47,840 nt of DNA from Bacteroidota bacterium (GTDB lineage: Bacteria; Bacteroidota; Bacteroidia; Bacteroidales; GCA-2748055): positions 1-47,840 of the forward strand of contig DAOWFP010000085.1 in the NCBI GenBank assembly GCA_030637895.1, written 5' to 3'. Positions 1-47,840 of the stretch are shown here, in pieces. The position numbers were made by a program, and so were the translations under genes. Position 1 is the stretch's first letter; every line of letters begins with the position of its first letter. The notes under the pieces are model-generated. The model was not told where the DNA came from and did not search any database. It saw only the letters and a list, made by a program, of their open reading frames with translations.

Positions 1-235
1 CCTGAGAGGGGCATTCCTTCAAAAAAGAGTACTCGTCGGACTGCTTCCACAGGGTGAGCCACCAGGCCAGTTCATTGTACCAAAGGATCGGCTGCCTCTT
101 CTCCAAACGCTCCAGGTTCATGGCCAGGGACTTGTTCCAGAGAAAACGTGAACAGCCGCAAAACCGTGAGAGCTTCGATTCAATCACATTATTGGTCTTG
201 AGCCTGAATATATATGCCTTCCGGATTGTTTGCAT
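1..235 (-). CDS. tnpB: IS200/IS605-family TnpB (OrfB) RNA-guided nuclease / transposon accessory protein. Only the N-terminal ~78 codons are present; the gene runs off the left edge of the window.
   Basis: Reverse-complement translation from the ATG at 235-233 gives MQTIRKAYIFRLKTNNVIESKLSRFCGCSRFLWNKSLAMNLERLEKRQPILWYNELAWWLTLWKQSDEYSFLKECPSQ, with no stop down to position 1. The pattern AY.FRL..N....L..F.G..RF.WN ... W....LKE.PSQ is the typical TnpB/OrfB N-terminus. It is absent from the ORF track because no stop lies inside the window. Confidence 0.75.
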   Translation of the reverse strand, partial: MQTIRKAYIFRLKTNNVIESKLSRFCGCSRFLWNKSLAMNLERLEKRQPILWYNELAWWLTLWKQSDEYSFLKECPSQ

Positions 236-559
236 TACTCTTTAATATACTAATTATGTATGTATTATGCAAGTTTAAACGTAATTAAAACAGTTTGTTT
301 GTTCGATTTAAATACAATTGGTCTTAATACAATATTCTCTTAATATCTGGGACTTGTCACTGGACAAAAAACAGTGTTTTCACAAGTATTAATGTTACAA
401 ACTGAAAAATATCGGGGTATATTTATGAAAAAGTATTAAGTGTCCTTCTATCCCGTCCCTGAAGTGAACGGGTTTTACGGACATGCTGATAAGTTCCAAG
501 CAGAACCGGGTTGGCCTGTTGGACAAAGATTGCTTCAGTTGCATCAAGGAGTACTTCTC

Positions 560-3500
560 CTAACGTATAACGATCTGCCTTTGGAGTTGTCGTTCGCCCG
601 AACGGAGCCTCAGGTAATACATACCCTGGGCCATCCCGCTCACATCGATGGTCTCCCTTATCTCCATCACATTAGCGAACTGCTTCACGATGATTTTTCG
701 CCCCAGTGAATCGAAGAGATCAAGGTACAGGGTTTCAACTTCAGAATACATGTATTCAATGGTCAAAAACTGGTCTGCAGGTACGGGATACACACTTAGC
801 TCGCCTGGCAGGAAACGGTCCACTATAGCCGTTGCTGGCGTAAGATAGATGGAATCTTTTCCTGTACACCCGCCGGGACTCATGACTTCGACCATGTACC
901 ATCCAAATTCATTGGCTTCATAGGTCTGGGTGCCGACAACTCCGTTCCACAGGTAGGACACATATCCTGCTCCGGCATCCAGCGTTACCGGAAGGGAGGT
1001 ACCCAGGGTATCATTCACCCCACCAAGTTCAGGCTCCGGAGATCCATAGTTTGTAATAAGCACATCCAGCTGATCATTAAGTGGATCATTATCCTTTGCA
1101 TACACGGTATAGGCCGAAATAGTATGATCCCCTACCCTGGAGAAGTCAAAATCAGTCCCCAGAAGAAGTTCAAGCGAATCACCGGGATACAGTGTCTCGC
1201 TAATGGAATATTGTCCAGTCACAGGAGCGCTTCCATCCACCGAATAAACCACACTGACCATCTCATCTAAAATAGGATGAGTTCCATAGTTTCTTATATG
1301 GAGCCTGAGTTCCTCCCGGTTCGAAAGGTAGCAGGCTGAGACCGGATCTGAAATGGATGAGACCCCCACATCCCACAGGTCAAAACTAATTTTCACTTCA
1401 TCTGCAGCTGAGCATCCATTGATATCCATTACCAGTACGCTGTACATGGAATCCGGACTTTGGTTTTCAAAGTCTACTACAAATAGCTGATCGGCTGACC
1501 CATCCTGCCATAGATAGGAAATGAATCCACTACCGGCATCCAGGGTGTGCGTTTTGGTATTCACCAGCCGGTCTGCTCCCAGAGATACTGTGGGAGAACC
1601 GTATACCTCAATGGATTGATCCAGGTGGTTATTTCCTGGAACCAGGTCCTTCGAATAGCTTACATCAATAACGAACTGATAGGTCCCAAGGGTACTCACA
1701 TCAACCGTCCCGGCCGAGGAGAAAAGGATTGAATCACCAGGCACTACCATTCTGTCAACAAACAGGGTATCATATACCAGGGGATCCCCGTTAACCTGGT
1801 AGCTAATGAAGATCGAATCATTTGCATAAAGGGTATCGCTACCCATATTCAGAATATAAAACTCTACCTGTTCTGTTGCAGAAAATTCACAGCCATCTGT
1901 GGGATTAAAGAGTCCTTCTATCCCCATATCCGGTATCAACATGCTTACAAGTACCGTGTCCGAGTTCTCGCACATGGTTCCTTGCTGTACTCTGACCCAA
2001 TATTGCCCGGTAGTATCGATCAGCAGGGTCTGATTGGTTGAAGCATCCTGCCACAGGTAGCTGTCATAGCCTCCACCTGCATCGATGGTATATGAAAATG
2101 CCCTGATCACTGTATCCGCTGCCAGATCAATGGGCGTATAACCAGAGACCTCTACGTTCACCTGCAGGTCATCATTTGTCAGGTCATTATCAAAGTCCAG
2201 TTCCGTATAGGACAATACGGTGTAGGTTTTTATGGCACTCATATCTGTAGCCGTAGTGAAGGAGTATTCAATTGAGCTGTCAGGAAGAAGCTCAGCAGCG
2301 AGAACTGCAATTTCCTCCACGACTGTTCCTGCATCAATTTGGTATCGAACCGGGACTTCATCTCCCACATGCAGGGTATCGGTACCAAAATTCGTGACCT
2401 CGATCCTTGGCCTGACGATGGCCCCCAGTTCACAGCTTGACACAGGATCCAGTATACTCGTCACGCCAACATCTGCGATCAGTAGATAGACATAGCTCGT
2501 ATCACTATATTCACAGAAAGAATTGCTGGCAGTTACATGGTACACTCCGTCTGCTATGGCACTTACATTAAATACAGGATCGGTGGTTCCATCGTGCCAG
2601 AGATAGCTATTGCTGGGATCGCCTGTATCGGCATCCAGTAAAATGGTATCCGGTCTCACAGTATAGACCTCCGATGGCAGATACACATAGGGCGTATCGG
2701 CCACCTCAAAGGACTTCGCCGTAGTATCATTGGTCACGGTTTCATTGTAGAAGTCAATGTCATCAGCCAGAAGGGTAAAGGCTTCGATGTTTTTGATTCC
2801 TGCTGACATGACCTCAAGGGATTCTATGAAAACATAGGGCATAGAACTTCCACGCAAGAGATTGCTTGAGAGTACAAAGGTGTCTCTTACGGTTGGCTCA
2901 GAATCAAGATCATATCCTACAATTAGGGTATCACCTGCCATAAGGGTATCAAGCCCGAAATTCATGATTGTCACTGCCACATGATCTCCAATTTCCTGAG
3001 CACAACCATCTATGGGAGACTCGATCGAGACAACTCCCACATCCCTGGGGGCAGCATAAATACGGATATCATCAATGCCAATGCCCTCTGCCCTTCCGGA
3101 TGCATCGCTTGAGAAATGGAAACGGAATTTTACACCAGGTGTGTTTCTGAATACGGTTGTATCCAGCATTATCCTTGCTGTATGCCATGGATCCGCCACA
3201 TTGGTCCATCCATGTCCACCGCTCAGTGCAGTTATGGCATCTGAATCATACCAGTTCCAGTCATAGGCCACACCATCGCCAAGATTGCCCACCCGTAACC
3301 AGGTCTGCCCGTTGTCCAGGGAATATTCAAGCATGGCACCATCATCACCGCTTTCGGTGTTGATGTATAAATTGCACTCGAAGACCGGGTAATCGATCCC
3401 TGTGAAATCGAAACAGGGCCCCAGCAGATAACTCTCCTCGTCGTTGGAATAAACTCCATCCAGGTCAGTTACCCAGGCATTCACCCCTGAAGCAGCTGTG

Positions 3501-5533
3501 TGGATAATGGCTCCCATGGGCATTCCATGTTCAAAGGAAGAACCAGCACCATCGGCTCTCCAAAAATCAGTTCCATTTTCAAAGTCCTGCTCATAAGGCA
3601 GTGTGTAAATCGGGTCCACATACAGGATAGTATCCAGCTGATTGTTTTCCGACTCCTCGTCCACGCCAAGTAAGGTTTCAATGACCACATTATACACACC
3701 CGGAGTACTCAGATCAATAAAATCTGTAAAATCAAAATCCCGCTGACCTTCAAATGCAATATTTCCGCCGATGATATCATCGGTAAAAGTGGATCCCCCG
3801 TCAAAGGAGTACCTGACCGGTATGTTGTCAGGTGTGGCACCCGGACCGAAATTTTCAACCCTGATGCTAACCGTTTCAGCCGATGAATGTCCACATCCCG
3901 TTCCCGGCGATAGCAGGGCAACCGGACCCACATCGTATTCTACATAATTACCAGTAATGGCAAGGTTCTCAATATTCCATCCGGAAAAGTGGTCAGTGGG
4001 GGTGGTGGGTCCCAGGTTAAACCGGATCTGCATCTGGTTCTGCCTGTTTGCCTCGTTCAGGTCCAGTGCAGGAGATTTCCATTCACCATCTGCGAACACA
4101 TTGTTGTTGTTTGACCAAATCTCAAACCAGGAAGCTCCACCGTCATGACTCATTTCAATGGAAGCTGTGTCATTATTTGCCACATTCAACCATCGCAAGA
4201 AATTCAGTTTGACATCGTTGTAATAAAACAAGTCTATGACCGGCGAAGTCGCCAGGTTTGCGTATTTGCTAACACTGGCTTCATAATCACCAAGATTAGT
4301 TCCCAGTCCGCTCAGGTCATTTCCCAGCACCATGGTATCGCCCGAGGCATATACGGGATCAGGATTACCAAGCTCCTGTCCACCCAGGCCCCGGGGTCTG
4401 TTTCTTTCAAAATCACCTGCCAGAGACCATCCGCTATTGGAGGAAAAATCGTCGTAAAAGATCGCTTCCCGGATTTGTCTGTTGCCAAGAGGTGAAGCAG
4501 CTGACTGTGGATAGGTGCTGCCGCCAATGTTTATACTGCCCATCTGCAACATGGCATCAGCCATGTTGTTGTGCACAGCATCCGTTTTTATGTCGTAGGA
4601 GATCCAAAGGGAGGTATGACCGCTTGGTAAATCGAGATTCAGGGAAGTGAACAGGGCTTCACCGGATACAAAGTTTGCCGAATCAAGTACGGTGGCCGCG
4701 TAGAAATCCCGATTGCTGTAATTATAAAATAACTTAACACCATACATATCTATGTCACTATCCAAGGTATTCAGGGAGCTCAGATCCAGAGAATTCAGGG
4801 CAAGTGTTTCCGAATTGCCCATCACAGATACATCAATCCTCAGAAGCGGATTGTTCTTCGAACCGGTGGGGAGAAGACCTGTATCCTCCTGGGATATTGT
4901 AATTGCATCAACCGCTCTGGGCTGGACTTCAGTCTCCACGACCCGCACATCATCAATGCCCACCCCCCAGCCATAGTTGGTCTTTGCCCTGAAAGCAAAA
5001 TAACATTCAGGTACAAAGGCATCCTCAGGCAGGAGAACAATTTGCTCTGTCCAGTCATAGACCTCGTCGGTATACTCTGCAATTTTGTGGACCTCGGTCC
5101 AGGCACTATCAAAATGTGTTTTATAGTAGATTCTAAGCTCGTCATGAAAAGATCCGAATCCCAGGTTTCCTTCCCGCTGAACATGCATAAATCTCAGCTC
5201 CGGTCTGATGCCAAACTCAATGTTGATAGGTGGAGTAACCAACATTACCTCGTTACCTTCCAGGCTTTCAAAAAAGTAGAGGGCATTTACGCTGCCACTA
5301 TAGGCAGTTGGGGGCCTTCTGCTACCTGGTATCTCGGGATTCTTTGTCCCCCCACCATCAACGAATTGCCACTTGCTATCGCCTGCCTCCAATTCGGTAG
5401 TCCAGCCAACGGGTTTTGTTCCGGGAGAGCTGTCAAAATTTTCATAAAACAGGGTATCCTGACCACTTAATGGATAAATGAAACAGATTGCCAGTATTAG
5501 CGTATAAACAAATCTATTTGCTATGCTCTTCAT
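560..5533 (-). CDS. Giant secreted surface protein (~1657 aa). It has an N-terminal MAM / choice-of-anchor-J-like domain, then CARDB-like modules alternating with Ig-like modules, then a C-terminal T9SS type A sorting domain.
   Basis: Uninterrupted 1664-codon ORF. The track start at 5554 is TTG; the ATG at 5533 gives a clean signal peptide MKSIANRFVYTLILAICFIYPLSGQ. There are five D[VM]G[VI]..I..P...C modules and four T(L/I)DAG.G..SYLW.DGS modules. The C-terminus matches the Por-secretion CTD pattern. Confidence 0.9.
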   Translation of the reverse strand: MKSIANRFVYTLILAICFIYPLSGQDTLFYENFDSSPGTKPVGWTTELEAGDSKWQFVDGGGTKNPEIPGSRRPPTAYSGSVNALYFFESLEGNEVMLVTPPINIEFGIRPELRFMHVQREGNLGFGSFHDELRIYYKTHFDSAWTEVHKIAEYTDEVYDWTEQIVLLPEDAFVPECYFAFRAKTNYGWGVGIDDVRVVETEVQPRAVDAITISQEDTGLLPTGSKNNPLLRIDVSVMGNSETLALNSLDLSSLNTLDSDIDMYGVKLFYNYSNRDFYAATVLDSANFVSGEALFTSLNLDLPSGHTSLWISYDIKTDAVHNNMADAMLQMGSINIGGSTYPQSAASPLGNRQIREAIFYDDFSSNSGWSLAGDFERNRPRGLGGQELGNPDPVYASGDTMVLGNDLSGLGTNLGDYEASVSKYANLATSPVIDLFYYNDVKLNFLRWLNVANNDTASIEMSHDGGASWFEIWSNNNNVFADGEWKSPALDLNEANRQNQMQIRFNLGPTTPTDHFSGWNIENLAITGNYVEYDVGPVALLSPGTGCGHSSAETVSIRVENFGPGATPDNIPVRYSFDGGSTFTDDIIGGNIAFEGQRDFDFTDFIDLSTPGVYNVVIETLLGVDEESENNQLDTILYVDPIYTLPYEQDFENGTDFWRADGAGSSFEHGMPMGAIIHTAASGVNAWVTDLDGVYSNDEESYLLGPCFDFTGIDYPVFECNLYINTESGDDGAMLEYSLDNGQTWLRVGNLGDGVAYDWNWYDSDAITALSGGHGWTNVADPWHTARIMLDTTVFRNTPGVKFRFHFSSDASGRAEGIGIDDIRIYAAPRDVGVVSIESPIDGCAQEIGDHVAVTIMNFGLDTLMAGDTLIVGYDLDSEPTVRDTFVLSSNLLRGSSMPYVFIESLEVMSAGIKNIEAFTLLADDIDFYNETVTNDTTAKSFEVADTPYVYLPSEVYTVRPDTILLDADTGDPSNSYLWHDGTTDPVFNVSAIADGVYHVTASNSFCEYSDTSYVYLLIADVGVTSILDPVSSCELGAIVRPRIEVTNFGTDTLHVGDEVPVRYQIDAGTVVEEIAVLAAELLPDSSIEYSFTTATDMSAIKTYTVLSYTELDFDNDLTNDDLQVNVEVSGYTPIDLAADTVIRAFSYTIDAGGGYDSYLWQDASTNQTLLIDTTGQYWVRVQQGTMCENSDTVLVSMLIPDMGIEGLFNPTDGCEFSATEQVEFYILNMGSDTLYANDSIFISYQVNGDPLVYDTLFVDRMVVPGDSILFSSAGTVDVSTLGTYQFVIDVSYSKDLVPGNNHLDQSIEVYGSPTVSLGADRLVNTKTHTLDAGSGFISYLWQDGSADQLFVVDFENQSPDSMYSVLVMDINGCSAADEVKISFDLWDVGVSSISDPVSACYLSNREELRLHIRNYGTHPILDEMVSVVYSVDGSAPVTGQYSISETLYPGDSLELLLGTDFDFSRVGDHTISAYTVYAKDNDPLNDQLDVLITNYGSPEPELGGVNDTLGTSLPVTLDAGAGYVSYLWNGVVGTQTYEANEFGWYMVEVMSPGGCTGKDSIYLTPATAIVDRFLPGELSVYPVPADQFLTIEYMYSEVETLYLDLFDSLGRKIIVKQFANVMEIRETIDVSGMAQGMYYLRLRSGERQLQRQIVIR
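563..814 (-). other. T9SS type A C-terminal sorting domain (last ~84 aa of the giant protein)
   Basis: The sequence ...LSVYPVPADQFLTIEY...LYLDLFDSLGRKIIVKQF...IDVSGMAQGMYYLRLRSGERQLQRQIVIR matches the usual vYPNPa...i...D..Gk.v....idvs.l..GvY.l.l pattern of Por/T9SS CTDs. Confidence 0.8.
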
Positions 5534-5704
5534 TGAAGTAGGGACTAGTACCAATATATGACTCTAATACGGTTAAAAACTATATAAGGTTGCATGCCAT
5601 ATGAACAGCTAAAATTTCACAGTCCATACAACCATTCCAGCTTAGCTTTGGTCACGAAAGTGAACAAATTTAAGAACAAAGAATTTTTATACGACAGAAG
5701 GTAA

Positions 5705-8700
5705 ATGCAAATACAAAAATTATATACCAAAGGTTTCTTCCTTATTATCCTCTTGCTGACACAGGCTGTCAATAGTTTTTCTCAGACAGATGTTGAATTC
5801 TGGTTTGTGGCACCCGAAATAACCATAGGTCATGGAAATTTCCCAGGTGGTGAACCTGTATACTTCAGGGTGTCCGCCCTGGATCTGGATGCCACTGTAA
5901 GAATTTACCAGCCGGCCAATCCCTCCGGTTTGGACACTACCTTCACCGTTCCTGCCTCCGGCACTGTCTCCATTGATGCTTCTCCCTGGATAGATGACCT
6001 GGAGAACAGGCCGGGAGGAATTGTTCTGAACAAAGGGGTTCGTATTACTTCGACCAACCTGGTAACAGTATACTATGACGAGGATGAATACTGGAACCAG
6101 GATATTTTCGCCCTAAAGGGAAGTAATGCACTGGGACTGGAATTCTACACCCCCTTCAACGAAGTCTGGAACAACGGAAATTACAATCCCCTACCCTACA
6201 GCTCCATCGATATTGTTGCAACGGAGGACAATACTCAGATCACCATAACACCCACCGCAGCCATCGTAGGGCATGCGGCTGGAGTACCCTTTACTATCAC
6301 TCTGAATCAGGGGGAAACTTACTCCTGCCTTGCCACAAGTCAGTTAGCAGCCGGTCACCTGGGTGGAAGCCACATCCTCTCCGACAAACCCATTGCGGTA
6401 ACCCTTAAGGATGACTCGGTGGCTGGAAATGTATGCCGGGACCTGATCGGTGACCAGACCGTCCCCATTGTGAATGCGGGCGGCAGCAGAATTGTGGGTT
6501 TCGAATACATCGTCATGAGAGGAAAAATAAACCTCATCAATCCCAATGCTGCCATCCCGGACCCCGATGGCATTCCCACTGGAGAAAGAATTTTTATACT
6601 GGCCACTGAGCCTAACACACAGGTATTTATTGATGGGGTGCCTTACACAACAATAACCAATGCAGGAGAGCAGTCCGTATACGAAATTCGGAATAACTCC
6701 ACGCATGTGGAGGGTGACAAACCCATTATGATCCTTCATGCCTCCGGATTTGGCTGTGAGCTTGGCGGGGCCGTTTTACCTACCATTGATGGCTGCACAG
6801 GCTCGGTGGAAGTCAGTTTTACCAGGTCCACTGACCGCGATTTTTACCTGAATATTATGACCATCGATGCGGCCAAAGATGGTTTTACCATGCACTACGA
6901 GGATGGAAGCACCTTTGTCATTCCGGGTACCTGGTTTGAACCTGTGGGGGCCACCGACTATGTATGCCTGCAGAAAAACAACAAGAAATTTGCGAATAAC
7001 ACAGGTGGTGGGGTACCCCAGAGTGAAGTAGTCAAAATAACCAATTCAGTAAGTGTTTTTCACCTGGGTTTGATCGAGGGAGGAACAACCACTGGTTGTA
7101 AATACGGGTACTTCTCAGACTACAGTGCTGCCAGGGGCGATGTGCTGGTCGTTGAATCCGGTTCAAAATCCATTGCCCGCTGTTTCGGCGATACCATACA
7201 GTTAAGGGCAAACGGTGGAATCTCCTATTCCTGGTCCCCCTCTGTCTACCTGGACGATCCCTTTATTGCAACACCCATTGCCACACCTCCTCCTGGTGTA
7301 TACAATTATGATGTTACCCTGAACAGGGGCTGTTTCCCCGATACTACAATTTCGGTGATCGTGGCAATTGCCGAGCAGGTGGAATCATTTTTTGATACGG
7401 ATAAATGGTACATATGTGCTCCGGATACCGTAACCTTTACAAACGAGTCCTTTGGAGTGGATTGGTCAAGTGCGGCTAATGTGCAGTGGGACTTTGACCT
7501 GCAGGATCCTTCCAATCCCTTTGTATATGACACCAGTTCTAGCATACAGCGTGTCTTTACCAATACCACAGATTCCCTTATAACAACAACCATACAGCTG
7601 GTGGTCTGGAACTCCCAGAGTTGTATCAGCGAACTCCGTCGGGACCTTGTGATCAGGCCCGAAATTAACGCAGGTTTTACAAATGACATATCGGATGGAT
7701 GTCACCCGGTAACCGTAAACTTCACCAATACTTCCACTGGCAATACGGATCGGTACAAATGGACCCTTGGGGATGGGAATTCGGCCAATACCCCCAACGT
7801 AAGCCACACCTATTTTAACCAGGGAATGGCAGACAGCCTCTATCATGTGGAGATGGTGGCCATCTCACCTTTCTTCTGCACCGATACGGTGGAAACGGAT
7901 ATCGCTGTATATCCCTACATCGAAGCGGCCTACGCCATAGATACCTTCCAGGGATGTTCCCCCCTGATTATTAGCATCGATAATAATTCGGCCGGTTACA
8001 TCGAAGAGTACGAATGGACCATGGACGATGGCACCGTTTATTCCACTTCTGCCAGTACCTTCACCCATACCTATACAAATATCACTGCCGCCCCCATTGA
8101 GTATAATCTCCGCCTGGTGGTCAGGAACAATACCCGGGGATGCACCGATACCATCGTCCGGGTGATTTCAGTTTTCCCGGAAGTTACGTCTTCCTTTTTG
8201 CAGGATCTCTCCAGTGTTTGTCATGGAACGGAAGTAACATTCACCGACCAATCCACCACCACCGCCACCATGTTTGAATGGGATTTTGGCGACGGCGGAT
8301 TTTCGTCGTCAAAGGATCCATCCCATACCTTTGAAAACATGACGCCGGCAAATGTGAATTATATGGTCCGGCTGGTAGCTACCACAGCGAATCTCTGCCG
8401 GGACACATCCTATCGGCCCGTGCAGACACATCCATACATTCATGCCGAGTACTCGGTAAATGAATTCCAGGGCTGTGCACCTTTTGAGGTAGTTGTGCAA
8501 AATGCATCTTCAGGGGCGATTTCAGACTACGAATGGGACTGGGGCGACCTGTCCGCACCTTCCACTTCAGGGGACACGGTCCTCACACATCTCTATCAGA
8601 ATGCCGGGCCCACCAATGTAACAAACAGCCTTCAGCTGGTGGTTCAAAATGCAAATAACTGTACCGATACAATGATCAGGGATATCACTATCTTCCCCGT

Positions 8701-11545
8701 AGTAGTATCCCAGTTTACCCAGGATCTGATTGCCGGTTGTAATGAGCTTGAGGTGAGTTTTACCAATCAGTCCAGCGCATCTGCCACATCCTTCCTATGG
8801 GAATTCGGGGACGGCGGTTCCACCGACGAGCGCGATCCCGATCACCTTTTCCAGAATTTCGGATTAGCTGACTCTACCTTTACTACCAGGTTGATCGCGA
8901 CCACCATTGAGAATTGCAGAGATACCTCAGAGCAGGATATTGAAGTCTATTCCTATGTGAATGCCGATTTCACCTTCAGCCAGGCAACACTATGTACTCC
9001 TTACGATCTGACCTTATTTAACTCTTCCGTGGGTGGAGTGAGTTACCTCTGGGATTTTGGTGATGGCACGGATACACTGGTCTATAATACAAATTCAGTA
9101 ACACACCGCTTTACCAATCCCTCTCCCACCACGCCGGTGAACTATACCATCGAGCTCACTGTGACCAATCCTCAGGGTTGCATCTCCATTGAAAGCAAAG
9201 AGATCAATGTGATGCCCTCCGTGGAGGCAGGTTTTACAGCCAGTATTACCGAAAGCTGTAACCCGGTTACCGTGAGTTTTACCAATACAAGCACCGGTGC
9301 GATCAGCTATGCATGGGATTTTGGCAATGGACAATCCTCGGATCAGACTAATCCTCCCATGACCTTCGAAAACTACGGATTGAACGATACGGTATTCAAT
9401 GTACGGCTGCTGGCCACCAATGTGTATACCTGCCAGGATTCCTTCTTTGTACCCATCCTGGTGCACCCCCATGTGGATGCCGACTTTGCCATAGAATACC
9501 AGAGACAGTGTTCCGTGGCCGAGGTGACCTTCCATAACTCCTCGGTGAACGGACAGCAGTATGCCTGGACCTTTAACGGAGATCCGGTGGTGACAAACAG
9601 CGCCCAGCCCATCGACCTGCAATTTCCAAACAACAGCACGGTAAGCACAGCTACCTATCCGGTTGATCTCACGGTGACAAGCGCCGAAGGATGCACCGAC
9701 TATATTGCTAAACAGGTCACCGTATTCCACCGGGTCGACGCCAGTTTTACCAGCATCGGCGAAGGATGCAATCCCCTGGATGTAATCTTTACCTCTACCT
9801 CCCAGGGAGCCCTGGATTATAAATGGGAATTCGGGGACCAAACCTCCTCCATCCTGGAGAGTCCTAATCACACCTATTTAAATGAAAGCAATGTGGATTC
9901 TGTCTACCCGGTGAAGCTGACCGTAATTTCCGAGAATTTCTGCACCGACTCCGCCTTTGGCACCATCACAGTGTTCCCCGAACCCAAGGCCAAGTTCGAT
10001 GTGGACCAGACCGTTGGATGTTCGCCGCTGAATGTAAATGTAGAGAACCTGACCGAAGCAGGAAATACCTATACCTGGACTTTTGGTGATGGGTCGGCCC
10101 CGCTGGTATTAACAGATACCTCCCCCGTATCTCACTCATACATCAATGATCAGTTAGATGCAATATACCTGGAATTACGACTGGAGGTAACGAATACCCG
10201 GGGCTGTAGTGATTTCATTACGCAGACCATTACCGTTTATCCGAGCGTTGACGTTGATTTTGAACGCGATTCAGCAGGCTGCTCTCCCTATTTCTCGCAG
10301 TTCACCAATACCTCCATCAGAGCCTCAACCTTTGTCTGGGATTTCGGAGATGGTGGTTTCTCTTACGTTAGCGAACCCGGCCATACCTTTGTTAATACAG
10401 GAGAGAATAATCTGGTGGCGAATGTGGAACTTACAGGATATTCCCAGTACGGATGCACCGACTCCTTGATCAGGCAGGTTACCGTCTATCCATCGCCTGA
10501 GGTCAGGTTCAGTTATAACCCCATATACCAGTATTTCCCAAATACAACCGTAACGCTGGTGAATGAAACCAACGCAGGAACTTATGATTTCCAATGGGAT
10601 TTTGGTGACGGACTTACATCCACAGACAGAGATCCCGGATCACATAGCTTTACAGATTGGGGAGAATACAACATCAAGCTAAGTGCATCAAACAGCCAGT
10701 GCTCCGATTCTGTTATTCACTGGATAAAGATCTTCCCACCACAACCCATAGCCGATTTCACCGTGGATATTGATACAGGTTGTGTACCCCAGTATGTTGT
10801 CTTTACTAACAACTCCCTCTATGGGGATACCTATTTGTGGGAATTTGACGATGGCAGTACATCAACCGACTTTGAACCCACCCATACATTTACCAGGGGC
10901 GGATTTTTCCAGGTCAAGCTTACGGTAACAGGAGAAGGCGGTGTGGATTATGCCTTCCATGAATTCGAGATTTATGTGCTTCCCGAGCCTGACTTCTTCA
11001 TAGAACCTACCCTGGTCATGCTGCCGGATGAGCCGGTGAAAACATTCAACCTTTCTAAATACGGCGTTACCTACCAGTGGGACTTTGGAGATGGTACAAC
11101 TTACTTTGCACAGGATACTACCTATCAATATACCCTGCCAGGTGTCTATGATGTAGGGCTCCATGCGTGGACCGAACATGGCTGTGAGGCTAACAAGATT
11201 ATCCCGGAATACATTACGGTGATTGGAGAAGGAAGCATTGTATTCCCGAATGTATTCAAACCTAATCTCTATGGTCCCACAGGTGGATTTTACAACCCGG
11301 CAGAACATATGAATGAAGTATTCTACCCGGTGTATGAAGGTGTGGTTGAATACGAACTTAGCATATTTAACCGCTGGGGAGAACGCTTATTCATCACCAA
11401 CGATATCAACCAGGGCTGGGATGGCTACTACAAAGACAACCTCTGTGAGCAGGGCGTCTATATATGGAAGTGTACGGTTACCTACGGAAATGGCACTTCG
11501 GAAAACATGGCCGGTGACCTAACCCTCCTGAAAAAACCATTCTAG
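5705..11545 (+). CDS. Giant adhesin-like protein (1946 aa). It has a signal peptide, an IgGFc-binding-protein-like N-terminal domain, about 14-15 tandem PKD domains, and a T9SS type B (gliding-motility-associated) C-terminal domain.
   Basis: The ATG at 5705 is followed by the hydrophobic signal FFLIILLLTQAVNSFSQ. EFWFVAPE... begins the N-terminal domain. The PKD signature W(D/E/T)FGDG....(H)(T/S)(F/Y) recurs about 14 times between ~7.6 and 11.1 kb. The C-terminus is a type B CTD. Confidence 0.92.
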   Translation: MQIQKLYTKGFFLIILLLTQAVNSFSQTDVEFWFVAPEITIGHGNFPGGEPVYFRVSALDLDATVRIYQPANPSGLDTTFTVPASGTVSIDASPWIDDLENRPGGIVLNKGVRITSTNLVTVYYDEDEYWNQDIFALKGSNALGLEFYTPFNEVWNNGNYNPLPYSSIDIVATEDNTQITITPTAAIVGHAAGVPFTITLNQGETYSCLATSQLAAGHLGGSHILSDKPIAVTLKDDSVAGNVCRDLIGDQTVPIVNAGGSRIVGFEYIVMRGKINLINPNAAIPDPDGIPTGERIFILATEPNTQVFIDGVPYTTITNAGEQSVYEIRNNSTHVEGDKPIMILHASGFGCELGGAVLPTIDGCTGSVEVSFTRSTDRDFYLNIMTIDAAKDGFTMHYEDGSTFVIPGTWFEPVGATDYVCLQKNNKKFANNTGGGVPQSEVVKITNSVSVFHLGLIEGGTTTGCKYGYFSDYSAARGDVLVVESGSKSIARCFGDTIQLRANGGISYSWSPSVYLDDPFIATPIATPPPGVYNYDVTLNRGCFPDTTISVIVAIAEQVESFFDTDKWYICAPDTVTFTNESFGVDWSSAANVQWDFDLQDPSNPFVYDTSSSIQRVFTNTTDSLITTTIQLVVWNSQSCISELRRDLVIRPEINAGFTNDISDGCHPVTVNFTNTSTGNTDRYKWTLGDGNSANTPNVSHTYFNQGMADSLYHVEMVAISPFFCTDTVETDIAVYPYIEAAYAIDTFQGCSPLIISIDNNSAGYIEEYEWTMDDGTVYSTSASTFTHTYTNITAAPIEYNLRLVVRNNTRGCTDTIVRVISVFPEVTSSFLQDLSSVCHGTEVTFTDQSTTTATMFEWDFGDGGFSSSKDPSHTFENMTPANVNYMVRLVATTANLCRDTSYRPVQTHPYIHAEYSVNEFQGCAPFEVVVQNASSGAISDYEWDWGDLSAPSTSGDTVLTHLYQNAGPTNVTNSLQLVVQNANNCTDTMIRDITIFPVVVSQFTQDLIAGCNELEVSFTNQSSASATSFLWEFGDGGSTDERDPDHLFQNFGLADSTFTTRLIATTIENCRDTSEQDIEVYSYVNADFTFSQATLCTPYDLTLFNSSVGGVSYLWDFGDGTDTLVYNTNSVTHRFTNPSPTTPVNYTIELTVTNPQGCISIESKEINVMPSVEAGFTASITESCNPVTVSFTNTSTGAISYAWDFGNGQSSDQTNPPMTFENYGLNDTVFNVRLLATNVYTCQDSFFVPILVHPHVDADFAIEYQRQCSVAEVTFHNSSVNGQQYAWTFNGDPVVTNSAQPIDLQFPNNSTVSTATYPVDLTVTSAEGCTDYIAKQVTVFHRVDASFTSIGEGCNPLDVIFTSTSQGALDYKWEFGDQTSSILESPNHTYLNESNVDSVYPVKLTVISENFCTDSAFGTITVFPEPKAKFDVDQTVGCSPLNVNVENLTEAGNTYTWTFGDGSAPLVLTDTSPVSHSYINDQLDAIYLELRLEVTNTRGCSDFITQTITVYPSVDVDFERDSAGCSPYFSQFTNTSIRASTFVWDFGDGGFSYVSEPGHTFVNTGENNLVANVELTGYSQYGCTDSLIRQVTVYPSPEVRFSYNPIYQYFPNTTVTLVNETNAGTYDFQWDFGDGLTSTDRDPGSHSFTDWGEYNIKLSASNSQCSDSVIHWIKIFPPQPIADFTVDIDTGCVPQYVVFTNNSLYGDTYLWEFDDGSTSTDFEPTHTFTRGGFFQVKLTVTGEGGVDYAFHEFEIYVLPEPDFFIEPTLVMLPDEPVKTFNLSKYGVTYQWDFGDGTTYFAQDTTYQYTLPGVYDVGLHAWTEHGCEANKIIPEYITVIGEGSIVFPNVFKPNLYGPTGGFYNPAEHMNEVFYPVYEGVVEYELSIFNRWGERLFITNDINQGWDGYYKDNLCEQGVYIWKCTVTYGNGTSENMAGDLTLLKKPF
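11237..11542 (+). other. T9SS type B sorting domain (CHU_C-like, last ~102 aa)
   Basis: IVFPNVFKPNLYGPTGGFYNPAEHMNEVFYPVYEGVVEYELSIFNRWGERLFITNDINQGWDGYYKDNLCEQGVYIWKCTVTY..G..ENMAGDLTLL. The PN.F.PN....N..F.P......y.l.IfNRWGe.vf......WdG......g.Y.y pattern is typical of the family. Confidence 0.8.
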
Positions 11546-11554
11546 CAGAAACAC

Positions 11555-12796
11555 TTAGAAAAATCCGGCAATGGCGAAATAGCTGGTGAGTAAGCTATAG
11601 AAGATGATCACCACCAGACTGAAGTTCATGGCTGGGCCGGCCACATACTCCTTCATCAGCGATTTTCGATTGATCAGGATGAATATGGGGATGGCGACTG
11701 CAGGCAGGATCAGTGCCTGGAAAGCCTGGGAAAACACCATCAGCAAGGGAGGTGTGGTAGAGATGAATTGCATCCCGAATCCAAACAGAACGCCCACCAG
11801 TCCCAGTATACGGTACATGGGCGATCGAATGTTCCTCTCCCTTCCAGTATAATCTGAAATGAGCCAGGGGGCTATCAAAATGATGGGGAAGATGGAGGAA
11901 ATTCCAGCCCCAACAATTCCCAGGATCAGAATGATGGCCGCAATCTTTCCCCCCAGGGGTTCAAAGAGGCTGATCATTTCCACGGTATTATTCAATTTCA
12001 TCCCCATCACATGCAAGGTCCCTGCCGAAACAGCCATGATCACCAGGCTCAGGAAAAGCATCATCGATGCAGAAACCGCCGAGTCTCTTTTTTCCAGTTT
12101 CAGATTCTTGATGGTCCAGCCCTTTTCTGCCACCACGGTGCTTCTCATGATAAATACCGCAGCAGAACAGGTTGTCCCGGTAATAGCTGCAATTAATCTT
12201 AGCGTTCCATCAGTTTTTGGTATGCTGGGCACCAGTCCACCGGCAATGGAAGAGAAACTTGGTTTTACCATAAAAAAGACGATAATAAAGGAGAGACCCA
12301 TCAAAATAACCAGGATGATCAGGAATTTTTCAAATACCTGGTATTTCCCGATCCATAACAATGCATAAAGTGCGATGACCAACACCACGGTGATCGTCAG
12401 GGTATTCCATCCCGGACCGCCAAACAAGAGTCTTGATGCTTCTTTTATCAGATCCGTGACAATCCCGAATATTCCCATCAGGGCCAGCAATTCGCCAATC
12501 ACCAGGGCAATTAAAATATAGATGGCCAATGGCTTTCCATATATGAGGTTGGTTTTAATGGTGGATAGGGCTGTCTTGCCCGATACCAGGGTAGTCTTGC
12601 CATAAGCAACCATTAATACATAGGTAAAAATACAGGACAGAACCAGCGCCCAGGTAAGTGTCATCCCGTGTTCGGCACCCACTTTTGCCATGGTGGTAAT
12701 ACTTCCTGTACCAATATTATACCCGATCAAAAAGAGTCCGGGCCCAATTGCGGTGAGCCCGATCAGAATTCTTTTAGTAAGCTTCTTTTTCTCCAT
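11555..12796 (-). CDS. Nramp-like (PF01566-type) polytopic membrane transporter, divergent; canonical metal-binding motifs are not evident
   Basis: 413 aa, about 11 hydrophobic segments. The N-terminal LTAIGPGLFLIGYNIGTGSITTMAKVGAEHG resembles the TM1 region of Bacteroidota proteins annotated as Nramp family. It lies 11 nt downstream of the nagA-like gene on the same strand. Confidence 0.65.
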   Translation of the reverse strand: MEKKKLTKRILIGLTAIGPGLFLIGYNIGTGSITTMAKVGAEHGMTLTWALVLSCIFTYVLMVAYGKTTLVSGKTALSTIKTNLIYGKPLAIYILIALVIGELLALMGIFGIVTDLIKEASRLLFGGPGWNTLTITVVLVIALYALLWIGKYQVFEKFLIILVILMGLSFIIVFFMVKPSFSSIAGGLVPSIPKTDGTLRLIAAITGTTCSAAVFIMRSTVVAEKGWTIKNLKLEKRDSAVSASMMLFLSLVIMAVSAGTLHVMGMKLNNTVEMISLFEPLGGKIAAIILILGIVGAGISSIFPIILIAPWLISDYTGRERNIRSPMYRILGLVGVLFGFGMQFISTTPPLLMVFSQAFQALILPAVAIPIFILINRKSLMKEYVAGPAMNFSLVVIIFYSLLTSYFAIAGFF

Positions 12797-12807
12797 AGAA
12801 ACAATCC

Positions 12808-14025
12808 TTACTCTTTTGAATAGACGACTTCCCCGGCAACCATAGTAAGCTGAATGTCCATAACACCATCTTCCATGGTAAAGAGGATCAGGTCGGCACG
12901 CTTCCCTGGGCTGATCTCCCCCAAATGATCCAGCCCCATCAATTGAGCCGGATTTGTACTGGCCATCCCAATGGCATCTTTAAGATCGCAGAGCGTAAAT
13001 CTCATGATATTGCTTACGCATTTGCTGACTGGCTGTACAGCTCCTGCCAGCACATTTTCTTCAGGATATTTCACCACTTCCTCAGTGAGCAAATACCTGT
13101 GACCATCCTTCTCATATTCTCCAAGGGGAAGCCCGGCAAAAGACAGGGCGTCAGAAACCAGAATGGTCCCCTGGGCACCTTTCACCTTATAGAAGGTTCT
13201 GACCTCCTCTTTTGTAAGATGAGATCCGTCGGCAATAATGGATATGGACAGACCGTCATTGGCCAGCTGTGGCCAGAGGGGATTGTGGTGCCGGTTGATT
13301 TCATTGGCACAGCCGTTCCCCAGGTGGGTGGACAGGGAGGCACCCGCCTCAACTGCCTGATCGATGATTTCAGCTGTTCCGTTATGATGGCCCAGTGAAA
13401 CTACCACCCCGTTTTCATTGCATAAGCTTATAAAGGGGATGGCTCCTTCCATTTCCGGAGCCACGGTGATGAGTCTGATCCCACCCTGAGCTGCTTCCTG
13501 GAGGGCTGAAAACTCTTGCCAGTCAGGCAGCCTGATATACTGTTCGGGATGCGCACCACGATAACCCTTGACGGGCGAAAGATAGGGCCCTTCAAGATGG
13601 AAGCCGGGAATTGATTTTCCCATCACCTTGTCATTAACAGCTCCTGCCAAAAGGGAAAAGCTCTTTTCCAGGCGCTCTTGATCACGCGTGATCACTGTGG
13701 GAAGATAAGTGGTCACCCCCTCCTTCCATAAAGCTTCAGTGGCTTCAAGCAACAACTCCCGGGTCAGTTCCTGGTCGGAAAAGTCCACGCCCATGTACCC
13801 GTTCACCTGAATATCAATCAAGCCCGGAGCCACGTAAACTTCCGGAAATCCGGTGCCTGAATCCAGGTGTTTGATTTGAGCTATTTTCCCATCAACGATC
13901 TCAATGCTAACCGGTTCGCCGTCCAGGTAAAGCAGCCCTTCCACATAGGTGGCATCTTTTTCTTCAGTACAAGCATGCATGGATATAATAACTAAAAGTA
14001 TGTAGGAGCAGGTCCGAAATCTCAT
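12808..14025 (-). CDS. nagA: N-acetylglucosamine-6-phosphate deacetylase-like amidohydrolase
   Basis: Motifs in NagA order: GLIDIQVNGYMGVDF (the Q.N variant seen in E. coli-type NagA), HLEGPYLSP, SLGHHNG, THLGNGC, IIADGSHL, LVSDAL. The ATG at 14025 adds a signal-like N-terminus. An alternative ATG at 13980 would remove it. Confidence 0.8.
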   Translation of the reverse strand: MRFRTCSYILLVIISMHACTEEKDATYVEGLLYLDGEPVSIEIVDGKIAQIKHLDSGTGFPEVYVAPGLIDIQVNGYMGVDFSDQELTRELLLEATEALWKEGVTTYLPTVITRDQERLEKSFSLLAGAVNDKVMGKSIPGFHLEGPYLSPVKGYRGAHPEQYIRLPDWQEFSALQEAAQGGIRLITVAPEMEGAIPFISLCNENGVVVSLGHHNGTAEIIDQAVEAGASLSTHLGNGCANEINRHHNPLWPQLANDGLSISIIADGSHLTKEEVRTFYKVKGAQGTILVSDALSFAGLPLGEYEKDGHRYLLTEEVVKYPEENVLAGAVQPVSKCVSNIMRFTLCDLKDAIGMASTNPAQLMGLDHLGEISPGKRADLILFTMEDGVMDIQLTMVAGEVVYSKE

Positions 14026-14113
14026 TTTTTTCTGGAATTGGTGCTGACTAATTCAGATATGAGTAATTTAGAAAGGTAAGGTAAGCAAATAAAGATATTC
14101 GTCACCATATACA

Positions 14114-15487
14114 ATGATCATGGCTTATATTGACAGGCGTTCGTTTATTAAAAAATCAGGAGTGGCCACTGCCGGGACCCTGGTTGGAAGTCAGGTTCTG
14201 GGTCAGCCTCAAAAACGAAATAGTCCCAATGACGAAGTTCAAGTGGCAGTAATCGGAATCCGCAGCAGAGGAAAGGACCATTACCGGGCCCTGTCAAAAA
14301 TACCAAATGTAAAAATTGTCACCCTGTGCGACATTGACCAGCGATTGCTTCCCGGAGCGGTTTCAGAAGTTGAAAAACTGACGGGGCATAAACCCGGTAC
14401 AGTTACGGAATACCGAAAGGTATTGGAAAATCCGGATATTGATGCGGTATCCATCGCCACACCCAACCACTGGCACGCTCTTCAAACCATTTGGGCCTGC
14501 CAGGCAGGGAAAGATGTATACGTGGAGAAGCCCGTTTCCCATACCATTCTGGAAGGAAGAAGAATGGTGGAGGCAGCCCGAAAATATGAGCGCGTGGTTC
14601 AAACAGGCACCCAGGCAAGGAGCAGACATCCAACTTTTCATGCCATCGAGTTTCTCAACGAGGGCGGACTTGGTGATATATATATGGCCAAGGGACTCTG
14701 CCTGAAACCACGTGGCAGTATCGGATATGTGAAGGATAGCAACATTCCTGAAGGGGTAAACTGGGACACCTTTCTCGGGCCCGCACCATACCGGCCCTTC
14801 AATGAAAACCGTTTTCATTATAAATGGCACTGGTTCTGGGATACAGGTAATGGTGATTTTGGGAACCAGGGGATTCACCAGGCAGATATTGGCAGGTGGG
14901 CACTGAACAAACTTACGCATCCTGTGAGGATACAGGGTTTCAGTAACTTTTTTGTCTGGAACAGCGACCAGGAAACTCCCAATATCCAGCACCTGGAGTT
15001 TGAATATGAGGATGGCCGCATTCTTCAATTCGAAGTAAGGGGCCTGGGGACCAATGCCGAGGGCGATATCAGGATTGGAAATCTGATTTTCGGATCGAAG
15101 GGATGGATGAATATGGCCAGCGAGGATGTTGGGAAATGCCAGACCTATATGAGTGATATAAAGCTTATGCCCAGCGGTTATTCATCCTACAAGGAAGAGA
15201 AGGGTCCGGAATTTATAAATGATGATCCGGCTGCCAGCGATGCTGTGGTAAATCATTTTACAAATTTCATTGACTGTGTCAGGTCCAGAAAATGGCAGGA
15301 TCTGAACGCGGATATCCTGGAAGGGCATTTGTCCACATCGCTCTGTCACCTTGGAAATATTGCATGCCGGATAAAAAAACCACTGCAGTTCAATCCACAG
15401 GGGGAGACCTTCATTGATGATCCTGAAGCAAACACTTATCTGAGCAAAGCATACAGATCTCCATATGATCTCCCTGAGGTGGTTTGA
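14114..15487 (+). CDS. Gfo/Idh/MocA-family NAD(P)-dependent oxidoreductase with a twin-arginine (Tat) signal
   Basis: The N-terminus has IDRRSFIKKSGVATAGTLVG (an RR.FIK Tat motif). The Rossmann start is VAVIGIRSRGKDH, followed by the EKP motif in DVYVEKPVSH. Confidence 0.85.
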   Translation: MIMAYIDRRSFIKKSGVATAGTLVGSQVLGQPQKRNSPNDEVQVAVIGIRSRGKDHYRALSKIPNVKIVTLCDIDQRLLPGAVSEVEKLTGHKPGTVTEYRKVLENPDIDAVSIATPNHWHALQTIWACQAGKDVYVEKPVSHTILEGRRMVEAARKYERVVQTGTQARSRHPTFHAIEFLNEGGLGDIYMAKGLCLKPRGSIGYVKDSNIPEGVNWDTFLGPAPYRPFNENRFHYKWHWFWDTGNGDFGNQGIHQADIGRWALNKLTHPVRIQGFSNFFVWNSDQETPNIQHLEFEYEDGRILQFEVRGLGTNAEGDIRIGNLIFGSKGWMNMASEDVGKCQTYMSDIKLMPSGYSSYKEEKGPEFINDDPAASDAVVNHFTNFIDCVRSRKWQDLNADILEGHLSTSLCHLGNIACRIKKPLQFNPQGETFIDDPEANTYLSKAYRSPYDLPEVV

Positions 15488-15652
15488 TCTGTTTCCGGAA
15501 GTAATCACAGCTGCCTGATCAACATATAGTTGCAGATTTGACGAAAGTGTTATAATTTGCATTGTCTCCGTATATCCCTTTGCTTAGTTAGTTTGCTTAA
15601 GCTCTTGAACTACTCTACAAAAACAGGTCTGAAATTCTAAAAGAAAGGAATC

Positions 15653-16885
15653 ATGAAAAACTGGAAGTGTTTCACAATTTTTTGTGCTGGATTACTGGTG
15701 CTGTCCTCTATCTCTTCCATCTCTGCACAGGATTGGCCCCAATGGCGTGGAGCAGACAGAGATGGAAAGGTCAATGGTTTTACTGCACCGGAGAGCTGGC
15801 CTCCGGAACTTAGCATACAATGGCAGGAATCTGTGGGCGCCGGCGATGCAACACCTGTGCTTGTGGAAAACAGGCTTTATCTCTTTACCAGACAGGGTGA
15901 TCAGGAAGTCATTCTTTGCCTGAATGCCGAAAGTGGAGCAGAACAGTGGAGGAACGAGTATACAGCTGCTGCTGTAACGGGAGCAGGTGCTCGTCACCCC
16001 GGACCAAGAAGTACTCCGGCTCTGAGCAATGGCAAAATTATCACCATCGGTGTCAGCGGAATACTCTCCTGCCTGGATGCGGGCAGTGGCGAACTGTTAT
16101 GGCGCAAAGATCCCTTTCCCGGAATTGTGCCCATGTTCTTCACCTCCATGTCGCCCATCATCGTTGATGGCTTGTGCATTGCACACCTGGGCGGAGCAGA
16201 CAACGGGGCAATTATCGCCTACGATATGGACACTGGAAATGAGCTTTGGCGCTGGGCCGAAGAGGGGCCCGATTATGGTTCCCCTGTCCTGTTAAAAATA
16301 TCGGGCAGGAAGCTAATTGTTACACCAACGGAAAAGAGCATCGTTGCAGTGGATCTTGCTGATGGAAAGCTGATCTGGAAACTTCCTTTTCTTCCACAGA
16401 GAAGAGCATATAATGCGGCCACTCCCATTGTAAACGGGAATACCGTTATTTATACCGGGGCTGGACGGGGTACGAATGCCGTGAAGATCGAAAAGCAGGG
16501 GGAGGAATTCGTTGTCAGTGAGCTCTGGTCCAATGCAGAGTTGTCTGTACAGTTCAGTACTCCCGTGTTAAAACAGGACCTGCTCTACGGTTATACAAAT
16601 ACCGGTAGTTTGTTTTGCATAGATGCGCTGACGGGACAAACTGCCTGGACCGATACCATCCAGCATGACCGCAGTGGGTTTGCTGCGATTCTCGATGTGG
16701 GCCCTGTGATCATGGCTCTACCCAGCAGCTCTGAATTGATTGTTTTTAAGCCTGTTAAAGAGAGATACTCCGAGCTTGCAAAAATCAAGATCGCTGATAA
16801 GCCAAGCTACGCCACACCTGTTATTGCAGGCAGCAGCATCTATATCAAGGACGAGACAACAATCACCTTATGGAAGATCAAATGA
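15653..16885 (+). CDS. Secreted PQQ-like (BamB-like) beta-propeller repeat protein
   Basis: The signal peptide ends ISSISAQ, then DWPQWRGADRDG, followed by repeated ...G.(L/I)W... blades (LLWRKD, ELWRWA, LIWKLP, TAWTD). Confidence 0.8.
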   Translation: MKNWKCFTIFCAGLLVLSSISSISAQDWPQWRGADRDGKVNGFTAPESWPPELSIQWQESVGAGDATPVLVENRLYLFTRQGDQEVILCLNAESGAEQWRNEYTAAAVTGAGARHPGPRSTPALSNGKIITIGVSGILSCLDAGSGELLWRKDPFPGIVPMFFTSMSPIIVDGLCIAHLGGADNGAIIAYDMDTGNELWRWAEEGPDYGSPVLLKISGRKLIVTPTEKSIVAVDLADGKLIWKLPFLPQRRAYNAATPIVNGNTVIYTGAGRGTNAVKIEKQGEEFVVSELWSNAELSVQFSTPVLKQDLLYGYTNTGSLFCIDALTGQTAWTDTIQHDRSGFAAILDVGPVIMALPSSSELIVFKPVKERYSELAKIKIADKPSYATPVIAGSSIYIKDETTITLWKIK

Positions 16886-18174
16886 ACGTGAAAAAGAGCA
16901 TAAACCGAACCACAACCAGGAAAATATTTCTACTTGCTTTCTCTCTCTTTCTAATAAGCCTGCTCCCCCAAAGGATCATTCATGCCCAGGGAACTCCTGA
17001 ATGGAATAGTTTCCACGGACCGGACCGGACCAATAAATCGACAGAGACAAAACTACTGAACGAATGGCCGGATGAAGGACCGGAACTGCTATGGACGATT
17101 TCCGGACTGGGAAAAGGATACAGTACGGTGTCCTTTGCAGGTGGATATCTTTTCACAGCCGGGATTGAGGGCCAGCAAACCTTTGTTTTTGCATTTGACC
17201 TGGAAGGGAATCTCGTATGGAAAAAGCCCAACGGCCAATCCTGGGAAACAGAAATGTCTCATGCAAGTGCATATAACGGAGCAAGGAGTACACCAACCTG
17301 CAGTGAAGGGATTGTTTATCATCTTGGTGACCTTGGCCGCCTGGCAGCCTTCGAATCTAATTCCGGAGATGAGCTGTGGAGCATAGAATTGCGTGAGGTT
17401 TTTGATGCTGAAATTCCCGAATACGGATATGCAGAATCGGTATTTGTCGAAGGCGACCGCTTGTATTGCTGTCCGGCTGGGAAGAAGGGATACATGGTTT
17501 GCCTGGATAAAAATAGTGGTCAGCTTATCTGGTCAAATATGGAAATAAGCGGAACGGTTGGCTTCAGTTCCCTCATAGCTTTTGATCATGGGGCTTACAG
17601 GCAGGTCGCCGGCCTGAGCTCAGATTGTATTTTCGGAGTGGACTCAAAAACAGGCCAACTGCTCTGGAAAGTGGATTATGAGAATAGCCGGTCAAATAAT
17701 GTTCCGGATCCTATTTTTCACGACGGATTTGTTTTTGCCTCCAGCGGTTATGGCAAAGGAAGTATTCTTGTGAAGCTTAAGCTCACGGACAGTGGAATTA
17801 CTCCTGAAACGGCATGGCAAACAGAGCTCATGGACAATCATCATGGTGGTGTAATTCTGCATGAGGGATTCCTTTACGGTGCAGGTCACAATGCCCGCGG
17901 ATGGTTCTGCCTCGATTTCCAAACCGGAACACAGAAATGGAAGACAGGTGGGAAAGGATCACTCACCTATGCCAATCACATGCTCTATTGCCTGGATGAA
18001 AGAGGGATCATGACCCTGGTCAGGGCAAGCCCTGAAAAATATGAAGCGGTAAATACATTTGAGGTAGCGGAAGGCGGGAATGGAATGCACTGGGCACATC
18101 CGGTAGTTTTTGGTAAGCGGCTTTATATCCGTCATCAGGAAAAGTTATTCGCATATGATATTGGCAATCCGTAG
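16882..18174 (+). CDS. Secreted PQQ-like beta-propeller repeat protein, second tandem paralog
   Basis: The ATG at 16882 overlaps the upstream TGA (16883-16885) as ATGA. An alternative ATG is at 16870. Signal FLLAFSLFLISLLPQRIIHAQ, then EWNSFHGPDRTN. Blades: LLWTIS, LVWKKP, ELWSIE, LIWSNM, LLWKVD, QKWKTG. Confidence 0.8.
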   Translation: MNVKKSINRTTTRKIFLLAFSLFLISLLPQRIIHAQGTPEWNSFHGPDRTNKSTETKLLNEWPDEGPELLWTISGLGKGYSTVSFAGGYLFTAGIEGQQTFVFAFDLEGNLVWKKPNGQSWETEMSHASAYNGARSTPTCSEGIVYHLGDLGRLAAFESNSGDELWSIELREVFDAEIPEYGYAESVFVEGDRLYCCPAGKKGYMVCLDKNSGQLIWSNMEISGTVGFSSLIAFDHGAYRQVAGLSSDCIFGVDSKTGQLLWKVDYENSRSNNVPDPIFHDGFVFASSGYGKGSILVKLKLTDSGITPETAWQTELMDNHHGGVILHEGFLYGAGHNARGWFCLDFQTGTQKWKTGGKGSLTYANHMLYCLDERGIMTLVRASPEKYEAVNTFEVAEGGNGMHWAHPVVFGKRLYIRHQEKLFAYDIGNP

Positions 18175-18200
18175 AACATTAAAAACTAATCCTGCTTAGA

Positions 18201-18902
18201 ATGAAAAGAAGAACATTTGTTAAAACTTTGCCGACTGCTACCATTCTGGCCGGAACAGCAGCAAGCTACCCCCTGAAGGCATCAGTATACAGGGATCTTC
18301 AGCCAATCAAGCTCCCAACTCCGGAGAAAGATGGTGGCAAGTCTGTGCTTGCTGCCCTGCAGGATAGAAAAACTACAAGAAGCATTGGCTCAAAAGCGCT
18401 CCCAAAACAGGTGCTGTCGAATCTTCTCTGGGCAGCTTTTGGCGTAAACAGGCTGCAGGCATCATTTAATAAACCGGGCAGGACCGCACCCTCAGCCAGT
18501 AATTCACAGGAGATCGATCTTTATGTGGCATTGCCTGAAGGAGTATACCTGTATGAGGCGGTTCCCCATAGCCTGACTCCCATTGCAGCCGGCGACTTCA
18601 GGAAAAGGGCCGGAAGAGGAAGAGCTGCCACGGCCCCGGTAAATATTTTCTATGTTGCTGACCTCACCCGTTATGACCTGGGACCCGATCAGCCTGACAG
18701 GGCCATAGGAGATCCGGAAGTCCAGAAATCATATTACTATACCGATACCGGATTCATAGCTCAGAATGTTTACCTGTTTGCTGCCTCCCAGGGACTTGCA
18801 GCCTGGTTTCACAACTGCGACAAAGAGAACACGGTCAGTGAATTCAAGCTTAAATCCACGCAGCAAATACTCTTCGCTCAGACGCTGGGTTACCCGGAAT
18901 AA
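18201..18902 (+). CDS. Nitroreductase-family flavoprotein (SagB/ThcOx-like N-terminal pattern) with a Tat signal
   Basis: MKRRTFVKTLPTATILAGTAA is a Tat-type signal. LPTPEKDGGKSVLAALQDRKTTRS....LPKQVLSNLLWAAFGVNR resembles the nitroreductase-fold N-terminal region. It lies 26 nt after the preceding propeller gene. Confidence 0.7.
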   Translation: MKRRTFVKTLPTATILAGTAASYPLKASVYRDLQPIKLPTPEKDGGKSVLAALQDRKTTRSIGSKALPKQVLSNLLWAAFGVNRLQASFNKPGRTAPSASNSQEIDLYVALPEGVYLYEAVPHSLTPIAAGDFRKRAGRGRAATAPVNIFYVADLTRYDLGPDQPDRAIGDPEVQKSYYYTDTGFIAQNVYLFAASQGLAAWFHNCDKENTVSEFKLKSTQQILFAQTLGYPE

Positions 18903-18918
18903 AATGCAAAGTCGGAAA

Positions 18919-20190
18919 CTACAACTTGTTGATCATTTGAAGCACCTGTGATGTCAGTGGCATTTCAGCTCCCGGCATCAGGCGGGTCACTTTTACTTCA
19001 TAACCACCCTCGGTAAAGGCTTTATCAGTACAAATATATCCGCTAGATCCATTGCAGTGCGTCATGATGATGGTATTTGTGTAGGGCGACTGCTTTTTTA
19101 TCTTGCCTCCAATTTCGTGCATTAACTCCCCTGAGACCCCTGCCAGCACCACGTGTCCAATCCTGAAAGTGCTCAAATCAATCTCCACATCGGGACCTAT
19201 TTCATATTCCTCTTGCGGAAAATGATCCTCTCCCTGTTTTTTTCCAGGCAGAACCAAGGAAGTATTGATGGCTTCAAGAGATCCCAACGGAAGGGTTGTA
19301 ATCTGACTGTAGGTTTTCCAGGCGGTTTTGCCTACGTGGTATCCCACAGCTTCGATCTCATTGAAATCATTGCCCGGGCCATAAATGGGATTTATATCTC
19401 CCGAAGCACCAGCAGTAATGGCAACAACCACCTCATCTCCGGCCTGACTGTTAAAGTACCTGCTTGCCGCACCAGGCCAGTCGCCTGTTATCTGTGTATT
19501 ACCTGGACCGCTTGTGGTGGCATGACAGGGCCAGTTTATTAAAACAGCCAGCGTTCGGTCATTAAAATCATCAAACCTTACAATGTTCACCTCATGGTCA
19601 CAGGGCTTGTCTGAGGCTCTTCCCAGCCAGATGCCCCCATCAGCGAATTCGGCCCGCCTGTTAATGTTCAGCTCACAATAACCCTGGCCAGTTCCCATAC
19701 GAACAGGAACCGGGCTTTCCGATGCCTGAACGGATAAGCTGATAAACTTCTCCTGCAAGTCCTTCACATAAATCTCCACGCTTTCAGGAACATCCTGCTC
19801 ATAGGCCTTTGTTACGGGTCCCCCGTGGTTATGAACTGCCGTTATCATAATATTCTCAGGTGCAATGCCGATTCTGGCAAAGATCTTCTCCCTGGTCTCA
19901 TCAATAAACTGCCTCGAATACCCGATCACATCAGCCGTGATCAATAAAAGAGAATTCTCTGAACTTCTGAAATAGAGTGCAGTGGCAAACAGTTGATCAT
20001 GAACGCCTGTATATGGCTCTGTCCGGGAGGCGTAGCCACTCATGGGTACAGGATGTTCCGGAGTAATAATGACTTTAGCGGCTCCCATCCGGACCTGTGA
20101 AATTTCATCCAGGGCATCCTGACCATAGCTTATGGAACAGGTGCATAGCAGAGCGAGGATGCAAAAACCGAATAAGTGTATGTTCTTCAT
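18919..20190 (-). CDS. Neutral/alkaline non-lysosomal ceramidase-like hydrolase, secreted
   Basis: Signal MKNIHLFGFCILALLCTCSISYGQ. MGAAKVIITPEHPVPMSGYASRTEPYTGVHDQLFATALYF matches the N-terminal pattern of the ceramidase_alk family (G.a.vdITP...p..Gy......g.hD.L.a.al). Confidence 0.65.
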   Translation of the reverse strand: MKNIHLFGFCILALLCTCSISYGQDALDEISQVRMGAAKVIITPEHPVPMSGYASRTEPYTGVHDQLFATALYFRSSENSLLLITADVIGYSRQFIDETREKIFARIGIAPENIMITAVHNHGGPVTKAYEQDVPESVEIYVKDLQEKFISLSVQASESPVPVRMGTGQGYCELNINRRAEFADGGIWLGRASDKPCDHEVNIVRFDDFNDRTLAVLINWPCHATTSGPGNTQITGDWPGAASRYFNSQAGDEVVVAITAGASGDINPIYGPGNDFNEIEAVGYHVGKTAWKTYSQITTLPLGSLEAINTSLVLPGKKQGEDHFPQEEYEIGPDVEIDLSTFRIGHVVLAGVSGELMHEIGGKIKKQSPYTNTIIMTHCNGSSGYICTDKAFTEGGYEVKVTRLMPGAEMPLTSQVLQMINKL

Positions 20191-20360
20191 GATGGAAGTT
20201 GTTTAGTTCAGATAAACCTGGTGTGAGCTAGCAGTGAATTTAATAAACGAGATTGCCTGCTCCAAAATAATACTATCCAATATTAGTGGAATAAACTAAA
20301 TATTGCCACAAAAAATAATTAAAACCGTCTTTATGCCATAACGCACCCAAAACGATAAAA

Positions 20361-21377
20361 ATGAAACCAATATCCATTGTATTGCTAATCCTACTTACTG
20401 CAGTTGGATGCAGTAATAATTCAAAAACATCACAAGAAATACTGGAGAATATCTTCAATAGCAATTATGAGCATAGTATAATTTCAAAGGGAGACAATCT
20501 TCCGAATTTCGATAGAAGGAAAGATAGTCTTGACCTTTTTCTTGTTGCCTTACATGAACGGATTGCACCAGAAATTTTTCAGGAAAGAGTGCATTGGTCC
20601 GATGAAAATTTGAAGGAGAAAATTCTCTTTCTAAGAGATAAAGGGTGGCTGACCGTTGATGATAAGGGACTCCGACCAACTGTATTTATTGCGACTGATC
20701 AGCAAGGGAAAGAGCTATTCCAATATGGAAGGTCTTTGGCCGAGAAAATTGCACTATCCATTGAAGAGACTCTCCCTTCTATCAAGGAAAAATTCAAGAC
20801 AAAAGGCCTGGCTGAAGATTACGACTTTGATTCAATGTCCTTTCTAATCTTAAGTAATGTACTGCTTGACAATTGGCAAATTATGCAAATGGAAGCCGCC
20901 TATCTAAAGAAAGAGAATCGTCCTGAAAGACATGGGAAATTCTATTATGCTTCTATCGAAGAGAATGTTAATTCAGGTATTGAGCCTTTTGGAATATACG
21001 GGAACCAATTCGGAAAAATCAACGACACTACCTATCTGAGTATATATGGGAACAACAGGATTGTGGTAAATGAAAGACTAAGAAATGATGAGGAATTTAA
21101 GGACTCCATATTAAATGTGGCTCTTGAACTTACCCCTGCTCTATATAACTTCTTTGAGGAAATAGCTGAGGACTACAGACCTGTACTTTTGAAGCTATTA
21201 TATGAGCAAACAGATTATTCCAGAAAGATTTATGAAGAGACTGGGTATTCGGACGAAATTGCTTACGAAGAATTTTTTATCTGGTGGTATCATTTCATTT
21301 ACACAGATGCAACCAATATTCTGGCAGAAAGGAAGCAATTGACCATCCCCGCGGAAGGAAACTACTATTATAAGTAA
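20361..21377 (+). CDS. Hypothetical lipoprotein (AT-rich gene)
   Basis: A clean 338-aa ORF with the lipobox LLTAVGC. No family recognised. Confidence 0.65.
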   Translation: MKPISIVLLILLTAVGCSNNSKTSQEILENIFNSNYEHSIISKGDNLPNFDRRKDSLDLFLVALHERIAPEIFQERVHWSDENLKEKILFLRDKGWLTVDDKGLRPTVFIATDQQGKELFQYGRSLAEKIALSIEETLPSIKEKFKTKGLAEDYDFDSMSFLILSNVLLDNWQIMQMEAAYLKKENRPERHGKFYYASIEENVNSGIEPFGIYGNQFGKINDTTYLSIYGNNRIVVNERLRNDEEFKDSILNVALELTPALYNFFEEIAEDYRPVLLKLLYEQTDYSRKIYEETGYSDEIAYEEFFIWWYHFIYTDATNILAERKQLTIPAEGNYYYK

Positions 21378-21438
21378 TTAGTCGCGCAACCTTTTTTCAG
21401 AAAAACACCTCATTGGTTTAGTAATCGAGGGAGTCCAT

Positions 21439-21834
21439 ATGAAAAGAGTCTGGAATATATTGTTTTTTGCCTTTTTTATTTCTTGTCTGTTCTTGTTTAA
21501 ACCGAGACAGGATGTTGTATTCACAGCCATTAACGAGACCCAGTACATCAGGATGTTTGAAGAAGGCCTGGATTTTGAGCTCTGTGTAGAGGAGAACAAT
21601 ATATTCACTGGAACCTATGCACTTTCAAAAGACACGGTATTTCTAATGTACCGGAACACCAGGCAGTCAGCATACACCAGGCCCCTTCCCAAAAAGCTAT
21701 ATATCAATAAAAGTACTTCCAATATCAAATCCACTGATGACCTTTCGTTTTCTGCTGAGATCCATGTGGATATGCGACAGAAATTACATGAGGGTCAGAA
21801 TGCAAGCATCTTAGCCGTCGCGCCTGACAGGTAA
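21439..21834 (+). CDS. Hypothetical small secreted or membrane-anchored protein
   Basis: 131-aa ORF with a hydrophobic N-terminus, ILFFAFFISCLFLF. No family recognised. Confidence 0.5.
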   Translation: MKRVWNILFFAFFISCLFLFKPRQDVVFTAINETQYIRMFEEGLDFELCVEENNIFTGTYALSKDTVFLMYRNTRQSAYTRPLPKKLYINKSTSNIKSTDDLSFSAEIHVDMRQKLHEGQNASILAVAPDR

Positions 21835-21958
21835 GTCATACGCTTAAGTTAGTGAACATCTGATTCTGGCTTTTACCATGAAAGCCGAAACCTTCGGTGC
21901 AGCTTTGGAGTATAAGTAGTTGTTTTTTAACTACATATTAACTCCAACTTTCATCAGT

Positions 21959-22726
21959 ATGAAACACAAAACAAATGTTTTAGTTAAGTTTTCCTTTGCG
22001 CTTCTCTTTGTCTTCCTTTTTACCGCATGTGACAAAAAGGAAGATGAAGATGATGTCGACTCCACCCCTCCAGGCTTAGTTTCTGATTTAGAGGCAACTG
22101 CAAGCGATGGACAGGTAATTCTCTCATGGACAGAACCAGGCGATGCTGACCTGGACCAAATAGAAGTAAGCTATACAGGATCCAGTGTAGTTCTAAGCCA
22201 GGCCGCCGGACTGAACGGTATGACTGTTTCCGGACTGACCAATGGCACTGCATATGATTTTTCTGTAGTCACTGTGGATGAGACAGGTAATAAATCAAAT
22301 GCGGCTATTATTGCCGCCGTTCCTAATGAACCCTTTGTGGTTGTAACTCCTGATCAAGATGACTATAATCCTGCAGGAGGAACATTCACAACTGATGGTT
22401 CAGGTCACCTCATTATTACAGTAACCTTTAGCAGGGCCGTAGACGCGAATTCGGTAGTAGGTGCACAGACCATCTATTTCGAAGGGGATGCCATTTCCCA
22501 GGGAACCGTTGCCTTCTCCAATGAGAATAAAACAGTTACTTTCACTACGACAGATGAGATAGGTGATTTCGCAACCTTCTCAGGAAATGTCTATTTTGAT
22601 TTCTTCCTGATTGGAGATGACGCGGGTAATGGCGTTATAAGCGACAGCAACGGAATGGTTCTGGATGGTGATGAAGATGGAGCTGCAGGTGGTGACTATG
22701 AGTTGAATTTGTACATCATCGGCTAA
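21959..22726 (+). CDS. Lipoprotein with a fibronectin type III domain followed by an Ig-like domain
   Basis: The track start at 21920 is TTG. The ATG at 21959 gives MKHKTNVLVKFSFALLFVFLFTAC (lipobox). PPGLVSDLEATASDGQVILSWTEP...LTNGTAYDFSVVTVDETGN is FN3-like. Confidence 0.75.
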   Translation: MKHKTNVLVKFSFALLFVFLFTACDKKEDEDDVDSTPPGLVSDLEATASDGQVILSWTEPGDADLDQIEVSYTGSSVVLSQAAGLNGMTVSGLTNGTAYDFSVVTVDETGNKSNAAIIAAVPNEPFVVVTPDQDDYNPAGGTFTTDGSGHLIITVTFSRAVDANSVVGAQTIYFEGDAISQGTVAFSNENKTVTFTTTDEIGDFATFSGNVYFDFFLIGDDAGNGVISDSNGMVLDGDEDGAAGGDYELNLYIIG

Positions 22727-22748
22727 ACTGAAAAATCCTCTACTGAAG

Positions 22749-22780
22749 GAGTCAGATCTGCAAGGTCTGGCTCTTTTTTT
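22749..22780 (+). terminator. Rho-independent terminator after the FN3 lipoprotein gene
   Basis: GAGUCAGAUC (22749-22758) pairs with GGUCUGGCUC (22764-22773). The stem is 10 bp including two G-U pairs, the loop is UGCAA, and a run of 7 T follows (22774-22780). Confidence 0.75.
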
Positions 22781-22852
22781 GTGGCTCTGTAGGTGCAGAC
22801 AATTTGGATCCCATTACAGTATACAATAACTTTATTGGAAGAAAAAAAAGCC

Positions 22853-23992
22853 ATGGCTGGAAGTAAAGTTAAAATCTGGAAACAGGATCCCAGTGTTGAA
22901 AGTATTGGTATCCGCTCATCTTACATCTCAACCGAAATTCAGAACGGTCCTGCGGATCAGGATATCATCCTGCAGGGCATGCCCCATGTGGTGGGTAACG
23001 CTCATAAGGATTTCATTTTTTACCCGGAAGAGAATCCCCTTGAGTTTGATGCAGTCCATACATTCACCATTGTTCGTCAGGTCCTTACCATGCTACGACG
23101 GGCGCTGAATCGAATGGGTATTACGCAGAACTTCAACTGGTACTGGGGACCCGAGGCCATCAATGTATACCCGAGAGCAGGTCTGGATGCAAATGCCTAT
23201 TACAGCAGAAATGAAAAAGCCCTGCGTTTTTTCTATTTCCATCCTGACGGAAGCGAATCGAATCCACTAATTTACACATGCCGCTCCTTCGATATTGTGG
23301 CCCATGAGGTGGGTCATGCAGCACTGGATTCCCTGAAACCTGAATTCCTGAGCAGCAGCTGGCATCCGCAAACCGGAGGCCTTCATGAATCCTTTGGAGA
23401 CCTCACAGCCATGTTTACCATGCTGGCCCAGATGGATGTTTGTGAAGCCATCATTGTGGAATCCAAGGCAGATCTTCATAGCAAGACCTTCTTCCCTGCC
23501 ATGGCGGAACAGTTTGGGAAAGCATTTGGTCGTCCCATGGGCCTGAGAAATGCAGACAACGACCTGAAGATGAGTGATGTCTCCACCGAGGTTCACGACA
23601 TTTCCATGGTATTTACAGGAGCTATTTATGATATCCTGGCCGACTTCTTTGAGCTATACCAGGACCCGGGCTTATATGACCAGGCCGAATCACTATTCAG
23701 AGTCGGCAAATATTTAACTTCCCTGGTCATCGCCTCCCTCTGGCAGGGACCGGATGCCAATGCCACCTATGCTGATATTGCCACTAAGATGTTAGAGCTG
23801 GAAGAGGATGAGGAACGTAAAGAGATCATCAGGATTCAGTTCAGAAAAAGGGAGATTCTGGATGCTCCTGTAAGTTTGATGGGCATAGAGCCCCGGCAGC
23901 TTTCCTGGAAAGGCTGCTGCGGAACCATGCGCCTCAAAGAGCATCAGGATCTGTTTGAAAAGAATGTAGCTTCCGCTCTTAAAAGGGAATAA
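22853..23992 (+). CDS. Gluzincin-type (thermolysin/M4-like motif) zinc metallopeptidase-like protein without a signal peptide
   Basis: HEVGH at 23303, followed 28 residues after the first His by GGLHESFGD (compare thermolysin HExxH ... GxxNEAxSD). The track start at 22793 is GTG and sits inside the terminator region; the ATG at 22853 is preferred. Confidence 0.65.
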   Translation: MAGSKVKIWKQDPSVESIGIRSSYISTEIQNGPADQDIILQGMPHVVGNAHKDFIFYPEENPLEFDAVHTFTIVRQVLTMLRRALNRMGITQNFNWYWGPEAINVYPRAGLDANAYYSRNEKALRFFYFHPDGSESNPLIYTCRSFDIVAHEVGHAALDSLKPEFLSSSWHPQTGGLHESFGDLTAMFTMLAQMDVCEAIIVESKADLHSKTFFPAMAEQFGKAFGRPMGLRNADNDLKMSDVSTEVHDISMVFTGAIYDILADFFELYQDPGLYDQAESLFRVGKYLTSLVIASLWQGPDANATYADIATKMLELEEDEERKEIIRIQFRKREILDAPVSLMGIEPRQLSWKGCCGTMRLKEHQDLFEKNVASALKRE

Positions 23993-24007
23993 TTATCCCC
24001 TGGTTTA

Positions 24008-25576
24008 TTATTCGCGAAATGCATATAGATGCTTATCCGTTCTGAGGTACAGAACATCATCTACAGCAACCGGAGATGCACCGATCTTTTCCTTCAACTT
24101 GTTTTGGGCCAGGACACTGAAATCTTCCGCAGAAAGGATGGAGACCACACCATTATAGGAGCAGGTATAGATCTTGTCTCCAGCAAGCAGGGGGGAAGAG
24201 AAGTATGCTCCAGCGGCACCAATTCGGTTCTTATGTACTACATCCCCCGTTTCCCTGTTAATGATTGTCAGGGTCCCTCCATCTTCGATAAAAAACACAT
24301 TCTCATTAACAATCAATGGAGAAGGAGTCTCAGGAGTATTTTCATTTACTTTCCACTTGATTTCCAGCACAGATCTTTCTCCTGATCCCTCAACGGGAAG
24401 CGCCAACATGCCATGATCGCCAATATAGGGTTTAATAAATTCTAACATAGCACTCCATTCAGACTCTTCCAAAACCTGGTCTTGATTCGGGTCGAACATC
24501 CCAAACATCAGGTCACCTTTATAATAGAATGTACTGTACAGATCATCCGGATTTTCCGCCCTGGTAAACAGGATCATTCCTTCATCGATTTCATCCCGCT
24601 CTACACGTCTATTTTCATTCTTATCACACCGTTCCAAAAGCTCTGTGAATGAAAGAACTTCGCCTCTTATTCGGCTTTCTCCAAGCTGCCCCCATGTATT
24701 CAGATAAATCACATCATCCTTGATCACCGGCGATCCAACGGCGGATGTAACGGTATTTAACCACCATTCGGGCTCCCCGGATTCCATGTTTACTGCAACA
24801 ATTGCACCGAATAGATGCATAATAAGCAGATTGTTGTAAACTACTGGAGTGGCGTTGCTCATCAAAGATGCCCAGGTCTGTTCCTCTGCTCTGAATGTCC
24901 ATACAGATTCTCCGGTCTGCTTGTCAAGTGCAACAATCCTCGGATCTTCAACAGAATTAATAAGAACTATCACTTTGTTATCCACAAGGACCGGTGAACT
25001 GGAACCACCGTATAAGCTTTGCGAAAGGATTTCATGGGTAAATTCCCAGGCCTTGTTTCCCTCCAGGTCATAGGCGATCAGACCATATCCAGGGAAATGC
25101 GAAAAAAGTGCCTTGCCATCACTTGCAATGGTTGGATTGGCCTGGGAAGTGGTCGGGTGAATGAAGTAGGATTTCTGAAGTGTTACTGAGTCTTGCCAGA
25201 TGACCTCACCATCTTCCCGGTCAACAGCCAGGGTATATAAAAGGCTGTCTGAATCATCGAACCCGGTCAGAAATATCTTCTCATTAACAATACAAGGCGA
25301 GGACCAGCCGGGCAACATTTCAGTTTTCCATAACAGATTTGTGTCTGCGCTAAAATGGACCGGGGGATTTACATCCTCAGGAGCGATCCCTGACATATCG
25401 GGACCCCTGAACTGGAGCCAGTGCATGGATTCTGACTGAAACAAATACTGTCCTTTTGACCCGGTATCACAGGAGGTCAGACTAAAGAGGAAAATCATAA
25501 ATACCAAAGAGAAAGCCAAAGTATTAATGACGGAAAAGCACCAATTAAATCTAAAAGTTGAATGATTCCTTTTCAT
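24008..25576 (-). CDS. Lipoprotein PQQ-like beta-propeller protein with an inserted pair of EF-hand-like calcium-binding loops
   Basis: Lipobox FSLTSC, then HWLQFRGPDMSG. Propeller blades: LLWKTE, VIWQDS, KAWEFT, SVWTFR, PEWWLN. The loops DKNENRRVERDE and DPNQDQVLEESE fit D.[DN].[DN]......E. Confidence 0.8.
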   Translation of the reverse strand: MKRNHSTFRFNWCFSVINTLAFSLVFMIFLFSLTSCDTGSKGQYLFQSESMHWLQFRGPDMSGIAPEDVNPPVHFSADTNLLWKTEMLPGWSSPCIVNEKIFLTGFDDSDSLLYTLAVDREDGEVIWQDSVTLQKSYFIHPTTSQANPTIASDGKALFSHFPGYGLIAYDLEGNKAWEFTHEILSQSLYGGSSSPVLVDNKVIVLINSVEDPRIVALDKQTGESVWTFRAEEQTWASLMSNATPVVYNNLLIMHLFGAIVAVNMESGEPEWWLNTVTSAVGSPVIKDDVIYLNTWGQLGESRIRGEVLSFTELLERCDKNENRRVERDEIDEGMILFTRAENPDDLYSTFYYKGDLMFGMFDPNQDQVLEESEWSAMLEFIKPYIGDHGMLALPVEGSGERSVLEIKWKVNENTPETPSPLIVNENVFFIEDGGTLTIINRETGDVVHKNRIGAAGAYFSSPLLAGDKIYTCSYNGVVSILSAEDFSVLAQNKLKEKIGASPVAVDDVLYLRTDKHLYAFRE

Positions 25577-25623
25577 GACTGCGGGGATTTAGGATTAAAA
25601 ATTAACGCCACTACAATCTAGAC

Positions 25624-25645
25624 GTATAAGTTGAGTATAAGTTGA
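25624..25645. repeat. Perfect 11-bp direct tandem repeat (gtataagttga x2) in a divergent intergenic region
   Basis: Read directly: gtataagttga gtataagttga gtg. It lies between the start of the propeller/EF-hand gene (25576, minus strand) and the serpin start (25770, plus strand). Confidence 0.6.
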
Positions 25646-25769
25646 GTGTTATATAATTTGATAGAATAATCAGAAGCTATAATTCTCCTCCAGCCTTTTC
25701 CCAACGATTAACCCGGATCCGGCACAACCTTTTCATGAGAAGGTGCATCCTAAAGTAAATGCAAGCACC

Positions 25770-26999
25770 ATGAAAGCAATAAGCACCCTGATAATTATTA
25801 GCACCCTCATCCTTTGTGTCTCCTGCGAGACAGAGCCCATTGAGAAGGAAACCCCCAAGATAACCCTCACTAAGAAATCAGCGGAGATCATTGAGGCTGA
25901 TCATGCCTTCGGCTTTGAGCTGTTCCGGGAAATATACAAGGTAAGTGAGGAAGAGAACATCATGATCTCACCCATGAGCATCTCCTATGCCCTGGGCATG
26001 ACCTACAACGGGGCTGTAGGAACCACCCTGGATGCTTTCAACGATGTGCTCCATTTCGGCGGACTCACAAACCAGGAAGTCAATGAGAGCTACAAGGATC
26101 TGATGGATCAACTGCTGAATCTGAGCGAAGAAGTGGAATTTGCCCTGGCAAACAGCATCTGGTTTAAGGAGGGCTATCCGGTACTGGAAGAATTCATCAA
26201 GACCAATGAGGACTATTTCAGTGCAGCCATAAGGGAGGCAGACTTCTCCGATCCAAAGACCCTGGATCTGATCAATGGATGGATAGAGGAGCAAACAAAT
26301 GATAAGATCAAGGACATGCTGGACCAGATCCCCGAGGATGTAATTATGTACTTGATCAATGCCATCTATTTCAATGCCAACTGGAAATACGAGTTTCCTA
26401 AAGAAGATACCTATGAAGGAGATTTCTATCTGGAAAACGAATCCGAAATTACAGTGGACTACATGGTGGTTGATGGCGATTTCCAATATACCCTCATGGA
26501 CGATTTTACAGCAGTGGAGCTACCATACAGCGATAGCTCCTTCAGCATGGTAGTGATGCTTCCCCACCTTGAAGGCTCCATTTCTTCACTTACTGAGTCG
26601 CTGAATGTGGACAGCTGGAATAGCTGGTTTGAGAATTCACACAGGATAGCCATCAGGATTATACTTCCCAAATTCAAATACAAATTTAAGAACCTGCTGA
26701 ATGATCCGCTGCTTACCCTGGGACTGGGAGTGGCCTTCAGTGATAATGCAGATTTCTCCAGGATTGTTCCCGATCGAAAACTCTGTATCTCAAGAGTAAT
26801 TCATCAGACCTTTATTGATGTACAGGAAGAAGGCACCGAGGCGGCAGCGGCCACCATTGTGGAAATAAAGGAATTGAGTTCTCCCGGGGGCAGCTATATC
26901 TCTTTTCGTGCCGACCATCCTTTCCTCTACCTGATTAAGGAGAATTCCACCGGTGCCATCGTCTTCATGGGCAAGGTTGGCCGTCCGGAGTATGAGTAG
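25770..26999 (+). CDS. Serpin-family protease inhibitor, lipoprotein, inhibitory-type reactive-centre loop
   Basis: The ATG at 25770 gives MKAISTLIIISTLILCVSC. The track GTG at 25743 is less likely. NISPMSISYALGM and NAIYFNANW are serpin core motifs. The hinge is EEGTEAAAAT, followed by FRADHPFLYLI. Confidence 0.9.
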   Translation: MKAISTLIIISTLILCVSCETEPIEKETPKITLTKKSAEIIEADHAFGFELFREIYKVSEEENIMISPMSISYALGMTYNGAVGTTLDAFNDVLHFGGLTNQEVNESYKDLMDQLLNLSEEVEFALANSIWFKEGYPVLEEFIKTNEDYFSAAIREADFSDPKTLDLINGWIEEQTNDKIKDMLDQIPEDVIMYLINAIYFNANWKYEFPKEDTYEGDFYLENESEITVDYMVVDGDFQYTLMDDFTAVELPYSDSSFSMVVMLPHLEGSISSLTESLNVDSWNSWFENSHRIAIRIILPKFKYKFKNLLNDPLLTLGLGVAFSDNADFSRIVPDRKLCISRVIHQTFIDVQEEGTEAAAATIVEIKELSSPGGSYISFRADHPFLYLIKENSTGAIVFMGKVGRPEYE

Positions 27000-27114
27000 C
27001 CCTCGTCCGATCCTGGAAATGTTTAAAAAAAATGAAATAAAGGTTCTGCAATACAACAACCTTTCACCCTAGTTTTACGTTTAATTAATAGATGTTCCAT
27101 TAATCCAGGTTCAA

Positions 27115-27339
27115 ATGATAGACAAAGTCGACATTTTGCGCAATTACCACGACCAGGCGATCGTCATTTCTCTGTCAAATTATAAAGAATCCCTTTCTGG
27201 TATGATCATCGACGATTCCCCGGATGATCATTGTGTATTCGTCAGAGATAACGATCTGATCGAATACTATGAAACCAAAGAAGAATCCTTGCTGGAAAGG
27301 GTCTACTTCAGAGATGTGAAGGCAATTGATTACCAGTAA
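27115..27339 (+). CDS. Hypothetical small acidic protein (74 aa)
   Basis: Isolated ORF in an otherwise empty 410-nt gap. No overlapping longer ORF and no family recognised. Confidence 0.45.
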   Translation: MIDKVDILRNYHDQAIVISLSNYKESLSGMIIDDSPDDHCVFVRDNDLIEYYETKEESLLERVYFRDVKAIDYQ

Positions 27340-27410
27340 TAGTCACCATCATTCCATCCTTTGTGTTTGTTGCTTCAGATGTATTATCTTAGGTAGCAAA
27401 CTTCAACTAC

Positions 27411-29243
27411 ATGATACAAAAAGTGGTCTGCCTTTTATTGGCCCTGACTTTCATCCTTATCAGTGGCTGTGCACAAAGTTTTGAGATTTATGTTTCTCCG
27501 GATGGGAACGATACTTCAGCGGGCACTATTGCAGCTCCTGTAAAAAGCCTGCATCGTGCCTCTGAGTTGGTCCGGGAGAAAGCCGGACTGGTGCCGGTCA
27601 CAGTAAAGCTGTTTGGGGGAGTCTATTCTCTGACAGATGCTCTGAAACTGGGTCCTGAGGACGGCGGGACCACTGATGCACCGGTTCGGTGGGAAGCGAT
27701 GCCCGGGGAGGAAGTCATAATCAGTGGGGGGATCCGGGTGGACAACTGGAAACAGGAAGAAGATGGCCGCTGGTCCACAGTGTTGCCCGCAACCTATCAG
27801 GGTACATTCAGATCCTTTTATGTAAATGGCCTTAGGGCCACCAGGGCTCGATATCCTGATGAGGGGTATTTAAGAATTGGGGAAGCCGGCAAGGACAATC
27901 GGACCAATTTCTACTTCAACGAAGGTGATATACCTGCCGTAAAAAGTACGGACGGGCTCGAATTGATCTTGTTGCATGACTGGTCGCTTACCCGCATCCC
28001 GGTGAAGTCCATCGACCATCTTACAAGGCAGCTCACTGCGGTGGACTCCATCGGCGCAAAGCTTCCATTCTTCACCCTTACCCACTGGGAAGAACATCCC
28101 CGTTATTACCTGGAGAATATGCGTGAGTTTTGCGACCAACCTGGAGAGTGGTACGCCGATTTTAATGTCCGGAAGATCTACTACAGCCCCCTACCTGGTG
28201 AAAAAATCGGTGAAACATACGGCGTCATCCCCCTGGCCGAAAAACTTATTGTAATTGAGGGCAACAAAGAGCAGCATGCTGGCTACATCAGCTTCAAGGG
28301 CATCACCTTTGAACACACCGCCTATGAACTACCCGAACTTGGATACTGTGGAATTCAGGCCTGTATGTTTAGTGATCGAACTGCAAATCAAGCCGGTTGG
28401 AGCAAGGTCCCCGCGGCCATTGAGCTCGACATGGCGAAGCATTGCAGCTTCCACCAATGCACCATTAGAAATACCGGGGGAACAGGCATCTGGATAGGTC
28501 GAAACTGTTCCGCATGTGAGATCTCCGGAAGTCATATCCATGATGTTTCCGGAAATGGAGTGAATATCGGTGAAGGAAATGATCGCATGGCAGACAGCAG
28601 TCCCTGGTGGCGTTCAAGCCCGGAAGAGGCCTCCAGTGGCAACAGGGTCAGCCATTCACTCATTGAGCGTTGCGGTTTACAATTTAATGGCGCCGTGGGG
28701 ATCTGGTGCGGCCTGGTGGCCAACACGGTGATTGAGCACAATGAGATCAGGAACCTGCCCTACTCAGGAATTTCTGTGGGATGGATGTGGACCCCCGAGC
28801 CAACCCCCTGCCGGGAAAATACCATCCATGCCAATCACATTCATCACATCCTGAACATACTCAGCGACGGTGGTGGTATATACAGCCTGGGACTCCAGCC
28901 GGGAAGCCGGATCACGAATAACCTTATCCATGATGTTCAGGTCAATGCAGGAAGAGCAGAGAGCAACGGCATGTTTCTGGACGAAGGAACCAAAGAGCTA
29001 GTGATTGAAAACAATATTGTATTTAACATAGCCCGCTCGCCCCTACGCTTTCATAAAGCATATCATCCCACTATGGTTCGCAATAACGTACTAGTTTGCG
29101 ACGATGAAATTCCATCCATAGCTTACAACAGCACCCGTGAGGAAGATATTCAGCTTACCGGAAACACCATTCTGAGCCAGTCATCCGAATCCGATATGGA
29201 AAGGTTGGAAGCATTGGTGAAGGAATGGTTCCCAGAACCTTAA
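27411..29243 (+). CDS. Lipoprotein with right-handed parallel beta-helix (PbH1 / pectate-lyase-fold) repeats
   Basis: Lipobox FILISGC. Repeated beta-helix turns: IRNTGGTGIWIG, IHDVSGNGVNIG, NGAVGIWCG, IRNLPYSGISVG, SDGGGIYSLG, IHDV. Confidence 0.8.
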   Translation: MIQKVVCLLLALTFILISGCAQSFEIYVSPDGNDTSAGTIAAPVKSLHRASELVREKAGLVPVTVKLFGGVYSLTDALKLGPEDGGTTDAPVRWEAMPGEEVIISGGIRVDNWKQEEDGRWSTVLPATYQGTFRSFYVNGLRATRARYPDEGYLRIGEAGKDNRTNFYFNEGDIPAVKSTDGLELILLHDWSLTRIPVKSIDHLTRQLTAVDSIGAKLPFFTLTHWEEHPRYYLENMREFCDQPGEWYADFNVRKIYYSPLPGEKIGETYGVIPLAEKLIVIEGNKEQHAGYISFKGITFEHTAYELPELGYCGIQACMFSDRTANQAGWSKVPAAIELDMAKHCSFHQCTIRNTGGTGIWIGRNCSACEISGSHIHDVSGNGVNIGEGNDRMADSSPWWRSSPEEASSGNRVSHSLIERCGLQFNGAVGIWCGLVANTVIEHNEIRNLPYSGISVGWMWTPEPTPCRENTIHANHIHHILNILSDGGGIYSLGLQPGSRITNNLIHDVQVNAGRAESNGMFLDEGTKELVIENNIVFNIARSPLRFHKAYHPTMVRNNVLVCDDEIPSIAYNSTREEDIQLTGNTILSQSSESDMERLEALVKEWFPEP

Positions 29244-29266
29244 TGCAATCCTAAAAATCAAAAGTC

Positions 29267-30565
29267 ATGAAAATCAAGCGACGTCAATTTCTTTCAACGG
29301 CTGCCTCCGGAGGGCTCGCAGCCTCACTCCCACTTTCATCCTGCAGCCGGAACGGTACAATTGAGGGTCCATCCGAACTTAAGGATAAGTACGAAAAGCT
29401 GGATCAAATCCTTAAACAGCAGGTATTTAAAAGAGAATTGTTCCCTTCACCTGTTATCATTGACACCCTCGAATTGCTCCGCTATGAAAATAATTTTCTA
29501 TGCCGGGTTCGCTCGAAGGATGGGGCTGAAGGTATTTCTGTTGGTCACGGATTCCAGTTGGAGTCTCTGTATCCGATTTTTACCAACCTGGTTCAACCTT
29601 TCTTTATTAATAAGGATGCGCGTGACCTTGACCTAATCATGGAAAAGGTATATATCTACAAACTTAACTTCAGGTTATCAGGGCTTGCTCTTGGGGCCCC
29701 TCTTGCCACCATCGAATTTGCCATTCTGGATATGATGGGGCATATCGCCGGCTTACCCATGGGCCAACTGATCGGGAACATACATCACCCGGAAGTGGAG
29801 ATGTACCAGGCCACCGAATACCGCGATAAACCCGTGGAGGAGTCCATGGAACTGATCACGAGGGATGTGGGCGAAAACAATGCCAGGGCGCTTAAGATAA
29901 AAGTTGGCGGACTCATGTTTGAGACAGAAGATCTTCATGCCGAGGGACCTCCAGGGCGAACAGAAATCATTATCCCCCTGGTGCGAAAAACCTTTGGGGA
30001 CGATTTGGTATTGTATGCCGATGCCAATGGTTTCTATTCGGTTGAAGAAGCGATCCGGGTCGGAAAATTACTGGAAGAATACAACTACCAGTTTTTTGAA
30101 GAACCCGTTCCCTTCCACTGGTACGAGGAAACAAAGGAGGTAGCCGATGCACTATCCATTCCCATTGCCGGTGGTGAACAGGAATTCAGCCTACATGGGT
30201 TTCGCTGGTTAATTGCCAACAATGGCCTTGAGATTGTCCAACCAGATTTATTCTATTTTGGAGGCATGATCAGGTCCATGAAAGTTGCACGAATGGCAGA
30301 GGCATTTGGGAAGTCATGTACTCCACATATGTCTGGCGGAGATCTGGGATTCCTTTATATGATGCATTTTGTATCGGTACTACCCAATGCCATGCCCCAT
30401 CACGAGTTTAAAGGATTTAGAACCAATGTGGTTTTTGAATGTAATACTTCACCACTTCAAAGTGTAAATGGTGTGGTTCAGGTTCCAACAGGACCCGGAT
30501 CAGGTGTGGACCTCGATCCTGATTTTATTGCTAAATTCAAGCCTGTCAAGACGAAATTCTCCTAG
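29267..30565 (+). CDS. Enolase-superfamily enzyme (mandelate racemase / muconate lactonizing enzyme family) with a Tat signal
   Basis: [26 protein letters not shown] is a Tat / lipoprotein-like signal. Superfamily motifs in order: ALKIKVGG (K.K), LYADANG (DAN), [16 protein letters not shown], then CTPHMSGG. Confidence 0.85.
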
Positions 30566-30775
30566 TCAACAAGTAATCAGAGGAGTATTTGTGGCTCCCA
30601 ACAACCAGAAGGCTTATATAAACTACAGGTATAACAGGGCCATTTCTTTTCTTCCGAAGGGATCCACCACATGGCTGATGTAAGCCGCCACAAACATTGT
30701 AATCATTAAAGGAATTGAAGCCAAACGTGTACCTAATCCAATGTCCATTTCACAAAAGTCGCTACATTTGAGAGT

Positions 30776-31591
30776 ATGAACCGATCTGATTATTGCTACT
30801 TCAATGGCGACCTGGTCGCCTTTGGGGACTTACATCTCCATGTCACCGACCTTTTGTTCCAGCGGGGCTACGGTATTTTTGACTTTTTTCGCAGTCGGAA
30901 CGGCAGCATCCCCTGGCTGGAGGATTATATGGAGAGGCTATTCACCTCTCTTGAGCTTTCAGGCATTGAGGTGGATCTCAACAGGGAGCAGTTTGCATCC
31001 GTCATCCACGACCTTCAGGAAAAAAACGGCATGGTTAACGGGGCATTCAAAGTTATCGTTAGCGGGGGGTACTCCGAAAACCTGGAGTCGGTAAGCGGCA
31101 AGGCAAACCTGGTAGTTCTGAACATCCCATGGAATAGACCGCCTGTAGAATCCTTTGAAAAGGGAGTAAATCTGATCTCTGAACGCTTTGTTCGCCCCAA
31201 TCCTGAAATCAAAACACTCTATTATTTTAACACCCTGAGGCTGCAAAAAAAACTCAGCGAGTTCAATGCAATAGATGTGATGTATCACAGCGACAGGATC
31301 TCTGAAGCATCCCGCGCCAACCTCTTTTTTGTCTTAGGCGACCGAATATATACACCCGCCAGCGACATACTGAAGGGGATTACCCGAAAGCAGGTGCTAT
31401 TATTGTCCAGCGAGATCCAGGTGGAGGATATCGAAGTCGGGCTCCTGTACGATTTCGACGAAATATTCCTTACCAGCACCTCCAGGGATGTTACACCGGT
31501 GGTATCGGTGGAAGGACAGAAAATCGGCAAGGGTACCCCTGGCCACATTACCCGTGAGATCCATGCAGCCTTCCAGGCAAAGGGGTGGTAA
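30776..31591 (+). CDS. Class IV (branched-chain / D-amino-acid / ADC-lyase type) PLP-dependent aminotransferase
   Basis: FNGDLV...HLHVTDLLFQRGYGIFDFFRSRNGSIPWLEDYMERLFTSL matches the fold-type IV N-terminal pattern. The candidate catalytic Lys is in NPEIKTLYYFN. Confidence 0.8.
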   Translation: MNRSDYCYFNGDLVAFGDLHLHVTDLLFQRGYGIFDFFRSRNGSIPWLEDYMERLFTSLELSGIEVDLNREQFASVIHDLQEKNGMVNGAFKVIVSGGYSENLESVSGKANLVVLNIPWNRPPVESFEKGVNLISERFVRPNPEIKTLYYFNTLRLQKKLSEFNAIDVMYHSDRISEASRANLFFVLGDRIYTPASDILKGITRKQVLLLSSEIQVEDIEVGLLYDFDEIFLTSTSRDVTPVVSVEGQKIGKGTPGHITREIHAAFQAKGW

Positions 31592-31761
31592 AAAGGATCA
31601 ATGTTGCTGGATTACATAATTTACAAATAGTGCATTACCTGGCAGAAATCTCGAGGATGTGCCTGAAAATAAAAAAGTTGCGTTTTTTGGATAAGTGCTA
31701 AAAATGTCGGAAATTATATGGCTTTTTGCTAATAAATCGAAATAGCAAATCAGCCATAGCT

Positions 31762-33825
31762 ATGAAACCTGGAACAATTTATAATTTTGTTCTGGAGCTG
31801 AAGCGCAGAAGAGTATTTCGAGGGATAGTTGTGTACGGCGCTTCGACTTTGGTATTAATTGAAGCTGCTACAAACCTGGCCCCTTACTTCGGCCGTGAAC
31901 ATCCGCCTACCTGGTTTGTGGTGCTGCTTGGGATAGGATTTTTTGTTTCCTTATGGTTTTCCTGGATCTATGATTTCACTCCTGGGGGTATTAAAAAAAC
32001 CGAACCCGTTTCAGACGTACCCGTAATCATCCCCAGAAAAGAAGTAAGAACCTATCAAACGACCACTTTTATAAGTGTTCTGCTTATAATAGGACTCCTA
32101 TCATATAACATAATACAAGGTCCAAAGGAAAAAAGGATAAGAGACCTGGAAAAATCCATTGCTGTACTTCCATTGGAAACAAATAACCTGAGTCCCAGTC
32201 AGGCTCTGAATTATGATTTTATTGGACGTGAAATTACCTCCAGTCTGTCAAAGGTAAAAGAATGCAGGGTATTAGTCTGGGATGATTGCAGACGCTATTC
32301 GAGAGGGAACAAAAATCCACAAGAAATAGGAAAGGAACTTGACGTATCTCTTCTATTGATTTGGGAACCCTATATAACAGATGAGCAACAGCATTTATTC
32401 GTAGAGCTCGTCTCTGTAGATCAGGCATCACTGCTATGGTCAGAAAGATTCGAAATAAAAGACTACTTGTCCACAGCAATAACCAAAATCAGCCGCAAAA
32501 TATCAAAAAAGATAACCAGAGAACTTCGGATTCCTCTTACCCCCCGGGAAAGAGCATTTATTGATGAACAGCCCTTTTCGGCCCAGGCAACTTTATATGC
32601 TTCCATGGGTAAAGCCAATACCCAGGATGCCTGGAATCAGACCGTTACTGGAAACATTGATAAAAATGGAAAGAACAACGACTTCACCGATTCCATAAGT
32701 TTTAGCACAGCGATTAAATACTTTACAGATGCCATCAAGGAGGACCCGGCATTTGCGGAGGCCTATGCTAACAGGGCAAAAGCAAGACTTATGGGGATAA
32801 GAGCAGGTTTTTTTGACAGGAGTGTACTGGATGAAAGCTGGGAAGATATCGAGAAAGCATTTGATCTAGATCCTAACCACCCTGAAGCTCATGTCGCCAT
32901 GGGATTTTATTATTACTATGGAAAAGAGCTCTATAGCCTGGCTGCGGTTTCATTCCAGAAAGCAAATGAACTTAGTCCCAGGAACAACGAGTACCTGTAC
33001 TATCTGATGAAAATATATGTCGAACTTGGGAACTGGAGGGAAGCCAAGGTTCTGAGCGACAAGGTACGGATGTCTAATCCCTACAATGCGCTTTTCTATA
33101 CCAATCTTGGACTTGTCTATGCGTATCTGGATGAAATTTCCACAGCACTATATTGCCAGGATAGGGCTACAGATATTCTGCCCCAATGGTCTGCCTCATA
33201 TATCAATAAGGCCTACTCACTATGCTTCAGGGGAAAAATAGCGGAAGCAAGGGAGTCTATTGTTGAAGCCATTGAAAATACAGGGAAGAGTTTTCATAGA
33301 TTCCATGCAGAGTTGGACCTGTATGATGGAAACTATGTCAGCGCTGTCCAGTATATAGAACTTGCCAATGAACAAGAGTTTAAGATTCTGCAAGAAAGCA
33401 AAGGAGACGCCTTCCTGATCAAAGCGAAGATCCATAAATATGCCGGACATTTAGATCAGGCCAAAGAATACTACGGTAAGGCCTCAGAATATTTCTCGGA
33501 TCAGCTTATACTGGATCCTGAAAACTATCATGACTATAGCAAGCTGGGGCTTGCCTACGCTGGCTTGGGAAAGAAAAAGCTGGCCATAGATAACGGACAA
33601 AAAGCGCTTGAGCTGGGCATGCAAAATTACAGTGGTTATTTCTTCCCTATAATTCTGTACGATATGGCTCTGAACTATGCAATAATCGGCGATCACGACT
33701 CCGCCCTGAATACCATCAAAGAACTACTGAACACCCGCTCTCTATACACCCTTGATTTTATAAAAATTGACCCGGACCTGAAGCCCCTGCTTGACGATCC
33801 CGGTTTTAAAGATCTTAACCCTTAA
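31762..33825 (+). CDS. Membrane-anchored tetratricopeptide-repeat (TPR) protein
   Basis: The ATG at 31762 (track TTG at 31726) gives MKPGTIYNFVLELKRRRVFRGIVVYGASTLVLIEA. This is the common ELKRR.VFR plus two-TM N-terminal module. TPR-like repeats follow (AEAYANRAKA, PEAHVAMGFYYY, ...). Confidence 0.8.
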   Translation: MKPGTIYNFVLELKRRRVFRGIVVYGASTLVLIEAATNLAPYFGREHPPTWFVVLLGIGFFVSLWFSWIYDFTPGGIKKTEPVSDVPVIIPRKEVRTYQTTTFISVLLIIGLLSYNIIQGPKEKRIRDLEKSIAVLPLETNNLSPSQALNYDFIGREITSSLSKVKECRVLVWDDCRRYSRGNKNPQEIGKELDVSLLLIWEPYITDEQQHLFVELVSVDQASLLWSERFEIKDYLSTAITKISRKISKKITRELRIPLTPRERAFIDEQPFSAQATLYASMGKANTQDAWNQTVTGNIDKNGKNNDFTDSISFSTAIKYFTDAIKEDPAFAEAYANRAKARLMGIRAGFFDRSVLDESWEDIEKAFDLDPNHPEAHVAMGFYYYYGKELYSLAAVSFQKANELSPRNNEYLYYLMKIYVELGNWREAKVLSDKVRMSNPYNALFYTNLGLVYAYLDEISTALYCQDRATDILPQWSASYINKAYSLCFRGKIAEARESIVEAIENTGKSFHRFHAELDLYDGNYVSAVQYIELANEQEFKILQESKGDAFLIKAKIHKYAGHLDQAKEYYGKASEYFSDQLILDPENYHDYSKLGLAYAGLGKKKLAIDNGQKALELGMQNYSGYFFPIILYDMALNYAIIGDHDSALNTIKELLNTRSLYTLDFIKIDPDLKPLLDDPGFKDLNP

Positions 33826-33835
33826 AAATTAAATT

Positions 33836-34030
33836 ATGGCTCAAGAAGATCATCCTTCACTACCAATTGTATGGTTTTTGGATGCAAATGACCTCCAGAA
33901 AAGAGATTTAAGCAATATTTGCTATAAGCTACTTGTGGATGCCATCATAGCATGGGAAGATAATCCCGAAAGCAAATTACAAGACTTAAGAGACACACTT
34001 AATGAGATCCTCGAGAAAAAATGTCCATAA
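33836..34030 (+). CDS. Small ORF A (64 aa), paralog of ORF B; candidate substrate or partner of the downstream radical SAM enzyme
   Basis: The ATG lies 10 nt after the TPR gene stop. It shares SLPIVWFLD and a C-terminal helix block with ORF B. No longer overlapping ORF exists. Confidence 0.6.
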   Translation: MAQEDHPSLPIVWFLDANDLQKRDLSNICYKLLVDAIIAWEDNPESKLQDLRDTLNEILEKKCP

Positions 34031-34114
34031 CCTAGCCCCCTGAGCGAATTTAAGTTGTAATGGCCATGCTCCATGAGCACCCATAATTTTAAATGTTAAT
34101 CCTTAAAACTAAAT

Positions 34115-34315
34115 ATGATGCCTAAAAAACCCCTTCCAATTGTATGGTTTGTGGACGAATCAAGACTCCCGGATGATGACCCAGAAAATCTCCCTGCTGA
34201 GGACAAAACTAAAAAAAGTAAGATAAAAAAGATTACAGAAGCAGTCGAGAAATTTGAGAAAGAGGAATTGACTCTGAAATGGTTAAGAGAAGAAATCGAT
34301 AGGATCATAAATTAA
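34115..34315 (+). CDS. Small ORF B (66 aa), paralog of ORF A; Lys/Glu-rich
   Basis: MMPKKPLPIVWFVDESRL... A 15-nt core is identical to ORF A. The C-terminal block EAVEKFEK.EELTLKWLREEIDRII aligns with DAIIAWEDNPESKLQDLRDTLNEIL of ORF A. It ends 30 nt before the radical SAM ATG. Confidence 0.6.
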   Translation: MMPKKPLPIVWFVDESRLPDDDPENLPAEDKTKKSKIKKITEAVEKFEKEELTLKWLREEIDRIIN

Positions 34316-34345
34316 TCGTAATCTAAGGTATTAATCTTGCGAACC

Positions 34346-35929
34346 ATGAATAAAAATTCCGTGGTTTTTATCGCTTTTGAACAGCGAGAAAACCTGGGGA
34401 TCGGATATATGCATGCTATCCTCTCCGGGGCTGGATACGAGGTAGGTATTATCGATGTCACGAAAGATAAGGCCGAAATACAGAAGGAGTTGCAGGAGCT
34501 GAATCCGGTGCTGGTTGGATTTTCGGTTATTTTTGAAAATCACATCTATGATTTCCAGGAGCTTATAGAATACCTGAGATCCAAGGGCATTCAAAGTCAT
34601 TTTACAGCGGGCGGCCACTTTGCCAGTCTGAGGCCCGCCGATCTTTTCGAGATTGCTCCCTCCCTTGATTCCATGGTCCGGTTTGAAGGCGAACATACTA
34701 TTCTCGATCTTGCAAATCACCTTCAACAGGACAAAGACTGGAAGAAGGTGCTTGGAATTTCCTACAGAAACAAAGGGGCCCTGGTAAACAATCAGCTGCG
34801 CCCTCTTGAGCCTGATCTTGATGCGTTTCCCCTCCCCTTTCGTCCAGAGATGAAAGAATATGCACTGGATAACAAATATGCCACGCTGCTTGCGGGGAGA
34901 GGTTGTATCTACAATTGTGCCTTCTGTGATATCAGGGAATTCTATGGGCAAGCTCCCGGACCTGTCAAACGAATCAGGAAACCGGAAAAGCTTGTTGAAG
35001 AGATGGAATACCTTCATAAGGAGCAAGACTGCTCTGTAGTTCTCTTCCAGGATGACGATTTTCCTCTGCTCACGAATCGATCATCCGATTGGGTGAAGGA
35101 ATTCTGTATGGCTCTCAGGGATAAGAACCTGGTTGGGAAGATCCTTTGGAAAATCAATTGCAGGCCCGATGAGGTGGATCTGGAGTTATTTGAATTAATG
35201 AAGGCGCACGGTTTGTTTAAAGTATACCTGGGCATTGAAGATGGCACCGATGCAGGATTAAAGCAAATGAATAAACGCCTCCAGGTATCTGATCATATGG
35301 AAGGGATTCAGATCTTAAAAGAACTTGGAATCAGCATCGATTATGGCTTCATGCTGTTCCAGCCTTCTTCCACTTACAAGCTGGTAAATGAAAACCTCGC
35401 TTTCCTGGAACAAATTTGCCAGGATGGCTACATGCCGGTTTTCTTCTTAAAAATGATGCCTTACCTGGCAACCAGGATTGAAAAGGAACTTAGAGAGGAA
35501 GGGCGCTTAAAAGGACGGCCTGGTTTTCTTGATTACGATTTCTACGAACAGTCCATGGACGATTTTTACTTCTTTGTAAGCGAAAGTTTCGGCACATGGT
35601 TCCATGGTCCCGGCGGATTAAACAATTACTCCAAATGGGTCGTAAACTATATAACCGTATTTAACTTCTTTATTGGATCCACTTCGGAGATTGAGCGTCT
35701 CACCGAAAGCATCCTGGAACAGGTAGCCGATTCAAACCACTTTCTTATCAAAACAATGAAAGAGCTGTCAGCTCTATTTGAATCCGGCAAGTACAGCATG
35801 GAAAATGATAGAATCCTGGATGAGTACAGAAGCTCAATTGAGCAAAAACACAGCTCTGCCCTTAAGATTGTTTCCGATCTTATTGTGAAGATCGAAGTGC
35901 ACCATCTCACAAAGGACCTCTTTGTCTAG
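34346..35929 (+). CDS. B12-binding-domain radical SAM enzyme (class B rSAM)
   Basis: The N-terminus has a Rossmann-like cobalamin-binding pattern: VVFIAFEQRENLGIGYMHAILSGAGYEVGIIDV...VLVGFSV. The radical SAM cluster motif CIYNCAFC (C.3C.2C) is at 34904-34927. There is no Cys-rich SPASM-like tail. The track start at 34337 is TTG; the ATG at 34346 is preferred. Confidence 0.9.
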   Translation: MNKNSVVFIAFEQRENLGIGYMHAILSGAGYEVGIIDVTKDKAEIQKELQELNPVLVGFSVIFENHIYDFQELIEYLRSKGIQSHFTAGGHFASLRPADLFEIAPSLDSMVRFEGEHTILDLANHLQQDKDWKKVLGISYRNKGALVNNQLRPLEPDLDAFPLPFRPEMKEYALDNKYATLLAGRGCIYNCAFCDIREFYGQAPGPVKRIRKPEKLVEEMEYLHKEQDCSVVLFQDDDFPLLTNRSSDWVKEFCMALRDKNLVGKILWKINCRPDEVDLELFELMKAHGLFKVYLGIEDGTDAGLKQMNKRLQVSDHMEGIQILKELGISIDYGFMLFQPSSTYKLVNENLAFLEQICQDGYMPVFFLKMMPYLATRIEKELREEGRLKGRPGFLDYDFYEQSMDDFYFFVSESFGTWFHGPGGLNNYSKWVVNYITVFNFFIGSTSEIERLTESILEQVADSNHFLIKTMKELSALFESGKYSMENDRILDEYRSSIEQKHSSALKIVSDLIVKIEVHHLTKDLFV

Positions 35930-36116
35930 CACATATAAATCCGTAATGAGGTTTCGTTCCAACTTTATCTCCGCAATTACTAGTCATATAAAACAGTTAA
36001 AATGTTTGTAATTACTTGAATACAGGCAACATTATTGCACTTTAATGGTTAATTTTCATAGTTGCTGCATACATGGCGTCATTTTTGATAATACCTGGAT
36101 ATAAACAATTGAAGAC

Positions 36117-37448
36117 ATGAAGGGAAAAACCCTCAAAACATATTTTGTTTCGGCACTAATATTTCTATTTGCACTTACTGCAGTTTCCCAGAGCAGGAAG
36201 GTTCCTGTATATAGCACCAGTGGGGACAATTTCGACTGTAAAGCCATGTCCTCAGCATACAGGACGTTTTTTAATGCTGATCTCTATCATACTGCCTACA
36301 TAACCTGGATTATAGCCTTTGATAATTGCCCGTCATCCAACAAAAGGATGTACCTGGATGGAGTCACCATGTACCGCTTCTTTATTGAAGAGGCCCCGGA
36401 AGGACCGGTCAGGGAAGGCCTGGTAGATACCCTGATGCTCATCTATGACCGCAGGATGGAAAATTTCGGAGAAGAAGGAAATGTCCTGGGCCGCAAAGGA
36501 AGAGATCTGCTTGCCTATCGTGGAAATGATATAGAACAGGTGCAGGAAGCCTATGAAATGCTTAGAATGAGCATTGAACTGCAAGGGAAGAAGTCTCAGG
36601 AATCCGTGTTACTCCTCAGCATAAAATCTGGTATTGCCCTGAACAATGTGGGAAGGATTGATGACAACCAGCTCATTGAGGATTATATCATAGCATCCGG
36701 AATCCTGATACAGCAGGAGAAAAGGAGCACCCGCTGGGAAAAAACCAAAGTGAAAATCGATGAGCTCATTCTAAACGAAGGTCTGCTTTCATGTGAAGCA
36801 TTCGACCAGTATTTTGAACCGCAATTTGAGGAGAATATGAACGATAAGCATTTCCTTAAGGAGATAGTAGCCATTTATAATACCTCAGGATGTGAGCGTT
36901 CGGATATCAATGTTGCAGCTTCAGAAAAACTGTACAGCTTTAAGCCCACTCCGGAATCTGCACATAAGTTGGCCATCCTGTTGATCACCGTGAACGAATA
37001 CGAAAAGGCAGCCGGGTATTTGAAAGAAGCCCTTCAAGGAGACAACATCGGCAGGGAAACCAGGGCAGAATGGAATTATGAATTGGCAGTAGTGAGCATA
37101 GGCTATGGGAATTATTGCGAGGCCATCGAGTATGCCCGGGAAGCGAACATGCTCAAGAGCGATTTCGGGAAAGCCTATATACTACTTGGAGATGCCTTCG
37201 TCGCTTCGCGTGAAAACCTTGGTGACGATTTCCAGCAGCGAACAGCTTTCTGGGCAGCTGCCGACATGTATCAAAAAGCCGCTTCGGTGGACCCTGACCT
37301 TGCAGAATCGGCTAACCAGAAGCTGGCTGAGTGCCGCAGTCTGTACCCTAACAACGAAGATATATTCTTCCGTGATTTAAAGAACGGGGATACCTACCTG
37401 GTTGGTGGATGCATCAAGGGATATACAACCGTACGATCCGATAGTTAG
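36117..37448 (+). CDS. Secreted all-helical, TPR-like protein, function unknown
   Basis: Signal MKGKTLKTYFVSALIFLFALTAVSQ. Helical repeat character, for example YEKAAGYLKEAL, YCEAIEYAREA, GKAYILLGDAF. Confidence 0.7.
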   Translation: MKGKTLKTYFVSALIFLFALTAVSQSRKVPVYSTSGDNFDCKAMSSAYRTFFNADLYHTAYITWIIAFDNCPSSNKRMYLDGVTMYRFFIEEAPEGPVREGLVDTLMLIYDRRMENFGEEGNVLGRKGRDLLAYRGNDIEQVQEAYEMLRMSIELQGKKSQESVLLLSIKSGIALNNVGRIDDNQLIEDYIIASGILIQQEKRSTRWEKTKVKIDELILNEGLLSCEAFDQYFEPQFEENMNDKHFLKEIVAIYNTSGCERSDINVAASEKLYSFKPTPESAHKLAILLITVNEYEKAAGYLKEALQGDNIGRETRAEWNYELAVVSIGYGNYCEAIEYAREANMLKSDFGKAYILLGDAFVASRENLGDDFQQRTAFWAAADMYQKAASVDPDLAESANQKLAECRSLYPNNEDIFFRDLKNGDTYLVGGCIKGYTTVRSDS

Positions 37449-37454
37449 TTGCTT

Positions 37455-38081
37455 TCAGATATTGGGGGGAGTTGGATCATTTTCCTTAATTCTTTTTCTG
37501 CAAATCCGTTCAATTTCAAATGCATTAGGAATTTTAGACATGTAGATCACATCCGGGACATATCTGTCTGGTCCGTTTTTTTTACTCACCATTTTGCCCG
37601 TTCTCATTTGAAGTGAAACATTGCCTTTATTAACATTACCATTTACTTCAATATCACCAGAAAACTGTTCCCAGTCTATGGATCTCATTTTTCCCTTATA
37701 ATAGTGTATTAATCTCATTGGTGTACCCACAAAATAACCTCCCTTTTTGAACGCTGAGGAAAAACCCCAATACAATATAGCAAGGCCAATTAATAAAAAG
37801 AATCCTATAATCAGAGCTGGCACCAGAATAGGGCCTAAATTGTCAGGACTGGCAACGGTAGGTACTCCGTTCGATTCAAAGTGAACTTCCTTTCCAACAA
37901 ATAAGGGCCCCAAAAAGGCAACTACAAAAATACCAGTAAATGCAGTCCATAAAGTCCCAAAAATAATGATGCCAAGTGAACTTTTGAGAGGATGAGCCCG
38001 ACCCGCCTTTACAGCAAAATCTTTGCGCTCAGAATCTATCATTCGGATCAAATCACGTGGCAATGGAACATTTCGCAGCAT
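37455..38081 (-). CDS. Two-TM membrane protein with a C-terminal bacterial PH-like (YdbS/YdbT-type) domain; tentative
   Basis: TM segments IIIFGTLWTAFTGIFVVAFLGPLFV and ILVPALIIGFFLLIGLAILYWGF, followed by a ~90-aa soluble tail. The architecture resembles bPH_2 proteins. The gene is AT-rich. Confidence 0.55.
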   Translation of the reverse strand: MLRNVPLPRDLIRMIDSERKDFAVKAGRAHPLKSSLGIIIFGTLWTAFTGIFVVAFLGPLFVGKEVHFESNGVPTVASPDNLGPILVPALIIGFFLLIGLAILYWGFSSAFKKGGYFVGTPMRLIHYYKGKMRSIDWEQFSGDIEVNGNVNKGNVSLQMRTGKMVSKKNGPDRYVPDVIYMSKIPNAFEIERICRKRIKENDPTPPNI

Positions 38082-38268
38082 AATGATTGGATTGTTTGTT
38101 ACTGAAAGTTAAGAAGATCAAAAGGAAAATGTAAGTGTTTGGTCGAATTTCTACTACTGCTGATGCAATGAGATCAATAAACGTGTTTTTTAATTGACTT
38201 AATATCATATTGGTCGTAATTTGACGTTATAGTGTAAATGCCGGATCAAAACCTAAAAAGCACCTATC

Positions 38269-38931
38269 ATGAAAAAAATATGCTTCCTGTTATTCCTAAG
38301 CTTCTCAACCCTAGCTTATTCTCAGGTTATTACAGAAGATGAGCTCAAATTGATGGTAAAAAGTGCTCAAGAGAAATGTGTTGGCGCTCACGAAAGCATT
38401 GTCCAGCGGACAAATGAGGAATTTGCAAAGTCAATCTGGGGTAAAAAGATCAGATTCAACGAAGCAAGCATTATTAGATTCTTCAACCATTCTGCTGGAG
38501 AAAAAGTCTCAGCTGGTGTTGATATTTTAAAGAGTTATCAAAATAATTGGGGCTACTCATATGATCAGAGTACAGCTGCGGACCTGTTAAAAGAAAATGG
38601 GCTAAGGATCTCAAAGTCTTACAATACCTTATGGATTATTGCCAGACAAGATTTGCTGTATGCCGAAAGTAAAACGGAGGGGAATAAGATCAGCTTAGAA
38701 TTATATTGTCCCCAGCAAAGATTTCTTGAGTTACTCAGAATCGGGCAGACTCAAAGCATCGAATTCTTAATCACCGGTTATAAGGGTGGTGTCTCTTCAA
38801 CAAACAAAATATACGGCGTGTTAACCGAGGTCCATACCGAAAAGCAGGTAATCAAATGTTCAAATGGGCATGAATTTGACAAGGCCCTTGGACATAAATT
38901 TTGTCCAACCTGCGGTGAGCCGATAGAATAA
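38269..38931 (+). CDS. Hypothetical protein with an N-terminal signal peptide and a C-terminal zinc-ribbon-like CxxxH...CPxCG motif
   Basis: MKKICFLLFLSFSTLAYSQ. The C-terminus is KCSNGHEFDKALGHKFCPTCGEPIE. Confidence 0.6.
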   Translation: MKKICFLLFLSFSTLAYSQVITEDELKLMVKSAQEKCVGAHESIVQRTNEEFAKSIWGKKIRFNEASIIRFFNHSAGEKVSAGVDILKSYQNNWGYSYDQSTAADLLKENGLRISKSYNTLWIIARQDLLYAESKTEGNKISLELYCPQQRFLELLRIGQTQSIEFLITGYKGGVSSTNKIYGVLTEVHTEKQVIKCSNGHEFDKALGHKFCPTCGEPIE

Positions 38932-39151
38932 TATATTCAAACTGCTTGTCCTTTCATTTTTTATTGCGTTTCCTCTTGCCTGGTACGCAATCTATCGCTG
39001 GTTGCAGGAGTTTGCCTATCGCATTGATATTGAATGGTGGATATTTGCATTGTCCGGATTAACAGTATTGCTGATTGCTTACCTGGCTATTGGAAAACAA
39101 TCCATCAAGGCTGCCCTGGTCAATCCGGTCGACAGCCTGGGATCGGAATGA
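38927..39151 (+). pseudogene. Remnant of the C-terminal ~70 aa of a MacB/FtsX-type ABC transporter permease; no start codon and no upstream part
   Basis: The frame containing position 38927 reads NNIFKLLVLSFFIAFPLAWYAIYRWLQEFAYRIDIEWWIFALSGLTVLLIAYLAIGKQSIKAALVNPVDSLGSE*. This is the characteristic ending of Bacteroidota FtsX permeases (W.LQ.FAYRI.I.WW.F......IA......Q.IKAA..NPV.SL..E). The frame is opened by a TAG at 38924-38926, inside the preceding gene. Confidence 0.7.
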
Positions 39152-39175
39152 TGTCTGGAGCCAACACCGCACCGT

Positions 39176-39760
39176 TCATTCAATCTCAATAACGCTGTCA
39201 GCATTATCAAAAATGGTCTTTACCATAGCCTGCCATTTCAACGGAAAGAGTTTCTTGCTTTCTTCAGTAGCATCGGGACCCAGGGCCATTTGCATCACAG
39301 CACCGGAATTAACCACCTTTGTAGGATCATAGCTTACCTCCACACTCTCGAAAGTATCAAGTCGTGTAAAACGCACATTTGATGAAATCTCTACACCGTA
39401 AAACAAAAGTCCCCTACGGTCATACTTACCATTTATCCCGCGGAATCCGGAATCTGCAGTTGCCCCGGTAATATTTGACAACACCTGTGCAGCGGCTCCT
39501 GTATTTCCTACCTGCAAAGATTCCCGCAATTCTACCCTGATCTCCCCTCTCCTGGGCAGTTCTGTTCCATAAAGCTTTTTAAGCCCTTTCAGCGCCATAA
39601 GATATGTGCCGCTTACAAGAACGCAGCTATGGCCAGCCATTTTCACTATATCGAGGTAGGAAATATCAATCATTCCTTCCTCGCTTGATCCAAGAAAACT
39701 ACTTAGTTCATCCCTAAGGATGATGTGCTCAACTTCATTATAAAATTTGGGATATTCCAT
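39176..39760 (-). CDS. Hypothetical cytoplasmic protein; weak FmdE-like resemblance
   Basis: A clean 194-aa ORF. MAGHSCVLVSGTY is loosely reminiscent of the GH.CPG motif of FmdE-family proteins. The function is not supported beyond that. Confidence 0.6.
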   Translation of the reverse strand: MEYPKFYNEVEHIILRDELSSFLGSSEEGMIDISYLDIVKMAGHSCVLVSGTYLMALKGLKKLYGTELPRRGEIRVELRESLQVGNTGAAAQVLSNITGATADSGFRGINGKYDRRGLLFYGVEISSNVRFTRLDTFESVEVSYDPTKVVNSGAVMQMALGPDATEESKKLFPLKWQAMVKTIFDNADSVIEIE

Positions 39761-39890
39761 AGTAATGTAGATAACACAGGAAATTCAATTTTGTTATCTG
39801 AGTAGCCCGGTTCTTGACTACAATGCACATTTGCTTATTATCGATTATATATCCATTTTTGAGTCTAGTTCTTTATTTAAAACTTTCATT

Positions 39891-41204
39891 ATGAAATACA
39901 TATTCCTACTTGCTGCATTGATTATTTGCATTAGCTGTCAAACCTACAATAAACAGAATGATGTCGCAGTCATGTTTCGTGGAGATCCAACACATTCGGC
40001 CAAATACTCTGAGCCCCCCATTCACACCCTCCACGGTACCAAATGGAAAACAACGCTTGAAGGCAATGTATTAGCATCTCCGGCCATTTACCGGGATGCT
40101 GTCTATATTGGCAGCAGTGAAAAGTTCTACGCATTGGAGGCCGAAACCGGGGAACAGATCTGGTCGATAAAGGTGGAAGGTGCGGCGCATTCTTCTCCGG
40201 CTGTTTACAATAAGGTGGTCTATTTTGGCGATTTCAGCGGGAAATTTTATGCGGTCAATACGGATGATGGTTCATTAAAGTGGACGTTTTTTGCAGAAGG
40301 GGAACGGAAATTTGGCGCCTTTGGCTTGCATGGAATGCAGCCAAAAGATCAATTTTTTACAGATGATTGGGATTTCTTTAATTCTTCTCCAACCATCAAC
40401 AACGACAAAATTTACTTTGGTTCAGGGAATGGGAAAATCTATGCCCTGGATCTGGAAACCGGAAACGAAGTCTGGTCATTTCAGACGGGGGAGGTATCAC
40501 ACACATCCCCGGCCATTGCCTATGGAAATGTTTATGCAGGAAGCTGGGATAGCTATTTATATTGCATTGATGCGGAAACAGGTGATAAGAAATGGAATTA
40601 TCAGACAGGAATTGATACCGTTTATTACAACCAGGTGGGAATCCAATCTTCTCCATTAGTTGCAGACAGCACCGTTTACTTTGGTTGCAGAGATGCCCAT
40701 GTATATGCCCTGAATGCCATTACAGGAGAACTCCAGTGGAAGAGATTCAATAATTATTCATGGGTGATTGCCTCTCCTGTCATTGATGAAGATAAGCTCT
40801 ATTACACCACCTCCGATTCACAGGAGTTCACAGCGCTTAATCGACAAACAGGAGATAGTCTGTACACTTTATCTACCAAAAGCTATGGTTTCTCATCCCC
40901 AATTTTAATGGGCGATATGATTTATTATGGTGTATTTAACGGCGATCTTGTGGCTGTTGACACCAAAACCAAAAGCGAGGCTTGGAGATTTCAGACCGAT
41001 GAAGCAAAGGAAGATAAAATGCAGATAATCAACGAAGATGGAACCCTCAACCTGGAAAAAGTTTTTGCTAATGTCAGCGTGGAAAATATGCCCATGGTAT
41101 TTGAATTGCTATTTTCGGCGGGTGCCATACTTTCCACACCGGCCCCCTATGAAAATTCACTGATTTTCGGAACTGCAGACGGGCATGTATATGCCATTTA
41201 TTGA
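39891..41204 (+). CDS. Lipoprotein PQQ-like beta-propeller repeat protein (fourth paralog in the window)
   Basis: The ATG at 39891 gives MKYIFLLAALIICISC. The track start at 39831 is upstream. Blades: QIWSIK, LKWTFF, EVWSFQ, KKWNYQ, LQWKRF, EAWRFQ, each with V/IY(F/A)G strands. Confidence 0.8.
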   Translation: MKYIFLLAALIICISCQTYNKQNDVAVMFRGDPTHSAKYSEPPIHTLHGTKWKTTLEGNVLASPAIYRDAVYIGSSEKFYALEAETGEQIWSIKVEGAAHSSPAVYNKVVYFGDFSGKFYAVNTDDGSLKWTFFAEGERKFGAFGLHGMQPKDQFFTDDWDFFNSSPTINNDKIYFGSGNGKIYALDLETGNEVWSFQTGEVSHTSPAIAYGNVYAGSWDSYLYCIDAETGDKKWNYQTGIDTVYYNQVGIQSSPLVADSTVYFGCRDAHVYALNAITGELQWKRFNNYSWVIASPVIDEDKLYYTTSDSQEFTALNRQTGDSLYTLSTKSYGFSSPILMGDMIYYGVFNGDLVAVDTKTKSEAWRFQTDEAKEDKMQIINEDGTLNLEKVFANVSVENMPMVFELLFSAGAILSTPAPYENSLIFGTADGHVYAIY

Positions 41205-41244
41205 TGGGTGCCTTTACTACGAATGCTATTTTAAGAATGCCTTT

Positions 41245-41667
41245 TTAAGGATTTGGTATATTATATTCTAATACTCCTCCCCAAAGGACACCATTACTAG
41301 AATATGTAGTTTCAGCAACAACTGCACCATCATTATATATCTTAAGAACCAATGTTGATCCGTTATGGCCGGTTGCTATTGCAGATAATTTCACTGGATG
41401 TCCAACGCATGTGTTGGTAAGATATGATTGAGGTAACACACTACCCGGATTTGATACAGATTCCCAAACCAAAAGGTTAGGATCATCGGGATCAGAGTAT
41501 TTTAAATCACCATAGGTGATCTCTGCAAACTCTACATCACCTGAACCAATTACTTCATAAGTAATGTCAGTAAATAATTCTGGGTCATCTGGTGGGACTA
41601 TAATATCACCTTTCTCACATCCAATCATTCCAATGAGAACAATACTTAATAAAATATTTCTTTTCAT
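41245..41667 (-). CDS. Hypothetical small lipoprotein
   Basis: MKRNILLSIVLIGMIGC lipobox. 140-aa ORF, AT-rich. Confidence 0.6.
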   Translation of the reverse strand: MKRNILLSIVLIGMIGCEKGDIIVPPDDPELFTDITYEVIGSGDVEFAEITYGDLKYSDPDDPNLLVWESVSNPGSVLPQSYLTNTCVGHPVKLSAIATGHNGSTLVLKIYNDGAVVAETTYSSNGVLWGGVLEYNIPNP

Positions 41668-41777
41668 GACTTTTCAGTTTAAATTCAATAAAAAGATCTC
41701 ATTCAATTGTACGAATTAAACCAAGCATTGTTACATACTGAAATACAGAACGTTATTTACATATGCTTGTCAATCCA

Positions 41778-41786
41778 GGGGGGGGG
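41778..41786. repeat. Homopolymeric G9 tract in a divergent intergenic region
   Basis: Read directly: caatccaGGGGGGGGGtaaaacc. It lies 111 nt from the start of the minus-strand lipoprotein gene and 152 nt upstream of the ATG at 41938. Confidence 0.9.
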
Positions 41787-41937
41787 TAAAACCAGCAGAG
41801 CAGGTATTCCTGAATTTCAGAAACCGGAAGAACAATTTGATCCACCCGTACGTGTGATTGCAGCCCTGATTGTCATATAAGTAGAACAGCATGAGAAATC
41901 AGTAAAAACATATTTGCTTCCCTTAAAAATTAATGAG

Positions 41938-43704
41938 ATGCACAGGATACCTTTGATAGTCGTGATGGTGGTAACGATACTGTTGCCGGGATCCACAGCG
42001 GCATGTTCTGCCGAGGACGATACCCTGAATGTTGCACTGGAAAAGCGCATTCATAAGCTGATGCGTAAGCAGAACCTTCCGGGACTTGCCATCGCCATCG
42101 TTGATGACCAGAAGGTCCTCTACCAGGAGGCATTTGGCCTGGCAGATCTGGAAAACAACATCCAGGCAAGCACCGGGACAGTTTTCAGGTTGTGGTCCGT
42201 GTCCAAGTTATTTACGGCCCTGGAGCTATTCAGGGAGGTGGAAGCGGGCCTGGTGAATCTTGATGACCCCCTGCTCGAATATCTCCCGGAGTTCACCATT
42301 CAAAGCCGGTCAGCAGAGGAGCAAACAATCACTGTAAAAAGTGTCATGGCGCACAGATCCGGCTTACCAAGAAACGAGTGCGTTTCAAAGCCCGGTGCCG
42401 TCGCAGATCCCCTGAGGCTTGATAAATTTGAAACAGAAGTGGCCGATTGTTTCCTGGCCTTCCCGGAAGGGACCAGGTACCACTATTCCAACCTGGGTTA
42501 TGATCTCCTTGGCAGGATCATAGAAGAGAACCGCCATGAGGGCTTTGCTCCCTATATGAAAAAATATATGTTCGAGGCGCTGGGCATGAATCACACCACT
42601 TTCAGTTCTGCAGATCTGGGGGACTCCTCCGTACTGGCTGGCGGATATGAATTTTACAAGGGAGAGTTTTACCCAGTGATCCGGTCGGATATCAACAGTG
42701 TCCCGTCTGGCAACCTCTATTCCACCATTGAGGACATGTCACTTTTTCTCACCTCGGTTTTCGATCAAAAAATCTTTGCATATGAAGAGACGATGCCCAG
42801 CATGTACGTGGATCATTTCAGTACAGAGGACGACCCGGAAACCATGGGCCTGGGATGGAAGACCACCACCTTAGAGGGCTCCGATTTGCTGGTGTGGCAT
42901 GATGGCGGGCCCTCTGATGGTACGGGAGCTCTGATTGCCATGTTGCCTTCCCGGAAGATGGGTATCATCCTTATTGGAAACGGGACCACCTTTTCGGGCA
43001 GTGTTTCCCTGCCTTTCGCCATGGAGATCTTCCAGGTTCTGCTTGACTCAAAAAATGAAAAGGCCGATGATCATCCTCATAAGCCGGAAAGGATAAAGAA
43101 AATGGTGCGACCCCTGGAGACATATGAAGGCACCTATGCAGCATTTGGTCAACTCATAGAAGTAAAAGCAAAAAACAGGAAATTGAAAGGAAAGATCGGA
43201 GGCCTTGGGCTGGAGATGATCCCTGAGCATGACTCAACTTTCAGGGTCACCCACTGGCTCCATAAAATCGGGCTCACAAGGATCTTTAAGCCTCCCATCG
43301 CCTTCGATCAGATCCATATCACATTCTGCAACAGTAAAACTCCCGAAGCACCTGGCATGATTATCAACCTGAACAATATTTCATTTGAAATATGTCCCAG
43401 GTACCCGGACCATCTCATCGAGCAGGGCGGATGGGAGAAACTGGTGGGTGAGTACCGGATGGCCGATCGGCTGCCGGATAACAAGCCCGGAGCCTTCACC
43501 GGCCCCGTTTTCAATATCACACCGGTCGATCATACCCTGGTGATGTCCGGTGTTTTCGGACCTGTAGTTCCTGTGAATGATCATTGCCTGGAGATCATGA
43601 GCGGACCTTTTGCCGGCGAGACCATAGAATACGATTCTGCCACAGGATTCCTCATTCACCAGAACGCTGTCTTAATTCCTGCTAATCAGAAACAAGAAGT
43701 GTAA
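41938..43704 (+). CDS. Beta-lactamase-family (class C / esterase-type) serine hydrolase with an extra C-terminal domain, secreted
   Basis: The ATG at 41938 (track TTG at 41914) gives MHRIPLIVVMVVTILLPGSTAAC. Motifs: S.xK in LWSVSKLF, Y.N in HYSNLGY, and WHDGG in place of the KTG/HxG box. Confidence 0.85.
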   Translation: MHRIPLIVVMVVTILLPGSTAACSAEDDTLNVALEKRIHKLMRKQNLPGLAIAIVDDQKVLYQEAFGLADLENNIQASTGTVFRLWSVSKLFTALELFREVEAGLVNLDDPLLEYLPEFTIQSRSAEEQTITVKSVMAHRSGLPRNECVSKPGAVADPLRLDKFETEVADCFLAFPEGTRYHYSNLGYDLLGRIIEENRHEGFAPYMKKYMFEALGMNHTTFSSADLGDSSVLAGGYEFYKGEFYPVIRSDINSVPSGNLYSTIEDMSLFLTSVFDQKIFAYEETMPSMYVDHFSTEDDPETMGLGWKTTTLEGSDLLVWHDGGPSDGTGALIAMLPSRKMGIILIGNGTTFSGSVSLPFAMEIFQVLLDSKNEKADDHPHKPERIKKMVRPLETYEGTYAAFGQLIEVKAKNRKLKGKIGGLGLEMIPEHDSTFRVTHWLHKIGLTRIFKPPIAFDQIHITFCNSKTPEAPGMIINLNNISFEICPRYPDHLIEQGGWEKLVGEYRMADRLPDNKPGAFTGPVFNITPVDHTLVMSGVFGPVVPVNDHCLEIMSGPFAGETIEYDSATGFLIHQNAVLIPANQKQEV

Positions 43705-44110
43705 TAGTATCCTGCAGAATTATACTATCCGTAATGAGGTGATTTTTGTCAATGATGGTTTGCACCAGTTGATAGGATCCTGCGTTAAGCTGCCCAATAA
43801 TTGTTGTGTCGAGCTGTGGACTGCATGGCGCCATCATCAGGCTATTAACAAACCTCTTGTATCCTATCTGGTTTCCCTGGAAACTCAGTATGACTTCAGA
43901 TTCAGTCCCGCATATTTTCTCGATGACGCTGATCTGATCATCACTATCCGGATAACAGGGAATTACATACAGCTCATACAATTCCAGGTCATTCAATTCC
44001 AGCTCATTCAATTCCAAGTGTTCAACATCCTGTTTTTCACAACTCGCCAGGCCTGAACCCATCAGAAGACAAACAATGAGAACAAATATGCATTTAACGA
44101 TCCTGTTCAT
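43682..44110 (-). CDS. Hypothetical lipoprotein containing a short ELxxL pentapeptide repeat
   Basis: Lipobox GSGLASC. HLELNELELNDLELYEL is encoded by a 15-bp tandem repeat. Its 3' end overlaps the convergent hydrolase gene by 23 nt. Confidence 0.6.
   Translation of the reverse strand: MNRIVKCIFVLIVCLLMGSGLASCEKQDVEHLELNELELNDLELYELYVIPCYPDSDDQISVIEKICGTESEVILSFQGNQIGYKRFVNSLMMAPCSPQLDTTIIGQLNAGSYQLVQTIIDKNHLITDSIILQDTITLLVSD
43970..44023 (-). repeat. In-frame 15-bp tandem repeat, about 3.6 copies (caattccagSteatt-type units)
   Basis: Plus-strand reading: cagctcata / caattccaggtcatt / caattccagctcatt / caattccaagtgttc. Confidence 0.8.
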
Positions 44111-44182
44111 AGGAGTTTGTTTCTTTTAATGCAAGATGCATCCTCACCCAGCTTGGTTGCTTGTAAAATTAGGATACTAAAA

Positions 44183-44596
44183 TTATTGCTCTCGATACTC
44201 ACTTATTTCAAATAGATGGCCATCGGGATCGTAAAAGAAACATCGGGTCTCGGCTCCTCTCGTAATTGGAGGTGTAATAAAATCAGCTCCATTTTGCTTT
44301 AATATTTCATAGGATTTAGTGCAATTCTTTACCCGAATGGTAAAAGAGTGGCTGATTGAGTTTTTATCCTTTGGCGCTACAAAATGTGTATCGGGCTTGT
44401 CCTTGCTTGGTCCCCCGGGAGTCACAAGCAAGATCCAATTACCAAGAAACTCAAGGACCAGGGAGTCACCACCGTATTCACGAAATATCTTTGCTCCCAG
44501 TACATCAACGTAAAATGATTTTGATATAGCCATATCCGACACAACCAAAATCGTTGTTAATGCAGAAGCTTCAAAAGGATTATTCTTTATGTGCAT
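44183..44596 (-). CDS. VOC-family (glyoxalase / bleomycin-resistance fold) protein
   Basis: The N-terminal ILVVSDMAISKSFYVDVLGAKI and C-terminal CFFYDPDGHLFEISE are typical beta-alpha-beta-beta-beta module signatures. Confidence 0.7.
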   Translation of the reverse strand: MHIKNNPFEASALTTILVVSDMAISKSFYVDVLGAKIFREYGGDSLVLEFLGNWILLVTPGGPSKDKPDTHFVAPKDKNSISHSFTIRVKNCTKSYEILKQNGADFITPPITRGAETRCFFYDPDGHLFEISEYREQ

Positions 44597-44711
44597 AAGG
44601 CTTGCTTTTTTATACTCTCAAAGGTAAGCACTTCATTCCAGCAAATAAACCAGACCAGGATTGTCTCAATCAATCTGTATCTTCGTAAGACGGGAATGAA
44701 GACTGATACAT

Positions 44712-45260
44712 ATGAAATCTATAGAAGATATACTCAAAGATAGAAAGGCAACGGCGCAAGAGGCCTTAGAAGTTTTTGATCTTTTAGAAATGGTCCCGGT
44801 AGATTTTATGATCGGTAGATGGAAGGGCTTCGAGATTGATTCAAATCACCAGATGGATGGCCTTCTGGCAGCTACAGGATGGTATGGCAAACTATTCCTG
44901 AACCCGGAAGAGGTTCATCCTCTGTTGTTTTATACCAAAAACCTTACAGAGTTATACTCCGTAAATCCCAGGATTGTTCCCATGCACATGAGATTTCCCA
45001 AAACGGGTGTTGTTGGTATTTTAATGAGGCTGGCAAAGCCATTTCTTCAAACAAAAAAGTCTACTGCAAGACTAAGAATGATAGCATACCGGAACAGGGC
45101 GACAGCTACCATGTGTTATGATGAGAAGGCAATTATGGACCATTTCGCCAAAATTGATGATAATCGGGTAATGGGGATTATGGATTTAAAAGGGGTGGCT
45201 AAACCCTATATCTTTATCCTCGAAAGGGATGATGATTCAGACCTAAAACAAAATTTCTAA
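44712..45260 (+). CDS. GXWXG-domain / DUF4334-type protein
   Basis: IGRWKGFEI (GxWxG) followed by GWYGKLF and a C-terminal region ending GIMDLKGVAKPYIFILERD. The architecture is as in GXWXG+DUF4334 proteins. Confidence 0.65.
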   Translation: MKSIEDILKDRKATAQEALEVFDLLEMVPVDFMIGRWKGFEIDSNHQMDGLLAATGWYGKLFLNPEEVHPLLFYTKNLTELYSVNPRIVPMHMRFPKTGVVGILMRLAKPFLQTKKSTARLRMIAYRNRATATMCYDEKAIMDHFAKIDDNRVMGIMDLKGVAKPYIFILERDDDSDLKQNF

Positions 45261-45276
45261 TCTGAAAAGATAGTCA

Positions 45277-46056
45277 ATGGCATTTTATGGGAAAGTAGCC
45301 CTCATTACCGGGGGTGCAAGCGGAATAGGAAAAGTGCATGCCCTTCAATTGGCCAGCCAGGGAGCAGAAGTTGTTATTCTTGATATAGATGAATTAGGTA
45401 TAGCAGAATGCTCAGCTATAGCAGCTAACATCACCGCTCTTAAATGTGATGTAACGGACCTGCTTGATGTAGCTAAGGTTGTGGCAAAGGTTGAAGGCGA
45501 AATTGGTGCCATAGACCGTATGATACACTGTGCTGCTCTTATGCCCGGAGGCTTATTAAATGAAGTTTCCGCCGGGCAGGTTTCTGAGCTAATGACTGTT
45601 AACTATACTGGAATGGTGAACGTTTCACAAACGGTGCTGCCTTATATGATAAAAAGAAATGCCGGAGACTTTATCGTGTATGGATCTGTTGCAGGAATTG
45701 TAGTGACCAATAGATTTGGAGCTTATGGGGCCACAAAAGCAGCCACTAATTTTTATATGAAGGTATTAATGAATGAGAATAGAAGTACTAATATTCGATT
45801 TCAACTGGTTTGTCCTCCAGCCGTTGATACACCACTTATCAATCAGGCCATAGACAAGGGTCCCTATTTTTTAAAAGATATCCAAACGACCAGGAAAAAT
45901 CTGGTAAGTCCCGAGCTGGTAGTCGAAACAGTGGAAAAGTGTTTGGAAAAAGGAGTTAAGATAAATTACCCGGGGCCAGCAAAGTTGATCAGGATTCTTC
46001 ATCCTATTTTCCCGAACATGATTACCAGGATAGTCAACAAAAAGAACAGGGTTTAA
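45277..46056 (+). CDS. Short-chain dehydrogenase/reductase (SDR)
   Basis: TGGASGIG cofactor motif and YGATKAA (YxxxK) catalytic motif. It begins 16 nt after the preceding gene. Confidence 0.9.
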   Translation: MAFYGKVALITGGASGIGKVHALQLASQGAEVVILDIDELGIAECSAIAANITALKCDVTDLLDVAKVVAKVEGEIGAIDRMIHCAALMPGGLLNEVSAGQVSELMTVNYTGMVNVSQTVLPYMIKRNAGDFIVYGSVAGIVVTNRFGAYGATKAATNFYMKVLMNENRSTNIRFQLVCPPAVDTPLINQAIDKGPYFLKDIQTTRKNLVSPELVVETVEKCLEKGVKINYPGPAKLIRILHPIFPNMITRIVNKKNRV

Positions 46057-46095
46057 ACAGTGCCGTCAATTGCATATTTTTTTACTGTACCTCCA

Positions 46096-46743
46096 TTACA
46101 ATCTTCCTTCCTGGTTTCCTTTAATTCCGATGGCGCAGTAATTAACTTTGTCCTGTCCTTTTTTAGAAATTATCTCAACCTCCTTTAGAATCTTATCTGT
46201 TTTAAGAAGGTTTCTTACATCCTGAAGGGAATACAGCTGAAATATATTTTCATCCAGGTCCATTCTTTCCATTTCGTCTTTGCTATGAAAACCAAGAACC
46301 ATCATTCCATCAGCTTTTAATAAATCAATTGCTTTCGAGATAGTACTTACAGGATTATTCCAAAAGTATATAGTGTTGACTGAAAAGATTTTATCATAGG
46401 AGTTATTCTCAAATCGCAACTCGTCAAAGTTTCCAAGTCTGATTATTGCTTTCTTCTTAAGAACATGCCTTTTGTTCTTGTTTTTTGCCACAGAAATCAT
46501 TGTTTTTGAGAAATCTATACCTTCAATACTACCATTTTCCAACTCATTAGCAATGCGTTTGAGTAAAGATCCCGTACCACAACCTATTTCAAGAACATGA
46601 TCAGATTTTTTAATAGCCAGTGTCTCAATTACAAAATTATTAAGCTCTAAATTACCTTTATCGAAAATGCGAGACATAAATAAACGCCCGAATATTCCGG
46701 AGGGTTTTTTTGCTTGCTTTGAAAAATATGTAGAAAATCCCAT
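46096..46743 (-). CDS. Class I SAM-dependent methyltransferase
   Basis: Motif I VLEIGCGTG and post-I IEGIDFS. The length and layout are typical of Methyltransf_11/25 proteins. Confidence 0.85.
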   Translation of the reverse strand: MGFSTYFSKQAKKPSGIFGRLFMSRIFDKGNLELNNFVIETLAIKKSDHVLEIGCGTGSLLKRIANELENGSIEGIDFSKTMISVAKNKNKRHVLKKKAIIRLGNFDELRFENNSYDKIFSVNTIYFWNNPVSTISKAIDLLKADGMMVLGFHSKDEMERMDLDENIFQLYSLQDVRNLLKTDKILKEVEIISKKGQDKVNYCAIGIKGNQEGRL

Positions 46744-46781
46744 TACTTTTTCACTAACCAGGACTAAATATTCTTGTATAA

Positions 46782-47744
46782 TTACACCATGCTAATTACT
46801 ACATTACCTTTTTTGTGTCCTTTCTCGACATATCGGTGAGCCTCAGCAGTTTGTTCCAGAGGATAGCACTTATCAATGACCGGTTTGATCTTTCCCGCTT
46901 CAATAAGCTCTCTGAGGAAACTTAAATCTTCGATTTTATTGCCTATCCCAAATACCACTTTCCTGCTACCTGCTATTGAAGTCCAAAGTGCTGTAACAAG
47001 AGGGTAATCAACTGTAACAAAGATTCCCCTTGGTGTAAGCGAGTTTTTACATTTTGAAAAAGAAGTCTTCATTACAGTGTCGAAAATAAGATCGTAGCTC
47101 TGATCGCTTTTAGTAAAATCCTCCCTGGTGTAATCAACCACCCTATCGGCTCCAATAGATTTCACCATCTCGATATTCGTGGTGCTGCAAACACCGGTGA
47201 CTTCAGCTCCAAAGTACTTTGCAAGCTGTACCGCAAAGGTACCTACGCTTCCGGACGCTCCATAAATAAGGATTCTCTGCCCGCTACTGATTTCCCCTTT
47301 TCTAAGCAGGACAAGTGCTGTCAAACAACCGATTGGCACAGCAGCAGCTTCCTCAAAGGTCAAGTTGACCGGTTTAATTGCAACTTCATTTTCAAGCAGG
47401 CAGAGATACTCAGCATTTGCACCGCCAAAACTGATCGTCCAGGTAATTCCAAAAACCTGGTCTCCTACCTTAAATAGTGTTACATCTTTCCCAAGGGCTT
47501 CAATTTCACCGGATAATTCATTCCCTGGTATTTTCTTTCTCGGTTTTATGAGACCATACATAATTCGGCCCGGGAGCCAAAACCATGGAGCCCAGGTGAA
47601 ACTTCGAAGCCTTATGTCCCCTGATGCTACTGTGGAGGCATGAATTCTTACCAGTACTTCATTGTCTTTAGGAACAGGTTTTTTTACTTCCTTGAGCTGA
47701 AGAACCTCAGGTGGTCCGTATTTTGTGCATACTATTGCTTTCAT
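46782..47744 (-). CDS. Medium-chain dehydrogenase/reductase (zeta-crystallin / quinone oxidoreductase-like NAD(P)H-dependent oxidoreductase)
   Basis: The ATG at 47744 gives [36 protein letters not shown]. The nucleotide-binding motif is [19 protein letters not shown]. The track start at 47777 adds 11 unlikely residues. Confidence 0.85.
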
Positions 47745-47840
47745 TATCCCTCTACTTTTGATAAAATTACGATTCATAAAAGACTATGTCCAGTTATTCG
47801 AGGTATTTCAAAGCACCTTTTCACCTTAATGCTTGCAAGG

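Follow-up and report, generated by a model that had tools for sequence, protein, structure and literature searches.

The window analysed here, a 47,840-nucleotide stretch of DNA from a Bacteroidota bacterium, carries two tandem small open reading frames directly upstream of a gene for a class B (cobalamin-binding) radical SAM enzyme. Our findings show that the enzyme and the small protein form a real, uncatalogued module, since the pairing recurs in every related locus examined. This module is most likely a protein-modification system, and we give an even chance to the more specific reading that the small proteins are substrates engaged by the enzyme at a conserved linear motif, probably for C-methylation. 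A literature search, which covered few subscription-journal papers, found no published description of this cassette.

Small ORF A occupies positions 33836-34030 of the forward strand and encodes 64 aa, with an extended motif at the N-terminus and a helical hairpin at the C-terminus; it represents the “EILEKKCP” paralog type. It lies 10 nt after the stop, at 33825, of a gene for a TPR protein, and 84 nt separate it from its paralog, small ORF B (34115-34315, forward strand), which encodes 66 aa, or 65 aa from the ATG at 34118. This second ATG (MPKKPLPIVW) appears the more likely start, as in the deposited protein P0138 and the orthologs. ORF B ends 30 nt before the ATG of the enzyme gene at 34346; the coordinates, spacings and strand given for all three genes in the original prediction were confirmed from the sequence. 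The two small proteins share the same motif, while the helical part of ORF B is diverged and rich in Lys and Glu. The two-block paralogy described earlier holds by separate routes: BLASTP of A against B recovers the N-terminal block only (E 5e-5), and evidence for the C-terminal block comes from the family alignment. The spacer between the two ORFs, 81-86 nt long, contains no conserved element in an alignment of four loci.

On comparative grounds, both ORFs are confirmed as real genes under purifying selection. Relative to orthologs in loci L002, L007 and L009, dN/dS is 0.16-0.42 for ORF A (orthologs at 5516-5713, 2537-2728 and 1115-1309, respectively) and 0.20-0.62 for ORF B (5800-5976, 2811-2987 and 1391-1567). 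Corresponding small ORFs are predicted by independent gene callers in other assemblies, and both proteins have been deposited in databases as hypothetical proteins (ORF A as P0125, ORF B as P0138). The ORFs are short and belong to no database family, and Bacteroidota offer no clear Shine-Dalgarno signals to check, so that they might be suspected of being intergenic ORFs that arose by chance or do not code. The comparative data already refute this idea, and its probability is negligible: besides the overall dN/dS range of 0.16-0.62, the small proteins have homologs in 41 protein clusters, a small ORF precedes the enzyme gene in all related loci against 18-26% of controls, and the motif exceeds shuffled sequences by far.

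The motif is the most conserved part of the small proteins. In ORF A it reads L-P-I-V-W-F-L-D (residues 9-16; 33860-33883, forward strand), and its counterpart in ORF B, read from the sequence, is L-P-I-V-W-F-V-D (34133-34156, forward strand), which falls in the same family columns. Across the 41-member family, P10 is invariant and I11, V12, W13, L15 and D16 are at least 90% conserved (ORF A numbering). Profile-profile comparison chains all of the small proteins into one superfamily: hhalign connects group A4 with A6 (89% probability, E 2e-6) and A6 with A7 (92%, E 5.5e-7), the link between A4 and A7 being transitive only. The ORF A motif aligns with the superfamily consensus P-x-[D/E]-[W/F/Y]-x-[M/L]-D-[P/A], in which the third site becomes [D/E/V] when the form found in this window is included. 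What is conserved throughout the superfamily is the core aromatic-x-[M/L]-Asp-[P/A], rather than the Ile-Val-Trp-Phe stretch originally taken as invariant. The Asp is best kept, being invariant in group A7 and at least 90% conserved in A4. In a leave-one-out analysis, 44 of 76 sequences reached a motif score of at least 7.5, compared with a shuffle mean of 1.4. The motif starts at residues 3-10 in this window's branch and at residues 3-69 in the wider superfamily.

A common architecture unites these proteins, namely the N-terminal linear motif and a C-terminal helical hairpin. The AF2 model of ORF A contains helices at residues 27-42 and 48-62 with a pLDDT of about 85, preceded by an unstructured, low-confidence, extended N-terminus. 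Cys and aromatic positions recur in the hairpin (Y..KC in group A6, IC in A4), and no hairpin residue is conserved across all three groups. Scans of 50-52 diverse members against Pfam and NCBIfam identified no family, Foldseek returned no PDB fold for the small-protein model at E < 1, and profile searches of the PDB gave only coiled-coil or designed-helix noise. An exhaustive profile search collected 36 small-protein clusters, all of 55-96 aa save two long, repetitive and seemingly spurious proteins. No small protein is fused to the enzyme in these clusters or among the 240 homologs listed, nor to any other domain in the clusters.

The enzyme gene (34346-35929, forward strand) encodes 527 aa. 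The protein matches PF02310 (B12-binding) at residues 16-122 (E 1.3e-15, 57.7 bits against a cutoff of 32.1) and PF04055 (Radical_SAM) at residues 184-336 (E 1e-17, 65.3 bits against 29.5), in agreement with the N-terminal B12 domain and the CIYNCAFC motif first recognized by eye. This motif (34904-34927, forward strand) supplies C187, C191 and C194 of the CxxxCxxC radical SAM cluster motif, which is invariant in 230 of 230 homologs. The N-terminal Rossmann B12 domain is followed by a radical SAM TIM-barrel core and a C-terminal four-helix bundle (residues ~402-521), and both the Rossmann fold and the bundle are predicted in the AF2 model (pLDDT 84, pTM 0.82). By its domains, its CxxxCxxC motif and its modelled fold, the enzyme is a class B radical SAM protein, with predicted use of cobalamin and SAM. 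The 230 homologs, at 37-100% identity, share many invariant residues, and the conservation, which includes the C-terminal domain, is consistent with a target that is itself conserved. As originally predicted, the enzyme has no SPASM-type Cys-rich tail, to judge from Pfam, NCBIfam, the helical C-terminus of the model and the homologs, in which C272 is the only invariant Cys beyond the cluster motif. Pfam and NCBIfam likewise detected no RRE/PqqD-like domain in the enzyme or in its neighbours.

The enzyme reaches none of the NCBIfam equivalog cutoffs for BchE, PhpK, ApyD, HpnR, HpnJ, the ladderane enzyme, BzaD, QCMT or TsrM. The best score is for BchE (122 bits against a cutoff of 481), followed by PhpK (116/600), ApyD (106/750), the ladderane enzyme (89/360), HpnR (88/650), QCMT (TIGR04014; 74/360) and TsrM (30/500). 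In a Foldseek search with the enzyme model, the best match is OxsB (5ul4; E 1e-19, TM-score 0.64), then QCMT/MgmA (9ccb), TsrM, AprD4, CysS and TokK; the matches to OxsB, QCMT, TsrM, CysS and TokK span E 1e-19 to 1e-13.

The linkage of its genes supports the module. Among related loci picked by enzyme similarity alone, 84 had sufficient upstream DNA, and in all 84 a same-strand ORF of 45-140 aa ends no more than 200 nt before the enzyme gene, compared with 22/84 (26%) and 14/76 (18%) in two controls. This linkage spans enzyme identities of 43-100%, and every close enzyme homolog (at least 64% identity) with upstream sequence carries PIVW/PILW-type ORFs. The pair is present in Bacteroidota, in one Planctomycetota MAG and in one complete genome of an archaeon, a member of Bathyarchaeota. 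Outgroup B12 radical SAM genes (~31% identity) have no such small ORF, which indicates that the linkage is clade-specific. Matches on plasmids and phages are confined to outgroups, at no more than 31% identity and in other contexts; one of these outgroups, a Burkholderia cluster of three radical SAM genes, has a 55-aa ORF that lacks the motif. Within the clade, a single enzyme gene is accompanied by one to three small-ORF copies (two in the window and in L002, three in L007 and L009), and tandem paralogs keep the motif while diverging elsewhere to about 30% identity. With at least 463 confirmed relatives in metagenomes and some 1,500 protein clusters, the clade is a large one. Taken together, these results support the original proposal of an undescribed cassette in which the small ORFs serve the enzyme as substrates or obligate partners, a proposal that withstood the attempts at refutation set out beforehand: the ORFs co-occur with enzyme homologs well above both controls, they are conserved under purifying selection, and the enzyme reaches no curated NCBIfam cutoff for the known clades listed above.

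In Bacteroidota the conserved module also includes the membrane-anchored TPR gene. It lies at 31762-33825 (forward strand), where the ATG at 31762, giving 687 aa as in the orthologs, is probably the start rather than the TTG at 31726, from which the longest ORF encodes 699 aa. Hydropathy indicates two hydrophobic segments, residues 63-81 and 112-130, and a third, less pronounced, at ~33-55 (numbering of the 699-aa TTG form), followed by a TolB-N-like region (“SIAVLPL”), TPR repeats and a TPR end-of-group domain, and the protein matches TPR families and NF047558 (TPR_END_plus). In 47 of the 60 Bacteroidota loci with at least 900 nt of upstream DNA, L001-L007 and L010-L012 among them, the small ORF(s) are immediately preceded by an ortholog. 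One variant of the TPR protein has a TIR-like domain that is predicted to be cytoplasmic. At the non-Bacteroidota loci, including that of Bathyarchaeota, the TPR gene is absent and only the pair is kept.

Beyond the TPR protein, no neighbour cluster is conserved across loci, and the neighbours differ in every non-Bacteroidota locus. In the window and the related loci we found no conserved peptidase, exporter or other tailoring gene nearby, and no conserved extra small gene; the earlier remark that no RRE/PqqD-like protein, peptidase or exporter was recognised nearby stands after Pfam, NCBIfam and neighbourhood comparison. Only in L091/L092 is there an ABC-transporter gene, which is upstream and on the other strand. 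A downstream gene for a 443-aa TPR-like protein (36117-37448) was discarded as a module component, as it lies two genes further on in L004/L005 and is absent elsewhere. No terminator is predicted to separate the TPR gene, the small ORFs and the enzyme gene from one another, by a scan whose promoter part is not suited to Bacteroidota, and Rfam and tRNA scans of the whole window revealed no cobalamin riboswitch, other known RNA or tRNA. Among PADLOC defence models, the one match is a weak, generic radical SAM similarity to the candidate PDC-M51A (37 bits), with nothing for the small ORFs or TPR proteins.

We propose a two-gene module, extended to three genes in Bacteroidota, in which the class B enzyme would act on the small protein or proteins encoded just upstream. 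The unstructured N-terminal arm of the small protein, carrying the motif (here LPIVWFLD and LPIVWFVD), would be bound so that it lies between the [4Fe-4S]/SAM site and the cobalamin. The enzyme would then functionalise an unactivated C-H bond in or beside the motif, with C-methylation the most likely chemistry a priori. Every functionally characterised group of the cobalamin radical SAM family includes C-methyltransferases, and class B enzymes act both on peptides, as do ApyD (PMC11117315) and the bottromycin methyltransferases (PMC5103208), and on proteins, as do Mmp10 and QCMT (PMC12931638). The hairpin is probably the part that docks on the enzyme, in the manner of a follower or leader peptide, and the enzyme's C-terminal helical bundle is a plausible docking site. 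The product would probably remain inside the cell, as the modified small protein itself or as a peptide derivative, rather than being exported as an antibiotic, and in Bacteroidota the system probably works with the upstream TPR protein. The topology predicted for the latter would place its TPR domain in the periplasm, which makes direct contact with the small protein uncertain.

Several observations weigh on this proposal and on its alternatives. The presence of one to three copies per enzyme and the retention of the motif amid divergence are typical of substrates and unusual for stoichiometric subunits, whereas the missing RRE/PqqD-like domain and peptidase, exporter or tailoring genes count against a substrate role. 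The small protein could instead be a non-substrate partner (an accessory subunit, chaperone, activator or inhibitor) with the motif as a docking peptide, the true substrate being a small molecule, a lipid or a tetrapyrrole-like compound. We consider this possible yet doubtful. BchE, HpnR, the ladderane enzyme and OxsB are precedents for non-peptide substrates, the best NCBIfam similarities (BchE and PhpK) are to small-molecule enzymes and the best solved fold is OxsB; the lack of RiPP-type functions, the folded helical part of the small protein and a housekeeping-like, non-conserved neighbourhood agree with such a partner. However, those NCBIfam scores all lie far below their cutoffs, an obligate subunit would not be expected to vary in copy number or to diverge so rapidly outside a short linear motif, and no enzyme-small protein fusion occurs in the clusters and homologs listed.

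The motif could owe its conservation equally to recognition or to modification, and under a reversed RiPP logic the N-terminal motif would be a leader-type box while the variable C-terminal helical part would be the modified core. Its form, Ar-x-[L/M]-[D/E/N], resembles the FNLD box bound by NisB/NisC (PMC5294574), conserved recognition with a variable remainder is the usual RiPP pattern, the paralogs differ mainly in the C-terminal part, and the hairpin has recurrent Cys and aromatic residues. Nevertheless, we regard this arrangement as unlikely: FNLD boxes are read by RRE domains, of which none is detectable here, and instead of a flexible core the prediction gives a folded hairpin for the C-terminal part, in which no residue is common to the three groups. 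As to the chemistry, the closest solved structure by fold is OxsB, an enzyme that does not methylate, which counts against C-methylation and is in line with a distinctly unlikely scenario in which an ancient bacterial and archaeal system carries out chemistry other than methylation at W-x-M-D-P, such as a cross-link, rearrangement or excision; the product would then be a protein-derived cofactor or an intracellular or periplasmic signal, read or relayed in Bacteroidota by the adjacent transmembrane, receptor-like TPR protein. Autonomous regulators that are merely co-transcribed, such as ribbon-helix-helix-like (RHH) DNA binders or antitoxin-like proteins, are very improbable. A strand-prone N-terminal segment with two helices is superficially RHH-like and a place at the head of the enzyme gene suits an autoregulator, but 52 members yielded no RHH or other family match in Pfam or NCBIfam, no PDB fold appeared at E < 1 and no RHH-type PDB sequence at E < 0.02. 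The linker of ~10 residues between strand and helix is also long for that fold, and neither tandem triplication nor a Pro/Trp/Met/Asp-rich motif beside one enzyme clade from archaea to Bacteroidota would be expected of a regulator.

Substrate modification at the motif, our preferred reading, finds partial parallels in known systems. PoyB/PoyC and TsrM, named originally as precedents, give way to closer analogues: bottromycin for the architecture of this branch and the nisin FNLD leader box for the motif. In the bottromycin precursor (BtmD/BotA), the N-terminus directly after Met becomes the product, a C-terminal follower serves for recognition, and radical SAM methyltransferases beta-methylate core residues (PMC5103208). 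Similarly, in this window's branch the motif starts 2-9 residues downstream of the initial Met; it has a high content of Pro, beta-branched and aromatic residues and an Asp as its last residue, and the part C-terminal to it is helical. The BotA core is GPVVVFDC. The analogy concerns architecture; unlike bottromycin loci, the window neighbourhood and related loci contain no YcaO, amidohydrolase, P450, M17 peptidase or exporter, the motif lies 5-40 residues from the N-terminus in the wider superfamily and the C-terminal part is a conserved helical hairpin. The FNLD box of class I lanthipeptides is a short element recognised by the modifying enzymes NisB and NisC (PMC5294574). Its aromatic-x-Leu-Asp form, set in an otherwise variable N-terminal region, is matched here by W-F-L-D, W-H-L-D and W-V-M-D, but the likeness is of form only, as FNLD is read by an RRE-containing dehydratase (NisB) and a cyclase (NisC) unrelated to radical SAM enzymes.

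Among class B enzymes, ApyD C-methylates the unactivated beta-carbon of an aromatic residue of G-Y-L-Y-D in a ribosomal peptide (PMC11117315). The aminopyruvatide family (NF050148) gives the third-best NCBIfam similarity and its substrate motif also ends in Asp; however, the score is far below the cutoff, the ApyA motif is C-terminal, and ApyD has an RRE and MNIO, P450 and methyltransferase partners, none of which occur here. Mmp10 and QCMT/MgmA methylate a residue of methyl-coenzyme M reductase and need no RRE, peptidase or exporter (PMC12931638). QCMT is close by fold (second-best match) and scores below its TIGR04014 cutoff, but the substrate of both is a large enzyme rather than a dedicated small protein encoded next door, and Mmp10 has the reverse domain order. 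OxsB, of oxetanocin A biosynthesis, is the best PDB match by sequence (88 bits) as well as by fold and has the N-terminal Rossmann domain, the radical SAM core and a helix-bundle domain; it differs in its low identity (17-19%), its extra N-terminal domain, its ring contraction of a nucleotide and its lack of a small-protein partner. The partner of OxsB is the HD-domain protein OxsA. With canonical RiPP clusters, the module has in common one to three adjacent, co-occurring, precursor-like small genes in all 84 loci, but not an RRE/PqqD-like element or a conserved leader peptidase or exporter.

A 2026 review (PMC12931638) puts the very large family of cobalamin-dependent radical SAM enzymes at 83,589 accession IDs, spread over more than 100 groups of which the largest are unexplored. 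In the present clade a small protein devoted to the enzyme, bearing a conserved linear motif, is itself a clue to the substrate. Should that protein prove to be what the enzyme modifies, the module would be a minimal, directly expressible two-gene cassette for discovering a new post-translational modification, one that needs no RRE, peptidase or exporter and so lies outside the search of RiPP-mining tools. It would also represent a system common to Bacteroidota, Planctomycetota and Bathyarchaeota of anoxic habitats, and would give a way into the role of the TolB-N/TPR membrane proteins that abound in Bacteroidota.

Both small ORFs are encoded on the forward strand of the window, where ORF reading places ORF A (64 aa) at 33836-34030 and ORF B (66 aa) at 34115-34315. 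The gene for a 699-aa TPR protein stops 10 nt before ORF A, 84 nt separate ORF A from ORF B, and 30 nt lie between the end of ORF B and the ATG (34346) of a 527-aa enzyme. The enzyme carries a CIYNCAFC motif (34904-34927) and matches PF02310 (B12-binding, residues 16-122) and PF04055 (Radical_SAM, residues 184-336), both above the Pfam cutoffs. LPIVWF(L/V)D is common to both small proteins (BLASTP E 5e-5), which by alignment also have a C-terminal helical block in common. The original prediction of two paralogous ORFs with these positions and spacings beside a B12-binding radical SAM enzyme was thus reproduced. Judging from related proteins, ORF B probably begins at its second ATG (34118), as in its orthologs and in P0138, a deposited hypothetical protein matching ORF B, and the TPR gene probably begins at ATG 31762, matching orthologs of 686-687 aa. 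A terminator scan found no terminator-like site between the TPR gene, the small ORFs and the enzyme gene, and an Rfam scan found no riboswitch or other Rfam RNA in the window.

By all sequence and fold criteria, the enzyme belongs to the class B radical SAM family. In its model (pLDDT 84, pTM 0.82), a Rossmann domain precedes a radical SAM barrel, and a four-helix bundle forms the C-terminus; Foldseek ranked OxsB first (E 1e-19), followed by QCMT/MgmA, TsrM, AprD4, CysS and TokK, and OxsB also led a profile search of PDB sequences. The enzyme comes near no NCBIfam equivalog cutoff and qualifies for none of the named functional subfamilies of the class. Across 230 homologs (37-100% identity), the C-terminal half contains many invariant residues, and C272 is the sole invariant Cys beyond CxxxCxxC, which argues that the enzyme has neither a SPASM domain nor an auxiliary cluster, in line with the earlier observation that it has no Cys-rich tail. 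No RRE is detectable in the enzyme. A Burkholderia stagnalis plasmid (L095; NZ_CP156687.1, 206.7-214.9 kb) carries a different, apparently uncharacterised multi-radical-SAM cluster, in which three tandem radical SAM genes, one of them encoding the nearest plasmid-borne outgroup (31% identity), are grouped with a hypothetical ORF of 55 aa, with AzlC/AzlD permease genes and with a gene for a LuxR-type autoinducer-binding protein.

Comparative data show both small ORFs to be genuine genes, as had been argued from their paralogy. The dN/dS values are 0.16-0.62 for orthologs of ORF A and ORF B and for those of a third paralog type, independent gene callers recovered the matching ORF in unrelated assemblies, and a profile built from nine of the ORFs picked up 41 protein clusters, each of 58-96 aa; against this evidence, the explanation that they are chance ORFs is extremely improbable. 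All 41 clusters lack a Pfam domain and are labeled “hypothetical” or unnamed, except for one automatic JGI label, and the superfamily has no Pfam or NCBIfam model. An AlphaFold2 model based on the 41-sequence alignment contains helices at residues 27-42 and 48-62 (pLDDT about 85), preceded by an unstructured, low-confidence N-terminal arm that bears the motif. Neither the fold nor the sequence matched solved structures, and we consider it highly unlikely that the small protein is an RHH-like regulator. No fusion to another domain turned up when 1.84 billion representatives were searched exhaustively with a profile. Most loci contain a single copy; the window and L002 contain two, and L007 and L009 contain three orthologous paralog types.

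To evaluate linkage, loci were gathered by enzyme similarity alone, from six GTDB genomes, 80 metagenome contigs identified through enzyme-alignment patterns and several exact-protein look-ups, with taxon labels taken from the MAG records. Wherever 330 nt or more of upstream sequence was available (84/84 loci), a same-strand ORF that begins with ATG and codes for 45-140 aa ends within 200 nt of the enzyme start; the opposite strand gave 22/84 and the downstream side 14/76, so that small ORFs accompany the enzyme's homologs as anticipated. Roughly 500 cassettes of this kind are available in all. B12 radical SAM genes of the outgroup (about 31% identity; Burkholderia and Sinorhizobium plasmids) have no such ORF, which indicates that the association is specific to this clade.

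The motif changes with the enzyme. Where the enzyme is at least 64% identical to that of the window, the small ORFs carry (L/P)PI(V/L)W(F/H/Y/W)(L/M)D; below about 60% the motif has diverged (QDWVMDPCKF, PPAWRMDP, EYWMNPGSC, EWVMDPPPW). Profile-profile comparison connected the window-type group (A4) to the distant Bacteroidota-type group (A6; 89% probability, E 2e-6), and A6 to the “M.PEEMKLP...W.MDPPP” type (A7; 92%, E 5.5e-7); the direct A4-A7 comparison was not significant, so the superfamily rests on transitivity. An ungapped search yielded P-[I/P]-[E/D]-[W/F/Y]-x-[M/L]-[D/E/N/H]-[P/A], whose Asp never varies in A7 and is kept in at least 90% of A4. Leave-one-out scores reached at least 7.5 in 44 of 76 unique sequences, against a mean of 1.4 and a maximum of 2 in shuffled sets, a contrast inflated by relatedness. 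For L005, L062 and L082 the automatically picked ORFs were in the wrong frame or start, and the correct small ORFs contain the motif.

In Bacteroidota, the gene directly before the small ORF(s) encodes a TPR protein in 47 of 60 loci that have at least 900 nt upstream, and the 13 others are mostly higher-GC and non-Bacteroidota-like. The TPR protein occurs in two forms. One, of about 690 aa, has three hydrophobic segments and a TolB-N-like “SIAVLPF” region followed by TPRs; the other, of about 810 aa (L071 1149-3620; L023 1196-3619; L059 1269-3737; L081 1286-3724; L032 90-2531), joins a TIR_2-like N-terminal domain and one TM segment to the same C-terminal part. This 200-aa domain, which starts YDIFISYRQKDN, matches TIR_2 weakly, though nearly over its full length (E 0.006-0.015, under the Pfam cutoff). 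Hydropathy would place the TPR part outside the cytoplasm in both forms, so that the longer one would be laid out like a receptor, its TIR-like domain facing the cytoplasm.

The remaining neighbours are reshuffled between Bacteroidota loci, and no conserved peptidase, exporter or further tailoring enzyme occurs near the pair across the loci, consistent with the earlier observation that these and an RRE were lacking. The only exporter-like neighbour, in one non-Bacteroidota lineage (L091 2536-4356 and L092 226-2046, minus strand) and not conserved elsewhere, is an ABC transporter whose membrane and ATPase domains are fused, its gene lying divergently upstream of the pair. Downstream of the enzyme in the window, a 443-aa protein with a signal-peptide-like N-terminus and weak TPR/MamA-like matches (36117-37448, plus strand) probably lies outside the module, because its orthologs in the related loci L004 and L005 sit two genes further off. 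Two proteins without Pfam matches follow: one of 220 aa (38269-38931, plus strand), conserved in L004 and L005 (about 71% identity), with a zinc-ribbon-like CxxC...CxxC tail (CSNGHEF...CPTCG), and one of 194 aa (39176-39760, minus strand). Upstream of the TPR gene, an MR_MLE enolase-superfamily protein with a TAT-like signal (29267-30565) and a class IV aminotransferase (30776-31591) keep their synteny in no more than the closest relatives and show no link to the cassette. A divergent pair of very large genes codes for type IX secretion cargo, which fits a window of Bacteroidota origin: a 1664-aa protein with a Por_Secre_tail domain (560-5554, minus strand) and a 1946-aa protein that combines nine PKD stretches with an IgGFc_binding and a CHU_C sorting domain (5705-11545, plus strand).

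Outside Bacteroidota, the pair occurs without the TPR gene in a Planctomycetota MAG (KKEWVIDPPPW), a 2.9-Mb contig (EHQTDPAP) and the complete Ca. Bathyarchaeota genome CP070759.1 (PKEWVIDNAF). In the archaeal locus (L093, 172.7-184.3 kb), a 99-aa coiled-coil ORF (4227-4526) lies just upstream of the 81-aa motif-bearing ORF, and a nearby phage-integrase-like gene hints that the pair may have been acquired horizontally.

The minimal conserved unit is therefore one class B radical SAM enzyme together with its dedicated small proteins, one to three in number. The strict adjacency, a copy number that varies, a short linear motif retained where the remainder keeps only a helical pattern, and a highly conserved enzyme argue that the enzyme would engage the N-terminal arm of the small protein. 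Of the predicted role as substrate or obligate partner, the linkage held in all 84 loci; that the small protein is the substrate goes beyond gene linkage, and we favour it at about even chances. The default expectation for the reaction would be C-methylation of an unactivated carbon, since C-methyltransferases occur in each group of B12 radical SAM enzymes that has been functionally characterised (PMC12931638). Peptide precedents include ApyD, which makes beta-methyl-Tyr within a GYLYD motif (PMC11117315), and the bottromycin methyltransferases, which act on a core located N-terminal to a follower peptide (PMC5103208); Mmp10 and QCMT are class B precedents on protein substrates, needing no RiPP machinery (PMC12931638).

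The main rival, an enzyme that acts on a small molecule and has the small protein as its accessory or regulatory subunit, is a serious but distinctly less probable alternative. Rather less probable still is a variant in which the small protein is a substrate modified in its hairpin, with the motif serving as a leader-type recognition box, likened to the lanthipeptide FNLD box (PMC5294574). The cassette resembles a canonical RiPP cluster only in its adjacent small precursor-like genes, having no RRE, peptidase or exporter, and it differs from bottromycin-type pathways in missing their accessory enzymes.

We found no published description of this cassette in the literature, of which our coverage is incomplete. 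Going beyond linkage, we hold with middling confidence that its radical SAM enzyme has a dedicated substrate of ribosomal origin, and as such it would be atypical in having a small folded partner, in lacking RRE, peptidase and exporter, in its spread over bacteria and archaea and, within Bacteroidota, in being associated with a membrane protein of the TPR type.
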